Origin: an uncultured Chitinophagaceae bacterium
Lineage (GTDB): Bacteria; Bacteroidota; Bacteroidia; Chitinophagales; CAIOSU01
DNA length: 64,000 nt
NCBI GenBank assembly: GCA_964543705.1
Contig: CAZIZP010000005.1
Coordinates: forward strand, 1,612 to 65,611
Reading direction: 5' to 3'
The number at the start of each line of letters is the position of its first letter. The first letter of the stretch is position 1. Below are positions 1-64,000 of this stretch, piece after piece. The notes below the pieces were generated by a model, which saw nothing but the letters and a program-made list of their open reading frames with translations, had not been told where the DNA came from and searched no databases. The position numbers were made by a program, and so were the translations under genes.

Positions 1-2
1 TA

Positions 3-3000
3 ACTTTCCCTACTACTATTACTATTCTCAATGGGCAAACTACAGGGACTTTAACTTTTAATATTGCCGATGATAATGTAGCCGAAAGTACCGAAACAGC
101 AACATTTACTATTAGCAACCCAAGCGCAGGTATTGTGCTAGGCACACCCCTAACCAGAAATTTAACTATTACTAATAACCCATTAACCTACATTGAACTT
201 ACTGCCTTAAATGTGCCGGCTACTGAAGATTTTGCAGGTATGGGATCTAATGGTTCCGCTCCAACACCAACAGGTTTTGGTATTCAAGATGGCAATTCCA
301 CTACTATCGCTTCGGCAGTAACCCAACAGGCAAGCAGTGGCACACCTACAGCAGGCGGTGCTTACAACTGGGGGCAATCTACAACCGAAAGAGCATTAGG
401 TTTAATGTTTAGTAGTGGCTATAATAACAAGAGTATTTTAGCTGCAGTGAAGAATAGTACCGGAGGCACAGGTAGCATCTTTGAAATTAAATTTAATTAT
501 GAGCAATACAGAAGAAACTCTGCAACACAAACATTTAAATTACAATATTCAACTTCACTTACCACAGGCTGGGTCGATGTGCCTGGCGGTAATTTTACTA
601 ACATTGCGAGTGGAGGCAGTTTACATAATTTCACTTCTTTAATCGCTTCAGAATATATCGATATACAGTTTACCCCTGCTGCTACAGTAGCCAATAATCA
701 AGTAGTTTATTTCCGTTGGATATTAGATGGCAGCACAAATAGTAGCGGAGTGGGTATTGATGATGTATCTATTGCTTTAGTAACCGTATCGTGCAGCACA
801 CCTACTACACAGATAAGCAATACTAACTTTTCGGGCGTTACACAAAATGCTATAGATTTCAACTTTACTGTAGGCGATGGAAGCAACCGTGTGGTATATA
901 TCAACAGCACCAATAGCTTCACCGCACCTACCGATGGGGCAGCATTGCCTTCGGTAAATACTACCTGGGCTAATAGTGGTCAGCAATTAATTTATAATGG
1001 TAGCGGCAATTCAGCTTCGGTTTCGGGTTTAAGTGCAGGCACCACCTATTACTTCCGCGTATATGAATACAACTGTACAGGCAGCAATACCAAGTTTTTA
1101 AATACTACTACCACTTATAATCAAGCTACCAACATTGCTGCTTCTACAGCAAGTGTTGTGCAGGCAGTAAGTAATTCAGAAGCTAACACTATATCTTCTT
1201 TAGTAAATGGCACAATTGTAAGCAATAGCAATGGAGTGCAGGTGTGGCGTTTCCGCCTATATGATGGTAATGGTATTAGCAATGATGCTGATAATATGCC
1301 TACTATTTATACCGGCTGGACTATCAGGGCTAGTGCCGATAATACTGTTCCTAATTGGAGCACAGCTATAGCAGATAGAAAATTCTTTTTAGGAACAAGT
1401 ACTATTCCAATTACAGGTGGTGGTCTTACTAACCCTAATAATATTCCTTTCCCAATTTCATCTCCATTCATTACCGTTCCTGATGATGGTTTTGTTGATG
1501 TCTACATGCGTATTACTTTAGCAAATCCATTACCCGTAGGCTCTGACGGACAAAAGTTTGGCTTTAGTTTAGTGCCTGCCGATATTACAGTTGCGTCATC
1601 TGCTACAAGTTCTCAGTTGGGAAGTTTTTCGGCTACCAGCAATGGTACAAAAAATATTATTGATGTATTAGCTACTCTAAAATTTATTGATGCGCCTACC
1701 AATGTTGTAATTAATAACAACTTTACTATTACTGTTAGTGCTGTTGATGCCAATGGTAATATAGATCAAAACCAGACAGGAGCTATTACTTTGTCGCAAT
1801 TTACGGGAAGCGGAACGTTTAGCGGAGGTAGTACCCAAAATTTAGTGGGTGGTTCTTACACATGGACAGGTTTAACTTATGATGAGGTAGGAACTTTCCA
1901 GGTAAGAGCACAAGGGGGGGCATTTGCACCTGTTTTTGCAACTATTAATGCTACAAACGATCCATTTCAATTATTTGATGATTTCAATAGAGCGAATAAT
2001 AACATTGTAGGCATTCCAAGCAGTGGAGGTACTACTTTATGGTCTGAAACTGAAACAGGAGATGGCTCAAGAGTAAGAATTTCTAATAACAGACTTATTC
2101 TTTCTAATTGCAATTCAGACGGAAGTAATTCAGGTAATGGATTCGAGCAAGTAGCGTTTGATATGACACCGAAGTATGAAACATTATTTGAGAATGCAAA
2201 TGGCACAATGAACTGGAAGTTCAATATGAGAAGTACAAGGTCGGGCCCATCGGGCTTTAGCATCACTAATACGTATGGTATTGCAGCAGTATTGGGTTGT
2301 GATGAGATCGATTATCAATCTACATCAGCCGATGGTTATGCAGTTATTATTGGCAATACAGGAGCACCTAATCCAGTTAAGTTAATAAGATTTACCAATG
2401 GGCTAAGAAGTAACTCAAACATAACAGATGTTGCGGTATCATCTTACACAGGTGAGACGGGTTACCTAAGCATTAATGTATCTTATAACCCTTGTAACAA
2501 TGAGTGGTCTCTTTGGGTTAGAAACGATGGTAGCGATTTTGCTGATCCTAATGCAGGTTCCTTTGGAAGTGCTTTTACCGGTGTTGATAATACCCATACT
2601 TCAAAAGATCTGAAATATTCAGGATTTGCTTTTCAACATGGTGCTTCATGTTCTGAAATTGTAAGTATTGATAACTTTTATATTCCTAATGCTGGAACAT
2701 TAGTTGCAGGCACTACAGTATGGACCGGAGCATTAAACAATTTATGGCATGTTAGTGATAATTGGTATTGTGGTGTACTACCAAATTCAACAATCAATGC
2801 TGTTATTCCTAATGTAACTAACGCTCCTGAAGTTATAGATTTAAACCCAGGCAATGTAAAAGACGTAATTATCAGTAACAATGCAGAAATTACAATTTTT
2901 GGCGAGTTAAATGTATATGGAAATTTCACTAATAGTGGCGGAATAGTAACAGGGGAAGGCACTTTGTCCTTCAAAGGAAGTTTGCCTCAGTCAATAAATG

Positions 3001-5168
3001 GTAACTTCAGAATAGGCATTTTAGAAATTGACAATAGCAACGGGGTACAATTTGCATTTAATACAAATGCACTTATAGATGAAAAATTAGTATTAAAAAC
3101 TGGTAATTTAAACACCAATAATGGAACTGTTACACTGAAGTCGTCTGCTACCCGCACAGCCTATATTGACGATTTCACTTCAGGATATAACGGTACTATT
3201 ACCACCAACAACAACTTAACCATAGAGCGATATATACCGGTAGTAGCCAACCCGCTTTCGGCAACACCCTTTGCGTACTTGAATCGCTATTTTTATATTG
3301 GCTCTATTACTAACAATATTACTACAGCTTCTAAATGGAATGGGCAATTTAGCTTAAATGCTAATGCTGGCGCCAACAACAGCAATACTGTTACTCCAAA
3401 AACTGATTGCAGCAGAGAAGCGTTGGCACAAGGCAGTCCATTCAGTAACTTATTTGCTTATGATGAAAGCAGAGTACAAGGTGATTGCTACTTAAGAGGG
3501 TGGATACCATTAAATGCTTCTGCTACAATAGAAAGAGGCAAAGGCTATGCAGCACGTATTAACGACCCCGCAATTATTAACTCAAACAGATTATTAAGTG
3601 AAACCGGAAATTACAGTAAACTTCCTGTTACTTTCAACAATCTTAGTATAAGCGCCAATAATAATTCAGCATCATTATACTCCGGACAGTTTGGCACCAA
3701 AGGTCACCATATTATTTCCAACCCATTCTGGGCACCAATAGACTGGAGAGTTGTAGCCACTAATAATGCCTCCGTTTATGGTACTGCTTATAAGTTTAAC
3801 CCTGCAACAGGTAACTTTTTACCATTAAACAATTCAGGAGTAGTGCCTGTGGAAATTGGTACTAATGAAGCAATCATCATATTACCTTTAGATGCTAACC
3901 AAAGCAGCTATAATGTAACCATTCCTGCTACTGCAAGAGTAAACAGCACCAGCAATAGTTTACTTAGACAACAACAGCTTTATCAGTATAAGTTAGAAGT
4001 AAAAGTACAATCGGCAGATAATGAATCGGATAAGGCCTATTTAATATTTGACAATAGCTTTACTGAAACCCATGATAATGGTTTTGATGCTAAAAAAATG
4101 TTTAGCAGCATAGGCGTGCCAAGTATTTACACTAAAGATTTGAATAATGAAAGAAGCAGTATTTTGGCTTTGCCTGAAAATACCCAGCAAACCACTATTC
4201 CTTTAGGTGTAGCTATTGAATACAATGGTAATCATACCTTAACTTTTGAAGGCGTAGAAGATTTTCCGAATACTTCTATTATTTGGTTAGAAGATTTACA
4301 AACAGGAACCATACAGTATTTGAGAAATAATAATACGTATAGCTTCACTGCCAACAAAACAGATAATGCCGATAGGTTCTTATTACACTTTGCGCCTGAG
4401 TTGCTAATTGCTTCCACAGATGCAAACTGCGATAATGAAAACGGAAATATTAACATTACCGAAAGAGGTGGTTTGGAATGGACTTATACTTTAACCGATG
4501 AAAACAGCAATGTGATTACAAACAGCCTAATCAACGGCAGCCAACAAACTATTGGTCAGTTACCAAGTGGTACTTATACATTACAATTAACCAATACTAT
4601 CAGTGGTTATCAAACGGTTGAAGCCGTAACGATAAATCAGGTGGCAACAGTAACAGCCGCTATTAGCATACCAAACGCAACAGTTAATGTAGGCGATATG
4701 GTAACAGTTGATATTAGCAACACCACCGGAGCAACAAATACCAGTGTAGATATGGGCGATGGTACTGTTTACAACAACGAAAGCATCATAAACCACAGTT
4801 ATACTATCGGTGGTAATTATACCATTACAGTAAATGCCAATAACGATAACTGTGCCGATGCTGCAACGCTAAAAGTTGAAGTAATGGATATTGCTACAAG
4901 TATTGCCAATAATAATCAAGACCTTTCGATAGAAGTATATGCTAGCCAAAATAATTTATACATTACCCAACACTTGCAAGAAGGCTCAGTAGATACAAAA
5001 GTAGAAGTGTATAATATGTTGGGGCAAATAGTTGCTTCTGAAACTATTAATGCTCAATACCAGCAGGCATACAGCATTAGTATGAATGATATTGCTAAAG
5101 GCACTTATATAGCCCGCGTAATTGCCAATGGAAAAACTTCATCGAAGCGAATAATTATAAGCGAATAA
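3..5168 (+). CDS. Large secreted cell-surface protein, 5'-partial (Calx-beta-like segment, PKD-like domain, T9SS type-A C-terminal sorting domain)
   Basis: The frame of the listed 135..5168 ORF stays open back to base 3, so the gene starts upstream of the window. The extra N-terminal stretch TFPTTITILNGQTTGTLTFNIADDNVAESTETATFTISNPSAG reads like a Calx-beta repeat. A PKD-like segment is present (DMGDGTVYN...HSYTIGGNYTITV). The C-terminus VEVYNMLGQIV...GTYIARVIANGKTSSKRIIISE is a typical Por/T9SS tail. Confidence 0.75.
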   Translation, partial: TFPTTITILNGQTTGTLTFNIADDNVAESTETATFTISNPSAGIVLGTPLTRNLTITNNPLTYIELTALNVPATEDFAGMGSNGSAPTPTGFGIQDGNSTTIASAVTQQASSGTPTAGGAYNWGQSTTERALGLMFSSGYNNKSILAAVKNSTGGTGSIFEIKFNYEQYRRNSATQTFKLQYSTSLTTGWVDVPGGNFTNIASGGSLHNFTSLIASEYIDIQFTPAATVANNQVVYFRWILDGSTNSSGVGIDDVSIALVTVSCSTPTTQISNTNFSGVTQNAIDFNFTVGDGSNRVVYINSTNSFTAPTDGAALPSVNTTWANSGQQLIYNGSGNSASVSGLSAGTTYYFRVYEYNCTGSNTKFLNTTTTYNQATNIAASTASVVQAVSNSEANTISSLVNGTIVSNSNGVQVWRFRLYDGNGISNDADNMPTIYTGWTIRASADNTVPNWSTAIADRKFFLGTSTIPITGGGLTNPNNIPFPISSPFITVPDDGFVDVYMRITLANPLPVGSDGQKFGFSLVPADITVASSATSSQLGSFSATSNGTKNIIDVLATLKFIDAPTNVVINNNFTITVSAVDANGNIDQNQTGAITLSQFTGSGTFSGGSTQNLVGGSYTWTGLTYDEVGTFQVRAQGGAFAPVFATINATNDPFQLFDDFNRANNNIVGIPSSGGTTLWSETETGDGSRVRISNNRLILSNCNSDGSNSGNGFEQVAFDMTPKYETLFENANGTMNWKFNMRSTRSGPSGFSITNTYGIAAVLGCDEIDYQSTSADGYAVIIGNTGAPNPVKLIRFTNGLRSNSNITDVAVSSYTGETGYLSINVSYNPCNNEWSLWVRNDGSDFADPNAGSFGSAFTGVDNTHTSKDLKYSGFAFQHGASCSEIVSIDNFYIPNAGTLVAGTTVWTGALNNLWHVSDNWYCGVLPNSTINAVIPNVTNAPEVIDLNPGNVKDVIISNNAEITIFGELNVYGNFTNSGGIVTGEGTLSFKGSLPQSINGNFRIGILEIDNSNGVQFAFNTNALIDEKLVLKTGNLNTNNGTVTLKSSATRTAYIDDFTSGYNGTITTNNNLTIERYIPVVANPLSATPFAYLNRYFYIGSITNNITTASKWNGQFSLNANAGANNSNTVTPKTDCSREALAQGSPFSNLFAYDESRVQGDCYLRGWIPLNASATIERGKGYAARINDPAIINSNRLLSETGNYSKLPVTFNNLSISANNNSASLYSGQFGTKGHHIISNPFWAPIDWRVVATNNASVYGTAYKFNPATGNFLPLNNSGVVPVEIGTNEAIIILPLDANQSSYNVTIPATARVNSTSNSLLRQQQLYQYKLEVKVQSADNESDKAYLIFDNSFTETHDNGFDAKKMFSSIGVPSIYTKDLNNERSSILALPENTQQTTIPLGVAIEYNGNHTLTFEGVEDFPNTSIIWLEDLQTGTIQYLRNNNTYSFTANKTDNADRFLLHFAPELLIASTDANCDNENGNINITERGGLEWTYTLTDENSNVITNSLINGSQQTIGQLPSGTYTLQLTNTISGYQTVEAVTINQVATVTAAISIPNATVNVGDMVTVDISNTTGATNTSVDMGDGTVYNNESIINHSYTIGGNYTITVNANNDNCADAATLKVEVMDIATSIANNNQDLSIEVYASQNNLYITQHLQEGSVDTKVEVYNMLGQIVASETINAQYQQAYSISMNDIAKGTYIARVIANGKTSSKRIIISE

Positions 5169-5191
5169 CAGTTTTTAAAATTAAACCTCTT

Positions 5192-5222
5192 AAAAGGCTG
5201 CCCGAAAATGGCAGCCTTTTTG
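5192..5222 (+). terminator. Rho-independent terminator
   Basis: aaaaGGCTGCC-cgaaaat-GGCAGCCttttt hairpin plus T-run, 24 nt after the stop at 5168. Confidence 0.7.
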
Positions 5223-5248
5223 CTATTTTAGCAACCAAAGAAATAATT

Positions 5249-6058
5249 ATGAGAACGGTTTTAAAATTTACAGGTTTCGCACTAATAGTTGTTTTATTAC
5301 TTAATATTCAAGCCTGTAAAAACAAAGAAGATAAAAGCCTTAATATTTTCAGAATACAAGACGATATTGCTTTAGGACAGGAATTAGAGGCGCATATTGC
5401 CGCTAACCCTCAGGAATTCCCTTTGCTTTCTGAAGCAGCACACCCACAAGCTTATGCTTATATTAGAGGATTAAGAGACTCAATTCTGTACGCAGGAAAG
5501 GTATTCTATAAAAATGAATTTGAGTGGAAAGTAAGAATTATTCAAGACGATGCAACTTTAAATGCTTTTTGTGCACCTGGCGGCTATATTTATGTTTATA
5601 CAGGACTTATAAAATATTTAGATTCTGAAGATGAGCTAATTGGTGTTTTGGGCCACGAAATGGCACATGCCGACAGAAGACATTCTACTGACCAGTTAAC
5701 CAAGCAATATGGGCTTTCTCTTTTAATTGGTATAGTTGCCGGCACTACCGGACAAGACCAATTGGCCCAAATTGCCGGAAGTCTTACTTCTCTTGCTTTT
5801 AGCAGAAGCGATGAAAAAGAAGCCGATGAATACTCAGTAAAATATTTGTGCCCTACCTCCTATAATGCTGCAGGTGCAGCCGGTTTCTTTGAAAAAATAG
5901 AAGCACAAGGCGGTTCTAATGTTCCGCAATTTTTAAGTACTCACCCTAATCCCGATAACAGAATTCAAAACATTTATGAAACTAAAACCAATGAAGGCTG
6001 TGGAGGTAATGAGAAGTATGACGTTCGTTATGAAGCTTTTAAGGCCAGCTTACCTTAG
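5249..6058 (+). CDS. M48-family zinc metallopeptidase, lipoprotein
   Basis: Signal peptide with lipobox LLNIQAC. HExxH zinc motif present (GHEMAHADRRH). Confidence 0.85.
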   Translation: MRTVLKFTGFALIVVLLLNIQACKNKEDKSLNIFRIQDDIALGQELEAHIAANPQEFPLLSEAAHPQAYAYIRGLRDSILYAGKVFYKNEFEWKVRIIQDDATLNAFCAPGGYIYVYTGLIKYLDSEDELIGVLGHEMAHADRRHSTDQLTKQYGLSLLIGIVAGTTGQDQLAQIAGSLTSLAFSRSDEKEADEYSVKYLCPTSYNAAGAAGFFEKIEAQGGSNVPQFLSTHPNPDNRIQNIYETKTNEGCGGNEKYDVRYEAFKASLP

Positions 6059-7413
6059 TACACTATAATTTCGTCTTTAGTTTTCTTTCCTAACCAGCTA
6101 CGAATTATTCTATGAATATCCGGGTCGTCAGGCTGCAATTGTACGGCTTCTTTTAATGATTCAATATCGTTTTCTATATACTCGGGCTCAAAGTAACCAT
6201 AGCCTTTGTATTCATAATTTTCTATCCACACTACCGATTGCTGGTGGTGCGATTTACCTTCGCTTATAATAAAGAAACTCGGGTTTTTATATCGGTAGCG
6301 GGCATTTACCTCTTTAAACTTCAAATTGTAAACCGATGCAGGCATTTCAGCAACAGTATTTTCTGCATTTCCAAACCCACACAACGATGGATACAACCCG
6401 TATTTATCAATTAGTTTGCGCATTACAATATTGGCACTTTTTCTATTGGTAAACTCTATCAAAGGCTTTTCGCCTTGCTTTAGCGGTTCAATTTTTAAAT
6501 TGAAAAATCCATTTTCATCAGCAAAATGGTAAATACCATATCGATATTTTTGTGTTCGTAAAGAAGCATTGTAAGGTGGAAGGTACTTTCTTAGCTCGTT
6601 GGCTTCCATAATCGTAGCAATTAACTCGCTTCCGGTTAATTCATAACTTATATCATAAATTTTGTTTTTCATTTCAGCAAATCTTACGCTTTCTGAGCTA
6701 CTGCTGAAGTGACTAATAACTTTTTTACGAATGTTTTTTGATTTACCAATATATAATGGCTTACCTTTTTCGTCTAAGAAATAATAAATCCCTACTTCTT
6801 CGGGCAAATCATCTATAAGTTCTTTTGAAAGTTTTGGTGGCGCAGCAACATCATTCAACTCTTCTTCCAGCATAGTTCTAATAGACTCTTTCTTGTCGTT
6901 CAGAAGAATTTTTTCAAACAATAAAGCAGTGGCTTCAGCATCGCCTAAGGCGCGGTGGCGATTATCTACCGGAATGCCCATTTCCCTGCAAAGCTTACCT
7001 AAACTATAACTTTTATATCCAGGAAGAATTTGTCTTGCCAACTTAACTGTGCAAAGTTGCTTGCGATTAAAGCGCATACCTATACGCTTAAATTCGTTAC
7101 GCAGCACACCATAATCGAAGCGGGCATTATGTGCTACGAATATGGCATTTTCAGTAAGTTCATTTATTTCTTTTGCTATTTCAGGAAAAGTAGGGGCATC
7201 TTTCAGCATATCGTTATTAATGCCTGTAAGCGATACCACAAAAGGCATTATTGGTGCTTCAGGATTTATTAACGAGCTATACTGTTTTACAATTTTTTTG
7301 CCGTTATGAACTATAATAGCAATTTCCATCACCCTGTCTTTAGAAGGGTTTCCTCCGGTTGTTTCCGTATCAATAATGGCAAATAGCTGTTCCTTTTCCC
7401 CCAGTCCGTTCAC
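6055..7413 (-). CDS. DEDDh 3'-5' exonuclease (DnaQ/epsilon-like) fused to a GIY-YIG nuclease domain
   Basis: N-terminal exonuclease motifs: FAIIDTETTG, VAHNARFDYGVL, HRALGDAEATA. These are followed by a GIY-YIG-like segment, GIYYFLDEKGKPLYIGKSKNIRKKV. Confidence 0.8.
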   Translation of the reverse strand: MNGLGEKEQLFAIIDTETTGGNPSKDRVMEIAIIVHNGKKIVKQYSSLINPEAPIMPFVVSLTGINNDMLKDAPTFPEIAKEINELTENAIFVAHNARFDYGVLRNEFKRIGMRFNRKQLCTVKLARQILPGYKSYSLGKLCREMGIPVDNRHRALGDAEATALLFEKILLNDKKESIRTMLEEELNDVAAPPKLSKELIDDLPEEVGIYYFLDEKGKPLYIGKSKNIRKKVISHFSSSSESVRFAEMKNKIYDISYELTGSELIATIMEANELRKYLPPYNASLRTQKYRYGIYHFADENGFFNLKIEPLKQGEKPLIEFTNRKSANIVMRKLIDKYGLYPSLCGFGNAENTVAEMPASVYNLKFKEVNARYRYKNPSFFIISEGKSHHQQSVVWIENYEYKGYGYFEPEYIENDIESLKEAVQLQPDDPDIHRIIRSWLGKKTKDEIIVY

Positions 7414-7422
7414 AAAAATTAT

Positions 7423-8259
7423 TTAAGCATTTAATTGTTTCTGAAGCCAATCGCAAATCATGACAATGGCTTTGTCTCTATCGTGGTCGTGGTGTGTTTC
7501 ATGGTAGCCGCCCTCGAATAGTTGCAGTTGAGCTTTTGCGCCTACTTTCTCGGCAAATTCTTTTGAAGCAACATGAGAGGTTAGTTGGTCGCCCGTTCCG
7601 TGGTAAATTAACAGTGGCAATGGAAATTCAGCAGCATGTTGCATGGCATATTCACCCTTTTCCATAAAGCCGAAATACATGCCGGGTGTAATGCTATCAT
7701 GCACCAACTTATCGTCTTCATATTTTTTCACTTCTTCAGGAATACGCGAAATAGTTTTTGCATCGAGATTACTGAATTGTGGCAAGGATGGAAAAATATT
7801 TTTTACCAAATTTCCTAAAGTAGTTTTCCATGCCGGTGGGTCAAAAGCTAAGCGCAACAAAGGCGATGAAGCAATAACTCCCTTTATTTTCGGTTCACGG
7901 TCTAAAGCATAATTAATTACCACATTTCCGCCCATGCTATGTCCCATTAAAAATCTTGGGGTTTCAGGAAAAAACTCTTCGGCCTTATTTAATAAATCAT
8001 CTACTGAATACAATAAATGTTCATAGGAAGGCGAGTGCCCGCGTTGTCCTTTCGACTTGCCGTGTCCTCGTTGGTCAAAACCAATAACGGCATAGCCTGC
8101 TTTTACAATATCTTCAGCAAAATGGTTGTAACGATTAATGTGTTCGCCCATGCCGTGTACTAAACACACCACCGCCTTTATATCATTTTCAGGAGCCCAA
8201 TACTTCCCATATATTTCAAGGTCATCTATGGTCTTCCAACTAAATTCTTTAGTTTTCAT
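7423..8259 (-). CDS. Alpha/beta hydrolase (lysophospholipase / monoacylglycerol lipase-like)
   Basis: Nucleophile elbow GHSMGG. HGMGEH oxyanion region. C-terminal YHETHHD region. Confidence 0.8.
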   Translation of the reverse strand: MKTKEFSWKTIDDLEIYGKYWAPENDIKAVVCLVHGMGEHINRYNHFAEDIVKAGYAVIGFDQRGHGKSKGQRGHSPSYEHLLYSVDDLLNKAEEFFPETPRFLMGHSMGGNVVINYALDREPKIKGVIASSPLLRLAFDPPAWKTTLGNLVKNIFPSLPQFSNLDAKTISRIPEEVKKYEDDKLVHDSITPGMYFGFMEKGEYAMQHAAEFPLPLLIYHGTGDQLTSHVASKEFAEKVGAKAQLQLFEGGYHETHHDHDRDKAIVMICDWLQKQLNA

Positions 8260-8274
8260 TTTTTACTGTTCATA

Positions 8275-8282
8275 CAAATATA
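8275..8282 (-). promoter_or_regulatory. Candidate Bacteroidota -7 box (TAnnTTTG)
   Basis: Minus strand reads TATATTTG, 15 nt upstream of the ATG at 8259. Confidence 0.4.
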
Positions 8283-8386
8283 AAGTTTTTAAAGGCTAAT
8301 AAATATCTAACTTAGTTTCCGTTTATGTTGATATAAATATGAAAGATTAAAAGCATCTTTGGTTAGGATGTAAAAACTTACACTCA

Positions 8387-9448
8387 ATGAAAATGATATT
8401 CTTTATTCTGAAAATAGTTTTAGGCATTGCGCTACTATTTGGATTATATGTGGGCGGAAATATTTTATACGCCACACTTACTGATTATAAGCCCCCACTT
8501 CAGGAAACTTTGCAGGTAGAGAATGCTCAAAATTTACAAGCAACCGATTCGGTTTTTTCATTTTTAATATGGAATATTGGTTATGGTGGTTTAGGTGCAA
8601 AAGACGATTTTTTTTACGATGGCGGCAAAACAGTAGTATCTCCTGAAAAGCATGTAGAAGAATATCTTGAAGGCATAAAAAACTTTTTAAAACAACATGC
8701 TGACAAAGATTTTATTATGCTGCAGGAAGTAGATAAAAAAGCAAAACGAAGTTATGGTAATAATGAGCTAAAGCTCATTGCTGAAATATTACCTAACCAC
8801 TCTTATGTTTATGCACCAAATTATGTGGTAGATTTTATTCCTATTCCTTACACTAACCCACTTGGCAGGGTTAATGCAGGCTTGGGAAGCTACAGTAAAT
8901 TTCAGCTTACAGAAGCTACGCGCTATCAGTTGCCCGGAAGTTTTCCGTGGCCTAAAAGCGTTTATTTTTTAGATCGCTGCATTTTAGTAAAGCGCACATC
9001 GCTTTCAAACGGAAAAGATTTAATTGTAGTTAATATTCACAATTCGGCCTATGACGATACAGGCGAATTGAAAGCTGCTGAAATGGCTTTCATAAAAGAC
9101 TATCTGCTAAAAGAATTTGAAAAAGGAAACTTTATTGTAGTAGGTGGCGACTGGAACCAAACACCAACTGATTTTGAAAAGAATACTTACCGAAAATCGG
9201 GCGATGATTATGCCCCTGAGAACATTGCCAAAGATTTAATGCCTGCCGGCTGGTGGTGGATATATGATGGCACATCGCCAACCAACAGAAACTTAAAAGC
9301 TGCTTACAATCCCGAAACTACTTCATGCACCGTAATAGACTTTTATTTGGTTTCTCCTAATATAGAAGTACTGGAAGTAAAAACACATAATCTGAACTTT
9401 GCTTATTCAGACCATCAACCGGTGTCAATGAAAATTAAATTGAGGTAA
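8387..9448 (+). CDS. Endonuclease/exonuclease/phosphatase (EEP) family protein with N-terminal membrane anchor
   Basis: N-terminal hydrophobic helix. Motifs LQEVD, VVNIHN and GDWNQ, plus a C-terminal SDHQPV typical of the EEP fold. Confidence 0.75.
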   Translation: MKMIFFILKIVLGIALLFGLYVGGNILYATLTDYKPPLQETLQVENAQNLQATDSVFSFLIWNIGYGGLGAKDDFFYDGGKTVVSPEKHVEEYLEGIKNFLKQHADKDFIMLQEVDKKAKRSYGNNELKLIAEILPNHSYVYAPNYVVDFIPIPYTNPLGRVNAGLGSYSKFQLTEATRYQLPGSFPWPKSVYFLDRCILVKRTSLSNGKDLIVVNIHNSAYDDTGELKAAEMAFIKDYLLKEFEKGNFIVVGGDWNQTPTDFEKNTYRKSGDDYAPENIAKDLMPAGWWWIYDGTSPTNRNLKAAYNPETTSCTVIDFYLVSPNIEVLEVKTHNLNFAYSDHQPVSMKIKLR

Positions 9449-9470
9449 CTGAAAAAATACAAATACCATT

Positions 9471-10388
9471 ATGGAAAACAAAGTGTATAGTGTTGCTGAA
9501 ATTAATTTCAGCATAGAACATGTGGCAAGCAGGCAAGAGCCAAGAAAAATATTAATGTGCAACCCTGAATACTTCGATATTGTAGATGTGAAAAATGTAC
9601 ACATGGAAGGCAATATTGGAGTGCTTGATAAAGCCCTGGCAAAAAAGCAATGGGAAGATTTAAAAGCCATATATCAATCGTTTGTTACAGAAGGCATTTT
9701 AGAAGAGGTTTATACCATTTCAGGAGGCAAAGATTGTGAAGACATGGTGTTTACTGCCAATCAATCTTTTCCGTGGATACTGAATGACGAAAAGGTAGTA
9801 GTAATGAGCAAAATGCGACATGAAAGTCGCCAAAGAGAAGTGCCTTATTTTGAAACATTTTATAAAAGCAAAGGCTATAAGCTTTTGCACTTGCAAGAAG
9901 CAAAACTTTTCGAAGGCATGGGCGATACTATTCCTCACTATGGTAAAAGACTGTTGTATGGTGGTTACGGACACCGTAGCGATATTACTGCCTATAAAGA
10001 AATATCCACTATGCTTCAGGTGCCTGTAGTTACATTAGAATTGGTAGATGATCGCTTTTACCATCTCGATACTTGTTTTATTCCTGTAAATGAAGAAACG
10101 GTATTGTTGTGTCCTGTAGCATTTAGCAATGATGGTCTTGCAGCACTGAGAAAATTGTTTAAAAACGTAATTGAAGTGCCTGTAGTAGAAGCCGAAACTT
10201 TTTTTGCCCTGAATGCACACTGTATTAACGACCAAAAAACAGGAAAGAAAAAAGCCGTAATACATCCCGGCAGCACCGTTACAAAAAACGCTTTAATTCA
10301 GCATGGTTACGAAGTAATAGAAACTAACACTTCTGAATACATGAAATCAGGAGGTAGTGTGTTTTGTATGAAAATGATGCTGTATTAA
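9471..10388 (+). CDS. Guanidino-group-modifying enzyme superfamily protein (DDAH / CtlX / amidinotransferase-like)
   Basis: About 305 aa. FYHLDTCF motif and a C-terminal catalytic-Cys context, SGGSVFCMKMML. Confidence 0.7.
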   Translation: MENKVYSVAEINFSIEHVASRQEPRKILMCNPEYFDIVDVKNVHMEGNIGVLDKALAKKQWEDLKAIYQSFVTEGILEEVYTISGGKDCEDMVFTANQSFPWILNDEKVVVMSKMRHESRQREVPYFETFYKSKGYKLLHLQEAKLFEGMGDTIPHYGKRLLYGGYGHRSDITAYKEISTMLQVPVVTLELVDDRFYHLDTCFIPVNEETVLLCPVAFSNDGLAALRKLFKNVIEVPVVEAETFFALNAHCINDQKTGKKKAVIHPGSTVTKNALIQHGYEVIETNTSEYMKSGGSVFCMKMMLY

Positions 10389-10412
10389 TTTAGACTAATC
10401 AATCCAAAATAT

Positions 10413-11645
10413 ATGAGTTCAGGAATATTTGTTTCAACAGAAACCGGAAGGCTAAGAAAAGTTATTATGCATTCGCCAGATGATGGTATTGAGGTAGTTA
10501 CGCCCAGCAAAGCATTAGAGTTTTTGTATGACGATATTGTGTACCTGCCTAAAATGCGCGAAGAGCACAAGCTGTTTACTGATATTTTGAAGCATTTCTT
10601 AGGAAAAGAAAATGTTTTAGACACTCAAGACTTGCTCTTACAGTCTATTCAGCACAATACCGATGCAAGGCTTGAAATGATAGACAATATTGCTTATGAA
10701 GAAGATTGCACCGATGAAACCAAACACATTCTAAAAGGGCTTTCGCCTGAAGAATTAATCTACACCCTTTATACAGGGGTGGTACGAAGTTCGCGCAAAC
10801 AGCTTTTTGGCCCTTTGCCAAACAATATTTTTACCCGCGATATAGGCGCAGTGGTAAATGACCACGTAATTATTTGTCAGGCTTCGAAAAGTGCCCGAAC
10901 AAGAGAAAGCATAATGACAAGAATTATTATTTATTACCATCCACAATTTCAGGCCTTAAGAAATGAAAACAGAATAATAGACCTTACTAAAGAAAATGAT
11001 GATGTAACCTTAGAAGGTGGCGACCTAATGATATATGATAAAGATCATTTGCTGGTAGGCTGTAGTGAACGCACTTCACTTAAAGCCCTTGATGTTTTAA
11101 TTGATAAGTTGTTTGAAAAAAATGTGGTTAAAAATGTAGTGTGGATAGAAATTCCTAAAGAGCGCACTTGTATGCATATTGATACTTTATTTACCCAGGT
11201 AAGTAAAGATGAATTTGTAGTTTTTGCACCTTATGTGGCTTCGCCTGAAAAAATGGAAGTAACTTCTTATCATTCAAATGGAAACTCAACCTCTTACAAT
11301 ACTTTATTAGATTTTTTCAAATCGGTAAATCCTAAAACAGATTACATTCTTTGTGGTAATGGTGAATATCCTTTTGATGAAAGAGAGCAATGGACTGATG
11401 GTTGCAATTTGGTTACAGTAAAAGATGGAGTAGCTTTTGCCTATCAAAGAAATTATCGCACTGCTGAAGCATTAAGAAACAGAGGTTATAATGTAGTTGA
11501 TGGACAAACTGTACTCACCGCTTTTGAAAATGGCTTGATAAATCCTGCAACTATTGAAAAAACTATTATAAGGCTTTCTGCAACAGAACTATCAAGGGCA
11601 AGAGGTGGCCCTCACTGTATGACTTTTCCGATATTAAGAGATTAG
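10413..11645 (+). CDS. Arginine deiminase family protein
   Basis: 410 aa. FTRDIG and LEGGD motifs, CMHIDTLF, and a C-terminal GGPHCMTFPILRD catalytic-Cys motif. Confidence 0.75.
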   Translation: MSSGIFVSTETGRLRKVIMHSPDDGIEVVTPSKALEFLYDDIVYLPKMREEHKLFTDILKHFLGKENVLDTQDLLLQSIQHNTDARLEMIDNIAYEEDCTDETKHILKGLSPEELIYTLYTGVVRSSRKQLFGPLPNNIFTRDIGAVVNDHVIICQASKSARTRESIMTRIIIYYHPQFQALRNENRIIDLTKENDDVTLEGGDLMIYDKDHLLVGCSERTSLKALDVLIDKLFEKNVVKNVVWIEIPKERTCMHIDTLFTQVSKDEFVVFAPYVASPEKMEVTSYHSNGNSTSYNTLLDFFKSVNPKTDYILCGNGEYPFDEREQWTDGCNLVTVKDGVAFAYQRNYRTAEALRNRGYNVVDGQTVLTAFENGLINPATIEKTIIRLSATELSRARGGPHCMTFPILRD

Positions 11646-11662
11646 TTCATAGGGAATAAAAC

Positions 11663-11702
11663 AAAAAAGAGGCAATTCATTTAAGAATTAGCCTCTTTTT
11701 TG
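11663..11702. terminator. Bidirectional-looking Rho-independent terminator
   Basis: aaaaaaGAGGC-N17-GCCTCtttttt. It sits between the arginine-deiminase stop and the 3' end of the convergent tRNA. Confidence 0.7.
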
Positions 11703-11775
11703 TTGTCCGACTAGGGGTCGAACCTAGACTCTTCTGGACCAAAACCAGACGTGTTGCCAGTTACACCATCGGACA
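11703..11775 (-). tRNA. tRNA-Gln (anticodon UUG)
   Basis: Folded by hand into a full cloverleaf. Acceptor tgtccga/tcggaca, D stem gtgt/acac, anticodon stem tctgg/ccaga with loop ttTTGgt, T arm ctagg-ttcgacc-cctag, discriminator A. No encoded CCA. Confidence 0.9.
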
Positions 11776-11801
11776 GTAAAAAACATTACAGTTTCGGCTT
11801 G

Positions 11802-11809
11802 CAAAAATA
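11802..11809 (-). promoter_or_regulatory. Candidate -7 box (TAnnTTTG) for tRNA-Gln
   Basis: Minus strand reads TATTTTTG, 26 nt upstream of the tRNA 5' end. Confidence 0.4.
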
Positions 11810-11946
11810 GGAAAAGATTTTTTTAGTACAAAAATATATTTACCTCTATAACTGCAACCTTACAACGTCCCAAATGCTGCATTTGTTTAGCACATAAGTA
11901 ATTCAAGTAACATTTAACTATTTTCGCAGTTAAACAATATAGCCTC

Positions 11947-12885
11947 GTGGAACTTTCTGTAATTATTCCCATCTATAATGAAAGTACAAATATTAACACC
12001 TTATACGAAAGGCTATCGGCTGTATGCGATAAAATTACAGCAGACAGAGAATTTATTTTTATAAATGATGGAAGTATTGATGATTCATTACAAAAGGTTA
12101 AGGCTTTACATGAAAATGATTCTCGAATAAAATACATCAACTTTAGCAGAAATTTTGGCCACCAAATAGCAGTTACTGCCGGGCTTGACAAATGCAAAGG
12201 CAATGCAATAGTTATTATTGATGCTGACCTTCAAGACCCACCGGAACTAATAGAACAAATGTATCATAAATGGAAACATGAAGATTTTCAGGTGGTTTAT
12301 GCCAAACGCAGAAGAAGAAAAGGTGAAAGTTTTTTAAAGCTGTTAACGGCTAAAATGTTTTACAGAATTTTAAGCAGTATTACATCCGTATCCATCCCTG
12401 TTGATACGGGAGATTTCAGACTTATTGACAAAAAAATTGTTTCTTATTTAAAGCAGATGCCAGAACAACAAAAGTTTCTTCGTGGGCAAATTTCATGGAT
12501 AGGGTTTAACCAAACCTATATTGAATATGACCGAGACGAGCGTTATGGCGGCAAAACAGGCTATACGTACAGAAAAATGATTCGGTTTGCATTAGACGGC
12601 ATTACTTCATTTTCTGATTTTCCTTTAAAGTTTGCAACTTTAGCAGGCTTTTTTGTTTCAGCAGTAGCATTTATTATTATTCTTTATTCAATTTACCAAC
12701 GATATTTTGGAGATAATTACCAAACCGGTTGGGCATCATTGATGATTTCTATATTGTTTTTAGGCGGAATTCAGCTAATAGGCATTGGCATAATAGGCGA
12801 ATATATAAGCAGAATTAGTAAGAACGTAAAGCAACGACCACTTTACATCATAGCCGACAGTAATGTTGAGGAAAAAAGTAACTAG
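11947..12885 (+). CDS. GT2 polyprenyl-phosphate glycosyltransferase (GtrB/ArnC/DPM1-like)
   Basis: GTG start. Motifs SVIIPIYNE, FINDGSID, FSRNFGHQ and IDADLQDPPE, with two C-terminal TM helices. Confidence 0.85.
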   Translation: MELSVIIPIYNESTNINTLYERLSAVCDKITADREFIFINDGSIDDSLQKVKALHENDSRIKYINFSRNFGHQIAVTAGLDKCKGNAIVIIDADLQDPPELIEQMYHKWKHEDFQVVYAKRRRRKGESFLKLLTAKMFYRILSSITSVSIPVDTGDFRLIDKKIVSYLKQMPEQQKFLRGQISWIGFNQTYIEYDRDERYGGKTGYTYRKMIRFALDGITSFSDFPLKFATLAGFFVSAVAFIIILYSIYQRYFGDNYQTGWASLMISILFLGGIQLIGIGIIGEYISRISKNVKQRPLYIIADSNVEEKSN

Positions 12886-13590
12886 TTATTTTTTTCTTGC
12901 AATTAATAATACCGATTTACCTACATTGTAGCCCGTAAGCCAGTCGGTAATTTTTGAAATCGGCACCATAAAATTGTCCCACAGTTTTATTTGCGAAATT
13001 TTCGGGTACGATTGTTTCAGCAAAAGTTTTTGTGCCAAAGAGGCAGTTAGCCCTACACTATCTAAATACAAGGCTCTTTCAATAATTAATGTTGATGGAA
13101 TAACTACTTTAAGTTGTTTTCGAGAATACCTTCTGTAATGCCCTATAGATTTATCGAAATTACTGTATAAATACTGATGAGCAGGTACAACAATAGCTAA
13201 TACGCCACCGCTTTTCAAATGTTCAGAAGCTACAAGCAATTCGGCTTTATCATCCTTAATATGCTCAATTACATCAATATATATAATAGCATCAGCTTGT
13301 TTATTTTTTACATCGCTTAAAACACCACACATACTTTTGCAGCAAGAAGGCAATTCTTTGTTATTTATCATTGCCACAACATGTTGTTCCAGACGGCTAT
13401 CGGGTTCAATGCAAAGCCATTCACTTTGTGTTCCGCTACAAAGATGCTTGGTGGTGCCACCAATGCCTGCTCCCACTTCTATCACCGTTCCTTTTAAGTG
13501 AGGCTTAATAAACGAACCATAATATTGTTTCCAGTTTTCAGCAAACTGAAACAACTCTAATTCACCACCTATATATGACTGGTTTTCCAT
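12886..13590 (-). CDS. Class I SAM-dependent methyltransferase
   Basis: Motif I VIEVGAGIGGTT, followed by a DVIEH post-I region. Confidence 0.8.
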   Translation of the reverse strand: MENQSYIGGELELFQFAENWKQYYGSFIKPHLKGTVIEVGAGIGGTTKHLCSGTQSEWLCIEPDSRLEQHVVAMINNKELPSCCKSMCGVLSDVKNKQADAIIYIDVIEHIKDDKAELLVASEHLKSGGVLAIVVPAHQYLYSNFDKSIGHYRRYSRKQLKVVIPSTLIIERALYLDSVGLTASLAQKLLLKQSYPKISQIKLWDNFMVPISKITDWLTGYNVGKSVLLIARKK

Positions 13591-14522
13591 TATTTTGAAG
13601 CTACTGATTGTATAAAATGCTTGTACTCGTAGGCAGGAATTATTTGTTTATTGCTACGATAAGACAACACCATAAAAACTAAAAATAAAAACACTAGCAA
13701 TGCTTGAAAAGACATAATGGCCAATGCTAAAACCGTAAATGTGGCCCAGCCGGGAATAGCCCAGTCGGTAAATAATCTTATTCCGGTAACAGCTACTATT
13801 CCTGAAATAGCAACCCCTAAAAAAATTAAACTGTAGAGTATCAATCTTATAGAAACCGTTTCGATATATACTGAAATAGCACTTAAACCATGAAGAATTA
13901 ACGAATTGAAATTCATTTTCGAGTTGCCGGCCAGCCTAATTCCTTTTTCAATTGGCGCTGTGGTGTAAGCAACTTTTGAGCGAATAACTGCACTGGCAAA
14001 ATGATTCCAAATTTCCGGAACAAAAACTATTTTTTTTACCGTTTCAAAGTTCAGCAAACAAAAATTACCAAAGTTGATGGGGTTGCCCGTAAGTCTTTTA
14101 AATAAGAATTTATAAACTGCGTAAAACAATTTAAACACTAAGCCTTCTTTACGTTTGGTGCGTTGTGCAAAAACCACTTTGTTGCTATTAGCTTCTTGCT
14201 TCTGAATTAATTTTATAATGTCTTCAGGAACATCTTCTCCGTCAGAATCCATTACAATTACCTTGTCGCAGGTTTCATTTTCAGCAATATAAGAAAGCCC
14301 AATAGCAATAGCACGCTGATGCCCCATGTTTCGGTTTAAATGAATAATAGAAATTTGCTGAAGACTTTCTTCCGATGCAGGTTGTGTAGAAAAATCATTT
14401 ACGGCAAATATTCTGAAGCTGTCATTTGGTAGTTGTTTACTGAAAAACGTACTGATTTTTTCATGCAACAATCTCAGGCATTCCCAATCGTTAAAAACAG
14501 GTATCAGAATAATGTAATTCAT
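13590..14522 (-). CDS. GT2 polyprenyl-phosphate glycosyltransferase (second GtrB-like paralog)
   Basis: Motifs ILIPVFND, NRNMGHQRA and VMDSDGEDVPEDI, with C-terminal TM helices. Start moved to the internal MNYIIL (14522) because a TAnnTTTG box overlaps the longer ORF start. Confidence 0.8.
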   Translation of the reverse strand: MNYIILIPVFNDWECLRLLHEKISTFFSKQLPNDSFRIFAVNDFSTQPASEESLQQISIIHLNRNMGHQRAIAIGLSYIAENETCDKVIVMDSDGEDVPEDIIKLIQKQEANSNKVVFAQRTKRKEGLVFKLFYAVYKFLFKRLTGNPINFGNFCLLNFETVKKIVFVPEIWNHFASAVIRSKVAYTTAPIEKGIRLAGNSKMNFNSLILHGLSAISVYIETVSIRLILYSLIFLGVAISGIVAVTGIRLFTDWAIPGWATFTVLALAIMSFQALLVFLFLVFMVLSYRSNKQIIPAYEYKHFIQSVASK

Positions 14523-14528
14523 GCACGC

Positions 14529-14536
14529 CAAAAATA
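14529..14536 (-). promoter_or_regulatory. Candidate -7 box (TAnnTTTG)
   Basis: Minus strand reads TATTTTTG, 6 nt upstream of the ATG at 14522, which implies a near-leaderless transcript. Confidence 0.35.
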
Positions 14537-14589
14537 GTTAAAAGCTATTTGCCATTAATGTTTATTTAAAAATACTACCTGCCAAAGGT

Positions 14590-16575
14590 TTGTTAACTTC
14601 ACGAAAATTTTTTCAAACCATGTTTTCAGCTATTAACGAATCGGTTTTTAAAAAAGCATTTTGGGTTAGCGCTTTTGTAATGGTTGCTACTATGCTTTGG
14701 GTTTGCAACGACTATGGCATTACCGGAGATGAAACGCACCTGAATGCTTACAATAAGGCAGTAGTAAATTGGTATGCTACAGGCGGCAAAGACACTACTT
14801 GCCTTAATATGCCTGTGTTTCACGATAAAGACAGGGTATTAAAATATTATGGTGCGGGTTTTGAGTTAATGGCTGCTTTAGCTAAAAAGGTTTTGCCTGT
14901 AGAGGAATATCATGCACGCAGAATTACCAATGCTTTATTTGGTTTTGCGGCAATTATTTTCACCGGACTAATTGCCTTGCGCTTAGGGGGTTGGCGCATG
15001 GCATTAATTGCACAGTGGATTATTTTTCTCTCTCCGAGATTTTTCGGACACTCGATGAATAATCCCAAGGATATTCCTTTTGCAGCCACATCGGCATTTG
15101 CTGTTTGGGCCATGATGATATTTTTCGATAATCTTAAAAAGCTAAACTACAATCATGTTTTGTTAACAGGCCTGGCAATTGCAAGCGCTATTAATATTCG
15201 ATTCGGAGGGTTATTATTGTTTGGCTATTTCGGCTTGTTTTTGTTGATAGAAATTATTGCTACTGAAAATGGTATTGGTAAAATTCTTAGCAACCCATTT
15301 GAAAAATTGAAGCCTTATGTGTTGCCTTCTATAGCAACAATAGCGGTTGGTTATTTCTGTGGTGTTTTAATGTGGCCGTTTGGCTTGCTTAATCCTATTA
15401 TGCATCCATTAGAGCCATTGAAAAAATTTGGAAACTTAGATGTAAGTCTGCGGCAGGTATTTGAAGGTGAATTTTTTATGAGTGCCGACTTGCCTTGGTA
15501 TTACCTGCCTAAAATGATTGGTATTACAACGCCCTTGGTATTTATTATCGGCTTTGTAATAGCGTTCCCATTATTTTGGTTGGTAAGAAAACAATTTCCG
15601 AGTAGAAGAGTGTTGCTTGTATTATTTGCAGCATTGTTTCCGGTGTTTTACATTATTTACACTAATGCCAATATTTTTCATGAATGGAGGCATACTTATT
15701 TTGCGTATCCGCCATTAGTAGTAATAGCTGCTTTAGGTTGGGAAAGTTTATTCAGAATACTAAAAACAAAAGTGCCGCAGTTCGCTGCAATTTCAGCTTT
15801 CACAGTTTTACTATTGATGCCTTTGGGTTGGTTTGTAAATGCTCATCCGCATCAGTATTTATATTATAATGAATTGATTGGCGGGCTAAAAAATGCTAAA
15901 GGAAACTATATTTTAGACTATTGGATGAACAGCATTAAAGAAGCCTATGAATGGACAATTGCCAATGCTGAAATGCCGGAAGGAAGACCATTAATAATAA
16001 CCACAACTGCCCACCCTCAAGTTATAGTATATAATGAGGGAAAGGAAGATAAATTTGAAATTCATTATGCCCGATATTATCAGCGTTATGAGAAAGATTG
16101 GGATTATGGTTTGTTTTATGCAGATTTTATTAGTCCTTCTCAATTAAAAAACCCTAATACTTGGCCGCCAGATGGAACTGTGCATGTCGTAAAGGCTGGT
16201 GATGTTCCTATTTGTGCCGTAATTAAACGAACAGACAAATCTGATTTAAAAGGCTTTACTGCTATGAACGAAGGCAACATTTCTGAAGCCATAAAATATT
16301 TTGAACAAGCCATAAAAAGTTATCCGAATAGTGAAATAATACATACTAGTTTAGGTATAGCTTATTTGAATGTTGGCAAGTTTAATGAAGGCATAAATGC
16401 TTTAGTAAAAGGAATTCAATTGTATCCTGAAAATGCACAAGCCTATTTTTATTTGGGTTATGCTTATGCTATTCAAGGTAACAGAAATAATGCAGGCATC
16501 TATTTACAAAAGGCAGTAAATCTTAACCCCGGTTATGGACAACAGGCACAAGATATAATGAGCAAAATGCGATAG
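14590..16575 (+). CDS. GT-C fold membrane glycosyltransferase (ArnT/PMT-like) with C-terminal TPR repeats
   Basis: About 12 predicted TM segments. First-loop acidic motif YGITGDETH resembles the PMT/ArnT DE motif. The soluble C-terminal 100 aa holds TPRs (AIKYFEQAIKSYPNS..., AYFYLGYAYAIQGNRNNA...). The start (TTG 14590 or ATG 14620) is uncertain. Confidence 0.75.
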   Translation: MLTSRKFFQTMFSAINESVFKKAFWVSAFVMVATMLWVCNDYGITGDETHLNAYNKAVVNWYATGGKDTTCLNMPVFHDKDRVLKYYGAGFELMAALAKKVLPVEEYHARRITNALFGFAAIIFTGLIALRLGGWRMALIAQWIIFLSPRFFGHSMNNPKDIPFAATSAFAVWAMMIFFDNLKKLNYNHVLLTGLAIASAINIRFGGLLLFGYFGLFLLIEIIATENGIGKILSNPFEKLKPYVLPSIATIAVGYFCGVLMWPFGLLNPIMHPLEPLKKFGNLDVSLRQVFEGEFFMSADLPWYYLPKMIGITTPLVFIIGFVIAFPLFWLVRKQFPSRRVLLVLFAALFPVFYIIYTNANIFHEWRHTYFAYPPLVVIAALGWESLFRILKTKVPQFAAISAFTVLLLMPLGWFVNAHPHQYLYYNELIGGLKNAKGNYILDYWMNSIKEAYEWTIANAEMPEGRPLIITTTAHPQVIVYNEGKEDKFEIHYARYYQRYEKDWDYGLFYADFISPSQLKNPNTWPPDGTVHVVKAGDVPICAVIKRTDKSDLKGFTAMNEGNISEAIKYFEQAIKSYPNSEIIHTSLGIAYLNVGKFNEGINALVKGIQLYPENAQAYFYLGYAYAIQGNRNNAGIYLQKAVNLNPGYGQQAQDIMSKMR

Positions 16576-16656
16576 ACTTCTAATTTCTTAATACAATTAC
16601 CTTATTTTTTTCTCCAATATTGGATTATTTTTATAGTATTGATAAACTGATAAAAA

Positions 16657-18153
16657 ATGAGAAGCCTGCTCATCATTTTAGGATTAATTTCAACTTATGC
16701 CCCTGCATTTGCTCAGGCATTGTTTTATAACAATGGCGCACAAATGTTTATGAATCCCGGTTCGGTAATGATAGTGAAAAACGCTTCGGTAGATAACAAT
16801 ACCGGAAGAATTGATAACGCTGGAAACCTTATTGTTGAAGGCGATTTTACTAATAGCGATTTGGCAACAGGCAATGCCAACTCAACCGGCATTTATGATA
16901 TTTACGGCAACTGGATAAACAATGCCAACTTTTCTGCCGATGAAAGCACTGTTCAGTTAAGTGGTGTAAATCAATTAATTACCGGCAATCAAAAAACCAC
17001 CTTTTACAATTTGTTTTTAGTAGGTAATGGCATTAAAACTCAAACTATAGATGCGCAAGTTGATGGTACTTTAGATCTAAGAGATGCTGAATTGGCAACC
17101 GATATATATGAAATGTTTGTTGCTAATGCTAGCCCAAATGCTATAGTTCGTGTTAACTCAGGCTTTGTAAGCAGTTTACAAAATGGAAAACTTTCGCGAA
17201 ACACTAACAGTACTGATAGCTATTTATTTCCTACAGGATCTTCATTAGGCACTCCTCGATATCGTCCCGTTACAATTATTCCAAATACTACAAATAATAA
17301 TACTTACGGAGTAAGACATGCCAATGTCACCGCTACAGCCGAAAGCTATGATGTTAATGTTTTGTCTGACGAATTATGCGAAGTAAATCCATTATACTAT
17401 CATAGATTACACAGAACTGCCGGAGCAGATGCCGCTACTGTTTCTTTTTTCTACGATAATGTTGCCGATGGAGATTGGGCTACTATTGCCAATTGGCAAA
17501 ATAATTCGCAGTGGGAAGATATTGGCCCTGCAACAGCTTCTATTGCTTCGGGCTTTGATGTTTTAACTATTGGCAACTGGAATAATTTCAGCAATATACC
17601 TTATGCCTTGGCAAAACCAGCACCAACCGTTGTTGCAGAAAGAGATACTCAAATTTTATTAGGCGATGAAGCCTCTTTGACCGCCACTGCAAGTCAAAAT
17701 GTAAACACCTACACGTGGTTTCCGTCAAACGATTTAAGTTGTGCCGATTGTCCTAACCCCATTGCTTCTCCGGAAAAAACCACTTTATATACGGTTACTG
17801 TAAATCAAGGTTCGGGTTGTAGTGCTACCGATTCGGTATTGGTTGAAGTAATTGCCAATTTGAATTTATATCTGCCGAATGCTTTTTCGCCTAATAGCGA
17901 TGGCAATAACGATATACTAAAACTTTATGGCGATACCGATAGAATTTTTACTTTAAACCTGAAAATTTTCAATCGCTGGGGCGAAAAAGTGTTTGAAGCC
18001 ACCGATATTGAAACGGCAGTAAACGGCTGGGACGGCACTTATATGGGTAAACTGCTCGACCCCGGAGTATTTGCTTATCAAATGGCTGTAACTTACAAGA
18101 GAGGCATTAAAGACCCCTTAAAGCAAAAGGGTAGTATTGCATTAATTAGATAA
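16657..18153 (+). CDS. Secreted protein with T9SS type-B (gliding-motility-associated CHU_C) C-terminal domain
   Basis: Signal peptide ending AFAQ. C-terminus LPNAFSPNSDGNNDILKLYG...IFNRWGEKVFE...WDGTY...GVFAY. Confidence 0.8.
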   Translation: MRSLLIILGLISTYAPAFAQALFYNNGAQMFMNPGSVMIVKNASVDNNTGRIDNAGNLIVEGDFTNSDLATGNANSTGIYDIYGNWINNANFSADESTVQLSGVNQLITGNQKTTFYNLFLVGNGIKTQTIDAQVDGTLDLRDAELATDIYEMFVANASPNAIVRVNSGFVSSLQNGKLSRNTNSTDSYLFPTGSSLGTPRYRPVTIIPNTTNNNTYGVRHANVTATAESYDVNVLSDELCEVNPLYYHRLHRTAGADAATVSFFYDNVADGDWATIANWQNNSQWEDIGPATASIASGFDVLTIGNWNNFSNIPYALAKPAPTVVAERDTQILLGDEASLTATASQNVNTYTWFPSNDLSCADCPNPIASPEKTTLYTVTVNQGSGCSATDSVLVEVIANLNLYLPNAFSPNSDGNNDILKLYGDTDRIFTLNLKIFNRWGEKVFEATDIETAVNGWDGTYMGKLLDPGVFAYQMAVTYKRGIKDPLKQKGSIALIR

Positions 18154-18190
18154 ACCTTTCAAATACTTCTTTTTCGTAACTATCGTTAAT

Positions 18191-18198
18191 TACTTTTG
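18191..18198 (+). promoter_or_regulatory. Candidate -7 box (TAnnTTTG)
   Basis: TACTTTTG, 18 nt upstream of the TTG start at 18217. Confidence 0.4.
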
Positions 18199-18216
18199 CA
18201 AAAATTTTTTAATTAG

Positions 18217-20727
18217 TTGCGCTTATTTTTTTCTGGTATTTTTTGGGTGGTTCTATTATGCTTTGGCAGTGGTGTGTTTGCACAGCAGCAAAGCATTTCG
18301 GGCGTTGTTACCGATGCTGAAACAGGCGAACCCATTCCTTATGTAAATGTTTACGTAGCAGGAAAATTTACCGGCACTACCACCGATTTAGACGGCAAGT
18401 ATAAATTAGATATTCGCCAAAGAGCCGATAGCTTAGTGGCTTCAGCATTAGGTTATATTGCACAAACTAAAAAAATAGCAGGCAGCACACTTAATTTCGA
18501 GCTTGCCTCAGAAAGTTTCAATTTAAATGAAATTACGATTAATGCGGGTGAAAATCCTGCTGATATTTTATTCAGAAAAATGGTTTCGGCAAAACCACAA
18601 AATAATGTAGTAAACCTTAAAACTTTTCAGTATGAAAGCTACACTAAATATGAAATAGATTTAGATAACGTAAAGCCTTCAGATATTGATAAAAATATTC
18701 TGCTGAAAGGGTTCGATTTTCTGAAAGATTATATTGATACCATGAGTGAAAAGGGCAAATCGGTATTGCCTATTTTTTTCGTAGAACAAATTTCTGACAA
18801 CTACTACCAGTCGAGCCCGCAGAAAAGTATGGAGCGCGTGAAGGGGCAAAAGATGACCATGATAAGAGATAACCCCACGATAACCGAACTGTTGGGCAAC
18901 GTAAATCAAAACTTCAATATTTACGAAAACCTTATAACCATTATGGGTAAAAACATGATTAGCCCTATAGCCGATTATGGACTTACCGCCTATAAATATC
19001 ATATCAACGAGCTCGATACCCTGTATATAGATGGTATGCCGCACTTCACCATGAAGTTTAAACCTAAAAGAAAAGGCGATTTTACATTTTCAGGAAAAAT
19101 GCTGGTAAATATTAATAACTACGCTGTGCGAAGCATAGAGGCTGATATTCCTGCTGACATCAATATTGGATTTATTAAAGATTTCACGTTTACTCAAGAG
19201 TTTTTCCCTGTTCAATATTTTGATAATGCTGCCGATACTATGCGCTATTTCTATGCGCCATTAAAAGAAACTTTAAAAATGAACCTTACCGCTAATGTGG
19301 GTAAAAGCGCACAAGTAATTGTGAAAAAAAGCAAGAGCTACCAAAATCATGTAATTAATGAGTCCATTGCAGAAAATATTTTCGACCCTTATAAAGTAAC
19401 TATGGTTGAAGATTCGGCTTATATAAGAAATGAAGTTTTTTGGGACACTATACGCCATGAAAAATTACTAACCTCTGAAGCCGGCATTTATGAAATGGTA
19501 GATAGCCTGAAACGCACCAGCAAGTTTAAAGTAGTAAAATATGCTTTGGGAACTATTGTGGGTGGCTTTGCAAAATTTGGCCCTGTAGAATTAGGAAATG
19601 TAGCTCAAATATTTTCGAGAAATCAGGTTGAAGGTTGGCGCATAAGAATGGGAATAAGAACCAATAGAGATTTTAGCGAGCGCATGCAATTTTATGCTTA
19701 TGGTGCTTATGGTTTCGATGATAAACGGTTTAAATACGGTGGAAAATCAATTTTTATTTTGTCTAAAAAACCCTGGCATAAGCTCACCCTTTCGGGCAGA
19801 ACCGATATAGATTTTATGAGTCGTCATGCCGAAGAAATGGATCAAGACAACGTATTTACTTTAGTACAAAAGAAAAATGTAACACAACGGTTATATAATA
19901 TTGAAGAAGGCCAGTTGATATATGACAATGAGTTTTACAAAGACATGACTTCTTATACCACCATTCGTTACAGAACCTATGAGCCTTTTTTCAATTTTCA
20001 ATTTCAGCATGAGGGCATTGACAAAAAGAAAATAGTCACCTCTGAAGTTGGCTATGCTATTCGCTGGCAACACAAATCTAAAAGCCTTCCCGGAGTTTTT
20101 GATAGAGATGCAAAAGCCAATCGCTTCTTTGCACAATTCAGAAAGAAAAGCGATTTCCCTGTAGTGTGGTTAAAGTATTTAGCAGGCGTACCGAATATTG
20201 CCAACAGCCAGTTTGCTTATCACGATATAAGCTTAGGGTTTCAGGGCGATGTAATTCTTACAGCCAAGCAATACTTCTATTACAATCTTTGGTTTGGAAA
20301 AATTTATGGCACAGTACCATTTTTATTACTGAAAAATCCCGAAGGCAACTTTCACCATGTGCACAACAAATATTTGTTTAATAACATGAATCTATTGGAA
20401 TTTTCTGCCGACCAATATGCCTCACTCAACTTTCAGTATTTCTTTGGTGGCTGGATTGCTGATCATTTGCCCTTAATTAAAAAATTAAAGTTGCGTGGCG
20501 TTGCCACCTCTAATATTTTCTATGGTTCAGTAAACCAAGCAAATAGAGAATACAACAAGTTTAATAATATTGGCATTGCCTACCCCATTCCATATGTTGA
20601 AGCAGGCTTCGGCATAGAAAATATTCTGAAATTTATTCGCATAGATTGCATTTGGCGTGTAACCCAACGCGACCGACCTGAGGCCTACAAGTTTGGCGTA
20701 TATGCCAGCTTATTTATCAAAGTGTAG
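18217..20727 (+). CDS. CarboxypepD_reg-like plus DUF5686-type outer-membrane protein
   Basis: Signal peptide. N-terminal ISGVVTDAETGEPIPYVNVYV carboxypeptidase-regulatory-like domain. The roughly 830-aa size and architecture match Bacteroidota DUF5686 proteins, as recalled from memory. Confidence 0.65.
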   Translation: MRLFFSGIFWVVLLCFGSGVFAQQQSISGVVTDAETGEPIPYVNVYVAGKFTGTTTDLDGKYKLDIRQRADSLVASALGYIAQTKKIAGSTLNFELASESFNLNEITINAGENPADILFRKMVSAKPQNNVVNLKTFQYESYTKYEIDLDNVKPSDIDKNILLKGFDFLKDYIDTMSEKGKSVLPIFFVEQISDNYYQSSPQKSMERVKGQKMTMIRDNPTITELLGNVNQNFNIYENLITIMGKNMISPIADYGLTAYKYHINELDTLYIDGMPHFTMKFKPKRKGDFTFSGKMLVNINNYAVRSIEADIPADINIGFIKDFTFTQEFFPVQYFDNAADTMRYFYAPLKETLKMNLTANVGKSAQVIVKKSKSYQNHVINESIAENIFDPYKVTMVEDSAYIRNEVFWDTIRHEKLLTSEAGIYEMVDSLKRTSKFKVVKYALGTIVGGFAKFGPVELGNVAQIFSRNQVEGWRIRMGIRTNRDFSERMQFYAYGAYGFDDKRFKYGGKSIFILSKKPWHKLTLSGRTDIDFMSRHAEEMDQDNVFTLVQKKNVTQRLYNIEEGQLIYDNEFYKDMTSYTTIRYRTYEPFFNFQFQHEGIDKKKIVTSEVGYAIRWQHKSKSLPGVFDRDAKANRFFAQFRKKSDFPVVWLKYLAGVPNIANSQFAYHDISLGFQGDVILTAKQYFYYNLWFGKIYGTVPFLLLKNPEGNFHHVHNKYLFNNMNLLEFSADQYASLNFQYFFGGWIADHLPLIKKLKLRGVATSNIFYGSVNQANREYNKFNNIGIAYPIPYVEAGFGIENILKFIRIDCIWRVTQRDRPEAYKFGVYASLFIKV

Positions 20728-20766
20728 TTTGCCTCGTAAATTTCCATGTAGCTCAATGCTATAATT

Positions 20767-20774
20767 TATCTTTG
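20767..20774 (+). promoter_or_regulatory. Candidate -7 box (TAnnTTTG) for ileS
   Basis: TATCTTTG, 24 nt upstream of ATG 20799. The box overlaps the TTG start at 20772 given in the ORF track, which argues against that start. Confidence 0.45.
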
Positions 20775-20798
20775 CAATTCTTTTTTATTAGTTTGAAT

Positions 20799-23700
20799 AT
20801 GAGCCAGAAGATATATCCTGAAGTAAAGCAACTCAATCTGCCCGAAATAGATAAGCAGATATTACAGTTTTGGAATGCAAACAACACCTTTGAACAAAGC
20901 ATCGAAACCCGAAAAGATGCCGAGCCTTTTGTGTTTTTTGAAGGACCACCTAGTGCAAACGGAATGCCGGGTATTCACCACGTAATGAGCCGCACACTTA
21001 AAGATTTGTTTTGCCGCTACCAGACTTTGAAAGGTAAAAAGGTAGAGCGCAAGGGTGGTTGGGATACACATGGTTTGCCTATAGAACTGGCAGTAGAAAA
21101 AAGATTAGGCATTAATAAAGAAGATATAGGCGTAAAAATTTCAGTTGCCGATTATAATGCTGAATGCCGCAAAGAGGTTTTAAAGTATAAAGAAAAGTGG
21201 GATGAACTCACCCGTAAAATGGGCTATTGGGTGGACTTGGAAAACCCTTACATCACCTACGAAAACGAATACATCGAAACCCTTTGGTGGATTTTAAAAC
21301 AGTTTTACAATAAAGGGCTGCTATACAAAGGCTACACCATTCAGCCCTATTCGCCCGCAGCCGGCACAGGTCTTAGTTCTCATGAATTGAACTTACCAGG
21401 ATGCTATAGAAATGTGAAGGATACCAGTGCAACGGTGCAGTTTAAAATTAGCCCCACCCAAACCCTCCCCTTCAGGGAGGGCTTAGAAGTGCTACAAAAT
21501 ATCGTTACGAACCCAAACTCCCCCTCTGAAGGAGGGGGCAGGGGGGAGGCATTTTTCCTTGCTTGGACCACCACTCCTTGGACTTTACCCTCTAACTGCG
21601 CATTAGCTGTTGGGGCAAACATTGAATATGTATCGGTTAAAACTTTTAACCCATACACTTTCTTGCCTGTTAATGTTATTCTGGCTAAAGATTTAATTCT
21701 GAGAAATCTGAATTATGAACAATTAGAAAAATGGGTAATTGGTAATTTGTTGGATGGAGAGATTTTAAGTTTATCTTCTGACAAGGGTTTTGACGGGAAA
21801 ATCAACTTATTTGGAAAAGATTTATTTGTTGAAATAAAGAATAATGAAGTTGATTTAAAATCCTTAAATAAAATTTCTGAAGTTGCAATTAAAAATAAAC
21901 TTGAAGAAGTTTTACTGATTTGTCTTAATGAGAAAGAAGAAATTATAGAAATTGAAGGTGTAAAAATTGAGATTGTTTCTATAAATAAATTACTGAATTG
22001 TAATTCAAAAAATCAACCACTTAATGAGTTAGTAAAAAAGAATTTAATTGTGTTCAAAGGCAGCGACCTAGCAGGCATCCGCTACGAACAACTACTACCT
22101 TTTGTTCAGCCTGAAAGTGGAGACAATTTCAAAGTAGTGATGGGAGATTTTGTTTCTACTGAAGATGGAACAGGTATTGTGCATATCGCACCAAGTTTTG
22201 GTGCAGATGATATGCGCGTAGGCAAGCAAAATGGTGTGGGCGCACTAACATTAGTAGATAAGCGTGGTAAATTTTTACCCGAAGTGAAAGACGATATTTT
22301 TTTGTATGGAGAAGAATTTGTGAAAGAAGCTTATTTAACCGAAGCAGAAAAACAAACCGAATTTGAAAAGCAGAAAAAAATTCTGGAAGCCAACGGCAAA
22401 ATAAAAGAACTGAAAAGCTACCTGAGCGTTGACGACCGCATTGTGCTGAAATTGCAGGAAGAAAACAAGCTCTTCAAAAAAGAAAAATACGAACACAACT
22501 ACCCACATTGCTGGCGCACCGATAAACCAATTTTATACTATCCGTTAGATAGCTGGTTTATTAAAACTACCGCCATTAAAGAGCGCATGGTTGAGTTAAA
22601 TAAAACTATTAACTGGAAACCCGAAAGCACCGGCACAGGGCGTTTTGGTAATTGGTTAGAAAACTTGGTAGATTGGAATTTATCGCGCTCAAGATATTGG
22701 GGAACACCTTTACCTATTTGGAGAACCGAAGATGGCACTGAAGAAATTTGCATTGGCTCGGTTGAAGAGCTCAATCAGGAAATAGAAAAATCTAAACAAG
22801 CGGGCTTTATGGAAGCCTCCCCTGTAGGGGGAGGTTTTGAGGGGGCTATAGATTTACATAAGCCCTTCGTTGATGAAATTATTTTGGTTTCTCCTACAGG
22901 CAAAAAAATGATGCGTGAAGCAGATTTAATTGATGTGTGGTTCGACAGTGGCGCCATGCCTTATGCACAGTGGCATTATCCATTCGAGAATAAAGAAGTA
23001 TTTGAAAAGAGTTTCCCTGCCGATTTCATTTCAGAAGGCGTTGACCAAACCCGTGGTTGGTTCTTCACGCTTCATGCCATTGGCACTATGTTAATGGGTT
23101 CGGTAGCATTTAAAAATGTTGTGTCTAACGGTTTGGTGTTAGATAAAAATGGCAACAAAATGAGCAAGCGATTGGGTAATACCGTTGAGCCATTTGAAAC
23201 CATTGCCAAATATGGCGCTGATGCTACCCGTTGGTATATGATTACCAATGCGCAACCGTGGGATAATTTGAAGTTTGATATTAACGGAATTGGCGAAGTG
23301 CAACGTAAGTTTTTCGGCACGTTGTTCAATACTTATTCCTTCTTTTCGTTGTATGCCAATATCGATGGCTTTCAGTTGAACGAGCAAAAGATTATTTCGG
23401 TTAAAAACCGCCCCGAAATTGACCGATGGATCATTTCAAAACTCAATACTTTAATAAAAGAAGTAGATGGCTACTATGCCGATTATGAGCCTACCAAAGC
23501 AGGTCGTGCCGTGCAAGATTTTGTTGATGAGCATTTGAGCAATTGGTATGTGCGCTTGTGTCGCAGGCGTTTTTGGAAAGGCGAAATGAACGAAGACAAA
23601 CAAGCCGCATATGAAACGTTGTTTGAGTGTTTAATTGCTATTTCCCAGTTGATGAGTCCAATAGCACCATTCTTTGCAGATTGGTTGTATCAAAACCTGA

Positions 23701-24542
23701 CCAATAATTTGCGCGAGAAAAATTCAAATACCAAGTTTCCATTCAACTCGGTGCATTTATCGCATTTTATTGCAGCCGATGAAAGTTTAATTGATGAAAG
23801 CCTTAACTACTCAATGCAATTGGCACAAGAAGCAAGCTCATTAATACTTTCGCTTCGGAAAAAAGCCAATATCAAAGTGCGCCAGCCTTTGAGCAAAGTT
23901 TTAATTCCTTCACAGGGCGATAGTTTTGAAAAACATTTACTCCACGTTTCAGAATTAATAAAAAGCGAAGTGAACGTGAAACAAATTGATTTGGTGCGCG
24001 ATTTAGATTTCGCTAAAAAGAAAATTAAGCCCAACTTCCGCAACCTTGGAAAAATATTTGGCAAAGAAGTGCCAAAAGTGGTAGAATTGTTACAAACACT
24101 TTCGCAACAAGAATTAAATGCTGCCGAAAAAACCAAAACCATTTCGGTTTCTCTAAACGAAAAAGAACACATCCTTTCTTCCGAAGAATTTGAAATTATT
24201 ACTGAAGACATTCCGGGTTGGGAAGTAGCAGGTTCCGATTTGCTTACGGTTGCCATAGATATTACTATTTCTGAAGAATTGAAAAACGAAGGCAATGCCC
24301 GCGAACTGGTAAATCGCATTCAAAACCTAAGAAAAGAAAAAGATTTTAACGTTACAGACCGCATTAGTATTAGAGTTGAGCAAAATGATGCTATCAATGA
24401 TGCCTTGAATAATTATAAAAACTATATTTGCACCGAAGTTTTGGCGGAGCAGCTAATTATTGAACAACTATTGGAGCAAGCTGACGTGGTGGAAGTGAAC
24501 GAAAATCCGGTGAAACTGATTATCGAACGAAAAAACCAGTAA
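20799..24542 (+). CDS. ileS: Isoleucine--tRNA ligase, type 2, unusually long (1247 aa)
   Basis: HIGH-type PPSANGMPGIHH, editing motif AWTTTPWTLPSN, KMSKRLGN, and a C-terminal region typical of type-2 IleRS. Start set at MSQKIYPEVK. Confidence 0.95.
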   Translation: MSQKIYPEVKQLNLPEIDKQILQFWNANNTFEQSIETRKDAEPFVFFEGPPSANGMPGIHHVMSRTLKDLFCRYQTLKGKKVERKGGWDTHGLPIELAVEKRLGINKEDIGVKISVADYNAECRKEVLKYKEKWDELTRKMGYWVDLENPYITYENEYIETLWWILKQFYNKGLLYKGYTIQPYSPAAGTGLSSHELNLPGCYRNVKDTSATVQFKISPTQTLPFREGLEVLQNIVTNPNSPSEGGGRGEAFFLAWTTTPWTLPSNCALAVGANIEYVSVKTFNPYTFLPVNVILAKDLILRNLNYEQLEKWVIGNLLDGEILSLSSDKGFDGKINLFGKDLFVEIKNNEVDLKSLNKISEVAIKNKLEEVLLICLNEKEEIIEIEGVKIEIVSINKLLNCNSKNQPLNELVKKNLIVFKGSDLAGIRYEQLLPFVQPESGDNFKVVMGDFVSTEDGTGIVHIAPSFGADDMRVGKQNGVGALTLVDKRGKFLPEVKDDIFLYGEEFVKEAYLTEAEKQTEFEKQKKILEANGKIKELKSYLSVDDRIVLKLQEENKLFKKEKYEHNYPHCWRTDKPILYYPLDSWFIKTTAIKERMVELNKTINWKPESTGTGRFGNWLENLVDWNLSRSRYWGTPLPIWRTEDGTEEICIGSVEELNQEIEKSKQAGFMEASPVGGGFEGAIDLHKPFVDEIILVSPTGKKMMREADLIDVWFDSGAMPYAQWHYPFENKEVFEKSFPADFISEGVDQTRGWFFTLHAIGTMLMGSVAFKNVVSNGLVLDKNGNKMSKRLGNTVEPFETIAKYGADATRWYMITNAQPWDNLKFDINGIGEVQRKFFGTLFNTYSFFSLYANIDGFQLNEQKIISVKNRPEIDRWIISKLNTLIKEVDGYYADYEPTKAGRAVQDFVDEHLSNWYVRLCRRRFWKGEMNEDKQAAYETLFECLIAISQLMSPIAPFFADWLYQNLTNNLREKNSNTKFPFNSVHLSHFIAADESLIDESLNYSMQLAQEASSLILSLRKKANIKVRQPLSKVLIPSQGDSFEKHLLHVSELIKSEVNVKQIDLVRDLDFAKKKIKPNFRNLGKIFGKEVPKVVELLQTLSQQELNAAEKTKTISVSLNEKEHILSSEEFEIITEDIPGWEVAGSDLLTVAIDITISEELKNEGNARELVNRIQNLRKEKDFNVTDRISIRVEQNDAINDALNNYKNYICTEVLAEQLIIEQLLEQADVVEVNENPVKLIIERKNQ
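21451..21550. repeat. GC-rich double-hairpin palindromic element inside ileS
   Basis: Hairpin A is CCCTCCC-cttca-GGGAGGG (21463-21481). Hairpin B is CCCCCTC-tgaag-GAGGGGG (21520-21538). The two loops are reverse complements of each other. The ends are G/C-rich and imperfectly inverted (gccccaccc ... ggggggaggc). Confidence 0.6.
22816..22834. repeat. Third related GC-rich hairpin inside ileS
   Basis: CCTCCCC-tgtag-GGGGAGG, followed by ttttgaGGGGGct. It encodes ASPVGGGFEGA. Confidence 0.55.
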
Positions 24543-24546
24543 AACC

Positions 24547-25527
24547 ATGAGCGCAAAAAAAACTGTTGCAAAAGCGAAGCCGGCAGCTAAAAAAGCAGCC
24601 AAGGCACCAGCTAAAAAGTTAGTAGCAAAAAAGGCTCCTGCCAAAAAAGTAGCGGCTAAAAAAGCGGCCCCAAAAAAGGTGGCAAAATCGGGGTCTTCGG
24701 TTGCCAAAACACTTAAAAACATTGTAAGCAAAGTAGCTTCTGCTTTAAAAACAAAGCCTGTGGCTAAGAAAAAAGCAAAAACAGTTGCTAAGCCTGTGGC
24801 AAAAAAAGTTGTTAAGGCCACAAAACCAGCTCCTAAAAAAGTTACAGTTAAAAAACCGGTGGCTAATGCAAAACCAGCCCCAAAGAAAATAGCTAAAGTA
24901 ATAAAGCCGGCAGCTAAAAAGCTAGTTGCAAAGGCACCTGCTAAAAAAGTGGTAGCCGCAAAGCCCACACCTAAAAAAGTTGTAAAACCGGCAGCAAAAG
25001 CACCAGTAAAAAAAGTAGCGGTAGCTGCTAAGCCTGAACCCAAGCCTGTTTATAAAAAGGTTGAACCAAAAGCAAAACCTGCTGTTTCAAAAACAGTAAC
25101 TGTAAATAAACCTATTGTGAAGAACGATACTATGAAGACAAAAGGAAAGCCTGAAAAAACCAGCTATTCAGATGCTGAGTTGGAAGAGTTCAGAGCATTA
25201 ATTAACAAAAAAATTGCTGCTGCAAGAGAAGAATTAAAATACCTGCAAGAGCAAATAAATCGCAATTCATCTATTGGCGATACTGATGCTGATACTACTT
25301 TCAGCGGCTTAGAGGATGGCACTGCTTCCATGGAGCGCGAATATTTAAACCAAATGGCAGCTCGTCAAATCAGCTATATTGGTCACTTAGAAAATGCCTT
25401 AGTAAGAATTCAGAATAAAACTTACGGCATTTGCAGAGAAACCGGAAAGTTGATTCCTAAAGAACGTCTTAGAGCAGTACCTCATGCAACATTAAGCATT
25501 GAAGCCAAATTGGCTAAAGACCACTAA
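24547..25527 (+). CDS. DksA/TraR-family protein with histone-H1-like Lys/Ala/Pro-rich N-terminal extension
   Basis: The C-terminal 125 aa is DksA/TraR-like: coiled coil EELKYLQEQI followed by YGICRETGKLIPKERLRAVPHATLSIEAK. Residues 1 to about 190 are AKKxxAKK / PAPKK low-complexity repeats. Confidence 0.8.
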   Translation: MSAKKTVAKAKPAAKKAAKAPAKKLVAKKAPAKKVAAKKAAPKKVAKSGSSVAKTLKNIVSKVASALKTKPVAKKKAKTVAKPVAKKVVKATKPAPKKVTVKKPVANAKPAPKKIAKVIKPAAKKLVAKAPAKKVVAAKPTPKKVVKPAAKAPVKKVAVAAKPEPKPVYKKVEPKAKPAVSKTVTVNKPIVKNDTMKTKGKPEKTSYSDAELEEFRALINKKIAAAREELKYLQEQINRNSSIGDTDADTTFSGLEDGTASMEREYLNQMAARQISYIGHLENALVRIQNKTYGICRETGKLIPKERLRAVPHATLSIEAKLAKDH

Positions 25528-25536
25528 TAGAAGGCT

Positions 25537-26199
25537 TTGAAGAAATTTGCACCACCTCTAGTTCTTATCGCACTAATTCTGTTAGCTGACCAAATTTTAA
25601 AAGTTTGGATTAAAACTAACATGTACTTAGGACAAGAGTATTTAATCATAGGCGATTGGTTTCGAATACACTTCACCGAAAATGAAGGTATGGCTTTTGG
25701 CATGAAATTAGGCGGTGATTATGGCAAGCTGTTGCTCAGTTTATTCAGAATTGGGGCGGTGGGCTTTATTGGATATTATCTATACACTATAATCAAAGAA
25801 AACCAACCTAAAGGTCTTGTTTTAAGTATATCACTAATACTTGCTGGTGCATTGGGAAATATAGTTGACAGCGTGTTTTATGGAGTGATATTTTCTGATA
25901 GCGCTATGCAAATAGCTACGTTTATGCCCGCTGAAGGAGGTTATGCTTCATGGTTTCATGGCCGGGTGGTAGATATGTTTTATTTTCCCATTATCAGTGG
26001 CTTTTTTCCAGATTGGGTGCCCTTTTGGGGTGGTGAATATTTTCAGTTTTTCCGCCCTGTATTTAATATTGCCGATGCAGCTATTACCACAGGTGTTTTT
26101 ATGATTTTAGTGTTTCAAAGAAGTTTTTTCTTAGATGAAGAGGAAAAAGACAAATATGTAGAGAGCGATAACAAAGAAACTAATTTGCCTACAACCTAA
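25537..26199 (+). CDS. lspA: Lipoprotein signal peptidase (signal peptidase II)
   Basis: TTG start. Motifs NEGMAFG, GALGNIVDS and FNIADAAIT, with four TM segments. The position after ileS-traR is conserved. Confidence 0.9.
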   Translation: MKKFAPPLVLIALILLADQILKVWIKTNMYLGQEYLIIGDWFRIHFTENEGMAFGMKLGGDYGKLLLSLFRIGAVGFIGYYLYTIIKENQPKGLVLSISLILAGALGNIVDSVFYGVIFSDSAMQIATFMPAEGGYASWFHGRVVDMFYFPIISGFFPDWVPFWGGEYFQFFRPVFNIADAAITTGVFMILVFQRSFFLDEEEKDKYVESDNKETNLPTT

Positions 26200-26252
26200 A
26201 AAACATTTAATCATTACGAAACATATTTCTTTCACAAGCCCCGAAATGATTC

Positions 26253-26260
26253 TATTTTTG
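26253..26260 (+). promoter_or_regulatory. Candidate -7 box (TAnnTTTG) for gcvH
   Basis: TATTTTTG, 18 nt upstream of ATG 26279. Confidence 0.4.
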
Positions 26261-26278
26261 GGCAAACAATTTTAGATT

Positions 26279-26659
26279 ATGAATTTTCCTGAAAATTTAA
26301 AGTATTCAAAAGACCATGAGTGGGTTCGCATTGAAGGCGAATTTGGTTATGTTGGTATTACTGATTTTGCTCAAAAAGAATTGGGCGATATTGTGTATGT
26401 AGATGTAAATACCGTTGGTAAAACATTAAATAAAGAAGCCGTTTTCGGTTCAGTAGAAGCCGTAAAAACAGTGTCAGATTTGTTTATGCCTGTTTCTGGT
26501 GAAATAGTAGAGCTGAATGCTGCTTTAGACGGCTCGCCTGAGTCGGTTAACAACGACCCTTATGGAGGTGGTTGGATGGTAAAAGTTAAGCTTTCCAGCC
26601 CTTCAGAGTTGGATGAGTTAATGGATAGTAACGCTTATCGCCAGCTGATTGGGCAGTAA
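26279..26659 (+). CDS. gcvH: Glycine cleavage system protein H
   Basis: 126 aa. YSKDHEWV and GITDFAQ motifs, and the lipoyl-lysine context [20 protein letters not shown]. Confidence 0.9.
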
Positions 26660-26668
26660 TAGCAATTA

Positions 26669-27055
26669 ATGTCTTTTTTAAGGTTTCATTTTTTCACCTT
26701 ACTTTGGGCTGGTATAATAATACTAATGTCTTTTTATCCAGGAAAAGATTTACCAAAAGTAGATTTTTGGCAGTTGCTTACATTTGATAAGTTTATGCAC
26801 ATAAGCTGTTACATGCTGCTTTTTTTCTTAATGAATGTTGGCGGAATGAAGCAATATGGTTATCAGATAAAAAGATACAGGATTACCGGAATTACGTTTA
26901 CAACCTGCATTTTTTATGGCATTTTGGTCGAAATATTGCAGCCAATTTTATCTGAAGACCGTTTTTTTGATTTTTTTGACATATTTGCTAATACAATAGG
27001 TTGTATATTCGGCATATTTCTTTTTAAATTTGTTTACTCTAAAAGTTTGAACTAA
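26669..27055 (+). CDS. VanZ-like membrane protein
   Basis: 128 aa with four TM helices and a DKFMH motif. Confidence 0.65.
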   Translation: MSFLRFHFFTLLWAGIIILMSFYPGKDLPKVDFWQLLTFDKFMHISCYMLLFFLMNVGGMKQYGYQIKRYRITGITFTTCIFYGILVEILQPILSEDRFFDFFDIFANTIGCIFGIFLFKFVYSKSLN

Positions 27056-27858
27056 TGTTTTCTACAGCAGCAATTTTAATATTCTTACTTTCTGTTGCCC
27101 TCGTAGGGGTTTCCATTTTTTTGTTTTTAAGTAAACAGAATGCGCAGAAAATTATTGACAGTAATAAAGGCAATTCAGAAAGCAAATCGTTATTTATTAA
27201 GAAGTATGCAGAGGCCGATATTAAAGAACAAGCAGGCATTTATAGCAGGTTAGGTGGCGTTTTGGCGTTGTCGCTAACAATATTGGCTTTTAGTTACACT
27301 AAATATGATAGAAAAGTTATGGATTTAGGTCAGTCTATGGCTATTGAAGAAATTGAAGTAGAGGCACCTCAAACTCAACGAGAAATTACTCCACCACCAC
27401 CTCCTCCTCCTCCGGAAATTCAAGTGGTAGAAAATACTGAAGTTATTGAAGAAGAAGATAATATTGTTCAAGAGGAAGTAGATGAGAAAACTGAAATAGC
27501 TCCTCCGCCAGCAATTAAGGTTGAAGAAGAAGACGTAAAAGAAGAAGAGATTTTTCAGATTGTGGAAGAAATGCCTGAGTTCCCGGGTGGTCAGGAAGGT
27601 TTGTTGAAATTTCTTGCAGGTATTACCTATCCGCCTATTGCTCGCGAAAACGATATTGAAGGAACAGTTTACATTCGTTTTGTTATTGACAAAGCGGGTC
27701 AGGTTACCAATGTTGAAGTGGCAAGGGGTGCAGATAAAATTTTGAATGAAGCAGCCTTGAACCACGTTAAGAAAATGCCTTCATGGAAACCAGGTAAACA
27801 AAGAGGCAAGCCGGTTAAAGTGCAGTATGTTGTTCCTATTCGTTTCCGCTTAAGCTAA
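27055..27858 (+). CDS. tonB: Energy transducer TonB
   Basis: N-terminal anchor, Pro-rich spacer ITPPPPPPPPEIQ, Glu-rich linker, and C-terminal TonB domain EEMPEFPGGQEGLLKFL...GTVYIRFVIDKAGQV. TAATG start/stop overlap with vanZ. Confidence 0.85.
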   Translation: MFSTAAILIFLLSVALVGVSIFLFLSKQNAQKIIDSNKGNSESKSLFIKKYAEADIKEQAGIYSRLGGVLALSLTILAFSYTKYDRKVMDLGQSMAIEEIEVEAPQTQREITPPPPPPPPEIQVVENTEVIEEEDNIVQEEVDEKTEIAPPPAIKVEEEDVKEEEIFQIVEEMPEFPGGQEGLLKFLAGITYPPIARENDIEGTVYIRFVIDKAGQVTNVEVARGADKILNEAALNHVKKMPSWKPGKQRGKPVKVQYVVPIRFRLS

Positions 27859-27892
27859 ACAACAATTTTTTATTATTATAAATAACGCCTCA

Positions 27893-27900
27893 TATCTTTG
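27893..27900 (+). promoter_or_regulatory. Candidate -7 box (TAnnTTTG), embedded in a weak hairpin after tonB
   Basis: TATCTTTG, 19 nt upstream of ATG 27920. The same region (AACGCC...GGCGTTttt) could instead act as a weak tonB terminator. Confidence 0.35.
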
Positions 27901-27919
27901 TGGGGCGTTTTTCGTTTTT

Positions 27920-30076
27920 ATGATATGTTATTATTCATTTAAAAAATTTGCCTTTATAATTGCGTGTTTGCTATTCAGTAGCCATTGTATTGCATTATCA
28001 ATTTCAATAAACGCCCCGAAAAGTTTATCAGATACTTCCATTACTCGATTTACTATTACCGATGTTCAGCAATTATTAAAGCAAGCTTGTAATTGCGAGG
28101 TAATAATAAATAACAACAATGCTGAAATTATTTTTCAATTGCCCGACATTCCACTAAATACAGTTTGTGCACCAAACAATTTTCAGCAGCAAGCAACCGT
28201 GCCTTACTATTCTTATCCTGAACACGACTTCAAATGGAGCGCATCAGCTGTTTCAGATAAAATAATTTACACTTTAGAAGCAGGTTGCTGGCAAGGGGTT
28301 AGTTTTGCATTATATGCATTGTTGCAAGAACAATTAGGGTTTCGTTTTTACCATCCGCGAGAAACTATTATACCTCAGCTTCAGCAAAATAATTTTCCCG
28401 TATTTAATTCTTTTGAAGGTAACGCCTTGTTTGATAAAAAAGGATTTCATTTACATACTCAACACCCATTAGAGTTAACCGAACAATTGCACAATGGCAC
28501 TTTGCCTAATGCTTTAGAAGACATAAAGGAATATTTAAACTGGCTGGTTCGTAACGGACAAACCTATTTTGAGTTTTGTCTGCTTGAAAGCATTGATAGA
28601 AAAGTTTGGAATGAGCATGCTAAAGCAATAGTGGAATATGGGCATAGGCGAGGCCTGATTATGGGTATAGATTTATCGTTGCACATGATTCAGCAAAAAA
28701 GTTTTCAGCTATATAAAACACCTCCAAAATCTTTCAGAAATAAAAAGAAACAAATTGAAGAAAATTTATTGTGGCTGTTAGAAGGTGGCTGGGATATACT
28801 TAATGTAGAATTTGCTACTGCTGAATTTGTTGGAGGCAATAGAAAGAAAAAAGAACTGTTGCGCCTGCACATTATAGATTGGCTGAAACAAAACAGCCAT
28901 GCAAAACTTATGGGCAGAAAACATGTGGTGAAGGATGAAAATGAACGCTTAGCAAAAGAAACGCTTCAGATGGATAGTGCTCAAAATGCTTTAGATAAAG
29001 AGCGTGGTATTTTAATTCATACAGTTATGTTTTATGACATGACCGAGCCACAAGCGCCTGTGTATGAAAACAAGAACTTGCAACACATGTATGAGCAATT
29101 GCTAAAAGAAAAAGAAGTGCGCGAAACATGGTACTATCCCGAATCAGCTTACTGGATTACGTTTGACAATTCTATACCCATGTTTTTGCTGCCATACCTA
29201 AAGGCAAGATTAAGCGATATGGATACTTGTATTAAACACAAAATTCCCGGGCACATTACTTTCAGTTCGGGCTGGGAATGGGGCTATTGGCTTTTTGACT
29301 GGAGTATTGCCCGGTGGAGCTGGCAATATAAAGTAAATGGCAAAGTACAACCGCGACACCCTTTAGATGCAGTAGCATTGTTGTTTAATAATAATGAAAA
29401 CATTTTGTCATTAATGCAACAACAATTGAGCTTGCAACAGACTTACTTAAAAGATAGCAACTTAATACAATGGCTTACCGCCATGACTGTTACAGATGAA
29501 ATGCCGTTTGGGTTAAGTCAAAATTATCAACCACGACCGCCCTATTTTTATAAAGACATTTCTAATAATATTCCGGCTGAAATTGTAACCCAACTACAAC
29601 AACACACTTTGCCATTATTAAAAAGTTTTGCTGCTAGTACTTTTCAGCTTTGTGAAAACTTGAAACAATTTTCAGAAGAAAAACAGCAGCATATATTGAA
29701 TGAATGGATTGATGGATTAGAAATTACCGGACACAGAGCATTACACCGCTATAATACTTTAAGTTTTTTATTAGAAAGAAGAGAGGCAGCGATAAACAAA
29801 GAAAAGTATAGTAACACTTTCTTTATAGATGAAGCCGGAAAAGTAAGAAATAATGCACAACAAATTGTAAAACATAGAGAAACAAAATATCGTTATCCTG
29901 TCGACTTGTTGGGGAGAAAAAAATATAGCCATACTGCATATCAATATGGCTACTTGTATCCGGTAAGTAATTTGCACTTTTGGAATCGTGAAGAGCAACA
30001 AGCCCTTCAAAATAAGTGGCATTTCAGATTTATGAGTATTTGGGATGTATTTAAAATTGTGGGACTAAAGGAATAA
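27920..30076 (+). CDS. Hypothetical secreted protein (718 aa), function unknown
   Basis: Long ORF with an N-terminal signal-like hydrophobic segment. I can name no motif with confidence. Confidence 0.5.
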   Translation: MICYYSFKKFAFIIACLLFSSHCIALSISINAPKSLSDTSITRFTITDVQQLLKQACNCEVIINNNNAEIIFQLPDIPLNTVCAPNNFQQQATVPYYSYPEHDFKWSASAVSDKIIYTLEAGCWQGVSFALYALLQEQLGFRFYHPRETIIPQLQQNNFPVFNSFEGNALFDKKGFHLHTQHPLELTEQLHNGTLPNALEDIKEYLNWLVRNGQTYFEFCLLESIDRKVWNEHAKAIVEYGHRRGLIMGIDLSLHMIQQKSFQLYKTPPKSFRNKKKQIEENLLWLLEGGWDILNVEFATAEFVGGNRKKKELLRLHIIDWLKQNSHAKLMGRKHVVKDENERLAKETLQMDSAQNALDKERGILIHTVMFYDMTEPQAPVYENKNLQHMYEQLLKEKEVRETWYYPESAYWITFDNSIPMFLLPYLKARLSDMDTCIKHKIPGHITFSSGWEWGYWLFDWSIARWSWQYKVNGKVQPRHPLDAVALLFNNNENILSLMQQQLSLQQTYLKDSNLIQWLTAMTVTDEMPFGLSQNYQPRPPYFYKDISNNIPAEIVTQLQQHTLPLLKSFAASTFQLCENLKQFSEEKQQHILNEWIDGLEITGHRALHRYNTLSFLLERREAAINKEKYSNTFFIDEAGKVRNNAQQIVKHRETKYRYPVDLLGRKKYSHTAYQYGYLYPVSNLHFWNREEQQALQNKWHFRFMSIWDVFKIVGLKE

Positions 30077-30080
30077 GGAT

Positions 30081-30488
30081 TTATTCTTGCTCTCTATAAT
30101 CGCCCGGCTCATCTTCAGTAGCAGCAATACCCATGCTTTCTCTGGCACGGCTATTTTGTTCGCCTAATGTCCAACTATCGGTAGCAGTAGTTTGTAACCA
30201 GTAGTCGCCATTTTTACGAAACACCTGAGCAGAAATCTCAAATATATCTTGAAACTGTTGTTCCAATTCACTCACTTTAGTTAAACTATTCACTTCAATA
30301 ATTCCTTTTTTAGAATTTCCAGTTGCGCCTCCAATAGTAACATCATGTGCTATTTGATACTTAGGGTTTGTGCCCTCGCCTTCTTCATGCGGTTTAGAAT
30401 ACAGCTCAATTTTTAAAAAAGGGAAACGCTTTCCAAATTCTTCTTGTAACTCTTTTACAGTTGTGGCTTCAGTAATTTTTAGAATCAT
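30081..30488 (-). CDS. Hypothetical small acidic protein
   Basis: 135-aa ORF with two similar half-domains (TVKELQEEFGKRFPFLKIELY and KVSELEQQFQDIFEISAQVF). No recognised family. Confidence 0.4.
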   Translation of the reverse strand: MILKITEATTVKELQEEFGKRFPFLKIELYSKPHEEGEGTNPKYQIAHDVTIGGATGNSKKGIIEVNSLTKVSELEQQFQDIFEISAQVFRKNGDYWLQTTATDSWTLGEQNSRARESMGIAATEDEPGDYREQE

Positions 30489-30634
30489 AATTTTTTATTT
30501 GTCCCGAAGTTATAAGCACTTTATTGTTTTACCAATGACTTTTGTCAGTTATTAATTATTTTGGCTTTAATGAAAATTGCATAATACATTAATAAATAAA
30601 CATTATGTCATTAAGCTGAATTGCTTAGGATAGT

Positions 30635-31372
30635 TTACCCTAAAAATAAAGTTAACGCCACAGCAATAGCTGCGCCACAAAATGGCGCAACTATAGGAAT
30701 CCACGCATAGCTCCAGTTGCTGTCTCTCTTGCCTGTAATAGGCACCAAAGCATGAATAACTCGGGGACCCAAATCTCGGGCAGGATTTATGGCATAGCCA
30801 GTGGTTCCGCCTAATGACAAGCCAATAGCCAATACAATAAGTGTTACCGGCAATGCTCCTAATGAGCCCATTCCAACCTTTACCATTGTGCCGTCAGCAT
30901 TATTTATTTCAGGCTGTATAACATGCAACACAGCATATACCAACACAAAAGTGCCAACCACTTCGCTGAAAAAATTTAAAGCAGGATTTTTTATGGCAGG
31001 CGCAGTACAAAACACTGCCAGTTTCAAATCGGCATCGTTTGTTTCATTAAAATGCTGATAGTAAAATACCCACACTATTAATGCGCCAAGCGAAGCACCT
31101 GCAAGTTGTGCAGCTATAAATGTTGCTACGCTTTGCCACGGAAAAGAACCCGTTAAGGCCAAAGCAAGCGTAACCGCGGGGTTAAGGTGTGCCCCGCTGT
31201 AGGGTGCAGCTACCGTAACGCCAGCAAATACAGCCAATGCCCATCCAACAGTAATTACAATCCAGCCGCCACCATTACCTTTGGTTTTGCTTAATACAAC
31301 ATTAGCAACTACACTACATCCTAATAATACCAGCAGCATGGTGCCGGTTAATTCTGCAACAAATTCATTCAT
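30635..31372 (-). CDS. MIP-family channel (aquaporin / glycerol facilitator)
   Basis: Two NPA boxes (HLNPAVT, INPARDLGPR) and six TM helices. Start set at MNEFVAELTG rather than the upstream extension at 31417. Confidence 0.9.
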   Translation of the reverse strand: MNEFVAELTGTMLLVLLGCSVVANVVLSKTKGNGGGWIVITVGWALAVFAGVTVAAPYSGAHLNPAVTLALALTGSFPWQSVATFIAAQLAGASLGALIVWVFYYQHFNETNDADLKLAVFCTAPAIKNPALNFFSEVVGTFVLVYAVLHVIQPEINNADGTMVKVGMGSLGALPVTLIVLAIGLSLGGTTGYAINPARDLGPRVIHALVPITGKRDSNWSYAWIPIVAPFCGAAIAVALTLFLG

Positions 31373-31463
31373 GGTTATAATTTTCAGTGGCAATTTCGGA
31401 AAAAGAAGCGAAACCAAAACACGTAAGGGTTAAGTTTTTTAACTTCGCCCAAAACAATTCTTT

Positions 31464-31943
31464 ATGCCTTTTAAAACAGCCGATTTATCAGATACACATT
31501 CAGACCATTTAAAAGTAGCCGATAACATTTTTACAGCCTATGGAAAACGCAGTAAGTTTTATGGCGAAATAGTTACCGTAAAAGTTTTTGAAGACAATGT
31601 TCTGGTAAAAGCCGAACTTGAAAAAGAAGGTACCGGAAAAGTGTTGGTAGTAGATGGTGGCGGCTCACTGCGTTGCGCTTTAATGGGCGATAACGTGGCG
31701 GCACTAATAGAAAAAAACAATTGGAATGGCGTTTTAATTTATGGTGCTATTCGCGATTCTGCAGATATAAATGAAATGAACGTTGCCGTAAAAGCATTAG
31801 GCACACACCCTTTTAAAAGCATTAAAAAAGGACAGGGCGATATTAATATTCCCGTACATTTTGCAGGTATAGTATTTAATCCGGGCGAGTTTATTTACAG
31901 CGATGAAGATGGTATTATTGTTTCTGAAAAGAAACTGATTTAA
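31464..31943 (+). CDS. rraA: RraA-family protein (RNase E regulator / HMG-aldolase fold)
   Basis: 159 aa. Motifs VLVVDGGGSLRCALMGDN and GAIRD. Confidence 0.8.
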   Translation: MPFKTADLSDTHSDHLKVADNIFTAYGKRSKFYGEIVTVKVFEDNVLVKAELEKEGTGKVLVVDGGGSLRCALMGDNVAALIEKNNWNGVLIYGAIRDSADINEMNVAVKALGTHPFKSIKKGQGDINIPVHFAGIVFNPGEFIYSDEDGIIVSEKKLI

Positions 31944-32022
31944 CACTATTTTTCTCGCAGATAGCGCAAATTTCGATGATTTATCTGCATCATTAGCAAG
32001 CTAAATAAAAAGTAATCTTTAA

Positions 32023-32622
32023 ATGCTAAAACCCTACCACACCAAAGGAAAGATTGAAGCAGGAACGGATGAAGCAGGGCGCGGCTGTTTGGCAGGGCCG
32101 GTGGTTGCTGCGGCAGTAATACTGCCTTCAGGCTATAAAAACAAAATACTCAACGATTCTAAACAGCTTTCTAAAAAAATTAGAAACGAATTGAGATTAG
32201 AAATAGAAAGCATAGCGGTAAGTTTTGGTGTGGCTATTATTCCGCCTGAAAAAATAGATGAAATAAATATTCTGAATGCTTCTATTTTAGGCATGCATGA
32301 GGCGTTGAAAAAACTTTCATTGCCACCAGAATTAATTTTGGTTGACGGAAATAGATTTAAGCCTTATACAAATATTCCGCACCATTGCATTATTAAAGGC
32401 GATGCCAAATATTTAAGTATTGCAGCAGCTTCTGTTTTAGCCAAAACTTATCGCGATGAATTAATGGAAAGCCTACACGAAAATTTTCCGCATTATAAAT
32501 GGAACGAAAATATGGGCTACCCCACTAAAGCACATCGAGAAGCCATTGCAAAACATGGTGCTTGTGTTCACCATCGAAAAACATTTAAACTATTGCCCGA
32601 AGAACAGTTGACTTTATTCTGA
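32023..32622 (+). CDS. rnhB: Ribonuclease HII
   Basis: Motifs [19 protein letters not shown] and DSKQLS, plus [16 protein letters not shown]. Confidence 0.9.
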
Positions 32623-33414
32623 AACAGGTGCCCCTTCTTCGTTTCTTTCAGCAACATGATATTGCTTTTCTTCTTCAGTGGTTAACCGAACCGAAAACTG
32701 ATTAATACCTTCGGTTTCTTCAATATGAATAAAAGCCAGTTGCACCAGTTCCAATAGTGCCAAAAAGCGAAAAATGGCATGAATACGGTCTTTACAATCG
32801 TCAAAAATTTCAGAAAATTTACTGGGCTTAGTTACGCTGAGATTTTTTTGTAGTGTAGTTTTTTCATCAGCAATGGTATATGCATATTTTACAACAATGT
32901 GCTGTGGTTTGTTTTGAGCCTCTTCAAAACGCTTTAATACTTTCTGAAAAGACTCCAGCAACTTAAACATGGTTAAAGAATGCAACTCGGCTTCTTTTTC
33001 GTGTTCTTTTTGAATTGCAATTGCATCGGCAGCACTGTTGCCTCTTCTAAACATTTTCTGGCGCTCTTGTTCCATCCACTGCAATTCTTCTATAACTCCT
33101 TTGTATTTGCGGTACTCAATAAGCTTGTCAACCAGTTCTTTTCTAGGGTCAATTTCTTTTCCGGTTTCATCTAGCTCTTTGCGTGGCAACAGCATTTTAG
33201 CTTTAATGCGCATTAACGTAGCCGCCACTAATAAAAACTCGCTTGCCAATTCAATATCTACATCATCCATCTGATGCAGGTATTCTACAAAATCATCGGT
33301 TACTTTGGCTATTGGAATATCGTAAATGTCCAACTCATCGCGTTCAATAAAAAACAGCAAAAGGTCAAAAGGTCCTTCAAATTGCGGAAGCGATATTTTA
33401 TATTGTTCTGACAA
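32614..33414 (-). CDS. scpA: Segregation and condensation protein A
   Basis: N-terminal [31 protein letters not shown] is typical of ScpA. Confidence 0.85.
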
Positions 33415-33432
33415 GCTATTTTAGGTTGTGAG

Positions 33433-33440
33433 CAAAGTTA
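33433..33440 (-). promoter_or_regulatory. Candidate -7 box (TAnnTTTG) for scpA
   Basis: Minus strand reads TAACTTTG, 18 nt upstream of the start at 33414. Confidence 0.4.
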
Positions 33441-33503
33441 GTTATTGAAAACAATTTTTGTACAAAAAGGAAAAATTTCTTTAAATTGCAGGAAAAATTT
33501 CCT

Positions 33504-33980
33504 ATGACATTAAAATCTGAAAAAGCATCATCTCCAGCAAAAAGAGTTGTGCTACAAAAGTCTAGAAAAACGAAGAAAAGAACCGTTTCATTTTCAGGAA
33601 TATTTGAAAATTTAATTAAAAGTGATTTGCTGGAGCGTGTGGATTTTTTAAAAAAGGGGCTTTCGCGTAACTACTATATTGACTTAAAAAACAATACACA
33701 GCTAGATAAAGAAACACTTGCTTATGCTATGAATGTTTCTACAAAAACACTAGATAAAAAACAAGTTTTCGATACACCTCTCGCTGAGCGTATGCTGCAA
33801 ATTGCAGAGCTATACGAAATTGGTTTTAACTATTTTGGACAAGATGATTTTCGGGAATGGATGAATACTCCGTTATATTCAATTGGCAATAGAAAACCAA
33901 TAGAGTTATTAGATGTAGCAGAAGGCATTACCTTAATTAAAGATGAAGTACAAAGAATTCAGCACGGTATAGCACTATGA
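33504..33980 (+). CDS. Xre/MbcA/ParS-type antitoxin (DUF2384 C-terminal toxin-binding domain)
   Basis: C-terminus FREWMNTPLYSIGNRKPIELLDVAEGITLIKDEVQRIQHGI. 4-nt overlap (ATGA) with the RES gene. ATG 33504 is preferred over TTG 33486. Confidence 0.75.
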   Translation: MTLKSEKASSPAKRVVLQKSRKTKKRTVSFSGIFENLIKSDLLERVDFLKKGLSRNYYIDLKNNTQLDKETLAYAMNVSTKTLDKKQVFDTPLAERMLQIAELYEIGFNYFGQDDFREWMNTPLYSIGNRKPIELLDVAEGITLIKDEVQRIQHGIAL

Positions 33981-34432
33981 TTATTTACAGAATTACTTCG
34001 GTTGCATATAAAGATATGACAGGCGAAGGTGCTCGCTTGCATGGTGGCAGGTGGAATGAAAAAGGTATCAGAGCAGTTTATGCATCACAATCAATTTCGT
34101 TGGCAATGTTAGAGCTATTGGTTAGAGATGCTAATTTTTTCAGGCATGGCAGATATTATAACTTTAGTATTATACATATTGAAATAGAGGATAAGAATGT
34201 TTTTACGCCAGAGGATTTGCCACAAAATTGGCGGTCGATACCCGCCTCACCTCAAGCAGCAATTTTTGGCAGTAAATTGTTGAGTGAAGGGGTATTGTGT
34301 TTTAAAGTGCCTTCTGTAATTGTGAAGTCTGAACATAACTTTGTAATCAATCCCACCTCAAAAGATTTTGATAAAAAGGTAAAAATTATTAAAACAGAAA
34401 AGATTGATATTGACGAAAGATTTACAAGGTAA
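33977..34432 (+). CDS. RES-domain toxin (NAD+-targeting family)
   Basis: 151 aa. GARLHGGRWNEKGIRAVYASQSISLAMLELLV carries the R..E..S signature region. Confidence 0.85.
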   Translation: MIIYRITSVAYKDMTGEGARLHGGRWNEKGIRAVYASQSISLAMLELLVRDANFFRHGRYYNFSIIHIEIEDKNVFTPEDLPQNWRSIPASPQAAIFGSKLLSEGVLCFKVPSVIVKSEHNFVINPTSKDFDKKVKIIKTEKIDIDERFTR

Positions 34433-35393
34433 CCTCAATATTAATTTTCATGCCACACTTAAAATGCCCTTCGGGGCAAGCCTCTTTACCATGAAGCCCA
34501 CAAGGGCGGCATTTCAGCATTTCTTCCGTTTGAACAATTAGGATCTTTTCAGAAAGCGGGCCAAAACCAAATTCAGGAATGGTAGAACAAAAAAATGCTG
34601 TTACCGGTGCATTCATAGCGCTGGTTAAATGCAGTGGTGCCGAATCGTTTACATAATTCATTACAGCTTGTTGCATTAATGCTGCCGATTGAAGTAATGA
34701 AATTTTTCCGCAGAGATTTTCGGCATTTTTATTTTTAGAAGCTACAATAATGCGTTGTGCTAAAGCATGGTCGGCAGGGCTGCCCAGTAAATAAATTTTA
34801 TAGGCTGAAGTAGTTTTATTTATTAGTTCAACCCATTTTTTTTCGGGCAGTTGCTTGGTAAACCAAACCGAAGCCGGAGCAAGGCATACAAAAGGTTTTT
34901 CGGTGAAAACTGAAACAGCATCATAATCGCTTCTAGAAGGATAAAGCTTGGGTTTATGTGGAACGTTATTGGTAAGTTTTTTTATAAGCTCGTGATTGCG
35001 CACTATTTCATGTTTACCATTTTCAATTTCGTGTGCATAGCTTTCAGAAAATATAAATGAAAACGGATTTTTTTTGAAGCCTATAGTTTTGGTTGCGCCA
35101 GAAAGCCCCGTGAACAAACCTGTTGCGCCAAAGCGTTGTAAATTAATAGCAATATCAAACTTTTCTTTTCTTACACTTTTTAGCAACTGCCACCAACTAT
35201 TATACTTTTTCGTTTTATCCCAAACCCACACTTGCTTTAAAAACGGATGGTTATTAAACAGCCCCTCGTTGCCCTTGCGCACCATAAAATGTATCTCGGC
35301 ATTGGGGTGGTGTTGATGCAATTTTTCTAAAATGCCCGTTGCCAAAATAGCATCGCCAATAAAAGCAGTTTGTATTACTAATATTTTTTTCAA
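34422..35393 (-). CDS. GT9 glycosyltransferase (LPS heptosyltransferase-like)
   Basis: Motifs ILVIQTAFIGDAILATG and NDSAPLHLTSAMNAPV are typical of the RfaF/WaaC family. Confidence 0.8.
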   Translation of the reverse strand: MKKILVIQTAFIGDAILATGILEKLHQHHPNAEIHFMVRKGNEGLFNNHPFLKQVWVWDKTKKYNSWWQLLKSVRKEKFDIAINLQRFGATGLFTGLSGATKTIGFKKNPFSFIFSESYAHEIENGKHEIVRNHELIKKLTNNVPHKPKLYPSRSDYDAVSVFTEKPFVCLAPASVWFTKQLPEKKWVELINKTTSAYKIYLLGSPADHALAQRIIVASKNKNAENLCGKISLLQSAALMQQAVMNYVNDSAPLHLTSAMNAPVTAFFCSTIPEFGFGPLSEKILIVQTEEMLKCRPCGLHGKEACPEGHFKCGMKINIEVTL

Positions 35394-35521
35394 GCCGAAA
35401 ATTATAACACCAAATATGTTTATTTATTGTGACTTGCCGAAACTATTTGCATCTTTGTGCCTTTGTTGCATAGAAATGCTTCAACCTAAAAAACACTTAG
35501 TATTTTTGGCAAGCACTGCGC

Positions 35522-36286
35522 ATGAAAAAAACTTATTTCATTTCCGATGTTCATTTAGGTTTTCCAAACGAAACTGAAAGTCGAGTGCGTGAAAAATTAT
35601 TACTGCAATGGTTTGATGAAATAACGCCTCACACAGAAGACATATATATTGTTGGCGACCTTTTCGATTTTTGGTTTGAATATGGCAAAGTAATTCCTAA
35701 AGGCTTTACCCGCATCTTAGGAAGATTAGCCGAGCTGGTTGATGATAATATTCCGGTTTACATTTTTACAGGCAACCACGATTTGTGGATGTTTGGCTAT
35801 TTTGAAAATGAGCTGGGTATTCCGGTATATCATCAGCCTGTTCAAAAAGAAATTCAGGGTAAAAAAATTTTTATTGGGCATGGCGATGGCTTAGGCCCGG
35901 GTGACCATGGTTATAAGTTTTTGAAAAAAATATTCACCAGTAAAATAAACCAAAAGTTGTTTAATTGGCTACACCCCGATATTGGGGTAAGTTTGGCACA
36001 CTATTGGTCGCAAAGCAGTAGGTTTGCCAGTGGCGAAATGGAGGAATATAAAGGCGATGAAAATGAGTGGCTGCTAATTTATGCCAAAGAACAAGAGGCT
36101 ATACAACATCACGACTTTTATATTTTCGGCCATAGGCATTTGCCTTTAGACATTCAAATAAATGAAACTAGCCGGTACATAAATCTGGGAGATTGGTTAA
36201 CTTACAACAGTTATGCAGTTTTTGATGGCACCATACTTCAACTTAAATCTTTCACAGGGCATCCTGATGTTCCGTTGGCTTTGTAA
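35522..36286 (+). CDS. lpxH: UDP-2,3-diacylglucosamine diphosphatase
   Basis: Metallophosphoesterase motifs ISDVHLG, VGDLFDFW, GNHD and GHGD, with LpxH-like size and spacing. Confidence 0.75.
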   Translation: MKKTYFISDVHLGFPNETESRVREKLLLQWFDEITPHTEDIYIVGDLFDFWFEYGKVIPKGFTRILGRLAELVDDNIPVYIFTGNHDLWMFGYFENELGIPVYHQPVQKEIQGKKIFIGHGDGLGPGDHGYKFLKKIFTSKINQKLFNWLHPDIGVSLAHYWSQSSRFASGEMEEYKGDENEWLLIYAKEQEAIQHHDFYIFGHRHLPLDIQINETSRYINLGDWLTYNSYAVFDGTILQLKSFTGHPDVPLAL

Positions 36287-37118
36287 AAAGTTATCGGTCC
36301 CGATAGCTATCGGGATCACTTACCAGTTATCAGTTTTGTTAACTGTAGCATTATTGTTTTTTGCTGAAAATAGTGTAGCACAACAATTCAGTTTAATCAA
36401 AGAAATTCCGATTAAAGGTCAGTATTTGAAAGTAGATAATTTAGGCAACAGCTATGTGGTAAATCATAAAAACGAGTTGCAAAAGTTTAAACCCGATGGC
36501 ACCCCATTGCAGTTTTTTAATGCAGTAACTTATGGAAAAATTGGCTCGGTAGATGTAAGCAACCCCATGAAGCCATTGGTTTATTTTCCCAGCTATAATA
36601 CCATTAGAATTTTAGATGTTACACTTTCTGACAAAGGCAAAATTGCTCTTATGGATATGGGCTTTGACCGTGTAAATGCTATGTGCCTTTCGCTCGATAA
36701 TCATATTTGGATTTATGATGAAATTACTTTCAGGCTAAAAAAAATAAACGAGCGTTTAGAAATTATTCAGCAAAGTGAAAATTTATCTACGCTGCTGCAA
36801 ATGCCCGTGAAGCCTGAATTTGTTTTGGAAAAAGATAATCTGCTAATGCTAAGCGATTCTAATATTGGCATACTGGTATTTGATATTTACGCTACCTACA
36901 ACAAAACCATTCCCATTAAAGGGCTGAAAGAGTTTCAGAAAATTAAAGACGTAATTTATTTTTTTAAAGAAGGTACTTTGCAAAGTTTTCATACCAAAAC
37001 ACTGCAATACAATACCATACCTTTGCCCGAAATTGACGAAGAAATTATTGATGTAAAAATTGAAAATAATTTGCTTTGTGTGTTAACGAAAAGCAGGTTA
37101 CTGTTATATAAATATTAG
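36267..37118 (+). CDS. Hypothetical secreted protein
   Basis: ORF with a signal-like N-terminus ending AENSVAQQ. Start moved to ATG 36267, which overlaps the lpxH end by 20 nt. Confidence 0.5.
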   Translation: MFRWLCKKLSVPIAIGITYQLSVLLTVALLFFAENSVAQQFSLIKEIPIKGQYLKVDNLGNSYVVNHKNELQKFKPDGTPLQFFNAVTYGKIGSVDVSNPMKPLVYFPSYNTIRILDVTLSDKGKIALMDMGFDRVNAMCLSLDNHIWIYDEITFRLKKINERLEIIQQSENLSTLLQMPVKPEFVLEKDNLLMLSDSNIGILVFDIYATYNKTIPIKGLKEFQKIKDVIYFFKEGTLQSFHTKTLQYNTIPLPEIDEEIIDVKIENNLLCVLTKSRLLLYKY

Positions 37119-37131
37119 TGAAGCAAAATAA

Positions 37132-37602
37132 TTAAGAGTGCTCCTCTGTTTTTGTAACCGTAATGGTTTGTTTTCTTAATTTAACTACTATTGGCTGTGT
37201 TGAGTCTATATTGCCGGCAAGCGATGAGTCGCTGTTAATTTTCTCAATTGTATATATTTCTTTTTTGGTAATAGTAATGGTTTGATTATTCTCAGTTTCT
37301 TTAGTAACTGATGTTTTTATAAAAACGCGATTTGTATTTTCAGCAGGCTTTAGTGAAATTTTATTGTTTTCAATATTTAAACCAACTTCAGCAAGATTCA
37401 ACTTGTTATTTACATTGCTTTTTTGACTGATAATAGTGTCTTTAAGAATCTCAAAACGACTTTCGTCTTCTCTCTCAATAGGGTCTATATTAAAATCGGT
37501 ATTTCTTACGGGAATTAAATTACAAGGAAATGGTAGATAATTGCACGAAGATGCAATAAGCAACAAAACGGAAATTAAAGTAATAAAAATTATGCGTTTC
37601 AT
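37132..37602 (-). CDS. Hypothetical lipoprotein
   Basis: Signal peptide with lipobox LIASSC. Thr/Asn/Lys-rich mature region. Confidence 0.5.
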   Translation of the reverse strand: MKRIIFITLISVLLLIASSCNYLPFPCNLIPVRNTDFNIDPIEREDESRFEILKDTIISQKSNVNNKLNLAEVGLNIENNKISLKPAENTNRVFIKTSVTKETENNQTITITKKEIYTIEKINSDSSLAGNIDSTQPIVVKLRKQTITVTKTEEHS

Positions 37603-37726
37603 GGTTTCTTCAAATGCAACACTAAATTATAGAAAATCTTTTATATAGCAATATTATTTAAGAAGATTTTTTGTTGCACACCATCATAAACGGCAAAAAA
37701 GGCATTTTGGTTGCCTGCAATAATAA

Positions 37727-39382
37727 TTATCCTTCAAAAATTACAGTTTCGCTGTGGCTATACCAAATATCGTAGTGTGGAAGGTATTTATTTTCTATTG
37801 GGTTTCTTTTAATCTTCATAGTTGGCGTTAATAATCCGTTTTCTATAGTCCACTCTTCTCTCAATACTACCAGCTTATGAATACGCTCATGCTTTTCCAG
37901 TTCCGGGTTGATAATTTCCAGGGTTTTAGCAAGGCTTTGTTTTATATATTCTTTATCCTTCTCTCTGCCATCTAACGACAGCACTACCAAGCCAATAGGC
38001 TGTGGCAAGGTGCTGCCTACAACACACACTTGTTCTACAAAATGGTTTTTTGCCAATTTCATTTCAATGGGGGCAGGGGCAATGTATTTTCCTTTATCGG
38101 TTTTAAAAATTTCTTTTACCCTTCCTGTTATTTTTAAAAAGCCATCTGCATCTACTATTCCTTTATCGCCTGTGTGCAGCCAGCCATCTTTTAGTGTTGC
38201 TGCTGTCATTTCAGGTTCTTTATAATACCCTTGCATATTGCACGGCACTTTTACCAGTATTTCTCCGGCCTCGCTCAACTTCATTTCTACACCCGGCATA
38301 GGTTTGCCTTGTGTGCCAATTTTAAAATCGGGCTGGCGATTGGCATGAGAAATAGCACAGTTTTCCGTCATGGCATAAACCTCTTCTAACTCTACGCCCA
38401 GCTTTGCCCACCAATTAACCAATGAAGGTGAAATAGGGGCTGCCCCGGTGATGTAATGCTTGCAACGCTGTAAGCCCAGGCCTGTTAAAATTTTCTTCTT
38501 TATTATACTACTTACTATTGGAATAGAAAGCAGAATATTCAATTTGTTTTGTGGCAATTTTGAAAGTATGCCCATTTGGAATTTAGTCCATATTCTTGGA
38601 ACAGCAAGAAAAACGGTTGGCTGTGCTTCAGCTAAATTTTTCACAAATAAATCTAAACTTTCGGCAAACCAAATTTCGCTGTTAGTGTAAAAACCTACCA
38701 TTTCAATAAGCATTCTTTCTGCTATATGCGAAAGTGGTAAATATGAAAATAAACGCTCTTGTCCATCTACAAAACCAACAAATTCTTTTCCCATAGTTAC
38801 CGCCCATGCAAAGTTTCTGTAAGTATGTACTACTCCTTTTGGGTTGCCGGTTGTGCCAGAGGTGTATATGATAGACATAATATCGTCTAAATGTGCGTTT
38901 GGATTACCTTCCAGCGGCTCGTGTTGTTTAACAAGCTCTTCCCAGTAATGAAAACCTTCTTGTTTAGGGCCGTACCATGGAAAAGAAATACATTGTACAT
39001 CCGAAGAAACTCCGGCTTTCATAAAATTCCAGTCGTCTAACTTTCCAACTAAAAGTATTTTCGATTCACTATGTTGTAAGACATAGCTAAGGGTTTCTGC
39101 TCCCACATTAGGATATACCGGCACTGATTCATAGCCAGCCATCATAATGGCTAAATCGGCCATAATCCAATGGGCACAGTTTTTTGAAACCAATGCCACT
39201 TTCGATTTTGGTGGTAAATTATATGATTGAAGTGCCTTGGCTAATTTTCTAATTTCAGTAGCAGCCTGTTTCCAGGTAAACTCGTGCCATTGGCCATTAA
39301 ACGGCTGGCGCATAAACAACTTATCGGGAGTAGTAGCTTCCCAATGATACAGCATCTCTAAAGGAGTTTTCAATTCAGCCAT
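37727..39382 (-). CDS. Long-chain fatty acid--CoA ligase (AMP-binding family)
   Basis: AMP-binding motif IIYTSGTTGNPKGV, plus GWLHTGDKG and a C-terminal PTMKIKR. Confidence 0.85.
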   Translation of the reverse strand: MAELKTPLEMLYHWEATTPDKLFMRQPFNGQWHEFTWKQAATEIRKLAKALQSYNLPPKSKVALVSKNCAHWIMADLAIMMAGYESVPVYPNVGAETLSYVLQHSESKILLVGKLDDWNFMKAGVSSDVQCISFPWYGPKQEGFHYWEELVKQHEPLEGNPNAHLDDIMSIIYTSGTTGNPKGVVHTYRNFAWAVTMGKEFVGFVDGQERLFSYLPLSHIAERMLIEMVGFYTNSEIWFAESLDLFVKNLAEAQPTVFLAVPRIWTKFQMGILSKLPQNKLNILLSIPIVSSIIKKKILTGLGLQRCKHYITGAAPISPSLVNWWAKLGVELEEVYAMTENCAISHANRQPDFKIGTQGKPMPGVEMKLSEAGEILVKVPCNMQGYYKEPEMTAATLKDGWLHTGDKGIVDADGFLKITGRVKEIFKTDKGKYIAPAPIEMKLAKNHFVEQVCVVGSTLPQPIGLVVLSLDGREKDKEYIKQSLAKTLEIINPELEKHERIHKLVVLREEWTIENGLLTPTMKIKRNPIENKYLPHYDIWYSHSETVIFEG

Positions 39383-39409
39383 AAATAAAATTTTGCTTTT
39401 GGTGATGTG

Positions 39410-41536
39410 TTAAAATAAAACCACTTTCCGAATATATAATTTATTTTTTTGCTGCACGTGCAACAAGTAAATTCCTTTTGGAAAATTATTTAAATCAATT
39501 AAAGTTGTAGTGCCTTCAAACGCCTCATTAAAAACTTTTCTTCCCTGTGCATCAAAAACAATTAGGGTGCTTTGGGCAGCTTGCTGAAGTTTTATGGTTA
39601 TGCTTCCTGAAGCAGGGTTAGGAAAAACCTCAAGGTTTTCCATGTTATTTTCTGAAACACTTAAAGGCATTTCAAAAAACACATTTTCTGAAACTACACT
39701 ACAGCCGGCAGCATTACTTACCCTTACACTATAATAGCCCGATTGATTGGGGGTAAGAATATTAATATTGTTTCCGGCAATAAGCGTGTCGTTTCTAAAC
39801 CACTGATATTGAAAGCCCGAAATGGTACTCAGAATATTGTCAAAAACATTTATTTGTGGTAATGGAGGATACTCATTCACCGTTACTTTTGTTGTGCTGC
39901 TGTTACTACAACTGTTACTATCGGTAACCAATACCGTGTATGTTGTTGTAGTAACAGGAAAGCTAAGCGGAGTGGCTGCTGTAACATCGCTTAAATAATC
40001 GGCAGGTTGCCAAAGTATATTACCTGTTGCCACCACTTCCAGCTGTGCACTATCGCCCATGCAAATGCTAACATCACCTTTTGTTACTGCCTGCGGAAGC
40101 GGGTTTACAAAAACCGTTACCGTATCAAAATCAGAGCAGGTTGCCTGAGTGGCTCTGAAAACATAACTTGTAGTGCGTTGAGGATAAGCAACAGGCGTGC
40201 GGGTATTAAAGTTTGCCAGCCAGTCTAAATTAAACCATGTAAAAGTGCTGCCGCCAGTTCCGTTTAAAGAAACGGTATCGCCCAAGCAAATAGTTATATC
40301 ATTTCCGGCATTGGCAAATGGTCTGGGTTTTACCTGCAGGTTTAATTGCTGGGTTTCGCTTATGGCATGAATATTATTCCGTTCTTTTACTTCAATAACA
40401 GCACTTGTAGCATTGTCGAAATATACCTTTACAGTGCTTTGGTTAGCGTTGGCATCAACAATTGTTCCGCCTTGCACATTCCAGCAAAACACTGAGGTTG
40501 CACTGGCGTTATTAATGCTGAATGTAATCGTGTCTCTTTCGCAAATATTCTGACTGAAATTTACCATTGGTTTTTCAGGGCGCAGCAAAGCCCTGTACAT
40601 AAACCGTGTTATCCAGTTTGAAAAAGTATCTACCAGCGGAGCATTTAGCAACCAGGGTTCGTGCCCTTCTCCAGCCAGATAATAAAATTCATTTTCAATA
40701 CCAAGACGATTCATATGCTGAATAATAGGTACCGAACCAAACAACTGAGGAAATGCCGGATAGCTGAAGGGCGTATCGAAGGTTGGATATACCAGCCCAT
40801 CGGCAGCACCATGAATGGCTATCATGGGCACATCGCCTGCATCTATTAAAACAGTATCTACTATTGCGCCCCAAAGGTTTATTACTGCATTGGGCTTGCC
40901 TACATGGGGCAGGTTGTTTCCCGAACACTCCAAGCATCCTAAATCGGGATTATTATAAGTGGCCTGCAACATAGGGCGGTCTGCCTCTTTTGCATAAGCT
41001 GCATGAATAGCCATAATGCTTCCTGCACTGTTGCCGCCCGCAATAATTTTATTGGTATCTATTCTTAAAATGGCTGCGTTAGATTTAACATATCTTATGG
41101 CCGCCTTCATGTCTTGCACTGCACGATACACTGCCCTTACAGCCGCATCGGTACTGGCAGTATTAAAACACTTTCTGTAATCAATAGAAACCACCACATA
41201 ACCTCTTTGTGCCATGCCCCTGCAAAAATCTTCAATAGGCACCATGCGCCTGTCGCCTAGTAAAAAGGCGCCTCCATGGGCATACACTATAGCCGGTCTT
41301 TTCTGAATGGTGTCTCCGCTGGGTTCGTAAATATCTAAAGCAAAACTTACACTATCGGTATTGCTTTCTATTAAGCAAGCCCCCTGCAAATGTACAGGCC
41401 TGTTATATACTACGTTTTCAAAAGTTCTTGCTGCTGGAAAAATTTTATTCAGGTAACGGTTTTCTACGCATTGGGCGAAATTTTCTGAAACAGAAAAAAT
41501 AAACAAGGCAATAACGACAAACAGTTTTTTTGCCAT
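39410..41536 (-). CDS. Secreted carboxylesterase/lipase (HGG-type alpha/beta hydrolase) with Ig-like repeats and T9SS C-terminal domain
   Basis: VYAHGGAF and GGNSAGS motifs. Repeated DxxxC Ig-like modules. C-terminus FPNPASGSITI...GIYLLHVQQKNKLYIRKVVLF. Start set at MAKKLFVVIALF. Confidence 0.8.
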   Translation of the reverse strand: MAKKLFVVIALFIFSVSENFAQCVENRYLNKIFPAARTFENVVYNRPVHLQGACLIESNTDSVSFALDIYEPSGDTIQKRPAIVYAHGGAFLLGDRRMVPIEDFCRGMAQRGYVVVSIDYRKCFNTASTDAAVRAVYRAVQDMKAAIRYVKSNAAILRIDTNKIIAGGNSAGSIMAIHAAYAKEADRPMLQATYNNPDLGCLECSGNNLPHVGKPNAVINLWGAIVDTVLIDAGDVPMIAIHGAADGLVYPTFDTPFSYPAFPQLFGSVPIIQHMNRLGIENEFYYLAGEGHEPWLLNAPLVDTFSNWITRFMYRALLRPEKPMVNFSQNICERDTITFSINNASATSVFCWNVQGGTIVDANANQSTVKVYFDNATSAVIEVKERNNIHAISETQQLNLQVKPRPFANAGNDITICLGDTVSLNGTGGSTFTWFNLDWLANFNTRTPVAYPQRTTSYVFRATQATCSDFDTVTVFVNPLPQAVTKGDVSICMGDSAQLEVVATGNILWQPADYLSDVTAATPLSFPVTTTTYTVLVTDSNSCSNSSTTKVTVNEYPPLPQINVFDNILSTISGFQYQWFRNDTLIAGNNINILTPNQSGYYSVRVSNAAGCSVVSENVFFEMPLSVSENNMENLEVFPNPASGSITIKLQQAAQSTLIVFDAQGRKVFNEAFEGTTTLIDLNNFPKGIYLLHVQQKNKLYIRKVVLF

Positions 41537-41656
41537 AGCAGTTGGTTTAATTGTTAATGTTGAATTTACATTTTTTTTACCGATAGTTTGCATCACAGGT
41601 TCAGGTTAAATTTTGCTGCACATTAAAGCGTAAATTCGCTTACAAATTTTACAGCA

Positions 41657-42892
41657 TTGAGTCATCAAAGTTTTGAAACTATAGTACAGAAAAAAGAAGC
41701 TGAAAGAGCAGTTTTGGTGGGCCTGGTTACCCGCAACCAAACCGAAGAGCAGCTTTTTGAATATTTAGACGAACTGGCTTTTTTGGCAGAAACCGCAGGT
41801 GCCACTACTTTAAAACGCTTCTACCAGAAATTAGACAAACCCGATGTTTCTACTTATATCGGCAGTGGTAAGCTGGAAGAGATAAAGCAATATGTTATTG
41901 CCAATGAAATAGATCTGGTGATTTTCGATGATGAAATATCGCCCTCGCAACAGCGAAATATTGAAAAAGAAATGCGCTGCAAAATTGTAGATAGAAGCAT
42001 GTTGATTCTCGACATTTTTGCTCAACGTGCACAAACACTCCAGGCACGCACACAGGTAGAACTGGCACAAAACCAATACCTGCTGCCCCGCCTTAAGGGT
42101 ATGTGGCAACACTTAGACCGTATTAAAGGCGGTATTGGTATGCGCGGGTCGGGCGAAAAAGAAATTGAAACCGACCGAAGAATGATTAAAGACCGCATTG
42201 CGCGCCTGAAAGAGCAACTGGTAAAAATTGATAAACAAAACCAAACCCAGCGCAAAACCCGTGGCGAATTAATTCGTGTTTCTTTGGTAGGTTATACCAA
42301 CGTGGGCAAATCTACCCTTATGACTTTGCTGAGCAAAAGCGATGTTTTTGCTGAAAACAAATTATTTGCCACGCTCGATACTACCACCCGAAAAGTGGTG
42401 ATAGAAAATGTGCCTTTCTTGCTATCTGATACCGTAGGTTTTATTAGAAAATTGCCCCATCATTTGGTAGAAAGTTTTAAATCTACTTTAGACGAAGCAC
42501 GCGAGGCCGATATTTTATTGCACGTAGTTGATATTGCCCACCCCGCCCACGAAGACCACATAAAAGTGGTAAACGAAACCCTTTCCGAATTAAAAGTTAC
42601 CGATAAAAAGGTAATTATGGTTTTCAATAAAATGGATTTGTATGCCGAAAAACATTTCGATGAATTTTTGCACGATGAGGTAAAGCAAGAACTGAAAAAC
42701 AATTTAGAAAACACCTGGAAACAGCGCACTAATGGCGATTGTATTTTTATTTCTGCTACCCAAAAAGAAAACATAGATGCTTTCAGAAAAAAACTTGTGG
42801 AAGAGGTAAAAGAAATGTACCAAATACGCTACCCTTACCGCTCAGAGTTTTGGGGCGGAAATTATATTGTTGAAGAAAATACAGAGGAATAA
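41657..42892 (+). CDS. hflX: GTPase HflX
   Basis: TTG start. HflX N-domain ERAVLVG. G motifs GYTNVGKST, DTVGF and NKMD. Confidence 0.9.
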   Translation: MSHQSFETIVQKKEAERAVLVGLVTRNQTEEQLFEYLDELAFLAETAGATTLKRFYQKLDKPDVSTYIGSGKLEEIKQYVIANEIDLVIFDDEISPSQQRNIEKEMRCKIVDRSMLILDIFAQRAQTLQARTQVELAQNQYLLPRLKGMWQHLDRIKGGIGMRGSGEKEIETDRRMIKDRIARLKEQLVKIDKQNQTQRKTRGELIRVSLVGYTNVGKSTLMTLLSKSDVFAENKLFATLDTTTRKVVIENVPFLLSDTVGFIRKLPHHLVESFKSTLDEAREADILLHVVDIAHPAHEDHIKVVNETLSELKVTDKKVIMVFNKMDLYAEKHFDEFLHDEVKQELKNNLENTWKQRTNGDCIFISATQKENIDAFRKKLVEEVKEMYQIRYPYRSEFWGGNYIVEENTEE

Positions 42893-44111
42893 GTTGTTTT
42901 ATCACAAATCCATTTCAGCATTAAAGCAAACCTATATTTTGGTAGCAATGGTTATTGCATTGTATATAATGCTTTTACCTAAAGGTTTTGTGGGCGTTGA
43001 TGGCGAAAACTGGAAAAACTGGTCGCTTTATATTTTTGAAAATGGTTTGGCAAAAGCTTACAACAATACCGACATCAGTTACCCACCCATATACATTTAC
43101 TTTATTTATGCCTTTACCTTGTTGTTCGATTCGGCAGAAAAACTTTTAAGCCACTTATACCTTACACGCATAATAGCGTTGGCTTTCGATTTTATTATTA
43201 TTACAGCATTACTTAAGTTTTTTTCAGCAATAAAAATGCAGCCCGTCATTGTTTTGTTTTTATTGCTGAATATTGCTTTCATCTACAACTCGCTTATTTG
43301 GTGGCAAACCGATAGCATTTACACTGCTCTGGTTTTAATGAGTATTATTTCGGCATTATATAGCAATGTAGTGTTAGCAGTTTTGTTTGGACTATTGGCA
43401 TTGAATGCCAAGCTGAATGCAATTATTTATTTTCCGGTCTTAGTGTTGTTATTGTTGCCTGCAATAAATATTCAGCCTAAAAAAATATTTATGGCTTTGT
43501 TATTATCGGCAGCAGCCATGTTGCTTATTTGGTATCCTTTTTATGCTGAAAATAATATAACCACATGGATTACTGCATTGCAACAGCGGGTAAACTATTA
43601 CCATTTTGCTTCTATGAAAGCTTATAATTTCTGGTATTTGTTTTTAGATGAAAACCCGCGCAATGTTAGCGACAGTGTTTTGGTTTTTAATGCCATAAGT
43701 TATCGTGTGCTTGGGCTCATTTTGTTTGTTGTAGCGTTTGTTGCTGCCCTTTTTCCTTTGCTGAAAATGGTTTTATATAAAATGAAAACAAAAGTTTCTT
43801 TCAATGACAACGAATATGCATTTATTTTTCTAACGCTTGGACTTTTAACATTAATTGCTTTCTTTTTTCCAACAAGAATACACGAGCGATATGCCCATGC
43901 AGGCGTTTTATTTTTCTTTCTTTATGCTTGTTATACTGGCAGTTTCAAACTATATGTTTTGTATTCAATTGCCTATTTTATTAATATTGAAAAAGAAGCT
44001 CAATTTTTATTATTGCCCAACGAACTTGATGAATTAATAAAGCCTGAATATGTGGCAATTATTTATCTTTTAGCAGGGCTTTCTGCTTATAAAAAAATAT
44101 ATACTACATAA
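42867..44111 (+). CDS. Polytopic membrane protein, probable GT-C glycosyltransferase
   Basis: At least 10 TM helices. The first-loop motif NTDISYPPIYIY resembles the DYPPL loop of ALG6/ALG8-type GT-C enzymes. Start uncertain (TTG overlapping hflX by 26 nt). Confidence 0.5.
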   Translation: MLKKIQRNKLFYHKSISALKQTYILVAMVIALYIMLLPKGFVGVDGENWKNWSLYIFENGLAKAYNNTDISYPPIYIYFIYAFTLLFDSAEKLLSHLYLTRIIALAFDFIIITALLKFFSAIKMQPVIVLFLLLNIAFIYNSLIWWQTDSIYTALVLMSIISALYSNVVLAVLFGLLALNAKLNAIIYFPVLVLLLLPAINIQPKKIFMALLLSAAAMLLIWYPFYAENNITTWITALQQRVNYYHFASMKAYNFWYLFLDENPRNVSDSVLVFNAISYRVLGLILFVVAFVAALFPLLKMVLYKMKTKVSFNDNEYAFIFLTLGLLTLIAFFFPTRIHERYAHAGVLFFFLYACYTGSFKLYVLYSIAYFINIEKEAQFLLLPNELDELIKPEYVAIIYLLAGLSAYKKIYTT

Positions 44112-45378
44112 CAGGAAGTGTAAAATAAAAATGGCTGCCTTTATCCGATAGTTTTTCGGCAAGTATTTTCCCATCGTTTTTTTCAATAAATTCTTTACAT
44201 AGGGCTAAGCCTATACCTGTCCCTTTTTCATTTTCGGTACCGGGGGTTGTATGATTAAGCCCTACAAAAAGTAAAGCGACATCTTCTATATTTATTCCTA
44301 TACCCTCGTCTTTAACTGATACTTTAACGTAATTATTTTCCATTACTGCATCTATAGTTACAGTGGTATTTCTTGGGCTAAACTTAATTGCATTTGAAAG
44401 TAAGTTTCTAATAATAATTTTTATCATATTGGCATCTGCAAAAGCAAAAATATCATTAGGTGCATTGTTATGTATAGTTATGTTTTTTTGTTGTGCTAAC
44501 GGAAGCAGCATGTCTATTTTTTCGCTTGCTATTTGGTTTATATTTATATGCTGTTTGTTTACTTTAAAGCCTTTTAACTGGCTAGAAGACCAGTGTAAAA
44601 GATTTTCCAGCAATTCTGATGTTTGAGTAGCATTTTTAGAAATTTTAGAAACCAGCATTTCAAATTCACTTTTGCTTAAATTACCTTCAGCATGCATTAA
44701 TAAAATTTGGTTTAAACTTGCAAGTGGGCTTCTTAAATCGTGTGCAATAATTGAAAATAGTTTATCCTTTTCTTCATTTATATCTAAAAGCCTTTTATTA
44801 GTATCTAATAATTTTTGTTCATATTCAGTAAAGTATATTTTAAATGCACTTACAATGACATAAGCAGCAATAAATAAAACTGAAGTATTTATACACTCAA
44901 AAATAAATTCATTGAAAGGTTTATGTTGCCAATAGTAATATTTAAAAATAATTATGGCAAAGTATAACATTGCTAATACTGTAAAGCCAATGGTTTTCTT
45001 TTTGCCGTTAAAAAAAACCACCGTGCCTGAAACAAAAGCAATTAATATTATTTCAGTATTTACATTTTTGAAATTTAATACTGCATACAACGAAATTAGA
45101 GTTATAGACAAACATGTGTATGCAAAAAGTAAAATTTTTGCTGTATCGTATTGCTTATTGTGTTGTAAAAAATAAAAAGGAACTACCCCAAAAAGTATGG
45201 CCGCAAATTCAATAATCGCAGGCGTATATTTATAGGAAACAATATTTATAGGGATAAGAAATAAAGAAACAACTAAAACACTGGTGTTTATTGCATTAAG
45301 CGCGGCTATTTCTTTTGCTTGCTCTTTAGATGTACTATTGTTTAAGCCAACACACATCAATTTATTGAAAAAACGCAT
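44104..45378 (-). CDS. Membrane sensor histidine kinase (orphan)
   Basis: Six N-terminal TM helices. H-box FSIIAHDLRSPL. N box LLSNAIKFS. G boxes DEGIGI and GTGIGL. Confidence 0.85.
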   Translation of the reverse strand: MRFFNKLMCVGLNNSTSKEQAKEIAALNAINTSVLVVSLFLIPINIVSYKYTPAIIEFAAILFGVVPFYFLQHNKQYDTAKILLFAYTCLSITLISLYAVLNFKNVNTEIILIAFVSGTVVFFNGKKKTIGFTVLAMLYFAIIIFKYYYWQHKPFNEFIFECINTSVLFIAAYVIVSAFKIYFTEYEQKLLDTNKRLLDINEEKDKLFSIIAHDLRSPLASLNQILLMHAEGNLSKSEFEMLVSKISKNATQTSELLENLLHWSSSQLKGFKVNKQHININQIASEKIDMLLPLAQQKNITIHNNAPNDIFAFADANMIKIIIRNLLSNAIKFSPRNTTVTIDAVMENNYVKVSVKDEGIGINIEDVALLFVGLNHTTPGTENEKGTGIGLALCKEFIEKNDGKILAEKLSDKGSHFYFTLPVM

Positions 45379-45446
45379 TTAATGGAAATGTTAAGTCCTA
45401 AAGCTTTCCCGAATATAGTAATCTATATTTAATTTTTTTGTTATTA

Positions 45447-45485
45447 AAATAAAAAAGCCCCGAAGCTTTTAAACTTCAGGGCTTT
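45447..45485 (-). terminator. Rho-independent terminator of the DUF4397 gene
   Basis: On the minus strand, AAAGCCCTGAAG-tttaaaag-CTTCGGGGCTTT followed by tttttatttt. It lies 18 nt after the stop. Confidence 0.6.
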
Positions 45486-45502
45486 AAATAATTAATTAAA
45501 AA

Positions 45503-48500
45503 TTATTCCACTACAATTCTTCTTGTGAAGGTATTGCTTTCGGTTTTTACTTGAATCATGTAAACACCGGTTGAAATGTTGGCTGGTAAATTTACTAATG
45601 CTGAAGTTGTATTATGATTAGCATTTGCCAATTCAGCACCTGCTAAATCATATACTACTGTGTTTATAATGTTTTCATTTGCAGTTACTGAAACCGCATT
45701 TGAATTAACCGGATTAGGATAAATGCTTATAGCATTATTCAACACTAAATCAGTAGTATTCACTTGTACACAAGCAGGCAATGCTACTAGCGCGCCACCT
45801 GTAGGCAATGCAGCGAATAATCCAAACGCTTCACCATTGCTGTTGTTAGCAGGGTTTAAGAAACCTGATGCCAAAACGATTAAAGCATTTCCGTCTTGAT
45901 TTAATGAAGCAAGAGGAGCCTGATAGCAAGCTACAGTTGTAGTACCTGTTTCGTCTCTAACTTGTACTTCGTAATCATTCGTAGGCAATTCCAAATAGCC
46001 TTCAAATTCTCCGTAGCTCAAATCATTTACAATAGTGCCGGCACCTACTAATGTTTCTACAACATCTACTGTAGGCGCATCTGTTGCACCATGAAACACT
46101 AACACATCTGTATTGCCTGATGAAGCAGCAGCTTCTTGTGCAGGATTGAATACATATAAATCAAATGGTGTGGCTGGGCTGTAGCCTGTTGGGCTTACAA
46201 TACCGTTGGCAACGATTACGTATGTTTCATTTCTGTCTAATGTGTAATTGAAATTAGCAATGGCATCAGCAACTGAAGTACTGTTGGCTGGAGCTATTGA
46301 TACTTTATTATTAACGTCTGAATTCAAATCTATGAATGGTGTAGCCGTTCTGAATGCGAAATTGTCTATTTCTAATACATCATTAATATAAACATCAACC
46401 TCAGCAGCAGCAGCATCAGCACTGTTATGAATAACCTGTACTCTTGCTGTTGAATTTGGTAATGGTACTAATGCACCACCTGTAGGCAATGCAGCAAACA
46501 AACCAAAAGCAGGGCCATCGCTGTTGTTAGCAGGGTTTAAAAAACCTGAAGCTAACACTACTGCAGCAGCATCTTGTAAGCCTAATGTGGCTAATGGTGC
46601 TTCATATGCAGCTACAGTTACTGAACCTGTTTCGTCTTGCACCTGTAAAGCATAATCAGCAGTTGCTAATGGTAAATAACCTGCAAACGCTCCATAGCTT
46701 AAATCATCTACAACTGTACCTGCTCCAGCTTCAACTTCAGCTACATCTACTGTAGGCGCATCTGTTGCACCATGAAACACTAACACATCTGTATTGCCTG
46801 ATGAAGCAGCAGCTTCTTGTGCAGGATTGAATACATATAAATCAAATGGTGTGGCTGGGCTGTAGCCTGTTGGGCTTACAATACCGTTGGCAACGATTAC
46901 GTATGTTTCATTTCTGTCTAATGTGTAATTGAAATTAGCAATGGCATCAGCAACTGAAGTACTGTTGGCTGGAGCTATTGATACTTTATTATTAACGTCT
47001 GAATTCAAATCTATGAATGGTGTAGCCGTTCTGAATGCGAAATTGTCTATTTCTAATACATCATTAATATAAACATCAACCTCAGCAGCAGCAGCATCAG
47101 CACTGTTATGAATAACCTGTACTCTTGCTGTTGAATTTGGTAATGGTACTAATGCACCACCTGTAGGTAATGCTACAAATAAACCAAAAGCAGGACCATC
47201 GCTGTTGTTAGCAGGGTTTAAAAAACCTGAAGCTAACACTACACCTGCACCACCTTGTAAACCTAGAGAAGCCAAAGGAGCTTCATAAGCAGCTACCACA
47301 ACAGTACCGGTTTCATCTCTTACTTGCAATGCATAATCAGCATTAATTAAAGGCAGGTATCCCTGAAATTCTCCGTAAGATATGTCATCAACAACTGTAC
47401 CTGCGCCTGCTGCAACCTCAACTGCATCTACAGTTGGTGCATCAGTTGCGCCATGAAACACTAACAAATCTGTATTTGCTGTTCCGCCAGCGGCAGCTTC
47501 TCTACCGGTTGTGTAAACATATAAATCAAATGGTGTAGCAGGGCTATAACCTGAAGGACTTACTATACCATTGGCAACAATAATGTAAGTTTCTTCATCA
47601 GCTAATACATAATCAAATGTTGCAATAGCGTCACCTACGCTTGTACTGGTTGAAGGAGCAATAGCCACTTCAATATCGATTAAAGATGGTAAATCAGTAA
47701 AAGCAGAAGCTGTTCTGAAAGCAAAATCGTCAAACACCAATGTGCCATTAATATATACATCTACTTCAGCAGCAGCAGCATCGGCACTGTTATGAATAAC
47801 TTGTACTCTCGCAGCACCATTTGTTGCAGCTACAGACGGCAACTCTAACAATGCACCACCTGTTGGCAACGCAGCATACAGACCAAAAGCTGGTCCGTTA
47901 CTATTATTAGCCGGGTTTAAGAACCCTGAAGCCACAACAACTAATGCCGCCCCTCCGGCATTTAATGTAGCCAAAGGCGCACTGTAAGAAGCTACTGTGG
48001 CCAATGTGTTTTCAGTTCTTACATCTAAAGTAAAATCTGCAGTTGGTAAATCTAAGTAAGTTGTAAACTCGTTGTATGATAAATCATCAATAATTAGTCC
48101 TGCACCCACGCCACGCTCTACAACATCTACAGTTGGAGCATCAGTTGCGCCATGAAAAACCAAAACTGCTGTTTCATTAATATTGTTAGAAGTTTCTCTT
48201 CCAAGAGCATACACATATATATCGAAAGGAGAAGCAGGTGTGTATCCCGAACCACTTACAATACCATTAGCGATAGCTACATATGTTTCACCGTCAGCAA
48301 GTGTTACTGTTTTATTGAAAACAGAAGATGATAACGAAGTGTTTGGCGGAGTTAAATCAATTGTTAGTGGCACTCCTGAAGGCACATCTGTAAATGCAGT
48401 TGCCGTTCTGAAAGCGACATCTTCCAAAAATAAGTTTCCGTTAACGTAAACGTCAACCGTTGCTGCTGCGGCATCTGCAGAGTTGTGAATAATCTGCAAC

Positions 48501-48568
48501 CTTGCCGTTTGCGCAAAAGCACTCAACCCAATAAAGACTGAGACCGCAAGTGTTAGAATTTTTTTCAT
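45503..48568 (-). CDS. DUF4397-repeat surface protein with T9SS C-terminal domain
   Basis: Signal peptide ending AFAQ. Four modules of about 227 aa, each starting AR(L/V)Q(I/V)IHNSADAAAA.VDVY(V/I)N. C-terminus IYPNPVNSNAV...GVYMIQVKTESNTFTRRIVVE. Confidence 0.8.
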   Translation of the reverse strand: MKKILTLAVSVFIGLSAFAQTARLQIIHNSADAAAATVDVYVNGNLFLEDVAFRTATAFTDVPSGVPLTIDLTPPNTSLSSSVFNKTVTLADGETYVAIANGIVSGSGYTPASPFDIYVYALGRETSNNINETAVLVFHGATDAPTVDVVERGVGAGLIIDDLSYNEFTTYLDLPTADFTLDVRTENTLATVASYSAPLATLNAGGAALVVVASGFLNPANNSNGPAFGLYAALPTGGALLELPSVAATNGAARVQVIHNSADAAAAEVDVYINGTLVFDDFAFRTASAFTDLPSLIDIEVAIAPSTSTSVGDAIATFDYVLADEETYIIVANGIVSPSGYSPATPFDLYVYTTGREAAAGGTANTDLLVFHGATDAPTVDAVEVAAGAGTVVDDISYGEFQGYLPLINADYALQVRDETGTVVVAAYEAPLASLGLQGGAGVVLASGFLNPANNSDGPAFGLFVALPTGGALVPLPNSTARVQVIHNSADAAAAEVDVYINDVLEIDNFAFRTATPFIDLNSDVNNKVSIAPANSTSVADAIANFNYTLDRNETYVIVANGIVSPTGYSPATPFDLYVFNPAQEAAASSGNTDVLVFHGATDAPTVDVAEVEAGAGTVVDDLSYGAFAGYLPLATADYALQVQDETGSVTVAAYEAPLATLGLQDAAAVVLASGFLNPANNSDGPAFGLFAALPTGGALVPLPNSTARVQVIHNSADAAAAEVDVYINDVLEIDNFAFRTATPFIDLNSDVNNKVSIAPANSTSVADAIANFNYTLDRNETYVIVANGIVSPTGYSPATPFDLYVFNPAQEAAASSGNTDVLVFHGATDAPTVDVVETLVGAGTIVNDLSYGEFEGYLELPTNDYEVQVRDETGTTTVACYQAPLASLNQDGNALIVLASGFLNPANNSNGEAFGLFAALPTGGALVALPACVQVNTTDLVLNNAISIYPNPVNSNAVSVTANENIINTVVYDLAGAELANANHNTTSALVNLPANISTGVYMIQVKTESNTFTRRIVVE
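46062..47167. repeat. Intragenic tandem duplication: two 425-bp perfectly identical cores, 681 bp apart
   Basis: 46062-46486 is identical base for base to 46743-47167. The flanks continue at roughly 90% identity for about another 75 bp. Confidence 0.9.
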
Positions 48569-48837
48569 ACTAATTGGTTTTTGATTTAAAAATTTGATGA
48601 AATAATATTTTGATTAATTGAATTTGATTAACATGACGAATAAATTTTTGTTTAATAATTTTATAAAAAGATTAAACATAAATATGTGGCAAGATTAATA
48701 AGTTCTTTGAAAACCTTAATGAAATAAGGGGTTTCGGGCAATTACATTTTTTTGTTAATTTTTGTTTTTTTGTAAAAACAAATACAATTAATAATTACAT
48801 AGAATTACTGTTAAACCAAAAAGAAGGGTTATTGCGT

Positions 48838-48845
48838 TATGTTTG
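48838..48845 (+). promoter_or_regulatory. Candidate -7 box (TAnnTTTG)
   Basis: TATGTTTG, 10 nt upstream of ATG 48856. It lies inside the TTG-48832 extension, which supports the shorter start. Confidence 0.4.
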
Positions 48846-48855
48846 TATGATAGTT

Positions 48856-50835
48856 ATGAAGGCAATAGTTGTGTTTTTTATTTTTTTATTTTTCACTGGT
48901 ACAGAAGTTGCTTTCTCACAAAATGTATCTCATGAGAAGCCTTTAAAACAGGCTCATAAAAAAATATCTTCAGGTAAATATGCCGATGCCATTGGCATAT
49001 TACAAGAGGTTATTGCCAGCGACTCTTCTGTTGGCGCAGCTTGGTATAGTTTAGGCGAAGCACATTACAAAATACGCGACTACACAGGTGCAAAAAAAGA
49101 TTTTCAGAAGGCTTTTGAATTAGACAAGGACGCTTTTCCTCTTGCCTCTTATTATTATGCATTGATGCTAAAAATGAATGGTGAGTATTTTGAAGCACAA
49201 AAAATATTTCAGCAGTTTGTCAGCACTTATAACGCCCGCAATAATTTTATAGACTATGCTAAAACTGAATTAAAGGGCTGCGAAATGGCTATAAACAGAA
49301 CTGACAATGAAAACGATGAAGCTTTACTTATTAAGCATTTAAATAGCAATATCAATTCAAAAAATTCTGAAATGGCCCCAATGTTTTGGGATGAAAGCAC
49401 GTTGCTATATGCTTCTTTACCGCTTGACACTATGATGTTATTTACCGGAAAATCAATCATTGATTACCGTATTAAATTTTATCTTGCCGATGTTCAAAGC
49501 GACTCTTTTTTCAACCCGCAAAAAATTAATGACTTTAATGTGCCCAATGCCAGCATTACAGGCGGTTGTCTTTCTTCAGACAGAATGAAATTTTATTTTA
49601 CTGCTTGCTTTGATGATGTGGCTACAAATACCGTGTGCCAGATTTATGTTAGCGAATTCAAGTACGGCAAGTGGAATGAAGCAGAAAGACTAGGCTCGCC
49701 ATTAAATGATTTTCAGTACAGCAATTTACACCCCACTATTGCTTTATATAAAAAAGGAAAAGAAATTATGTATTTCTCATCTGACAGACCGGGTGGTAAA
49801 GGCGGAAAAGATATTTGGTATAGTATTATTGATGCAAACGGAAAGTTTTCTGCACCCCTAAATGCAGAAGCAATTAATACTGAAAGAGATGAAATAACAC
49901 CTTACTACGACAACCTGAATGGCTTACTATACTTTAGTTCCGATGGGCATGTAGGGTTTGGCGGTTTGGATGTTTTTAAGGCAACGGGTGAAAGAAATGT
50001 TTGGACTGATATTGTCAATGTTGACTTGCCTATCAATTCATCGGTTGATGATTTTTATTTTAGTTTTTTGCCGGAAAAAAATATGGGCTTGTTAGTAAGC
50101 AATCGTTCCGAAGAAAATATTTCAGGCTCTACCTGCTGTGATGATATTTTTTATGTGAAATACACCAGACCAAAAAAACTGGCAATAATGGGGCTTGTAA
50201 AAGATGCCGACACAAAGAAAAACTATGAACTTTCAAATGCTCGCGTATCGCTTTCGTTAATAGATTCAACAGGCAATAATTTATTACTGAAAGAAAAAAC
50301 CACTATGAATAACGAGCCCTTTTATTTTAATCTGAAACCTGAACAACAATATGTATTGAATATTGGCAGGGAAGGATACTTCAATAAAACAGTTCCCTTT
50401 AATACCATTGGGAAAGCAGCACCTGACACCATTCGTTTCGATGTGTTGCTCGATAAAATTATTGAAGAAAAAACCTATCGATTAAGCAGTATTTACTATG
50501 CCTTCAACGATTTTAATTTACTGCCCGAAGCCAAAGCTACTTTAGATACTTTGTTTGAAGTGCTGGAAGAAAATCCTGAAATAAAAATAGAACTAAGTTC
50601 ACATACTGATAGCCGTGGCACAGAAAGTTATAACCTTACCTTATCGCAAAAACGAGCACAAAGTTGTGTAAGCTATTTAATTTCAAAAGGCATAGCGTCT
50701 AGTCGATTAATTGCTAAAGGCTATGGCTCACAACAGCCCTTACAAGATTGTAGCACCGATGACAACTGTACCAAAGAAGAAGATTGTGAATGTTATAAAC
50801 TAAATAGACGAACAGAATTTAAAGTAATAAAGTAA
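48856..50835 (+). CDS. OmpA-family outer-membrane protein with TPR and TolB-like beta-propeller repeats
   Basis: Signal peptide. TPR segment AWYSLGEAHYKIRDYTGA. PD40-like repeats. C-terminal OmpA domain LSSHTDSRGTESYNLTLSQKRAQSCVSYLISKG...NRRTEFKV. Confidence 0.85.
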   Translation: MKAIVVFFIFLFFTGTEVAFSQNVSHEKPLKQAHKKISSGKYADAIGILQEVIASDSSVGAAWYSLGEAHYKIRDYTGAKKDFQKAFELDKDAFPLASYYYALMLKMNGEYFEAQKIFQQFVSTYNARNNFIDYAKTELKGCEMAINRTDNENDEALLIKHLNSNINSKNSEMAPMFWDESTLLYASLPLDTMMLFTGKSIIDYRIKFYLADVQSDSFFNPQKINDFNVPNASITGGCLSSDRMKFYFTACFDDVATNTVCQIYVSEFKYGKWNEAERLGSPLNDFQYSNLHPTIALYKKGKEIMYFSSDRPGGKGGKDIWYSIIDANGKFSAPLNAEAINTERDEITPYYDNLNGLLYFSSDGHVGFGGLDVFKATGERNVWTDIVNVDLPINSSVDDFYFSFLPEKNMGLLVSNRSEENISGSTCCDDIFYVKYTRPKKLAIMGLVKDADTKKNYELSNARVSLSLIDSTGNNLLLKEKTTMNNEPFYFNLKPEQQYVLNIGREGYFNKTVPFNTIGKAAPDTIRFDVLLDKIIEEKTYRLSSIYYAFNDFNLLPEAKATLDTLFEVLEENPEIKIELSSHTDSRGTESYNLTLSQKRAQSCVSYLISKGIASSRLIAKGYGSQQPLQDCSTDDNCTKEEDCECYKLNRRTEFKVIK

Positions 50836-50841
50836 AAATCT

Positions 50842-51948
50842 ATGCAACTCTACACCCCCTACACCTTCAAAAATTCTGGCAAGCAAGCAATAAACAGAAT
50901 TACGCTTGCGCCCATGACCAACTTGCAAAGCCATGCCGATGGCACTTTGAGCGATGATGAATATCGTTGGCTCGTTCGCAGAGCGAAAGAAGGGTTTGGT
51001 GTAATTATTACTTGTGCGGCTCACGTATCTTTAGATGGGCAAGGCTGGGAAGGCGAGTTAGGCATTTTTGATGATAAACATATTGAAGGCTTAACCCGAT
51101 TAGCCAATGGTATTCGCAAATATAAAAGCTTAAGTATTGTACAAATTTTTCATGGCGGTGCCCGCAGTCCGCAAAGTGTAACCAGACAACAGCCGTGGAG
51201 TGCCAGTGCTCATACCATGACCGTTTCTAAAGCCCCTGTTGAAGTGCGTGAAGGCACTTTAGCGGAAATTGAAAATACCATTGAAGCATTTGTGGCTGCT
51301 GCTGAAAGAGCTTACAAATCAGGCTTTGACGGAGTAGAGCTTCATGGGGCACACGGTTATTTATTGCATCAGTTTGTGAGTACTGAAACGAATAAACGCA
51401 ACGATGAATGGGGTGGATCTTTTGAAAACAGAACAAAATTTTCTCGCACTATTCTGCAAAAAATAAAAGCCAAACTACCTGCTGACTTTTTAGTGGGCGT
51501 AAGAATTTCGCCTGAAGATAAATACACTTTTAAAGGCATTGACTTTGATGAGAGTTTGCACTTTGCAAAACTGTTGGCTGAAGATGGTGCAGACTTCATA
51601 CATATCTCACCTTGGGATGCTTTAAAGAAGCCTGAAAAATATTTGAATGAAGAAAAAACCATGATTGAATATTTCAGAAAGGCATTACCTGCTGATGTTG
51701 CCATTATGGTTGCTGGCGAAATATGGACGGGTGTTCATGCTGAAAAAGCAATTTCGCTAGGAGCTGATTTTGTTGCGTTGGGCAAAGCAGCTATTGGTAT
51801 TCCCGATTTCCCAACTAAAGCCAAAGACCCTAATTTTATTCCGCAAAAACCACCTTATACAATTGAGCATTTGCAACAAGCCGATTTGGGGAAAGCATTT
51901 ATAGAATACATGAAACGCTGGCAGGGATTTGTTGATGGTGGAAAATAA
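50842..51948 (+). CDS. NADH:flavin oxidoreductase (Old Yellow Enzyme family)
   Basis: Motifs LAPMTN, HGGARS, DGVELHGAHGYLLHQF and RNDEWGGSFENR. Confidence 0.85.
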   Translation: MQLYTPYTFKNSGKQAINRITLAPMTNLQSHADGTLSDDEYRWLVRRAKEGFGVIITCAAHVSLDGQGWEGELGIFDDKHIEGLTRLANGIRKYKSLSIVQIFHGGARSPQSVTRQQPWSASAHTMTVSKAPVEVREGTLAEIENTIEAFVAAAERAYKSGFDGVELHGAHGYLLHQFVSTETNKRNDEWGGSFENRTKFSRTILQKIKAKLPADFLVGVRISPEDKYTFKGIDFDESLHFAKLLAEDGADFIHISPWDALKKPEKYLNEEKTMIEYFRKALPADVAIMVAGEIWTGVHAEKAISLGADFVALGKAAIGIPDFPTKAKDPNFIPQKPPYTIEHLQQADLGKAFIEYMKRWQGFVDGGK

Positions 51949-52057
51949 AATAAATTCAAACTGCAACCATTTTGATTTTTTATTTTCTTGTTGTCTTCAT
52001 TTTGGAACAATTTTTGCCTGTTAATTAATGTTTAGATTAGCAAATAATTTTAAACAC

Positions 52058-52477
52058 ATGAAAAAAGTATTTTTAGTATTAGCTGTAATTTTTAGTTCGG
52101 CTTCAATTCAAGCTCAGGGCATCAATTTTTTTAAAGGCACATGGGCAGAAGCTTTGGAAGTGGCACAGGCAGAAAACAAACCTATTTTTGTTGATGCTTT
52201 TACAGTTTGGTGTGGGCCTTGTAAATACATGGCTGCACAGGTTTTTCCTGTTGATAGCGTTGGTGCTTACTACAATGAAAATTTTATTAATTATAAATAC
52301 GATATGGAGAAAGGCGATGGACCAAAATTTGCCGAAAAGTACCGTGTAACAGCCTACCCAACATTGTTGTACATTAACCCCGATGGAAAAGTATTGCACA
52401 GGGTAATGGGTGCGAAACAACCCGAACCTTTTGTTAATGAAGGCAAAAAAGCCATGGTGGTTTTTAATCTTAAATAG
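52058..52477 (+). CDS. Secreted thioredoxin-fold protein
   Basis: Signal peptide ending IQAQ. WCGPCK active site. Start set at MKKVFLVLAV. Confidence 0.75.
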   Translation: MKKVFLVLAVIFSSASIQAQGINFFKGTWAEALEVAQAENKPIFVDAFTVWCGPCKYMAAQVFPVDSVGAYYNENFINYKYDMEKGDGPKFAEKYRVTAYPTLLYINPDGKVLHRVMGAKQPEPFVNEGKKAMVVFNLK

Positions 52478-53543
52478 TTGCTAAAAATTCATCAACAGCA
52501 CTATTCAATAAATCAGCGTGGAGTTCAATAACAACAGGTGTTGTGTTTAATATTTGCGGTATAAGTTTTTCTAAATTGAAATTATTTTGTGTTGCCGAAA
52601 CAAACCATTGCTTTTGTTGCAAATAGTAAGCTAAATATTCTTGCTCTGTTTGCCCGGGAGTAGGAATTAAAACTGCAGGTCTTCTAGTTGCAACTAAATC
52701 CATAACAGTGCTGTAGCCCGAACGGGCAACTACAATAGCCGATTCATTTAATAATTCTTGCAACATTTCTGTCGAGGCAATATCAATTACTTTTGTCTTT
52801 TCAGAAAGTAATTCTTGATGTTTGAAAGGTTTATTTGTTCCTCTTACTAATGTTATTTGTTCATTCAAGTTTTTTAGTTGCATTAACAACTTTTTTTCTA
52901 TAATACTTCGTTGCGGTTCCGGGCCCGAAAGCAATAGCAATATATTATTTGTTGCAGGTAAATTTTCTTTATGCTGAAATCTTGAAAGCAAACCGATATA
53001 GTGGCAATGATTAGGAATATCTTCGCCATGCGATAATGCGCCTGATAAATTTTCATCTTGCCGTACATCAGGAATCCAACAAAAATTAAATTGCTTTAAA
53101 AAATGAAAATTTAATTTTTTAAGCAATGGTTTTAAAAACGAAAACGATTTAGAAGTTTGAATAAATAATTGATGTGTAATAATTACCGAAGGAATTTCAG
53201 TATGATAAAAACCATATCGATTATCGGAGATAATACCGTGAATATGATGCTGCGTTACAATCTTTTTCAAAGCTTCATTTTCAGCATAAATAGCTTTAAG
53301 AAACTTTGGGGTTTGCAATATCATGCTCATATTCATGTTGCCCTTGTACACAGGGCTGTAACCCGGCAGCTCAATAATTTTTTCATTCGGAAATATTTGT
53401 TGCCAGTAAACAAGTGCACTGCCCGAAGCCGCCAAAATAACTTTACATTGTTTGGCTTTCAGCAAATCAATTACTGGTATTAATCTTGTTGCATGACCCA
53501 AACCCCAATCTAACGCAGCTACTAAAACATTTTTTTGGGGCAT
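52470..53543 (-). CDS. GT-B glycosyltransferase (GT28/MurG-C-terminal-like, UDP-sugar dependent)
   Basis: N-terminal DWGLGHATR. C-terminal ARSGYSTVMD...IPTPGQTEQ nucleotide-sugar binding motif. Confidence 0.7.
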   Translation of the reverse strand: MPQKNVLVAALDWGLGHATRLIPVIDLLKAKQCKVILAASGSALVYWQQIFPNEKIIELPGYSPVYKGNMNMSMILQTPKFLKAIYAENEALKKIVTQHHIHGIISDNRYGFYHTEIPSVIITHQLFIQTSKSFSFLKPLLKKLNFHFLKQFNFCWIPDVRQDENLSGALSHGEDIPNHCHYIGLLSRFQHKENLPATNNILLLLSGPEPQRSIIEKKLLMQLKNLNEQITLVRGTNKPFKHQELLSEKTKVIDIASTEMLQELLNESAIVVARSGYSTVMDLVATRRPAVLIPTPGQTEQEYLAYYLQQKQWFVSATQNNFNLEKLIPQILNTTPVVIELHADLLNSAVDEFLATI

Positions 53544-53607
53544 AGAAAATTTGCTTCTGAAAAGATGTGTTAAAAATAAGTAGTTTTACGAAGCGTTATT
53601 ATTACCT

Positions 53608-53742
53608 ATGAAAAAGACTACAAAAATACTTGCCGTAATAATTGTATTAGCTACACTTTCTTTACAAGGCTGTGGTGTGTTTAAAAAGAAATGCGATTGC
53701 CCAAGATTTGGGCATTATTTCAATCCACCTGCAATAGATTAA
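53608..53742 (+). CDS. Small lipoprotein (44 aa), not in the ORF track
   Basis: MKKTTKILAVIIVLATLSLQGCGVFKKKCDCPRFGHYFNPPAID. It has a classic lipobox (LQGC) and a short Cys-rich mature peptide. Confidence 0.4.
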   Translation: MKKTTKILAVIIVLATLSLQGCGVFKKKCDCPRFGHYFNPPAID

Positions 53743-53746
53743 AAGC

Positions 53747-55585
53747 TTACTCTACCGTAACCGACTTCGCTAAGTTTCTGGGCTGGTCAACATTACAGCC
53801 TCTTAAAACAGCAATATGATAGGCTAGCAATTGTAAAGGCACAACTGAAAGTAATGGCGTTAATGCTTCTTCCGTTTCAGGAATTTCAATAACAAACTCG
53901 GCCATGTTTTTAATAATTTCATCACCTTCAGCCACCACCGCAATTACCCTTCCTTTACGTGCTATTACTTCTTGTATGTTGCTGATAATTTTATCGTAAG
54001 CACTTTTGTTAGTTGCTAATACCACTACCGGCATTTCTTCATCTATTAAGGCTATGGGGCCATGTTTCATTTCAGCAGCCGGATATCCTTCGGCATGTAT
54101 GTAAGATATTTCTTTCAGTTTTAAGGCTCCTTCTAATGCAACAGGAAAATTATAACCCCTACCCAAGTATAAAAAGTTACGGGCATCTTTAAAGGTCTTG
54201 GCTATTTCTTGTATGTACTTATCTAACTTTAATACTTCCTGAATTTTAGCCGGAATTTTTTCAAACTCAACCAATATTTGTTGATAGCGCGAAGCAGAGA
54301 TAGTGCCTTTTTCATGGGCAATAGCTAGTGCCATAAGCGTAAGCACTGTTACTTGTGAAGTAAACGCTTTGGTGGATGCTACGCCAATTTCAGGGCCGGC
54401 ATGAGTGTATGATCCTGCATGGCTTGCTCTCGGAATAGATGAACCTACTACATTGCAAACGCCTAATATAGTTGCGCCTTTAGATTTTGCCAATTCAATA
54501 GCCGCCAAAGTATCGGCAGTTTCGCCCGATTGAGAAATGGCTAATACTACATCACTTTCATCAATAATGGGATTGCGATAGCGAAATTCTGATGCATATT
54601 CTACTTCCACTTTTTTGCGGGCTAAATCTTCAAATAAATATTCACCTACAATGCCTGCATGCCAGGAAGTGCCGCAAGCCACGGTAACTATTCTTTCTGA
54701 ATTCACTAATTTCTTAAAATAATCTTTCAGCCCTCCTAAAGAAACCATGCCGGTTTCAGCATTTAGCCTGCCGCGCATACTATCTTTCACAGAAATTGGC
54801 TGCTCATAGATTTCTTTCAGCATAAAATGCTCGTAGCCTCCTTTTTCAAGGGCCTCTATTTGCATATCTAATTCTTCAATGTATGGAGTGGTTACTACAT
54901 TTTGAATGGTTTTTATAACCAAATCTCCTTGGGTATTTACCAAAGCTATTTCTTCATCGTTTAGGTAAACCACATTTTTAGTATGCTCTATTATAGGCGT
55001 TGCATCTGAGGCTAGAAAAAACTCATTTTTACCAACGCCAATTACCAAAGGGCTTCCTTTTCTTGCAGCCACTAACTGCCCCGGCTCTTCTTTAGACATT
55101 ACTACAATGGCATAAGCCCCAACTACTTTGTTTAATGCTACTCTTACAGCCTCAAAAATATTCAGTTTGCCATTTTTCTGTATATCTTCAATAAGGTTTA
55201 CTAAAACTTCTGTGTCTGTATCGCTTTGAAACTTATAGCCTCTTGATTTTAAGCCCTCTTTTAATGTGGCATAATTTTCAATAATACCATTATGAATTAG
55301 AGAAATGTTTTCAGAATAAGATAAATGCGGATGTGCGTTTACATCATTTGGAGGGCCATGTGTTGCCCAACGAGTATGCCCAATTCCAATGGTACCCACA
55401 ATATTCTTGTCTTTAGCAAAAGTCTCCAAAGCATTAACCTTTCCCGCTTTTTTATAAACGCTCATATCGTTGCTTAACAAGGCTATGCCGGCACTGTCGT
55501 AACCACGATACTCAAGTCTTTTTAAGCCATTTATTAATATAGGGTATGCTTCACGATGCCCAACATAAGCTACGATTCCACACAT
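53747..55585 (-). CDS. glmS: Glutamine--fructose-6-phosphate aminotransferase
   Basis: MCGIVAYVG N-terminal nucleophile, two SIS domains, C-terminal NLAKSVTVE. Confidence 0.95.
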   Translation of the reverse strand: MCGIVAYVGHREAYPILINGLKRLEYRGYDSAGIALLSNDMSVYKKAGKVNALETFAKDKNIVGTIGIGHTRWATHGPPNDVNAHPHLSYSENISLIHNGIIENYATLKEGLKSRGYKFQSDTDTEVLVNLIEDIQKNGKLNIFEAVRVALNKVVGAYAIVVMSKEEPGQLVAARKGSPLVIGVGKNEFFLASDATPIIEHTKNVVYLNDEEIALVNTQGDLVIKTIQNVVTTPYIEELDMQIEALEKGGYEHFMLKEIYEQPISVKDSMRGRLNAETGMVSLGGLKDYFKKLVNSERIVTVACGTSWHAGIVGEYLFEDLARKKVEVEYASEFRYRNPIIDESDVVLAISQSGETADTLAAIELAKSKGATILGVCNVVGSSIPRASHAGSYTHAGPEIGVASTKAFTSQVTVLTLMALAIAHEKGTISASRYQQILVEFEKIPAKIQEVLKLDKYIQEIAKTFKDARNFLYLGRGYNFPVALEGALKLKEISYIHAEGYPAAEMKHGPIALIDEEMPVVVLATNKSAYDKIISNIQEVIARKGRVIAVVAEGDEIIKNMAEFVIEIPETEEALTPLLSVVPLQLLAYHIAVLRGCNVDQPRNLAKSVTVE

Positions 55586-55588
55586 GGG

Positions 55589-56896
55589 TTATTCGATTTT
55601 GGTGTAAGTCAATTTTAATTTCATCGGATACTTTGAATGGTTACCACCGCCAGCTACCAAGCGATCAGCAATTCTGTTGCTTGGGAACGTGAGTATATAG
55701 ATACCATAGTCTTCTTTTTGGTTGCTTATTACGTTTTGAAAATGTACAGCTGTATTAAATTTATAAAGATTAACCGTTTTTTCTAAATTACTTTCTTGAA
55801 ATCGCTCGCCACCTAAATATGTTTCTCCAATAAACTGGTCGTCTAAAAAGGCATTTTTCCCAACTGAGTCAACTGCGTTTAGCGTTAACCTTCCCGGTAT
55901 TGTAAATTGACTGGTTATGTCAATACTGTTTTTGAAATTAGTCAAAACCAGCTCTGCTTTGCTTATAGAAATGTTACCCAGGTTTTTAATATTGGGAACA
56001 GAAATTTTTGTTTTAAGGCCTGCCATAGACTGTATTAGAACCAAACTATCTCCTGAACGATTAGGTTGCAGTGCACTTTCGGCATAACTTCCTGAATAAT
56101 CGTGTTTATAGTTGTTTGCAGTAGCTGCATCAGCATTAATTACCACAGTAAAAACAGTATCGCGTAAATTGCTTTTATAATAAAACATTAGTGCTGAAGC
56201 GGGTGCTTTTAAATCTAAATAAGTTATTCCGCTGCCGCTATTTTCTTCTGCTTTTACATGAAGTCCTTTAAAAAAATCCAGAAATAATTCGTTACTTGAA
56301 AGATTAGAATAATTGGGCTGGGTTATAATGTTTTTAGCCCAGGCATCATTTAATCTTATTCTCAGATGAGGTGCATATTTCTCAAATCTCGTAGTAATGC
56401 TATCAGAAAAGTTAGGAATATACCCGTTTAATCTTCCTATTTCGTTTGGTTTTGTTTGAAAAACTCTGTCTGAAAAGTAATCTGAGTCTCTGAACATTGT
56501 TTCGTCCAGTTCATAAACCACAAGGTTTTGTGGCGTTTTTGTATTTCCATAACTGCCTGCATACTGAAGCATTAACACTGCTGAATCGAGCTGTAAGCTG
56601 TTAATATCTCCTAAATCAATATTATTGGTCTGTAACAATAATTGAAAATATACGCTTGCATTCGATTTTCCAAATACCGGGTCAATCATATTCCCCAATA
56701 AATTTACAGCCAGCTCATCAGTTCTTAAAGGGTCTTCTTTTACAACTTCAGAAATTATAGTAAGTGTATCGGTTACAATAACACCCAGTTTGTTTGAAGG
56801 AATTAAATCTGAATCATTAATTACGGGCTCTTTACAAAAAGAAAATAGCAGCAACAAAGCTGCTATTATAAAAAAGCTGTTTTTTTTGAATGGCAT
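55589..56896 (-). CDS. DUF4270-type lipoprotein
   Basis: Lipobox LFSFC. The size and the position between the glgA-like gene and glmS match the conserved Bacteroidota arrangement, as recalled from memory. Confidence 0.65.
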   Translation of the reverse strand: MPFKKNSFFIIAALLLLFSFCKEPVINDSDLIPSNKLGVIVTDTLTIISEVVKEDPLRTDELAVNLLGNMIDPVFGKSNASVYFQLLLQTNNIDLGDINSLQLDSAVLMLQYAGSYGNTKTPQNLVVYELDETMFRDSDYFSDRVFQTKPNEIGRLNGYIPNFSDSITTRFEKYAPHLRIRLNDAWAKNIITQPNYSNLSSNELFLDFFKGLHVKAEENSGSGITYLDLKAPASALMFYYKSNLRDTVFTVVINADAATANNYKHDYSGSYAESALQPNRSGDSLVLIQSMAGLKTKISVPNIKNLGNISISKAELVLTNFKNSIDITSQFTIPGRLTLNAVDSVGKNAFLDDQFIGETYLGGERFQESNLEKTVNLYKFNTAVHFQNVISNQKEDYGIYILTFPSNRIADRLVAGGGNHSKYPMKLKLTYTKIE

Positions 56897-56917
56897 GCCG
56901 AACTTATTGTTAAAAAC

Positions 56918-57724
56918 CTATTTCTTAACAAAATTACCGTAGAAGGACTCATATGCCTGAAGAAACTCTTCTTCTCCTAAATAACCCAATGTTGGCTTGC
57001 CGTTTTTATCTATTAAGGCTTGCACTTCTTTAGCAATTGACTCGCTTCCTACTATAACACCATCTGCCAATGATGCAGCACCTAGGTTTAAAGCTGTATT
57101 ATCAGCTTTTGCAAAGGCTTCAAATGAGGGATCATCAGATTTTATTGGGGCTTTAGTTAAAAAACTTTTTGGCAACTTGTTTTTGAAAGCGTTTTCGTAT
57201 ACCGAATAAATTATCTTGCTAGATTTGAAAACGGGATCGTTTTTATACATCGTTTTCATATAATAAGGTATTAAACTGGTCATCCAGCCATGACAATGAA
57301 TAATATGCGGTGGCCAACCAAACTTTTTTACTGTTTCCAAAACCCCTTTACAAAAGAAAATCATTCTTTCTGCATTGTCTTCGTAAAATGGTGTTTGGTC
57401 ATCGCCAAATACTCCCTTACGTTTAAACATATCTTCATTATCTAAAAAATAAACCTGCATTCTGGCACCCGGCAAAGAAGCTACTTTTATTACCAGCGGA
57501 TGATCTTCTTCATGAACAGTTATATTAATTCCAGATAATCTTACCACCTCATGAAGCCTGTGGCGCCTTTCATTTATTATACTAAACCGTGGCATTAACA
57601 CTCTTATCTCCATGCCGCTTTCTTGGATGTGTTGTGGCAGTTCACGAGCAATTTGAGCAATGGTACTTTTAATAAAGTATGGCTTCATTTCCTGCGTAAC
57701 AATCAGCACTCTTTTCTTTTCCAT
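56918..57724 (-). CDS. Short glycogen/starch-synthase-like protein (GT5 N-terminal domain only)
   Basis: 268 aa. Motifs VLIVTQEMKPY and HCHGWMTSLIP. Confidence 0.75.
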   Translation of the reverse strand: MEKKRVLIVTQEMKPYFIKSTIAQIARELPQHIQESGMEIRVLMPRFSIINERRHRLHEVVRLSGINITVHEEDHPLVIKVASLPGARMQVYFLDNEDMFKRKGVFGDDQTPFYEDNAERMIFFCKGVLETVKKFGWPPHIIHCHGWMTSLIPYYMKTMYKNDPVFKSSKIIYSVYENAFKNKLPKSFLTKAPIKSDDPSFEAFAKADNTALNLGAASLADGVIVGSESIAKEVQALIDKNGKPTLGYLGEEEFLQAYESFYGNFVKK

Positions 57725-57775
57725 GATATGCGAGGTTTTAAAGAATTTTTTTCAACCAAATGTTGAAACGAAGTG

Positions 57776-57783
57776 CAAAAGTA
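57776..57783 (-). promoter_or_regulatory. Candidate -7 box (TAnnTTTG)
   Basis: Minus strand reads TACTTTTG, 51 nt upstream of the start at 57724. Confidence 0.4.
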
Positions 57784-58065
57784 ATGATTTTTTAGCCTTT
57801 TATGAAATTTAGCTACGTTTTTACATGGAATACCATTATTAAAGTCTTTTGAAAATCAATGCTGAAAAAATTAAATTGTTTGCTTATGTGTTTTTTGTTT
57901 TTAGTATTGTTTATATGCTTAAATTAATAGCTGCATTGTCTTTTCATAAAACACCTACAATGAGTTTTAATAGTCAAAACAAATTGCATTAATTTATTGT
58001 CATTTAACACAGTGAATAAAGCTTGCTATATTTAGCATCAACAAATAAATCTAACCGAGTTTTTT

Positions 58066-59589
58066 ATGAGTATTGCAAAATTTTTTGAAAAGCAAATTGT
58101 AAAACACCTACCCTCAGTTGCAAGAGCGGTACAACGCAGCATGAGCGATGAAAAAAAGATAGAACTAGTAAAAAATGAAATGCGCACCAATCCGGAAATG
58201 TTAGACTCTATATTTCCATATCGGGACAAATATCCTGTTCATACTAAAATGCCCGAAAAGTCTTCGTCAAAAGAAGATGTTTTAAAGCAAATAAAAGAAA
58301 TGCATGCTGCAGAAAGCAGCAGCTGGAAAGGCGGAAAAATTTCCGGTTCATTCTATCATGGCGACCAGGACCATTATGATTTTCTGAATGAAGCTTTTTC
58401 TTATTACTCTCAGGTAAACTCCATTCAGCGCGATGTTTGCCCTTCACTTACCAAATATGAAGGCGAAATTATTTCAATGACCCTTGATTTGTTTAATGGT
58501 AATGCAGTTGAAAAAAGAAGTCCTAAAGAAAAGGCTTGTGGCTCTTTAACCACTGGAGGAACCGACAGTATTTTTCAATCGGTGTATGTTCATCGCGAAT
58601 GGGGTGCAGACAAAGGTATCACTCAGCCTGAAATAATATTGCCTGTTAGTGCCCACCCTGCCTTTTTTAAAGCTGCACATTATTTAAACGTTAAGGTTAT
58701 TACTGTTGGTTTAGACGAAAATTTTCAGGAAGATGTTAAAGCAGTAGAAAGCAAAATAACCCCTAATACCATTATGATTATGGGTTCTGCCGGTAATTAC
58801 GGGCATGGTATTATAGACCCAATAGATAAACTGTCTGACATTGCCGTGAAACATAACGTTGGTCTTCATGTTGACGGCTGTCTTGGCGGGTTTATTTTAG
58901 CTTGGGCCGAGCCATTAGGCATTCCTTGTCCGGTGTTTGATTTTAGGCTGCCCGGGGTTACGGCAATTTCTGCCGACACTCATAAATATGGTTATTCACT
59001 AAAAGGCACCTCAACTGTTTTGTTCAGGAACGAAAAGCTTAGACAATATCAATATAGCGGATATGTTGACTGGCCCGGAGGCATTTATATTTCTACAGGA
59101 TTTAATGGAAGCAAATCAGGAGGGCTTTTTGCTGCAACTTGGGCTGCTATGGTTCATTATGGTAAAGAAGGCTACTTAAAACGGGCAAAAAAAATATTTG
59201 AGGTGAATAGCCAAATAAAAAATATTGTTCGCAGTATTCCTGAGCTAAAACTATTTGGAGATTCACTGTTTATGACTGCCATAGGCTCAGATCAATTCAA
59301 AATTTACCACGTAAACGACTATTTAAAAACTAAGGGTTGGCGCATGAATGGCCAGCAACATCCCGATGGGTTTCATTTTTGTATTACAGGCCCACAAATA
59401 ACTAATGAGGGCATAGTAGAAGAGTTTGAAAAAGATTTAAAAGCCGCAGTAGAATACGCCAAAGTACAAAAAGGTGATCCTAAATCTGCCGCCATGTACG
59501 GAGGTGCAGGAAGAGAAATTGACCCTTCTATGTACTTGCCCATGTTAATTGCTTATACTGATGTAACGCAAAGCACCTATCCATTTTAA
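58066..59589 (+). CDS. PLP-dependent group II decarboxylase-fold enzyme, sphingosine-1-phosphate-lyase-like
   Basis: 507 aa. PLP-lysine context SADTHKYGYSLKGTSTVLFRN matches the S.D.HKYG...KG.S signature of S1P lyases. GGTDSI and HVDGCLGGF motifs also present. Confidence 0.7.
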   Translation: MSIAKFFEKQIVKHLPSVARAVQRSMSDEKKIELVKNEMRTNPEMLDSIFPYRDKYPVHTKMPEKSSSKEDVLKQIKEMHAAESSSWKGGKISGSFYHGDQDHYDFLNEAFSYYSQVNSIQRDVCPSLTKYEGEIISMTLDLFNGNAVEKRSPKEKACGSLTTGGTDSIFQSVYVHREWGADKGITQPEIILPVSAHPAFFKAAHYLNVKVITVGLDENFQEDVKAVESKITPNTIMIMGSAGNYGHGIIDPIDKLSDIAVKHNVGLHVDGCLGGFILAWAEPLGIPCPVFDFRLPGVTAISADTHKYGYSLKGTSTVLFRNEKLRQYQYSGYVDWPGGIYISTGFNGSKSGGLFAATWAAMVHYGKEGYLKRAKKIFEVNSQIKNIVRSIPELKLFGDSLFMTAIGSDQFKIYHVNDYLKTKGWRMNGQQHPDGFHFCITGPQITNEGIVEEFEKDLKAAVEYAKVQKGDPKSAAMYGGAGREIDPSMYLPMLIAYTDVTQSTYPF

Positions 59590-59654
59590 AGTTTTTTTAA
59601 AAAAAGGGAACTGCTGAATCTTAAAATTGAATTGGTACAAATAATTTTTTTTTC

Positions 59655-59662
59655 TACATTTG
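59655..59662 (+). promoter_or_regulatory. Candidate -7 box (TAnnTTTG) for prs
   Basis: TACATTTG, 43 nt upstream of ATG 59706. Confidence 0.45.
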
Positions 59663-59705
59663 CGCTCCCTTACTGTTTAAAAGATTAAGTAGAGGTAAAC
59701 ACTCG

Positions 59706-60641
59706 ATGGAATCAGAAATTAAAATATTCTCAGGAAGCAATTCCCAATACTTAGCTACAAGTATTGCCCAAAAAGCAGGTCAGCCTCTTGGAAACTTAGA
59801 AGTAGTTCGCTTCAGCGATGGCGAATTTCAGCCTATGATTAAAGAATCCGTTCGTGGTTCGGTTTTTTTTATTATTCAATCTACTTTTCCTCCGCAAGAC
59901 AACTTGATGGAATTGCTCATGATTGTTGATGCCGCTAAAAGAGCATCAGCAAGATATATAATTGCTGTTATACCTTATTTCGGCCTTGCCAGGCAAGACC
60001 GTAAAGACCGCCCCAGAGTGGCAATTGGTGCTAAACTAGTAGCCGATTTGCTCGAAACTGCCGGAGTTCATCGCGTGATTACCATGGATTTACATGCCGG
60101 ACAAATTCAAGGTTTTTTTAATATTCCTGTTGACCACTTAAGCAGCTCAGTTGTTTTCTATAAGTATATAGAATCTTTACAGCTTGAAGATTTAACCTTT
60201 GCATCGCCTGATGTTGGCAGCACCAATAGGGCAAGAATTTTTGCTCAGCACTTTAATGCTAATTTGGTTATTTGCGACAAGCACAGAAAGCGCCCCAACG
60301 AAATTGCTTCAATGACAGTTATTGGCGATGTTGCCGATAAAAATGTAATCATTGTAGATGACTTAGTAGATACTGCCGGAACCTTATGTAATGCAGCTCA
60401 ATTATTAATTGACAATGGAGCTAAAAGTGTCCGTGCATTAATTACACATCCGGTTATGTCTGGTAAGGCTTATGAACGTATTGCCGAGTCTGTACTAACT
60501 GAGCTTGTAGTTTGCAATACCATCCCTCTTAAGGATGACAAAAATCAAGAAAAAATTAAAGTGCTTTCAGTTGACGATATTTTCGCTACGGCTATTAGAA
60601 ATGCTTACGAATTCAAATCTATAAACTCATTATTTGTATAA
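59706..60641 (+). CDS. prs: Ribose-phosphate pyrophosphokinase
   Basis: Motifs RFSDGE, YFGLARQDRK, DLHAGQIQGFF and the PRPP loop IIVDDLVDTAGT. Confidence 0.95.
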   Translation: MESEIKIFSGSNSQYLATSIAQKAGQPLGNLEVVRFSDGEFQPMIKESVRGSVFFIIQSTFPPQDNLMELLMIVDAAKRASARYIIAVIPYFGLARQDRKDRPRVAIGAKLVADLLETAGVHRVITMDLHAGQIQGFFNIPVDHLSSSVVFYKYIESLQLEDLTFASPDVGSTNRARIFAQHFNANLVICDKHRKRPNEIASMTVIGDVADKNVIIVDDLVDTAGTLCNAAQLLIDNGAKSVRALITHPVMSGKAYERIAESVLTELVVCNTIPLKDDKNQEKIKVLSVDDIFATAIRNAYEFKSINSLFV

Positions 60642-60719
60642 TAAAGCAAAGTTGACACAACGAGTTGCACGTGTCATTTATTGCGCAATTTTCGGAATAA
60701 ATAAAAACCCATAATTAAA

Positions 60720-61316
60720 ATGAAAACATTAACATTAGAAGGAACCCTAAGAAAAGAATTAGGTAAAAAAAACACCGGTGATTTAAGAAGAAATGGCTTT
60801 GTGCCTTGTAACCTTTATGGCGGTAAAACGAATGTAAACTTTTATGCGCCCTATAACTCGTTTTTAAAGCTAGTTTACAATCCTGATTTTTTTAAAGTAA
60901 ATGTAACCATAGATGGTAAAACCTATGAAACATTAATTAAAGAAATACAATTTAACCCTGTTACAGACAGAATTAGTCACATTGATTTTTTAGAACTTAC
61001 TCCAGGCAAAAAAGTTATTGCTGAAGTGCCATTAAATTTAGTTGGACAATCTGAAGGCGTTAAAGCAGGTGGTAAGCTAATTCAAAAAATGAGAAAACTA
61101 AAAATTAAAGCGACTCCTGAAAACCTAAAGGATGCCGTTGAGGTTAGCATTGAAACTTTAGGGTTAGGTAAGTCTATTTATGTTAGAGATATAAAAGAAG
61201 AAGGCTTGGAAATTATCAACTCTCCTGAAATCCCAGTGGCTTCAATAGAAATTACAAGATCTCTTAGAAGTGCTGAAGCTGAAGCTAAAAAGGCTGAAGG
61301 CACTAAGAAAAAGTAA
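60720..61316 (+). CDS. rplY: 50S ribosomal protein L25 / general stress protein Ctc
   Basis: Motifs LRRNGFVPCNLYG and HIDFLEL, with a Lys/Ala/Glu-rich tail. The position after prs is conserved. Confidence 0.9.
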   Translation: MKTLTLEGTLRKELGKKNTGDLRRNGFVPCNLYGGKTNVNFYAPYNSFLKLVYNPDFFKVNVTIDGKTYETLIKEIQFNPVTDRISHIDFLELTPGKKVIAEVPLNLVGQSEGVKAGGKLIQKMRKLKIKATPENLKDAVEVSIETLGLGKSIYVRDIKEEGLEIINSPEIPVASIEITRSLRSAEAEAKKAEGTKKK

Positions 61317-61452
61317 TTTTTTTCTTTCAAATAATAAAATAAATGCCATAGTCAGTGTGGAAATGTTACAAAATATCACCTGCCAATAAAAAAGTAAAAT
61401 AAGGATGCAGATTTTATTAGGTTTAAGTAAAATAAAAACTGAAAGAAACATG

Positions 61453-61487
61453 AAAGAGGCTGACTCAAAAAGGGTAGCCTCTTTTTT
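61453..61487 (+). terminator. Rho-independent terminator
   Basis: AAAGAGGCT-gactcaaaaagggt-AGCCTCTTTtttg, 137 nt after the rplY stop. Confidence 0.55.
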
Positions 61488-61608
61488 GTAATATTGTTGT
61501 TTATGAAGTCTCATTGTAGTTGATAAATATTATCAATTTTTTGGCTACACTAATCTGTCGAGTTAGCTGTGAGCAATAGAAAGTTTTTAAATAGGTTTTG
61601 CTTTCTTT

Positions 61609-62045
61609 TTAGGCTGCTTTTTTCATGAGGTTATGGGCAATGGCAATAAATCCGAGCTCAATACTTACTTTTTCTTTTCCTCCAAGAATATATCTCCTAA
61701 AGCCTTTGTCTTGTTTGATGTTGCCGAAGACGGCTTCTACATCCTGTGGTCGTTGTTTTCGGTGAGATATGCCTTATGGCTTGTTAAGTTTTTCCAAGCC
61801 TTTTGTTTGGGTTAATTGAGTCGATGATTGACTTTTATTACCCGATTTCTTTTTGCTTTGTGACAAACGACCCGAAACGGACAGCCATTGCAGTTTTGTG
61901 CCTGATAACGGGTGATGGTCTGCTTAAAGCCGTTATCGTTTTTCTTGGTATAGCTACCGATGTTTTTCATCTGCTGTCCCATCGGGCGGACGTAAACCTT
62001 TTTGCGACAAAGCCGACCATTGGAAAAATATTTATTGAGCCACAT
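61609..62045 (-). pseudogene. IS1182-type transposase remnant (C-terminal ~145 codons; in-frame stop plus frameshift, N-terminus missing)
   Basis: Minus-strand translation gives ...YVRPMGQQM...YQAQNCNGCPFRVVCHKAKRNRVIKVNHRLN*, then PKQKAWKNLTSHKA. After a frame change it gives ISHRKQRPQDVEAVFGNIKQDKGFRRYILGGKEKVSIELGFIAIAHNLMKKAA*. This is a C-terminal pattern I recognise from IS1182/IS5-superfamily DDE transposases. Confidence 0.7.
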
Positions 62046-62165
62046 TTAAAAACACGTTTAAATTTAACTTCGGACAAAATTAGATTTCACGGTTGTCAAG
62101 CAGTTAGGCATGACGACCGACCACATTCACGTTCAACTAAAATGACAGACAAAAGGGCTAGACAT

Positions 62166-62277
62166 AACAGCAGTAACTGTTGCACAACTACCATTTAAGA
62201 GATAAAAGTGCAAAAAACGGCTTCATTAAAAGCGTTTTTAGCGAAGCTGCAATACAAAGTAATTTTTTGGGTTGGGG
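62166..62277. repeat. 112-bp direct repeat, copy A (left flank of the Fic cassette)
   Basis: Aligns without gaps to 63153-63264, with 7 mismatches counted by eye (about 94% identity). Confidence 0.85.
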
Positions 62278-62294
62278 TTTTGGGGTGGCTTACA

Positions 62295-62314
62295 AATAGA
62301 TTTTACAATCTATT
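62295..62314 (-). terminator. Hairpin immediately downstream of fic (weak terminator candidate)
   Basis: AATAGATT-ttac-AATCTATT, a perfect 8-bp stem 4 nt after the Fic stop. There is no clear T-run, hence the low confidence. Confidence 0.3.
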
Positions 62315-62317
62315 GTA

Positions 62318-63112
62318 TCATTTTATAGAGTCTTTAAGTGCTTCGGGCAGCATCAACAAAAACGGCAAACATCTATCCCAATAAAGGGCATAATAATTAT
62401 ATCCCAATGCAATGTTTTGATAATAATCAGGACGATTATCCCAATAATATTTTTCAGAATTTATAGACCAAGCCGACAAACCAAGCTTAGACACCAAAAA
62501 CCATTTTTCAAGCAAACGTGCAGACCTTCCATTACCATCCATAAATGGGTGAATTTTTGCAGTCAATAAATGAATCATAGAAGCATAATAAAAAACCTCT
62601 TTGTAAGACAAATCCCGTTTCAATAATTCTGAAATATCAGCAAACAACTTGCTTAATTCTTCATTCACAAATTGTGGCTCCACTGCTAAATAAACAGGTT
62701 TAAGCGTTTTTGAATCGTGAACGCCAACTTGTTGCTTTCTTACTTTTCCTCGTAAATTGGCAGGCAATAAAGTTTTAGCTGAAATTTCGTGAGTTTTTAA
62801 GAAATTAGTTTTGTTCAGGTTGTTTTCAGAGGCAAACTTGTATGCTTTTACTAAATCTTCAATCTCTTGCACTTCTTTTTTCTTTGGAAAACTTTTATTT
62901 CCTCTGTTTCTAAAAAAGCTGTTTGCATCAAGAGTGTTACCCTCAATTTTAGACGAGTATAGCGAAGAAGCTATCAAATAACATTCAAAATCATCAGTTG
63001 TAAATATTGACTTTGACCTTAATTTATGGAATACCTCTAACCAGTCAATTTTGCACTTTAACGAGTATTTATCAAGATATTCGGGTGATATAAATTTCAA
63101 GTGTTTTCCCAT
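62318..63112 (-). CDS. Fic-family protein (AMPylase), class II with N-terminal inhibitory motif
   Basis: Active-site motif HPFMDGNGRSARLL fits HxFx(D/E)GNGRxxR. SSKIEGN matches the (S/T)xxxE(G/N) inhibitory helix upstream of the core. Confidence 0.9.
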   Translation of the reverse strand: MGKHLKFISPEYLDKYSLKCKIDWLEVFHKLRSKSIFTTDDFECYLIASSLYSSKIEGNTLDANSFFRNRGNKSFPKKKEVQEIEDLVKAYKFASENNLNKTNFLKTHEISAKTLLPANLRGKVRKQQVGVHDSKTLKPVYLAVEPQFVNEELSKLFADISELLKRDLSYKEVFYYASMIHLLTAKIHPFMDGNGRSARLLEKWFLVSKLGLSAWSINSEKYYWDNRPDYYQNIALGYNYYALYWDRCLPFLLMLPEALKDSIK

Positions 63113-63116
63113 AAGA

Positions 63117-63124
63117 CAAATTTA
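63117..63124 (-). promoter_or_regulatory. Candidate -7 box (TAnnTTTG) for fic
   Basis: Minus strand reads TAAATTTG, only 4 nt upstream of the ATG at 63112 (a leaderless geometry). It lies in the cassette-specific 40 bp, not in the repeat. Confidence 0.4.
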
Positions 63125-63152
63125 CTATTATTAAATGCATATAACTACCGCC

Positions 63153-63264
63153 AACAGCAGTAACCCTTGCACCACTACCCTTTAAAAGATAAAAGTGCAA
63201 AAAACGGCTTCATTAAAAGCGTTTTAAGCGTAGCTGCAATACAAAGTAATTTTTTGGGTTGGGG
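63153..63264. repeat. 112-bp direct repeat, copy B (right flank of the Fic cassette, upstream of radA)
   Basis: See copy A. The offset between copies is 987 bp. Confidence 0.85.
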
Positions 63265-63339
63265 CACATTAAAAAGCCAATGGCATGCGGGCCCAATTTT
63301 TTCTGAAAAATAAAATGTACTATTGATTACCTTTGGTTT

Positions 63340-64000
63340 GTGGCAAAAACTAAAACCGTATATATCTGTCAAAGCTGTGGCTATCAGTCGCCCAAGTGGG
63401 CAGGCAGGTGCTCTTCGTGTGGCGAGTGGAACACTTTTGTAGAAGAGGTAGTGAGCAAAACAGCCGAAACGGCAAAGCCTGCTAAAAACATTTATGGCGA
63501 AGACCTGGCAGCACCACAATTAATTAACGAGGTGCAATTACAGCAGTCGTTTAGAATAATTACCAAAGATGCTGAACTGAACAGGGTATTGGGTGGCGGC
63601 ATAGTGCCCGGCTCGTTAATACTTATTGGTGGCGAGCCCGGCATTGGCAAATCCACTTTAATGCTGCAACTGGCGTTAAGTTTCGACAATGTAAAAGTGT
63701 TGTATGTAAGTGGCGAAGAAAGCGCCCAGCAAATAAGCATGCGTGCCCAGCGTATTGGCACTAAAAATTCAGCCTGTTATATTATTGCCGAAACCGCTAC
63801 CGACCGGTTATTAAACCAGCTGAAAGAACTAAAACCCGCAGTAGTAATCATAGATTCTATACAAACATTGCAAACCCCTTTTTTAGAATCTACACCCGGC
63901 AGCATTTCGCAAATACGCGAGTGTGCTTCAGAATTGCAACGCTATGCCAAAGAAACCGGTACACCGGTGTTTATTGTGGGGCATATAACCAAAGATGGCA
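63340..64000 (+). CDS. radA: DNA repair protein RadA, 3'-partial (absent from the supplied ORF track because it runs off the window)
   Basis: GTG start, then AKTKTVYICQSCGYQSPKWAGRCSSCGEWNTF (zinc ribbon) and Walker A GGEPGIGKSTLMLQ. The frame is open to base 64000. Confidence 0.9.
   Translation, partial: MAKTKTVYICQSCGYQSPKWAGRCSSCGEWNTFVEEVVSKTAETAKPAKNIYGEDLAAPQLINEVQLQQSFRIITKDAELNRVLGGGIVPGSLILIGGEPGIGKSTLMLQLALSFDNVKVLYVSGEESAQQISMRAQRIGTKNSACYIIAETATDRLLNQLKELKPAVVIIDSIQTLQTPFLESTPGSISQIRECASELQRYAKETGTPVFIVGHITKDG

What the first reader, a model, noticed from the sequence alone, without database searches (positions are those of the whole stretch)
11947..16575. Divergent glycosylation module: two GtrB/ArnC-like GT2s, a methyltransferase and a GT-C enzyme with C-terminal TPRs
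Seen in sequence: the gene order is GT2 (+), SAM-MT (-), GT2 (-), GT-C-TPR (+). Intergenic gaps are 0-60 bp, and a shared divergent promoter region lies at 14523-14589. Both GT2s have the DxD/QDPPE-type catalytic core plus C-terminal TM helices, typical of polyprenyl-phosphate-sugar synthases. The 661-aa GT-C has a DETH first-loop motif and ends in a periplasm-facing TPR array. Established knowledge: in Gtr (GtrA/B/C) and Arn (ArnC/ArnT) systems, a GT2 loads a sugar on undecaprenyl phosphate and a GT-C transfers it outside the cytoplasm. In eukaryotes, GT-C enzymes with C-terminal TPRs (the TMTC family) are protein O-mannosyltransferases. Inference: this could be a lipid-carrier-dependent periplasmic glycosylation system whose TPR domain selects protein substrates, possibly with a methylated sugar. 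Two donor synthases suggest two different sugars. No GtrA-like flippase gene is evident.
Basis: partly seen in the sequence, partly recalled or inferred. Interest (0 to 1): 0.6.

Follow-up and report, generated by a model that had tools for sequence, protein, structure and literature searches.

The report
Periplasmic sugar-adding system with TPR enzyme
This Bacteroidota locus encodes two enzymes that load sugars onto a membrane lipid carrier, a methyltransferase, and a large uncharacterised membrane glycosyltransferase with a protein-binding TPR tail that most likely attaches those sugars outside the cytoplasm; the kind of system is known, but this enzyme family and its methyltransferase partner have not been studied.

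Summary
The four genes are present as described. GT2a (11947-12885,+) is a close GtrB relative. GT2b (13590-14522,-) and the SAM methyltransferase MT (12886-13590,-) form one operon. The 651-661 aa protein (14620/14590-16575,+) has a GT-C fold (AlphaFold pLDDT 94): 11 TM helices, an invariant GDE in the first outer loop, an alpha/beta domain and three C-terminal TPRs. It is a very divergent PMT_2-superfamily member. It is neither an ArnT nor a TMTC.

Comparative genomics supports a lipid-carrier-dependent periplasmic system:
- Across 84 loci, the GT-C-TPR family sits beside or is fused to a GT2 in 41. The synthase type varies: GtrB-like (sometimes with GtrA), soluble or fused GT2, or a UbiA/PRPP-type synthase plus HAD phosphatase.
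- MT relatives are the second most frequent neighbour (21 of 84 loci).
- In metagenomes, GT2-MT followed by a GT-C of variable family is a conserved operon.

I found no description of a methyltransferase component in the literature I could search. In the closest relatives the MT-GT2b pair is absent, so the exact four-gene set is lineage-specific. The window contains no GtrA. The acceptor was not determined; the TPRs make a protein acceptor plausible. Verdict: a new variant of a known kind, of moderate interest.

The parts
11947..12885 (+). GT2a: GtrB-type polyprenyl-phosphate hexosyltransferase. GT-A catalytic domain with DADLQDPPE at aa 92-100 and two C-terminal TM helices.
   Evidence: PF00535 6.5e-33. 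E=2.8e-93 to GtrB sll0501, 5EKP. NCBIfam PgfS 268 bits and ArnC 159 bits, both below the equivalog cut-offs. TM helices. Motif. Orthologues lie next to the GT-C in syntenic relatives L084 and L085.
12886..13590 (-). MT: cytoplasmic class I SAM-dependent methyltransferase. It is translationally coupled to GT2b: GT2b's stop and MT's start overlap in TAATG.
   Evidence: Methyltransf_23/12/11. AF2 pLDDT 93 with a generic small-molecule MT fold. No TM helix. Overlap. The family lies directly downstream of a 2-TM GT2 in about 47 of 58 metagenome loci.
13590..14522 (-). GT2b: second polyprenyl-phosphate glycosyltransferase-type GT2. It has DSDGEDVPE and two C-terminal TM helices and is 24% identical to GT2a. 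The longest ORF extends to the TTG at 14531.
   Evidence: PF00535 8e-13. GtrB/ArnC E~1e-12 over residues 5-278. TM helices. Comparison with GT2a. Large multi-phylum family that JGI labels polyisoprenyl-phosphate glycosyltransferase. Called start.
14523..14619 (.). Divergent intergenic region between GT2b and the GT-C: 97 bp, 30% GC. Presumed promoter region; not demonstrated.
   Evidence: Sequence and motif scan. No enrichment of promoter- or terminator-like sites.
14620..15840 (+). GT-C catalytic membrane core: 11 TM helices and a first outer loop (aa 32-95) carrying the invariant G33, G36, D37, E38 (nt 14728-14733 encode D-E). Conserved periplasmic motifs SPRFxGxSxNNPKD and WRH. An alternative TTG start lies at 14590.
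   Evidence: AF2 pLDDT 94.3, pTM 0.92. Foldseek to STT3, ArnT, PglB, ALG9/12 and Pmt4 at E 2.5e-7 to 1.4e-4. PMT_2 matches 52 of 57 family members. Invariant columns.
15841..16239 (+). Periplasmic alpha/beta domain (aa 408-540) between TM11 and the TPRs. No Pfam match.
   Evidence: AF2 secondary structure. Conserved columns Y415, N417, G422, D433, Y434, D495, Y496.
16240..16575 (+). C-terminal TPR module: seven helices, which make three TPRs plus a cap. Inferred to be periplasmic.
   Evidence: TPR_1/2/8/16 hits. Consensus-TPR structures at 1.1-1.4 A rmsd. Topology argument.

Best explanation
The locus encodes a Gtr/Arn-type extracytoplasmic glycosylation system.

Proposed mechanism:
1. On the cytoplasmic face of the inner membrane, GT2a (a GtrB orthologue) and GT2b each transfer a monosaccharide from a nucleotide sugar to polyprenyl (undecaprenyl) phosphate.
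2. The soluble SAM methyltransferase, co-translated with GT2b, most likely methylates GT2b's sugar while it is still accessible in the cytoplasm, either as the lipid-linked sugar or as its precursor.
3. The lipid-linked sugars are flipped by a flippase that is not encoded in the window.
4. The 11-TM GT-C enzyme transfers them in the periplasm, using the conserved Asp-Glu of its first outer loop.
5. Its periplasmic alpha/beta domain and three TPRs position the acceptor. I judge a periplasmic or secreted protein the most likely acceptor, by analogy with TMTC and PMT-type O-glycosylation.

What is shown and what is inferred:
- Shown by sequence, structure prediction and comparative genomics: the gene identities, the GT-C fold, the topology logic, and the recurrent linkage of this GT-C family with polyprenyl-P-sugar synthases and with the MT.
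- Inferred: the sugar identities, the MT's substrate, the flippase, and the acceptor.

My confidence is about 0.8 for the lipid-carrier-dependent periplasmic transferase core, about 0.45 for a protein acceptor, and about 0.4 for methylation of the donor sugar.
For: Gene identities.

GT-C fold and catalytic loop:
- AF2 pLDDT 94.3 with 11 TM helices.
- Foldseek E 2.5e-7 to 1.4e-4 to STT3, ArnT, PglB, ALG9/12 and Pmt4.
- PMT_2 matches 52 of 57 family members and PMT matches 19 of 57.
- Invariant D37 and near-invariant E38.

Topology:
- Twelve natural fusions place a nucleotide-sugar-using GT2 domain directly before TM1. The N-terminus is therefore cytoplasmic, and 11 TM helices put the TPRs outside.
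- Short loops carry 13 K+R on the inside and 4 on the outside.

Coupling to lipid-linked donors (unbiased neighbour clustering of 84 loci from different species):
- GT2 is the top neighbour: 31 loci, 22 of them at position -1 on the same strand, plus 12 fusions. The union is 41 of 84.
- A true GtrA (PF04138, E~1e-12) lies between the GtrB-like GT2 and the GT-C in L005 and L047, and directly upstream of the GT-C in L072, whose contig ends before any GT2 would appear. GtrA occurs in 10 loci in all.
- A Bacteroidales subgroup instead has HAD phosphatase + UbiA/decaprenyl-P phosphoribosyltransferase-like + GT-C-TPR. This matches the pentofuranose three-component system of PMC11127046.

MT linkage:
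- MT relatives are the second most frequent neighbour (21 of 84 loci).
- The window-type MT profile's 20 best hits among 2,140 ORFs are exactly the GT-C-adjacent ones.
- In metagenomes the window-type MT lies directly after a 2-TM GT2 in about 47 of 58 loci.
- It is followed or flanked by a polytopic protein of at least 7 TM in 32 of 39 loci. Those proteins are PMT_2, GT87, YfhO or DUF6311.

Synteny and close relatives:
- GT2a, GT-C, CHU_C, DUF5686 and IleRS are conserved in L084.
- In at least four close relatives, GT-C, GT2b and MT share contigs.

Protein acceptor (analogy only):
- TPRs are conserved in 53 of 57 members.
- TMTCs share the 11-TM, N-in, TPR-out layout (PMC7801869).
- Streptococcal GtrB/GT-C pairs O-glycosylate proteins (PMC12041528).
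Against: - There is no biochemical or glycoproteomic evidence, and the acceptor is completely untested.
- The window protein scores below the PMT_2 gathering threshold. A family profile finds no solved GT-C by sequence, so catalytic competence rests on the fold and on conserved acidic residues.
- No flippase gene is present in the window.
- The MT-GT2b pair is missing from the nearest syntenic relatives, so it may serve another GT-C elsewhere in the genome.
- MTs beside distant family members are only 22-27% identical to the window MT.
- The MT fold does not discriminate between substrates.
- Periplasmic TPRs also occur in polysaccharide-export scaffolds, so TPRs do not prove a protein substrate.
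- Neighbouring PASTA and T9SS proteins show no Ser/Thr-rich tracts.
- T9SS cargo genes are frequent here (4 in the window), so their adjacency to the GT-C is uninformative.
- The positive-inside bias is modest.
Confidence: 0.6

Rival explanations
1. The machinery is the same, but the acceptor is a glycan or glycolipid: LPS core or O-antigen, lipid A, capsule, or the outer part of an already attached O-glycan. This would resemble the serotype-specific Gtr GT-Cs (written Gtr* in PMC11127046) or ArnT. The TPRs would then dock the enzyme to an assembly or export machine rather than to a substrate protein.
For: - Most characterised bacterial three-component systems decorate glycans or lipid A (PMC11127046 and references).
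- The donor module varies between lineages: GtrB-like, soluble GT2, or PRPP/UbiA type. That is typical of variable surface-glycan decoration.
- One GT2b-MT pair (L092) sits inside an ABC-transporter-type glycan cluster next to a PMT_2 protein.
- Foldseek matches ArnT about as well as it matches the protein transferases.
Against: - The family profile has no sequence relationship to ArnT.
- The window holds no LPS or O-antigen genes beside the locus.
- To my knowledge, the glycosyltransferases known to carry TPRs (OGT, SPY, TMTC) all act on proteins.
- Pfam's nearest families are PMT_2 and PMT.
Confidence: 0.35
2. The clustering in this window is partly coincidental. GT2a works with the GT-C-TPR. 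The GT2b-MT cassette is an independent insertion that feeds a different GT-C encoded elsewhere in the genome.
For: - The syntenic relatives L084 and L085 have GT2a and the GT-C but no GT2b-MT.
- Elsewhere GT2b-MT pairs with other GT-C families: PMT_2, GT87, YfhO, DUF6311.
- GT2b or MT can also occur alone.
Against: - The cassette is inserted exactly between GT2a and the GT-C, and shares the divergent intergenic region with the GT-C.
- MT relatives flank this GT-C family in 20 other species in several arrangements.
- In 32 of 39 metagenome loci the GT2-MT pair has a polytopic protein of at least 7 TM within two genes; the representatives checked belong to GT-C families. In the window the only such neighbour is the TPR enzyme.
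Confidence: 0.15
3. The GT-C-TPR protein is catalytically inactive, or acts as a transporter or scaffold rather than a glycosyltransferase.
For: - The window protein is below the Pfam threshold.
- It has no sequence-level match to any solved GT-C.
Against: - The acidic pair in the first loop and several periplasmic-loop motifs are strictly conserved across more than 150 clusters at 50% identity.
- The AF2 model has a confident GT-C fold.
- Linkage and fusion to sugar-donor synthases persist across species.
Confidence: 0.04

Closest known systems
Gtr three-component O-antigen glucosylation systems (GtrA flippase, GtrB Und-P-Glc synthase, serotype-specific GT-C)
   Same: GT2a is a close GtrB relative (E=2.8e-93 to the solved GtrB). 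Related loci show the canonical order GtrB, GtrA, GT-C, with this family in the GT-C position.
   Different: The window has no GtrA. The GT-C carries an alpha/beta domain and TPRs that, to my knowledge, the Gtr GT-Cs lack. A second synthase and a methyltransferase are present. The acceptor is unknown.
TMTC1-4, the eukaryotic ER protein O-mannosyltransferases (GT-C plus C-terminal TPRs)
   Same: 11 TM helices, cytoplasmic N-terminus, TPRs on the extracytoplasmic side, and membership of the PMT/ArnT-like clan (PMC7801869).
   Different: No DUF1736 signature in the TM7-8 loop. Only 3 TPRs, preceded by a 130-aa alpha/beta domain. No detectable direct sequence relationship.
PMT/Ppm1 protein O-mannosylation (fungi, Actinobacteria)
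   Same: Acidic D-E pair in the first outer loop, 11 TM helices, and weak PMT_2/PMT Pfam hits. Some family members have a polyprenyl-P-sugar synthase fused to the membrane protein.
   Different: To my knowledge PMTs carry a MIR domain, which is absent here. Identity to the solved Pmt4 is about 12%. GT2a is GtrB-like rather than Ppm1/DPM1-like (5MLZ only 5.7e-12).
ArnC/ArnT lipid A aminoarabinose modification
   Same: A GT2 with two C-terminal TM helices (ArnC E~1e-38 for GT2a) working with a GT-C. The fold matches ArnT 5EZM at E=3e-6.
   Different: The family profile does not detect ArnT by sequence. No ArnA/B/D-type genes were seen among the annotated window genes. ArnT has 13 TM helices (PMC7801869) and, to my knowledge, no TPRs.
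Streptococcal GtrB/PgtC2 and PgfS/PgfM1 protein O-glycosylation
   Same: A GtrB-type synthase plus a GT-C glycosylating extracytoplasmic proteins (PMC12041528). PgfS is the best NCBIfam model for GT2a (268 bits, below the cut-off of 500).
   Different: Those GT-Cs belong to the YfhO family and come from Gram-positive bacteria. That paper does not describe TPRs or a methyltransferase.
Pentofuranose three-component systems (UbiA-type polyprenyl-P phosphoribosyltransferase + HAD phosphatase + GT-C; PMC11127046)
   Same: A Bacteroidales branch of this GT-C-TPR family lies directly after HAD, MT-like and UbiA/DPPRS-like genes.
   Different: The window uses GT2 synthases instead. The published systems decorate O-antigens, and the paper mentions no TPR or MT component.

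Membership tests
GT-C fold glycosyltransferase superfamily | Polytopic membrane core with a long first extracytoplasmic loop carrying conserved acidic catalytic residue(s), and overall fold similarity to solved GT-Cs. | tested here: met
   AF2 pLDDT 94.3 with 11 TM helices and an EL1 of about 64 aa. Foldseek E 2.5e-7 to 1.4e-4 to STT3, ArnT, PglB, ALG9/12 and Pmt4. D37 is invariant and E38 at least 90% conserved.
GT-C fold glycosyltransferase superfamily | Uses a polyprenyl-phosphate-linked sugar donor. | not testable with these tools
   Supported only by gene linkage and fusion to GtrB-like, soluble GT2 and UbiA-type synthases.
Pfam PMT_2 (PF13231; the GT39/GT83-type clan) | Score at or above the Pfam gathering threshold of 26.1 bits. 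| tested here: not met
   The window protein scores 19.9 bits, E=9e-4. 52 of 57 family members match at E<0.01, best 8.7e-9. The family is a divergent relative, and the window protein itself is sub-threshold.
TMTC family | DUF1736 signature in the TM7-TM8 lumenal loop. | tested here: not met
   The window protein has no DUF1736 hit at E<=0.01. DUF1736 is not among the 25 families matched by the most family members.
TMTC family | 11 TM helices, cytoplasmic N-terminus, and a C-terminal TPR array on the extracytoplasmic side. | tested here: met
   11 helices. N-terminal GT2 fusions fix the N-terminus in the cytoplasm. There are only three TPRs and they are separated from TM11 by an alpha/beta domain. 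The sidedness is inferred, not measured.
ArnT (lipid A L-Ara4N transferase) | Sequence-level homology to ArnT. | tested here: not met
   The TPR-free family profile against all PDB sequences detects no ArnT (best E 0.9, unrelated proteins). There is only fold-level similarity, at 12-14% identity.
Gtr-type three-component system | GtrB-type polyprenyl-P-hexose synthase: GT-A domain with DXD plus two C-terminal TM helices. | tested here: met
   GT2a matches 5EKP at E=2.8e-93 over residues 1-304. Motif and TM helices.
Gtr-type three-component system | GtrA-family flippase encoded with the system. | tested here: not met
   The GtrA HMM gives no hit in any window ORF of at least 70 aa. GtrA is present in 10 of 84 related loci. 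None was found within four genes of the MT in 39 GT2-MT metagenome loci.
Gtr-type three-component system | GT-C enzyme genetically linked to the synthase. | tested here: met
   GT2 is adjacent or fused in 41 of 84 loci. Synteny of GT2a with the GT-C holds in L084 and L085.
Class I SAM-dependent methyltransferase (MT) | Rossmann-type SAM-binding fold with the GxGxG motif. | tested here: met
   Methyltransf_23/12/11 hits. Invariant E38-G40-A41-G42-G44. AF2 pLDDT 93. Foldseek E~1e-14 to class I MTs. Substrate not determined.

The most novel reading that the evidence does not exclude
This Bacteroidota-wide GT-C-TPR family is the bacterial counterpart of TMTC/PMT enzymes. On this reading it is the still-undiscovered protein-directed transferase of the phylum's general O-glycosylation pathway. 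It would place the first hexose on Ser/Thr directly from undecaprenyl-P-hexose rather than by an en-bloc oligosaccharyltransferase. The linked methyltransferase would create methylated lipid-linked sugar donors, a step not described for any three-component system.
Probability: 0.08. Interest if true: 0.9.

Novelty: new variant of a known kind. Interest (0 to 1): 0.55.

Why it matters
Extracytoplasmic glycosylation by a polyprenyl-P-sugar synthase, a flippase and a GT-C is a known principle. Three things here are uncharacterised.

1. The GT-C family. It is large (more than 150 clusters at 50% identity, at least 590 species genomes) and, among the loci and named homologues examined, comes only from Bacteroidota. 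It carries periplasmic TPRs. Databases label it only 'TPR repeat protein', 'hypothetical' or 'GT39'.
2. The fusions. The family is repeatedly fused to its own donor synthase, which gives a clean natural topology marker.
3. The methyltransferase. A conserved SAM methyltransferase is wedged between the synthase and GT-Cs of several families (PMT_2, GT87, YfhO, DUF6311). This suggests that methylated lipid-linked sugars are a widespread and undescribed donor class.

The 2025 review of Bacteroidota O-glycosylation (PMC12871550) states that the OTase, the ligase and the core machinery are undiscovered. It explicitly recommends looking for homologues of the eukaryotic O-mannosylation system. This family is a concrete, testable candidate of that type, or at least a candidate for adding the methylated sugars common in these glycans.

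Tried and rejected
- The TPR-free family profile against PDB sequences found nothing.
- Acceptor leads did not hold up. CHU_C and Por_Secre_tail (T9SS cargo) genes flank the GT-C in the window and in about 19 other loci. However, cargo genes are abundant (4 in this window), and the 11 Bacteroidales cases are syntenic and so not independent. I rejected this as evidence.
- The PASTA-domain neighbour, examined by analogy with glycosylated streptococcal PASTA proteins, has no Ser/Thr-rich tract.
- The MT structure search gave only generic class I MT matches.
- Promoter and terminator scans did not exceed the shuffle expectation. A single TAnnTTTG motif is within chance.
- Small polytopic ORFs near GT2-MT cassettes and in the window turned out to be VanZ, DUF2721 or exosortase-like proteins, or had no match. 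None is a recognisable flippase.
- I could not name the organism.
- The counts at loose thresholds in the 1.84-billion-protein search are inflated by TPR matches. I did not use them as a measure of family size.

Full report
**1. Observation**

GT2a (11947-12885, +, 312 aa) has a family-2 glycosyltransferase domain (PF00535, 6.5e-33). It matches the crystallised polyisoprenyl-phosphate glucosyltransferase GtrB of Synechocystis (sll0501, 5EKP) at E=2.8e-93 over residues 1-304. It matches ArnC at about 1e-38. It carries DADLQDPPE at residues 92-100 and two C-terminal TM helices.

GT2b (13590-14522 by the public gene call; the longest ORF runs to 14531) has the same architecture: DSDGEDVPE and two C-terminal TM helices. 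It is distant from GT2a, at 24% identity, with PF00535 8e-13 and GtrB/ArnC about 1e-12.

MT (12886-13590, -) is a soluble class I SAM methyltransferase.

GT2b's stop codon and MT's start codon overlap in TAATG, so the two genes form one operon. GT2a and MT converge with no base between their stop codons.

The GT-C ORF spans 14590-16575. Public gene calls start it at the ATG at 14620, giving 651 aa. The divergent intergenic region is then 14523-14619.

Nothing shows that this region is a promoter. One Bacteroidota-type TAnnTTTG lies upstream of GT2b, but the motif occurs about once per kb. The sigma-70 and terminator scans do not exceed the shuffle expectation.

**2. The GT-C enzyme**

With a 57-sequence family alignment, AlphaFold gives a very confident model (pLDDT 94.3, pTM 0.92). 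It has four parts:
- eleven TM helices;
- a mixed alpha/beta domain (aa 408-540);
- seven helices that form three TPRs plus a cap (aa 541-650).

Foldseek against the PDB returns GT-C enzymes of several families. These are STT3/OST (2.5e-7), ArnT (3e-6), ALG12, ALG9, PglB and Pmt4. All are at 10-14% identity with TM-scores of 0.4-0.57. The fold is GT-C, but no solved family is close.

At the sequence level the window protein is below the PMT_2 gathering threshold, at 19.9 against 26.1 bits. However, 52 of 57 family members hit PMT_2 and 19 hit PMT. No DUF1736 (TMTC) or DUF2723 (TMEM260) hit appears.

A TPR-free family profile finds no solved GT-C at all, ArnT included.

**3. Topology**

Three lines of evidence bear on sidedness:
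- GT-C enzymes place the first-loop acidic residues and the C-terminal soluble domain outside the cytoplasm.
- The helix count is odd (11), the same as reported for TMTCs (PMC7801869).
- Natural fusions exist. Twelve of the 84 family loci examined, and several database proteins such as P0019 and P0050, have a nucleotide-sugar-dependent GT2 domain fused directly before TM1.

Such a GT2 domain must be cytoplasmic. That fixes the N-terminus inside and, with 11 TM helices, puts the TPRs outside.

The positive-inside rule agrees, though only moderately: 13 K+R in short inner loops against 4 in outer loops. The periplasmic location is a well-supported inference, not a measurement.

**4. Family size and annotation**

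The family is large:
- More than 1,000 word-sharing homologues, and every hit that carries an organism name is from Bacteroidota.
These include cultured Runella species.
- All 150 best 50%-identity cluster representatives match essentially full-length at E<=1e-199. About 70 of them carry an N-terminal extension of roughly 150-300 aa.

Public names are only 'hypothetical', 'TPR repeat protein' or 'glycosyltransferase family 39'.

**5. Co-conservation around the GT-C**

I clustered all ORFs within three genes of the GT-C in 84 loci, without prior labels.

GT2 is the most frequent neighbour. It is present in 31 loci, in 22 of them at position -1 on the same strand. Adding the 12 true fusions gives a GT2 next to or fused with the GT-C in 41 of 84 loci.

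Three kinds of donor module occur:
- (a) A GtrB-like GT2 with two TM helices, which is the GT2a type (16 loci). A genuine GtrA flippase (PF04138, about 1e-12) lies between it and the GT-C in L005 and L047, giving the textbook GtrB-GtrA-GT-C order. In L072, whose contig ends before any GT2 would appear, GtrA lies directly upstream of the GT-C.
- (b) A short soluble GT2, either separate or fused.
- (c) In a Bacteroidales subgroup, a HAD phosphatase and a UbiA-family decaprenyl-phosphate phosphoribosyltransferase-like protein. This is the donor module of the pentofuranose three-component systems (PMC11127046).

One GT-C family pairing with three unrelated ways of making polyprenyl-monophosphate sugars is strong evidence that it uses such donors.

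**6. The methyltransferase**

The second most frequent neighbour cluster (21 of 84 loci) contains the window's MT.

These MTs are only 22-27% identical to the window's MT. The relationship is nevertheless specific. A profile of the window-type MT family ranks exactly the 20 GT-C-adjacent MTs as its top 20 hits among 2,140 ORFs in the 83 loci, at E 1e-19 to 1e-5.

The reverse search gives the same picture. I scanned metagenomes with the window-type MT family:
- The MT lies directly downstream of a two-TM GT2 in about 47 of 58 loci with enough upstream sequence. The GT2 is GT2b-type in 27 and GtrB-like in about 20.
- In 32 of 39 loci of at least 6 kb, a polytopic protein of at least 7 TM lies within two genes, usually immediately downstream.
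- Those polytopic proteins belong to different GT-C families: PMT_2, GT87, YfhO and the uncharacterised DUF6311.

GT2-MT-GT-C is thus a conserved operon type in which the GT-C family is interchangeable. In the window, the adjacent GT-C is the TPR-bearing one.

I found no paper describing a methyltransferase as part of such systems, and none mentioning DUF6311.

The MT's fold is a generic small-molecule class I MT. Sugar O-methyltransferases (RebM, AtmM) and prenyl-diphosphate C-methyltransferases are among its matches. The fold is compatible with a lipid-linked-sugar substrate but does not prove it.

From my own knowledge, the archaeal AglP methylates a dolichol-phosphate-linked glycan in the cytoplasm. 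That is a precedent for the idea.

**7. What is not conserved**

The exact four-gene set is lineage-specific:
- Very close relatives (85-100% identity) keep GT-C, GT2b and MT on the same contigs.
- The syntenic relatives at 50-55% identity (L084, L085) keep GT2a, the GT-C, the CHU_C protein, DUF5686 and IleRS. They carry an amine-oxidase-like flavoprotein where the window has MT-GT2b.
- A 67% relative has the GT-C alone, next to lpxD.
- About half of all family loci, all the Runella loci among them, have no GT2 within three genes.
- GT2b or MT homologues can also stand alone.

The window therefore combines the ancestral GT2a/GT-C pair of its clade with an inserted GT2b-MT donor cassette.

No GtrA homologue or other recognisable flippase is present anywhere in the 64-kb window. 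None accompanies the GT2-MT cassettes either.

**8. Mechanism proposed**

- GT2a and GT2b load two sugars onto undecaprenyl phosphate at the cytoplasmic face. GT2a's sugar is probably a hexose such as Glc or an HexNAc, judging only by its GtrB/PgfS similarity.
- The MT methylates GT2b's sugar before export (inference).
- An unlinked flippase moves the donors across the membrane.
- The GT-C transfers them in the periplasm using D37/E38.

The acceptor is open. I favour a protein at about 0.45. To my knowledge, the glycosyltransferases known to carry TPRs (OGT, SPY, TMTC) use them for protein substrates. The nearest Pfam families are protein mannosyltransferases. Bacterial GtrB/GT-C pairs that O-glycosylate proteins are now documented (PMC12041528).

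A glycan or LPS acceptor is almost as likely, at about 0.35. Donor-module variability is typical of surface-glycan decoration.

My acceptor leads from gene neighbourhood (T9SS cargo, PASTA protein) did not hold up.

**9. Relation to open questions**

The 2025 review of Bacteroidota protein O-glycosylation (PMC12871550) makes four relevant points:
- the OTase, the ligase and the core-glycan flippase 'remain undiscovered';
- the conserved core begins with a hexose (mannose);
- the glycans are commonly methylated, at an unknown biosynthetic stage;

The GT-C-TPR family is such a homologue. Its variable donor modules, including a pentofuranose type, and its apparently patchy linkage argue against a single conserved core function. 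I give that reading only about 8%. A role in adding (methyl-)sugars to O-glycans or glycoproteins in the periplasm is more plausible.

**10. Verdict**

- Correct: the system type and the topology.
- Wrong in detail: co-conservation of the exact four genes, and TMTC-family membership.
- Untested: the protein substrate, the methyl-sugar and the two-sugar ideas.

This is a new variant of a known kind of system, of moderate interest. The most useful new leads are the uncharacterised Bacteroidota GT-C-TPR family and the conserved GT2-MT-GT-C operon.

Noticed in passing
L005:9305-10000, L017:3837-4590, L006, L010, L038, L079 (related loci): Many long members of the GT-C-TPR family (about 70 of the 150 best cluster representatives) carry an N-terminal extension of roughly 150-300 aa. 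Only some are recognisable GT2 domains. Others have no Pfam hit, and two (L016, L045) score weakly as GT2 (E~1e-5). The extension may be a degenerate GT2 domain or a new cytoplasmic domain.
   Followed up: partly
L084:6685-7998 and L085:3171-4478: In syntenic relatives an Amino_oxidase/NAD_binding_8 flavoprotein (435-437 aa) lies directly after the GT2a orthologue, where the window has MT-GT2b. It might be a sugar-modifying oxidoreductase or a mutase-like enzyme.
   Followed up: partly
L102:7721-10246, L108:7693-9891 and 12 further metagenome loci: DUF6311 (PF19830) proteins of 720-850 aa with about 10 TM helices follow GT2-MT pairs directly in 14 loci. They are probably an unrecognised GT-C family. 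No paper in the library mentions DUF6311.
   Followed up: partly
L039:7624-13126 (also L008, L023, L041, L068): A Bacteroidales operon reads HAD phosphatase, MT-like, UbiA/decaprenyl-P phosphoribosyltransferase-like, GT-C-TPR. It is followed by a PASTA-domain membrane protein and a Por_Secre_tail (T9SS) protein. It looks like a pentofuranose version of the system.
   Followed up: partly
window 9471-11645: Two adjacent amidinotransferase-fold paralogues. One is DDAH/arginine-dihydrolase-like (305 aa). The other is arginine-deiminase-like (410 aa). Both score below the NCBIfam equivalog cut-offs.
   Followed up: no
window 11702-11775 (-): A tRNA-Gln (anticodon TTG) lies between the arginine-deiminase-like gene and GT2a, just upstream of the glycosylation locus.
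   Followed up: no
window 135-5168, 16657-18153, 39410-41596, 45503-48568: There are four T9SS cargo genes (Por_Secre_tail or CHU_C C-terminal domains) in 64 kb. One is a 1677-aa PKD protein and one is a DUF4397-repeat protein. Their density makes adjacency to the GT-C uninformative.
   Followed up: yes
window 12883-12888: GT2a and MT converge with their stop codons abutting (0 bp) and no terminator-like hairpin between them. The convergent transcripts must overlap or terminate inside the opposing gene.
   Followed up: partly
window 48832-50835: A 667-aa protein with N-terminal TPRs and a C-terminal OmpA peptidoglycan-binding domain. Also a VanZ-like 4-TM protein at 26669-27055.
   Followed up: no
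L022:8319-9776, L019:8448-9158, L069:8530-9342, L070:12893-13705: Additional weakly MT-like ORFs (E 1e-4 to 7e-3 against the window-type MT profile) lie directly beside GT-C-TPR genes, sometimes as a second MT in tandem.
   Followed up: no

What the first reader, a model, noticed from the sequence alone, without database searches (positions are those of the whole stretch)
21451..21550. About 100 bp GC-rich double-hairpin element inserted in frame in ileS, immediately before the editing-site TTTPWT motif
Seen in sequence: an otherwise AT-rich gene contains a block with two 7-bp G/C stems. These are CCCTCCC-cttca-GGGAGGG (21463-21481) and CCCCCTC-tgaag-GAGGGGG (21520-21538). The loops are exact reverse complements, so the two hairpins are inverted copies of one unit. 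They are separated by an AT-rich spacer and flanked by imperfect inverted G/C-rich ends. The block is translated as PTQTLPFREGLEVLQNIVTNPNSPSEGGGRGEA, between VQFKIS and FFLAWTTTPWTLPSN. Established knowledge: small palindromic mobile repeats can colonise ORFs in frame, for example Rickettsia palindromic elements and cyanobacterial small dispersed repeats. Inference: this is a MITE/REP-like selfish element tolerated in a surface loop of an essential aminoacyl-tRNA synthetase. I am not aware of this being described for Bacteroidota aaRS genes.
Basis: partly seen in the sequence, partly recalled or inferred. Interest (0 to 1): 0.75.

Follow-up and report, generated by a model that had tools for sequence, protein, structure and literature searches.

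The report
Decayed hairpin mobile element inside ileS
A 102-bp G/C-rich double hairpin lying in frame in the isoleucyl-tRNA synthetase gene is the stripped-down, enzyme-less copy of a selfish DNA element that in related bacteria carries a small DNA-cutting enzyme and repeatedly sits inside essential genes, next to their most conserved motifs, without breaking them.

Summary
Both 7-bp G/C hairpins are where stated. A third hairpin of the same type (22816-22834) also lies in ileS. These are the only such hairpins in the 64 kb window.

The block is exactly 102 bp (21450-21551, codons 218-251). It consists of two roughly 35-nt terminal inverted repeats (TIRs) around a 30-nt AT-rich spacer.

The same TIR (AGCCCCNCCYAAAYCCTCCCC-loop-GGGAGGRCTT) is scattered through Bacteroidota genomes. 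It occurs mostly as intergenic 70-150 bp double-hairpin minis, and 15% of copies lie in frame inside genes.

In a 94%-identical ileS, and in a distant one, hairpin ends of the same design flank a DUF559 (Vsr-like) endonuclease ORF at this very position. Of 80 DUF559 relatives chosen by protein similarity alone, 40 lie in frame inside host genes. The hosts include IleRS, LeuRS just before TTRPET/TTRPDT, RecG and MetH. These endonucleases cluster by insertion site.

So the finding is a non-autonomous member of an apparently undescribed family of TIR-flanked endonuclease cassettes. The cassettes are homing-like and stay in the reading frame. Family membership is well supported. The mobility mechanism is inferred. 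No dispersal was seen in this genome outside ileS.

The parts
20799..24542 (+). Host gene ileS (type-2 isoleucyl-tRNA synthetase, 1247 aa)
   Evidence: ORF listing and translation. Pfam hits tRNA-synt_1 (1.6e-119), Anticodon_1 and DUF5915. There are 8000 IleRS homologues.
21450..21551 (+). The whole non-autonomous element: 102 bp, codons 218-251, phase 0. It encodes SPTQTLPFREGLEVLQNIVTNPNSPSEGGGRGEA.
   Evidence: Boundaries come from the alignment of ends and from the conserved A...T terminal bases in 42 of 48 minis. The same element is present in the 95%-identical ileS L003 3404-3505.
21450..21484 (+). 5' terminal inverted repeat: A-GCCCCACCC-AAA-CCCTCCC(21463-21469)-CTTCA-GGGAGGG(21475-21481)-CTT
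   Evidence: It matches the family pattern exactly, where 0 matches are expected by chance. nhmmer with a profile built from 125 copies in other genomes gives E = 2.4e-9. It is nearly identical to ends in L006, L016 and Mucilaginibacter.
21485..21514 (+). AT-rich spacer (encodes roughly EVLQNIVTNP)
   Evidence: Read from the sequence. Spacers of minis elsewhere are not conserved. Similarity to the C-terminus of DUF559 is not significant.
21515..21551 (+). 3' terminal inverted repeat, variant form: AAACT-CCCCCTC(21520-21526)-TGAAG-GAGGGGG(21532-21538)-CA-GGGGGGAGGC-A
   Evidence: Over its outer 20 nt, its reverse complement GCCTCCCCCCTGCCCCCTCC is identical to the 5' end of the DUF559 cassette in L006. 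A decayed homologue is present in L207 and an intact one in L208 at the same ileS position.
22813..22847 (+). Solo 3' inverted-repeat module at a second ileS site: AAG-CCTCCCC-TGTAG-GGGGAGG-TTTT-GAGGGGGCT. It encodes (E)ASPVGGGFEGA.
   Evidence: Found by the hairpin scan. It aligns in register with the family ends and resembles the 3' end of the LeuRS cassette in L004. nhmmer gives E = 0.029 for the hairpin part. It is present in L003 and absent from P0003.

Best explanation
Window 21450-21551 is a non-autonomous copy of a Bacteroidota mobile-element family. It has lost the endonuclease.

Shown:
- Family members are bounded by conserved terminal inverted repeats of about 35 nt. Each repeat contains a C-run/G-run hairpin.
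- Full-length members carry, between ends of this design, an ORF for a DUF559 (Vsr-like PD-(D/E)XK) endonuclease.
- Full-length members sit in frame inside essential genes, right next to conserved motifs. This exact ileS position is one of those sites.
- The window copy keeps only the two ends and a 30-nt spacer.
- A second, solo end lies 1.3 kb downstream in the same gene.

Inferred:
- The element is transcribed and translated with ileS. It replaces the short turn of a beta-hairpin in the editing domain with a 34-residue excursion, just before the strand that leads into the TTTPWT editing motif. It contributes nothing to the enzyme.
- The full cassette spreads by a homing-like route. The endonuclease, expressed as an internal domain of the host protein, cuts unoccupied alleles near the conserved-motif codons. 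Recombinational repair then copies the cassette in.
- Once a cassette is fixed, the ORF decays or is deleted, leaving the inverted-repeat pair.
- The C/G-only ends are open in most reading frames (one sequence variant carries a stop in one frame) and encode Pro/Gly/Glu/Leu linkers. This makes insertions in coding sequence survivable.
- The ends may also be the cis sites the nuclease acts on, which would explain the many intergenic minis in other genera.
For: The ends are conserved inverted repeats.
- The alignment of 13 ends from the window, L001 and L003-L006 is in register.
- The window's 5' end matches the rc of the 3' end of L006, and the rc of its 3' end matches the 5' end of L006 over 20 of 20 nt.

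The family is dispersed.
At least 105 of the 120 stretches are Bacteroidota, with several copies per genome, for example Mucilaginibacter galii and Mucilaginibacter sp. L196.
- 48 of these are 71-209 bp double-hairpin minis.
- 19 of 126 copies lie inside long ORFs.

The ends are linked to DUF559.
- A 94%-identical ileS (P0003, found in two independent assemblies) has hairpin ends of this design flanking a DUF559 ORF at this position. L132 shows the same arrangement. The insert matches Pfam DUF559 at 4.5e-31.
- 14 of the 120 motif loci hold a DUF559 ORF, in most cases adjacent to the motif.
- Among 80 DUF559 relatives picked by protein similarity only, C-first G/C hairpins are 22-fold enriched in the flanks (2.72 versus 0.12 per kb). 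Upstream and downstream loops are reverse complements of each other.

The behaviour is homing-like.
- 40 of those 80 are in frame in host genes. Sites recur: IleRS at two sites, LeuRS 4-6 residues before TTRPET/TTRPDT, RecG between DEQH and TATPIPRT, and MetH before the B12 motif.
- The endonucleases cluster by insertion site. The nearest neighbour is at the same site in 50 of 54 cases.
- The fold is related to the I-Bth0305I homing endonuclease (3r3p, E = 0.02).

There has been turnover at this site. Among close relatives, the site holds a mini (window, P0002), a full cassette (P0003, P0241), a decayed end (P0005) or nothing recognisable (P0007).

The insertion is tolerated.
- It sits at a turn of about 5 residues in solved IleRS2 8c8w.
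- The AlphaFold model places it between two strands.
- Cultured isolates carry in-frame copies, for example Pedobacter sp. Leaf194 LeuRS.
Against: - No endonuclease gene and no further copy of the ends exists in the 64 kb window outside ileS. Activity or dispersal in the source genome is therefore not shown.
- The spacer shows no significant similarity to DUF559. Between 42 and 158 of 500 shuffles scored as well. In-situ deletion of a full cassette is therefore not demonstrated.
- The hairpin sequences of the same-site full cassette in P0003 differ from those of the window.
- Homing needs no inverted repeats, and the many intergenic minis with unrelated spacers fit a transposition or REP-like route better.
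- No target-site duplication was found.
- Clustering of endonucleases by site could also reflect vertical inheritance.
- Nuclease activity, cleavage specificity and retention of the peptide in mature IleRS are all untested.
Confidence: 0.75

Rival explanations
1. The element arrived as a mini. On this view it is a true MITE/REPIN-like unit that transposed into ileS already without an ORF, mobilised in trans. The mobilising enzyme could be a DUF559 nuclease or some other enzyme encoded elsewhere. The element would not have decayed in place from a full cassette.
For: - Dozens of 71-209 bp double-hairpin minis with the same ends lie at unrelated, mostly intergenic loci in Mucilaginibacter and other genera.
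- In-frame minis without an ORF occur in methylmalonyl-CoA mutase, UvrA and PolA.
- The spacer has no significant DUF559 similarity.
- A related mini with the same 5' junction occurs in a 63%-identical ileS (L208).
Against: - No other copy exists in the 64 kb window or in 16 kb of the sister contig.
- Full cassettes occupy the identical site in a 94%-identical gene.
- Spacers of minis are unrelated to each other, unlike classical MITE families.
- There is no target-site duplication.
Confidence: 0.2
2. The segment is a host-selected feature. It could be an adaptive extension of the editing domain, or an mRNA structure that tunes ileS translation or stability. On this view it only resembles repeats.
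For: - The stems of both hairpins are unchanged between the window and L003, while loops and spacer differ.
- The first part of the insert is modelled with pLDDT 81-83, including a short helix.
Against: - The same ends occur in many unrelated genes and intergenic regions across orders.
- Orthologues at 75-89% identity lack the segment, and the site varies from 5 to 154 residues.
- Within the insert, 4 of 34 residues differ between the window and P0002, against 5% for the rest of the protein.
Confidence: 0.03
3. The insert is removed after transcription or translation. The routes would be an intein-like element, an intron-like element, or a translational-bypass element whose twin hairpins mark the excised or skipped segment.
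For: - Twin hairpins and an outer closing stem can bring the two flanks together in a single strand.
- GC-rich insertions that are bypassed during translation are known in yeast mitochondria (own knowledge, not checked here).
Against: - Genic copies are always open and in frame. Intergenic minis have lengths spread evenly over the three residue classes modulo 3 (13/15/20). This is the pattern expected if genic copies must be translated.
- There is no Hint/intein domain hit. There is no Cys/Ser/Thr at the downstream junction and no His-Asn at the end of the insert.
- There is no Rfam intron or other RNA family.
Confidence: 0.02

Closest known systems
Rickettsia palindromic elements (RPE), as summarised in PMC3733652 and PMC3184786
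   Same: Both are short palindromic repeats found in frame inside genes that still encode functional, often essential, proteins. Both are translated as extra peptide segments.
   Different: - RPEs are confined to Rickettsia.
- They have no known associated enzyme.
- They are not built from two C-run/G-run hairpin modules.
- No sequence relationship to RPEs was tested here.
REP / REPIN elements with their RAYT transposase (REPtrons, TIRtrons; PMC3733652)
   Same: - Both use G/C-rich hairpin modules, often as inverted pairs.
- The modules are far more numerous than the enzyme gene.
- The enzyme gene is itself flanked by inverted modules.
- Occasional copies lie inside uvrA and tRNA synthetase genes.
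   Different: - The associated enzyme here is a PD-(D/E)XK DUF559 nuclease, not a HUH tyrosine transposase.
- There is no GTAG or CGTC tag at the ends.
- The enzyme-carrying unit is itself inserted in frame in host genes at recurrent sites.
Inteins with a homing-endonuclease domain, and mini-inteins (definition in PMC2677866)
   Same: - Both are in-frame insertions at conserved motifs of essential proteins.
- In both, the endonuclease is expressed through the host gene.
- Both form site-specific lineages.
- Both have enzyme-less derivatives left at the same site.
   Different: - There is no Hint splicing domain and there are no splice-junction residues, so the insert apparently stays in the mature protein.
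- DNA-level inverted repeats are present here, which inteins lack.
Vsr-like (EDxHD) homing endonucleases such as I-Bth0305I (PMC3239194, PMC2677866)
   Same: They share a related catalytic fold (3r3p hit at E = 0.02, Pfam Vsr at 5e-4). Both are associated with invasive elements that target conserved genes.
   Different: - The known enzymes live in group I introns, in inteins or as free-standing genes.
- The similarity is weak.
- No activity is known for this DUF559 subgroup.
GC clusters and double-hairpin elements of fungal mitochondria
   Same: Both are G/C-rich double hairpins in an AT-rich genome that can sit inside coding regions.
   Different: The fungal elements are organellar, have no associated endonuclease ORF between the hairpins, and have unrelated sequences.

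Membership tests
MITE (miniature inverted-repeat transposable element) | Terminal inverted repeats | tested here: met
   The 5' and 3' ends align as reverse complements of one module. The loops CTTCA and TGAAG are complementary.
MITE (miniature inverted-repeat transposable element) | Small size and no coding capacity of its own | tested here: met
   The element is 102 bp. There is no Pfam hit and no DUF559 similarity.
MITE (miniature inverted-repeat transposable element) | An autonomous partner sharing the same ends | tested here: met
   DUF559 cassettes with the same end modules occur in L006, L083, L070, L098 and L112. Ends of the same design (more diverged sequence) flank the same-site cassette in L001.
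MITE (miniature inverted-repeat transposable element) | Target-site duplication | tested here: not met
   No duplication of 2-6 nt was found at any boundary offset in 48 minis. None is visible at the window copy.
MITE (miniature inverted-repeat transposable element) | Multiple dispersed copies in the same genome | tested here: inconclusive
   There are three end modules in 64 kb, all in ileS. The rest of the source genome was not available. Other genera have many copies.
REP / RAYT system | GTAG or CGTC tetranucleotide tag at one end of the palindrome (PMC3733652) | tested here: not met
   The ends read AGCCCC...GGGGCT. GTAG appears only inside some loops.
REP / RAYT system | Association with a RAYT (IS200-like tyrosine transposase) gene | not tested
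   The flanked gene found here is DUF559. RAYT genes were not searched for.
Intein | Hint splicing domain and conserved junction residues | tested here: not met
   Pfam finds only DUF559, MTES_1575 and Vsr in the full insert, and nothing in the mini. The junctions read I|SPTQ...GEA|F.
Homing endonuclease gene | Nuclease domain of a family with known homing members | tested here: met
   The insert matches DUF559 at 4.5e-31. It also hits PDB 3hrl at 3e-17 and 3r3p (I-Bth0305I) at 0.02. This applies to full-length relatives, not to the window copy.
Homing endonuclease gene | Recurrent occupation of one site in a conserved gene, with empty alleles in close relatives | tested here: met
   IleRS site 1 is full in P0003 and L132, holds a mini in the window, P0002 and L208, holds a solo end in L115, and shows nothing recognisable in P0007 and P0016. 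The same pattern holds for LeuRS, RecG and MetH.
Homing endonuclease gene | Cleavage of the unoccupied target and copying by repair | not testable with these tools
   This needs biochemistry and a genetic homing assay.
Rickettsia palindromic elements | Sequence membership in an RPE family | not tested
   No RPE sequences were compared. There is no Rfam match of any kind.

The most novel reading that the evidence does not exclude
The window copy may be the footprint of a previously undescribed class of bacterial selfish element. The element would be a DUF559 (Vsr-like) endonuclease cassette bounded by hairpin-containing inverted repeats. It homes into the codons next to conserved motifs of essential genes: IleRS, LeuRS, AlaRS, RecG, MetH, UvrA, PolA and acetyl-CoA synthetase. 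It is not spliced out at either the RNA or the protein level. It persists as an internal domain of the host protein and decays to hairpin pairs such as this one.
Probability: 0.45. Interest if true: 0.85.

Novelty: new variant of a known kind. Interest (0 to 1): 0.7.

Why it matters
- It would add a third way for an endonuclease-based selfish element to live inside an essential gene, besides introns and inteins. The element simply stays in the protein, at a permissive turn next to a conserved motif.
- It explains a common annotation nuisance in Bacteroidota. Unexplained Pro/Gly-rich inserts and 'endonuclease domain' calls appear inside synthetases, RecG, MetH and other housekeeping proteins. 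One 131-aa DUF559 protein is even named RecG by its source.
- It marks natural permissive insertion sites in these enzymes.
- It offers a family of small nucleases whose target preferences may differ by insertion site.
- The hairpin ends give a cheap sequence marker for tracing recombination and horizontal exchange within core genes.

Tried and rejected
- **Spacer as a remnant of the DUF559 C-terminus.** By eye, EVLQNI resembles the conserved NEEVLxNI. Local alignment against 80 DUF559 tails was not better than shuffles (42-158 of 500 shuffles scored as well). An hmmsearch version of the test failed to run. The claim was dropped.
- **A DUF559 gene elsewhere in the window.** tblastn hits were host-gene parts (an AMP-binding enzyme at 38.7 kb, and ileS itself) or weak hits inside a histidine kinase at 44.5 kb. 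Rejected.
- **Known RNA family.** Rfam gave nothing meaningful for the window region and nothing at gathering score for six Mucilaginibacter loci.
- **Exceptional thermodynamic stability.** z = -1.25 against dinucleotide shuffles. Not supported.
- **Target-site duplication.** None found.
- **Organism name of the source.** Cluster look-up returned no names or accessions.
- **Frameshifts in the LeuRS and Acs cassettes of L004 and L005.** These could suggest that cassettes split genes. The neighbouring parts of the same genes are also fragmented in these long-read assemblies, and one shift falls in an A7 run. They were attributed to assembly error and not used as evidence.
- **Literature.** Nine full-text searches were run on DUF559, Vsr-like, in-frame, homing, MITE, Bacteroidetes, synthetase and RecG. 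They found no description of this family.
Full report
**Observation.**
- CCCTCCC-CTTCA-GGGAGGG lies at 21463-21481 and CCCCCTC-TGAAG-GAGGGGG at 21520-21538.
- Both are inside a 1247-codon ORF (ATG 20799, stop 24542). This ORF is a type-2 isoleucyl-tRNA synthetase.
- The block is read as SPTQTLPFREGLEVLQNIVTNPNSPSEGGGRGEA, between VQFKI and FFLAWTTTPWT.
- It is not a chance feature of the window. Hairpin 1 with up to two mismatches is expected 0.03 times.
- A scan for G/C hairpins of six or more pairs in the 37%-GC window finds only these two and a third, CCTCCCC-TGTAG-GGGGAGG at 22816-22834, also in ileS.
- The folding energy of the region is not unusual for its base composition (z = -1.25). 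The case rests on conservation, not on stability.

**Anatomy.** I aligned the left ends and the reverse-complemented right ends of the window block, of the same block in a sister contig, and of four related insertions.
- Each end is one module of about 35 nt: A-GCCCC(N)CC(Y)-AAA-(Y)CCTCCCC-loop-GGGAGG(R)-CTT. It has an outer C block, an inner C arm, a 3-6 nt loop and a G arm.
- The window's left end (21450-21484) fits the consensus exactly.
- The right end (21515-21551) is a variant. Over its outer 20 nt, its reverse complement GCCTCCCCCCTGCCCCCTCC is identical to the left end of an element in another contig (L006).
- In 48 short elements from other genomes, the base before the left end is A and the base after the right end is T in 42 cases. 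No target-site duplication is seen.
- With those bases included, the window element is 102 bp: codons 218-251 in phase 0.
- The third hairpin (22813-22847) has every feature of a right end on its own.

**The element belongs to a dispersed family.** I scanned one genome per species for the 20-nt motif GCCCCNCCYAAAYCCTCCCC.
- At least 105 of the 120 stretches come from Bacteroidota: Mucilaginibacter, Pedobacter, Chitinophagales, Prolixibacteraceae, Bacteroidaceae and Flavobacteriaceae. Several genomes hold multiple copies. A purely compositional match would instead favour high-GC phyla.
- Forty-eight of the copies are double-hairpin units of 71-209 bp with the same left and right ends. Their AT-rich spacers are unrelated, and their lengths fall evenly across the three residue classes modulo 3.
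- Most copies are intergenic. Nineteen of 126 lie inside long ORFs in frame. The host genes encode IleRS at this same position (L115), LeuRS, AlaRS, UvrA, DNA polymerase I, methylmalonyl-CoA mutase, MetH and acetyl-CoA synthetase.
- No Rfam family matches.

**The ends are linked to an endonuclease.**
- Among the closest IleRS orthologues, P0002 (95% identical) carries the same mini.
- P0003 (94% identical, assembled independently from two samples) carries at the identical position a 154-residue insert. Its core is a DUF559 domain (Pfam 4.5e-31; weaker hits to MTES_1575 and Vsr). Its DNA is bounded by hairpins of the same design.
- A distant metagenomic ileS (L132) has another full copy at the same position.
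- Other orthologues have a full copy at a second ileS site, before FPADFIAEGVDQTRGW (P0033, L024, L117, L164, L190, L203).
- Fourteen of the 120 motif-selected loci hold a DUF559 ORF, in most cases adjacent to the motif.
- To remove selection bias, I retrieved 80 metagenomic loci by similarity to the DUF559 core only. Perfect C-first G/C hairpins occur upstream in 43, downstream in 46 and on both sides in 32. Their density is 2.72 per kb in the flanks against 0.12 per kb elsewhere. The upstream and downstream loops are reverse complements.

**The full cassettes behave like homing elements.**
- In 40 of those 80 loci, the DUF559 reading frame continues for at least 100 codons on both sides into a host gene.
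- The sites recur:
  - LeuRS, 4-6 residues before TTRPET or TTRPDT (14 loci). This is the structural equivalent of the IleRS site before TTTPWT.
  - RecG, between the DEQH and TATPIPRT motifs (9 loci).
  - MetH, just before the cobalamin-binding DxHDxG motif.
  - IleRS, at two sites.
  - IspF, at the N-terminus.
- The endonuclease sequences cluster by insertion site. The nearest neighbour is at the same site in 50 of 54 cases. Identity is 57-73% within multi-member site groups (two two-member groups reach 80-100%) against 51% between groups.
- The domain is related to PDB 3hrl, and weakly to the catalytic domain of the intron-encoded homing endonuclease I-Bth0305I (PMC3239194).
- Cultured isolates carry in-frame copies: Pedobacter sp. 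Leaf194 LeuRS with DUF559, Arenibacter sp. P308M17 LeuRS, and Pedobacter sp. UYP30 AlaRS. These are therefore not artefacts of metagenome binning, and the host enzymes must still work.

**History at this site.**
- Between the strands ..VQFKI and xFFLAW.., the 120 orthologues have 5 to 154 residues. Many of these segments read as hairpin-coded peptides: LSKGEG......VLSFGEDLGE, SLSFGEGRGEA.
- At the DNA level, P0005 retains a decayed copy of the window's right end.
- P0060 (63% identical protein) has a short mini with the same left junction, CAGTTTAAAATT|AGCCCCACCCAAACCCTCCC.
- P0007 has nothing recognisable apart from a GGTGAGGC that resembles the outermost block.
- A near-identical allele of P0003 (P0241) has additional hairpin-coded patches at two more ileS positions.
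- The site has thus been occupied, degraded and re-occupied repeatedly.
- The window element fills the whole space between the two strands, so the original turn residues are gone.

**Consequence for the protein.**
- In a solved type-2 IleRS (8c8w), the two strands are joined by about five residues.
- An AlphaFold model of residues 150-560 places the insert as an excursion between two strands. Confidence is moderate (pLDDT about 81-83, including a short helix) and drops to about 50 over SPSEGGG.
- Between the window and P0002, the stems of both hairpins are unchanged, while the loops and spacer have changed. Four of the 34 residues differ, more than in the rest of the protein.
- This fits a passenger peptide with constraint, if any, at the nucleic-acid level.

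**What is shown and what is inferred.**
- Shown:
  - the structure of the element;
  - its membership in a dispersed inverted-repeat family;
  - the association of that family with DUF559;
  - in-frame occupation of recurrent sites next to conserved motifs;
  - presence/absence variation among close relatives.
- Inferred:
  - that the DUF559 nuclease drives spread by cutting empty alleles;
  - that the window copy decayed in place from a full cassette, rather than arriving as a mini;
  - that the peptide stays in the mature enzyme.
- Against in-situ decay:
  - the spacer shows no significant DUF559 similarity;
  - the same-site full copy in P0003 has different hairpin sequences.
- Against simple homing:
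  - inverted repeats are not needed for it;
  - the abundant intergenic minis with unrelated spacers look more like REP or REPIN behaviour (PMC3733652).
- Within this window, no copy lies outside ileS.

**Comparison with known systems and novelty.**
- In-frame palindromic repeats are known. Examples are Rickettsia RPEs and REPs inside uvrA and synthetase genes of Proteobacteria and Opitutus (PMC3733652, PMC3184786).
- Hairpin repeats flanking their presumed mobilising gene are known (REPtrons).
- In-frame endonuclease-bearing elements at conserved motifs are known (inteins, PMC2677866).
- Vsr-like homing endonucleases are known (PMC3239194).
- I could not find the combination seen here: a DUF559 cassette with hairpin inverted repeats, inserted in frame without any splicing apparatus, together with its enzyme-less derivatives. 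Nine full-text searches turned up nothing, including all 25 papers that mention DUF559. That library is incomplete, so prior description elsewhere cannot be excluded.
- I class the finding as a new variant of known kinds. The window copy itself is an inert remnant. Its value is as the lead to the family.

Noticed in passing
window 21696-22058 (IleRS residues ~300-420): A segment of about 120 residues in the editing domain replaces a segment of about 35 residues in the 95%-identical P0002. A homologous long version occurs only in the distant P0067 (58% identical). The segment is AT-rich, has no hairpins and is modelled with low confidence. It looks like a recombined or mobile sub-module of a different kind.
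   Followed up: partly
window 22813-22847: A solo right-end module of the same element family sits at a second ileS site and encodes ASPVGGGFEGA. P0002 shares it, and P0003 lacks it. Larger unrelated inserts occupy the same spot in P0006 and P0008.
   Followed up: yes
P0241 versus P0003 (proteins; DNA not fetched): The two ileS alleles are 95% identical overall, and the differences lie mostly in the inserted patches. The patches are hairpin-coded and lie at two further sites (AQW[GLTPALSKGEGESSVKIGRQPDGTVSFPFGEGRDGA]SFPADF and LLPF[KANEFVELNGKNLPFGEAGGV]VITGDF). One of them overwrites the conserved HYPFEN motif.
   Followed up: partly
L154, L159, L167, L168, L184, L147, L148, L156, L161, L165, L176, L177, L194, L204, L004: DUF559 cassettes lie in LeuRS 4-6 residues before the TTRPET/TTRPDT editing motif. 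This is the structural counterpart of the IleRS site, so two paralogous synthetases are hit at the same place.
   Followed up: partly
L127-L130, L135, L136, L140-L145, L150, L157, L162 (rumen metagenomes): About 14 loci have a DUF559 domain fused in frame to the 5' end of ispF, with CCCCTCCC/GGGAGGGG hairpins on both sides.
   Followed up: no
L172, upstream of 3001: Five tandem hairpins (the outermost CCTCCCC-TTGAG-GGGGAGG, the other four CTCCCC-TTGAG-GGGGAG) are spaced every 33 nt and read in frame as repeats of KGLSPLEGEAR, just before a DUF559 domain. This looks like amplification of the end module inside an ORF.
   Followed up: no
L033, L074 (Paenibacillus); L061, L086, L126 (Sphingopyxis/Novosphingopyxis); L058, L097 (Ignavibacteria): The end motif also occurs in a few non-Bacteroidota genomes. 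One case is MetH with DUF559 in an Ignavibacterium MAG. This suggests spread across phyla.
   Followed up: no
window 45777-48516: Four tandem repeats of about 681-699 bp, 65-100% identical, probably encode a repeated-domain protein (families D1-D4).
   Followed up: no
window 24547-25527: The ORF directly after ileS is built of Lys/Ala/Pro-rich short repeats (AKKAPAKK-like). The equivalent genes of 321-330 aa in relatives have no Pfam hit.
   Followed up: no
P0145: A 131-aa free-standing DUF559 protein is named 'ATP-dependent DNA helicase RecG' by its source. This is probably annotation transfer from RecG genes that carry the cassette.
   Followed up: no

Follow-up and report, generated by a model that had tools for sequence, protein, structure and literature searches.

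Two long direct repeats bracket a single fic gene upstream of radA in the window (the whole 64-kb stretch of DNA analysed here). Judged by their alignments, the repeats are directly oriented solo copies of the outer end of an IS1182-family insertion sequence (IS), both devoid of a transposase: each 112-nt copy consists of 7 nt of a conserved insertion motif followed by the outermost 105 nt of the IS. With a probability of about 0.6, we read the debris of IS ends on both sides of fic as the outcome of the gene's position between two landing motifs of one IS clade, and not as the att sites of a cassette, an option that a preliminary description of the locus had put forward. The features of the locus, in window coordinates, are the following.

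60720..61316, forward strand: rplY (ribosomal protein L25/Ctc), the housekeeping gene nearest to the repeats on the left (Pfam Ribosomal_L25p, Ribosomal_TL5_C)
61609..62045, reverse strand: decayed IS1182-family transposase gene, of which the C-terminal ~145 codons remain, interrupted by stops and a frameshift (Pfam DDE_Tnp_1_6, E 1.1e-9, 61812-62045)
62147..62172, forward strand: insertion motif (left half of target element T) at copy A, AGACAAAAGGGCTAGACATAACAGCA; position-weight matrix (PWM) score 14.9, rank 5 in the window
62166..62277, forward strand: repeat copy A, 7-nt motif AACAGCA (62166-62172) and 105-nt IS1182-family terminus (62173-62277)
62278..62294, no strand assigned: 17-nt stretch TTTTGGGGTGGCTTACA between copy A and the cut fic unit
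62295..62321, reverse strand: remnant of a small ORF, ~9 codons with an internal TAG; its ATG overlaps the fic stop (ATGA), and it includes the hairpin that follows the stop
62318..63112, reverse strand: fic, encoding a 264-aa putative class II Fic-domain protein (Pfam PF02661, E 2.3e-12, 48 bits against a cutoff of 24)
63117..63124, reverse strand: TAAATTTG box of the Bacteroidota -7 type, 4 nt before the fic ATG
63134..63159, forward strand: insertion motif at copy B, AATGCATATAACTACCGCCAACAGCA, also the conserved 5' boundary of the fic module; PWM score 13.9, rank 8 in the window
63153..63264, forward strand: repeat copy B, 7-nt motif and 105-nt IS1182-family terminus (63160-63264)
63343..64000, forward strand: 5' part of radA, which runs off the window (Pfam Zn_ribbon_LapB, AAA_25, KaiC/DnaB_C; homologues named DNA repair protein RadA)

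The repeats as ends of an IS1182-family element

The repeat search returned copies A and B at 94% identity with an offset of 987 nt, and their gap-free alignment contains 7 mismatches in 112 positions, as first reported. The repeat has only these two copies in the window, where the identical blocks of 38 and 32 nt occur twice each, against none expected from 100 shuffles. Such a repeat is far too long and too divergent for a target-site duplication, a point on which the preliminary description was right.

A BLAST search of 72,556 plasmids (7.3 Gb) with window positions 62046-62300 gave a single match (E 5e-3), in Myroides albus pMA84474, 85 nt past the stop codon of an annotated IS1182 family transposase. 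The ends of the Myroides element (NZ_CP102755.1) were set exactly by the empty site present in plasmids of Bacteroides, Riemerella and Salmonella: it measures 1712 bp, has GTAACTGTTGCACAACT as its first bases and AGTTGTGCAACAAGC as its last, and is flanked by a 6-bp duplication, ACATCG. Copy A aligns pairwise with the Myroides IS end over ~100 nt, including the hairpin AAAAACG..CGTTTTT, and its terminal inverted repeat (IR), GTAACTGTTGCACAACT, is identical to the Myroides end. Alignments with the Myroides end and with the profile of the family continue through AAAAACGGCTTCATTAAAAGCGTTTTT, in keeping with a shared sub-terminal layout. The IR of copy B has decayed to GTAACCCTTGCACCACT, with about 3-5 changes, and at five of the seven positions that differ between the copies the consensus base of the family is kept by A and not by B. 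The window copies thus share with the Myroides IS1182 the IR, the succession of IR, A/T-rich stretch and hairpin before the transposase stop, and the motif TAACAnnG outside the element; they differ from it in their length of 105 nt and in lacking a transposase, a recognisable second end and a matching 6-bp duplication.

A profile of 20 transposase-linked ends matched the window twice, both times from model position 1: at 62173-62248 in copy A (E 1.3e-12) and at 63160-63233 in copy B (E 8.3e-8), the first 24 nt of each match being circular because the loci had been retrieved with a pattern taken from the window. This IR-based pattern detected at least 120 related loci in metagenomes. Where at least 450 nt of inward sequence were available (61 ends), 24 ends enter an IS1182 transposase gene and 37 do not, and two-ended derivatives without a full-length transposase gene were found in metagenomes at lengths of 189, 327, 354, 470 and 650 nt, the smallest of them, at 189 nt, comparing with 105 nt for the window copies. 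The preliminary description had named a high-copy dispersed repeat unrelated to gene boundaries as a finding that would speak against its own reading. That case nearly applies to the repeat, which occurs at no fewer than 120 loci of Bacteroidota; an association with gene boundaries is nevertheless present, through the target specificity of the element. Exact 27-mer and 25-mer searches with the repeat gave no match in collections of species genomes or metagenomes, both of which are without the source genome and its close kin. Literature searches covering the target specificity and the MITEs of IS1182, integrons of Bacteroidota and the Myroides plasmid turned up nothing on this element.

The decayed transposase gene immediately left of copy A is of the IS1182 type, as had been proposed; its three-frame translation reads ...FGNIKQDKGFRRYILGGKEKVSIELGFIAIAHNLMKKAA* with breaks. 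It was ruled out as the parent of the repeats, having 29% identity over 62 aa to the transposases of the GTAAC-TGTTGCAC clade and lying on the wrong side of the repeat. The remnant comes from a different IS1182 clade, which leaves the repeats without a visible cognate transposase; no transposase gene follows either copy A or copy B.

A profile of the opposite IS end found no second IR at the inner end of either copy (62260-62295 and 63250-63270) and retrieved only the known IRs. A visually chosen candidate, TTTGGGTTGGGGCAC, matches the IRL consensus at 11 of 15 positions, which is not significant, and the profile lends it no support. To the left of the 105-nt terminus both copies read ACAGCA, and no matching hexamer occurs after 62277 or 63264. 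MITEs are defined by two inverted ends and a target duplication. The window copies resemble MITEs and internally deleted IS in being short, transposase-less and placed at the target of the parent family, but show neither a second inverted end nor a target duplication; with the right half of the target also missing, a complete MITE is not supported. Both copies end at the same inner position, which fits a defined unit and the copying of one from the other equally well.

The fic gene and its module

Within the 875 nt between the copies, fic is the only real gene, as described earlier. Its product is assigned to class II Fic proteins by its core motif (HPFMDGNGRSARLL / HPFMDGNGRSAR), which in translation fits HxFx(D/E)GNGRxxR, and by the inhibitory motif SSKIEGN at residues ~63-69, which lies N-terminal to the core in the same chain and fits (S/T)xxxE(G/N); AMP transfer is the predicted activity. 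SoFic and FICD/HYPE likewise combine the core HPFMDGNGRSAR with an N-terminal inhibitory SxxxEG in one chain, and the structures of SoFic and FICD give weak but significant sequence matches; the window protein differs from them in being short, without extra domains, and in having relatives paired with a small two-TM ORF. The search for homologues returned 3089 proteins, the best 120 of which are spread across Bacteroidota at 69-96% identity. No close relatives were found on plasmids or phages, where all matches have at most 29% identity. The TAnnTTTG-type box 4 nt from the ATG, already noted in the preliminary description, is kept upstream of fic in seven other contexts.

Those seven contexts are mutually unrelated. 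Flanking direct repeats are absent from six of them, and the seventh (L006) has only the CRISPR repeats of the surrounding array. DNA homology to a 95%-identical fic copy in GCA_964578885.1 is confined to window positions 62295-63158, and the two contexts are unrelated. These comparisons show fic to be a widespread stand-alone class II gene and its module to be an accessory unit that is independent of the repeats in other genomes.

Three relatives (L005, L033 and L034) have a further ORF that overlaps the end of fic (tblastn E 2e-9 to 8e-38) and in L005 encodes a hydrophobic product of 66 aa. The perfect hairpin after the fic stop, at first taken for a terminator, coincides with the first ~9 codons of this ORF, and the homology of the window to L005 ends at 62295. 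The following 17 nt (62278-62294) are absent from copy B and from L005, and shuffled sequence is no less similar than they are to the tail of the L045 solo element. The comparisons show that the module is truncated on its 3' side and that the small overlapping ORF has been lost. For this reason neither the self-contained cassette nor the terminator hairpin of the preliminary description can be upheld. What stands of the single-gene module is an accessory unit of the size of a gene, with homology restricted to itself in unrelated contexts; what falls is its self-containment, the unit being cut at 62295.

The insertion motif and its target element

Elements of the clade insert in one orientation at the site ...aCt.C.g.TAACAnnG|GTAAC with a 6-bp duplication. 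The 114 distinct left flanks of IS ends have AAAAA..aCt.C.g.TAACA..G in common, on the same side in 114 of 114, and full IS copies display conserved right flanks and perfect duplications (ACAAGG in L053, L122 and L137). A PWM was built from the 114 distinct flanks and scored over ~128,000 window positions on both strands; both window junctions match the motif beyond the 7 nt that the copies share. The motif also occurs without an IS upstream of fic elsewhere, with PWM scores of 21.8 in L033 (rank 1 of 21540), 13.6 in L030, 11.3 in L005 and 7.7 in L035, and nhmmer detects the full unoccupied target element upstream of fic in L033 (E 4e-3) and L034 (E 5e-4). Visual inspection had suggested a right half of the target element behind copy B; the suggestion was rejected, as an HMM built from ten such halves returned nothing after either copy.

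The position of copy B is explained by these occurrences, since in other genomes the conserved boundary upstream of fic is formed by the insertion motif. Copy B had been described as contiguous with the native radA leader; it ends 78 nt upstream of radA and is IS-derived, as judged from the matches above. The outer boundary of the repeat carries GCTGTT, with which the fic module natively begins in L005 and L033. This coincidence of sequence could also suit a local copying event, in which gene conversion or a segmental duplication gave the locus a second copy of one solo IS end that had earlier been truncated at 105 nt, the 7 flanking bases having been copied along with it or representing a microhomology joint at GCTGTT. 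Both boundaries are identical in A and B, and the region is scarred by a truncated transposase, a cut fic unit and stretches of other sequence; the copying would date from the same rearrangements by which fic and the IS next to it were cut. We consider such an origin decidedly unlikely: the junction of copy B falls exactly at the insertion point of the clade, beside a motif that pre-exists upstream of fic elsewhere, and copying would need this to be a coincidence. The 7 differences, mostly in the IR of copy B, further imply an old event.

Target element T occurs beyond the fic loci. Unoccupied T elements lie between the resistance genes blaOXA-347, blaMYO-1, aadS and tet(X2) in Myroides and Bacteroides plasmids, and in L139, L113 and L069 arrays of repeats of the same kind separate single genes. 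A solo relative of the repeat, in L045, is situated upstream of a housekeeping gene. It is conceivable, if quite unlikely, that T (~90-150 nt, intergenic) is a boundary or recombination site of cassette-like gene exchange in Bacteroidota, with the A-fic-B arrangement as a two-site instance that may be excised as a 987-bp circle. The idea derives from three observations: the left half of T accompanies fic into unrelated genomes, unoccupied copies of T lie between the plasmid-borne resistance genes, and in metagenomic contigs T and arrays of IS-derived repeats separate single accessory or defence genes.

A site-specific cassette in the stricter sense, with the repeats or the occupied target element as recombination sites (attL/attR, attC-like or Xer-like) and fic moved by a recombinase encoded elsewhere, is very improbable. 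The locus does resemble integron cassettes and CALINs in having one toxin-type gene with its own promoter between ~100-nt direct repeats and no integrase nearby. The gene-sized fic module has its conserved boundary midway through the target element and would suit such a system, as would the repeat arrays and the unoccupied elements between resistance genes of the Myroides plasmid. The attC architecture is an imperfect dyad symmetry joining the site ends (R''-L''...L'-R'). The ends of the window repeat, AACAGCAGTAAC and GGGTTGGGG, are not complementary, and the repeat lacks end-to-end dyad symmetry. Folding, proposed earlier as a check, gave no convincing structure: both strands of the copies yielded only local hairpins, with z of -1.1, +1.1, -2.4 and -1.3, three of the four no better than shuffles. 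Rfam had no match in the region or in the target elements, and a scan for consensus promoters and terminators found no more than chance. The identification of both copies as IS termini argues against attL/attR-like sites as well, the boundary of the Myroides IS having been set by its empty site and 6-bp duplication, and so does the occurrence of fic elsewhere outside flanking direct repeats. The preliminary description had noted no integrase. In agreement with it, no Phage_integrase domain and no intI were found in the 20 window ORFs scanned (220-452 aa), nor any integrase in the Logan annotation of the 50-61 kb stretch of the window, and near related loci integrases account for 3 of 104 ORFs, which is no enrichment.

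Independent contigs and the history of the locus

The independent sequence consists of Logan contigs (k=31) from three runs of one project (SRR14492199, SRR14492200 and SRR14492177). Contigs L002-L004 encode an identical rplY protein and extend to 37 nt inside copy A; in the species collection the best relative of rplY has 47% identity (Larkinella), and for the RadA N-terminus the best among the matches listed has 64%, neither being close enough for a comparison of synteny. The contigs break inside the repeats. They confirm both left junctions, each joined to a repeat variant of its own: next to the IS remnant the sequence is 100% identical to A over 37 nt and 86% identical to B, and next to fic it is 100% identical to B over 64 nt. 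As each left flank is linked to its own variant, two distinct copies exist. That all the independent contigs break within the repeat might suggest an artefact, the assembler having threaded the fic unit between two repeat copies in a metagenome-derived assembly. The existence of two distinct copies makes this hardly credible, reads longer than ~150 nt span a 112-nt repeat, and a circle with an empty site would be a recombination partner of the same structure, not an artefact.

The contigs fit a linear join and a circle with an empty site equally. They are therefore compatible with a Campbell-type capture, in which a ~987-bp circle carrying a fic fragment and an IS end was integrated by a single crossover at a resident solo IS end upstream of radA, duplicating that end. 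This is the second option of the preliminary description, with IS-end sequence as the homology shared by the partners. We regard such a capture as unlikely. A direct repeat around an insert is the textbook product of a single crossover, and the common inner limit of homology is explained without coincidence, as only one partner need be truncated there. The truncated 3' side of fic, at a distance of 17 nt from copy A, would mark where the circle closed; the 6% divergence fits IS copies of different lineages; and each outer junction is a true insertion junction, in line with one copy from a donor and one resident copy. However, the capture needs an unexplained circle of 122 nt of IS end and 860 nt of non-IS DNA, which corresponds to no known IS intermediate, and 112 nt at 94% identity are a poor substrate for RecA-dependent recombination. 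No empty site, circle junction or donor arrangement was present in the data reached, the collections being without the source genome or close kin.

The source end of the repeats lies downstream of the transposase stop. Each copy begins at the IS terminus GTAAC, runs through the IR TGTTGCACAACT and the hairpin and stops 105 nt into the element, preceded by AACAGCA. Under the preferred reading, two landings of IS ends beside fic, the copies would represent short non-autonomous derivatives that arrived by two transposase-mediated insertions, copy B at the motif forming the conserved upstream boundary of the fic module and copy A at a second motif (62147-62172). A deletion at a later time would have brought copy A and the truncated 3' side of fic together. 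The arrangement recalls pseudo-compound transposons and IS26-type translocatable units, with a passenger gene between direct IS sequences whose recombination would give a circle with one copy. Only 105-nt ends remain here, so that no transposase-driven movement of the unit is possible from the window copies, and IS1182 elements are not known to form units of either kind. The direct copies could nevertheless recombine with each other, releasing fic on a 987-bp circle.

The result is a deflationary one: the locus is seen as an accessory gene surrounded by the ordinary remains of mobile elements. The long, imperfect direct repeat that encloses a toxin-type gene resembled att sites and proved to be the debris of IS ends, which calls for caution in scans for gene cassettes. 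The debris leads to a large clade of IS1182 elements in Bacteroidota, which inserts in a fixed orientation at a conserved motif with a 6-bp duplication and spawns shorter derivatives without a full-length transposase gene. The target of the clade is a conserved, unannotated intergenic element, which plasmids of Myroides and Bacteroides carry between antibiotic-resistance genes and which also lies at the boundary of a fic gene spread widely among Bacteroidota. If this element is more than a landing pad, it would bear on the shuffling of accessory and resistance genes in Bacteroidota.

Source of the paired repeats

The direct repeat of 112 nt claimed in the preliminary description, with 7 mismatches at an offset of 987 nt, was confirmed by gap-free alignment of copies A and B (94% identity). 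Perfect blocks of 38 and 32 nt common to both copies occur at these two sites only within the 64-kb window and nowhere in shuffled sequence.

Features between rplY and radA
rplY: left of the transposase remnant
~61609-62045, minus: IS1182-type transposase remnant, broken C-terminal third (DDE_Tnp_1_6)
62046-62146: stretch left of copy A, no feature assigned
62166-62277: copy A
62278-62294: 17-nt segment between copy A and the fic fragment
62318-63112, minus: fic, 264 aa, Fic-domain protein (Pfam 48 bits)
63153-63264: copy B
63343: start of radA, right of copy B (Pfam-based)

Three sequencing runs of one project contain the same organism. Its rplY and fic contigs there match the window with full identity and break off inside the repeats: rplY-side contigs stop 37 nt into copy A and bear the A variants, and the fic contig stops 64 nt into copy B with the B variants. 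Each left junction carries its own repeat variant, which establishes that there are two different copies and confirms both left junctions; such short-k contigs breaking in repeats fit a linear arrangement and a circle plus an empty site alike. Exact 25-27-mers of the repeat had no match in the species-genome and metagenome collections, and the closest relatives in rplY or RadA searches were only 47-64% identical.

BLAST of 62046-62300 at sensitive settings against 72,556 plasmids gave one match, in Myroides albus pMA84474 (E 5e-3), 85 nt past the stop of a gene annotated as an IS1182 family transposase. Plasmids of Bacteroides, Riemerella and Salmonella have the same region without the insertion sequence, so the Myroides IS can be delimited to the base: it measures 1712 bp, starts with GTAACTGTTGCACAACT, ends with AGTTGTGCAACAAGC, and has the duplicated 6-bp sequence ACATCG on each side. 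About 100 nt of copy A align with the end of this IS, from the terminus through an inverted repeat to a hairpin. The terminus GTAAC falls at 62173 in copy A and 63160 in copy B, so each repeat consists of 7 nt of flank (AACAGCA) followed by 105 nt of an IS1182-family end.

A degenerate inverted-repeat pattern was found at at least 120 metagenome loci. An IS1182 transposase gene is entered by 24 of the 61 ends with enough sequence and not by the other 37, and two-ended derivatives of 189, 327, 354, 470 and 650 nt contain no full-length transposase gene. A profile from transposase-linked ends only has exactly two matches in the window, 62173-62248 (E 1.3e-12) and 63160-63233 (E 8.3e-8), both beginning at model position 1; the first 24 nt of the match are circular, the loci having been retrieved with a window-derived pattern, and the remainder, like the Myroides match, is independent of that pattern. 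IS1182-family insertion sequences and their deletion derivatives or MITEs are the closest known things to the repeats. At five of the seven differences, all in or near the inverted repeat, copy A keeps the family consensus base and copy B does not, so copy B is the more decayed.

The decayed IS1182-type transposase described beside copy A is borne out by its DDE_Tnp_1_6 domain; it is only 29% identical to transposases of the repeat-source clade and is separate debris of another IS1182 lineage. The repeat itself had been judged no target-site duplication, rightly, since the clade duplicates 6 bp and the repeat has 112 nt. Nor does an attC-like site fit: the repeat ends are not complementary, and no integron integrase lies nearby. 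Folding of the repeat, proposed at the outset, gives predicted structures that do not surpass shuffled controls on three of the four strands, and the repeat region matches no Rfam-type RNA family.

The fic fragment and its relatives

Only one real gene lies within the 875 nt separating the copies. Translation and the Pfam match uphold the earlier account of a one-gene insert with class II motifs (HPFMDGNGRSARLL and SSKIEGN) and a TAAATTTG box 4 nt ahead of the ATG; by motif, the product is predicted to be an ordinary class II Fic protein. The best 120 of 3089 homologues in the protein collection (69-96% identity) belong to Sphingobacteriales, Cytophagales, Bacteroidales and unclassified Bacteroidota.

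Seven other fic contexts retrieved for comparison are mutually unrelated: adjoining AAA/PLD genes, inside a CRISPR array, adjoining helicase/nuclease genes, after a T9SS-tailed protein, between FTCD and ceramidase, after an MBOAT gene, and adjoining another Fic gene. Flanking direct repeats surround fic in the window only and, trivially, in the CRISPR array. The attL/attR-like reading is thereby unsupported, as no recombinase accompanies the repeats either; the earlier statement that the window lacks an integrase agrees with a scan of twenty of its ORFs of 220-452 aa, none of which has an integrase domain.

DNA similarity to GCA_964578885.1 (L005), which has a 95%-identical fic copy, is confined to the inter-repeat segment 62295-63158 and ends abruptly. 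The 5' boundary of the module, ~45 nt upstream of the ATG, is kept in 8 of 8 contexts as (GCTGTTR)GCGGYAGTTATAC..TAAATTTG; the 3' boundary is not conserved among contexts. Three relatives have, directly after fic, a small hydrophobic ORF that starts with an ATG overlapping the stop of fic (ATGA): L005 6792-6992 (66 aa), L033 ~5813-5947 and L034 ~5822-5950. It is a possible partner of this Fic subfamily; L035 has a decayed form, and in the window the ORF is truncated: the stretch first read as a hairpin after the stop is its remnant of ~9 codons with an internal stop. Since only these codons remain, the fic unit here is a fragment, its 3' side cut and the overlapping ORF lost, and not a self-contained cassette.

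The CRISPR-array copy (L006 5626-6876; GCA_964392775.1, CAYMRD010000001.1) encodes a 92%-identical fic between two CRISPR repeats 1202 nt apart, in an array of 47-nt repeats with period 77, and is a gene-sized insertion replacing or within a spacer; cas2 and cas1 lie ~2 kb downstream. Adjoining another fic copy, in GCA_963852035.1, a 59-nt direct repeat (L010 6812-6870 and 8735-8792, 96.6% identical) brackets one 373-aa gene made of 66-nt tandem repeats, and an IS1182-end-like GTAACCGTTGCACAACT lies at 8948-8965, minus strand.

Insertion motif and origin of the bracketed structure

A common motif, AAAAA..aCt.C.g.TAACA..G|GTAAC, is shared by 114 distinct flanks outside IS ends, and complete IS copies also have a conserved far-side flank and 6-bp duplications without mismatch, ACAAGG in three cases. 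Insertion by the clade is thus confined to one position and a single orientation within a conserved target element. By weight-matrix score the flanks of copies A and B reach 14.9 (rank 5) and 13.9 (rank 8) among all window positions. The flank at copy B doubles as the conserved 5' limit of the fic module. The motif precedes fic, unoccupied, in L033 (score 21.8, top of the locus), L030, L005 and L035, the whole target element precedes fic in L033 and L034, and its left half travels with fic. Because the motif pre-exists upstream of fic elsewhere, the position of copy B is, to the base, what the specificity of the clade predicts. Copy B, formerly taken as contiguous with the native radA leader, is an IS end at this motif, and the motif (TAACAGCA), not a duplication of the leader, accounts for the seven shared flank bases.

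We favour an origin in which a short non-autonomous IS1182 derivative would have inserted twice and a later deletion would have brought copy A up to the truncated 3' side of fic, because the outer junction of each copy has the canonical form of an insertion junction and the clade yields transposase-less derivatives. A complete mini-element is not demonstrated, since we found neither a second inverted repeat at the inner ends of the copies, nor the right half of the target element beyond either of them, nor a 6-bp duplication that matches. Both copies share an inner boundary 105 nt from the IS terminus. This boundary and the 17 nt at 62278-62294 are accounted for with no further assumptions if a 987-bp circle of IS end and fic fragment integrated by homologous recombination into a resident solo end, a less probable but credible route that corresponds to the second option of the preliminary description, with the IS end as shared sequence. 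Local copying of one truncated IS end would also give the structure. The arrangement resembles units in which two directly oriented IS sequences enclose a passenger gene.

The rplY-radA interval (61317-63342) is made up entirely of IS remnants, the fic fragment and the unassigned stretches 62046-62146 and 62278-62294, which suggests that the junction of these housekeeping blocks is a rearrangement scar; no pth gene follows rplY in the window. At 61452-61486, 136 nt past the rplY stop, there is a strong hairpin with a T-run behind it (AAAGAGGCT..AGCCTCTTTTTT); the decayed GTAAT..TGTTG directly after it is possibly the terminus of the neighbouring IS remnant. Elsewhere in the window, a 1021-aa ORF (45503-48568, minus) contains four tandem ~681-nt units (45777-48516, 65-100% identical) and encodes a repetitive-domain protein.

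The target element beyond this locus

The target element of the GTAAC-TGTTGCAC clade of IS1182 is a conserved, unannotated intergenic sequence of ~90-150 nt (L036 64-145, 6624-6683 and 7599-7655; L037 336-418; L033/L034 ~4921-4983), with a core ..TAAC-AnnGG-TTTGGCAAAATGGCGGG.TAAGTGCT.. followed by repeated GTGCT-containing units and no Rfam match. A role in cassette exchange is improbable, and integrases are not enriched around it.

Besides standing upstream of fic, unoccupied target elements precede blaOXA-347, blaMYO-1, aadS and tet(X2) on Myroides and Bacteroides plasmids, where they separate resistance genes. In arrays (L139 1526-6146; L113, whole; L069 223-1575; L143 ~1-1100), a directly repeated unit of the 189-nt two-ended IS1182 derivative and ~85 nt of target element separates single genes or gene pairs, all in the orientation of the repeat, among them genes for a GLPGLI-family protein, an EcoRI-type methylase with GmrSD/HNH, an HNH-like protein and a small TM protein. 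The target element and IS-derived repeats together delimit single genes in arrays on metagenomic contigs.
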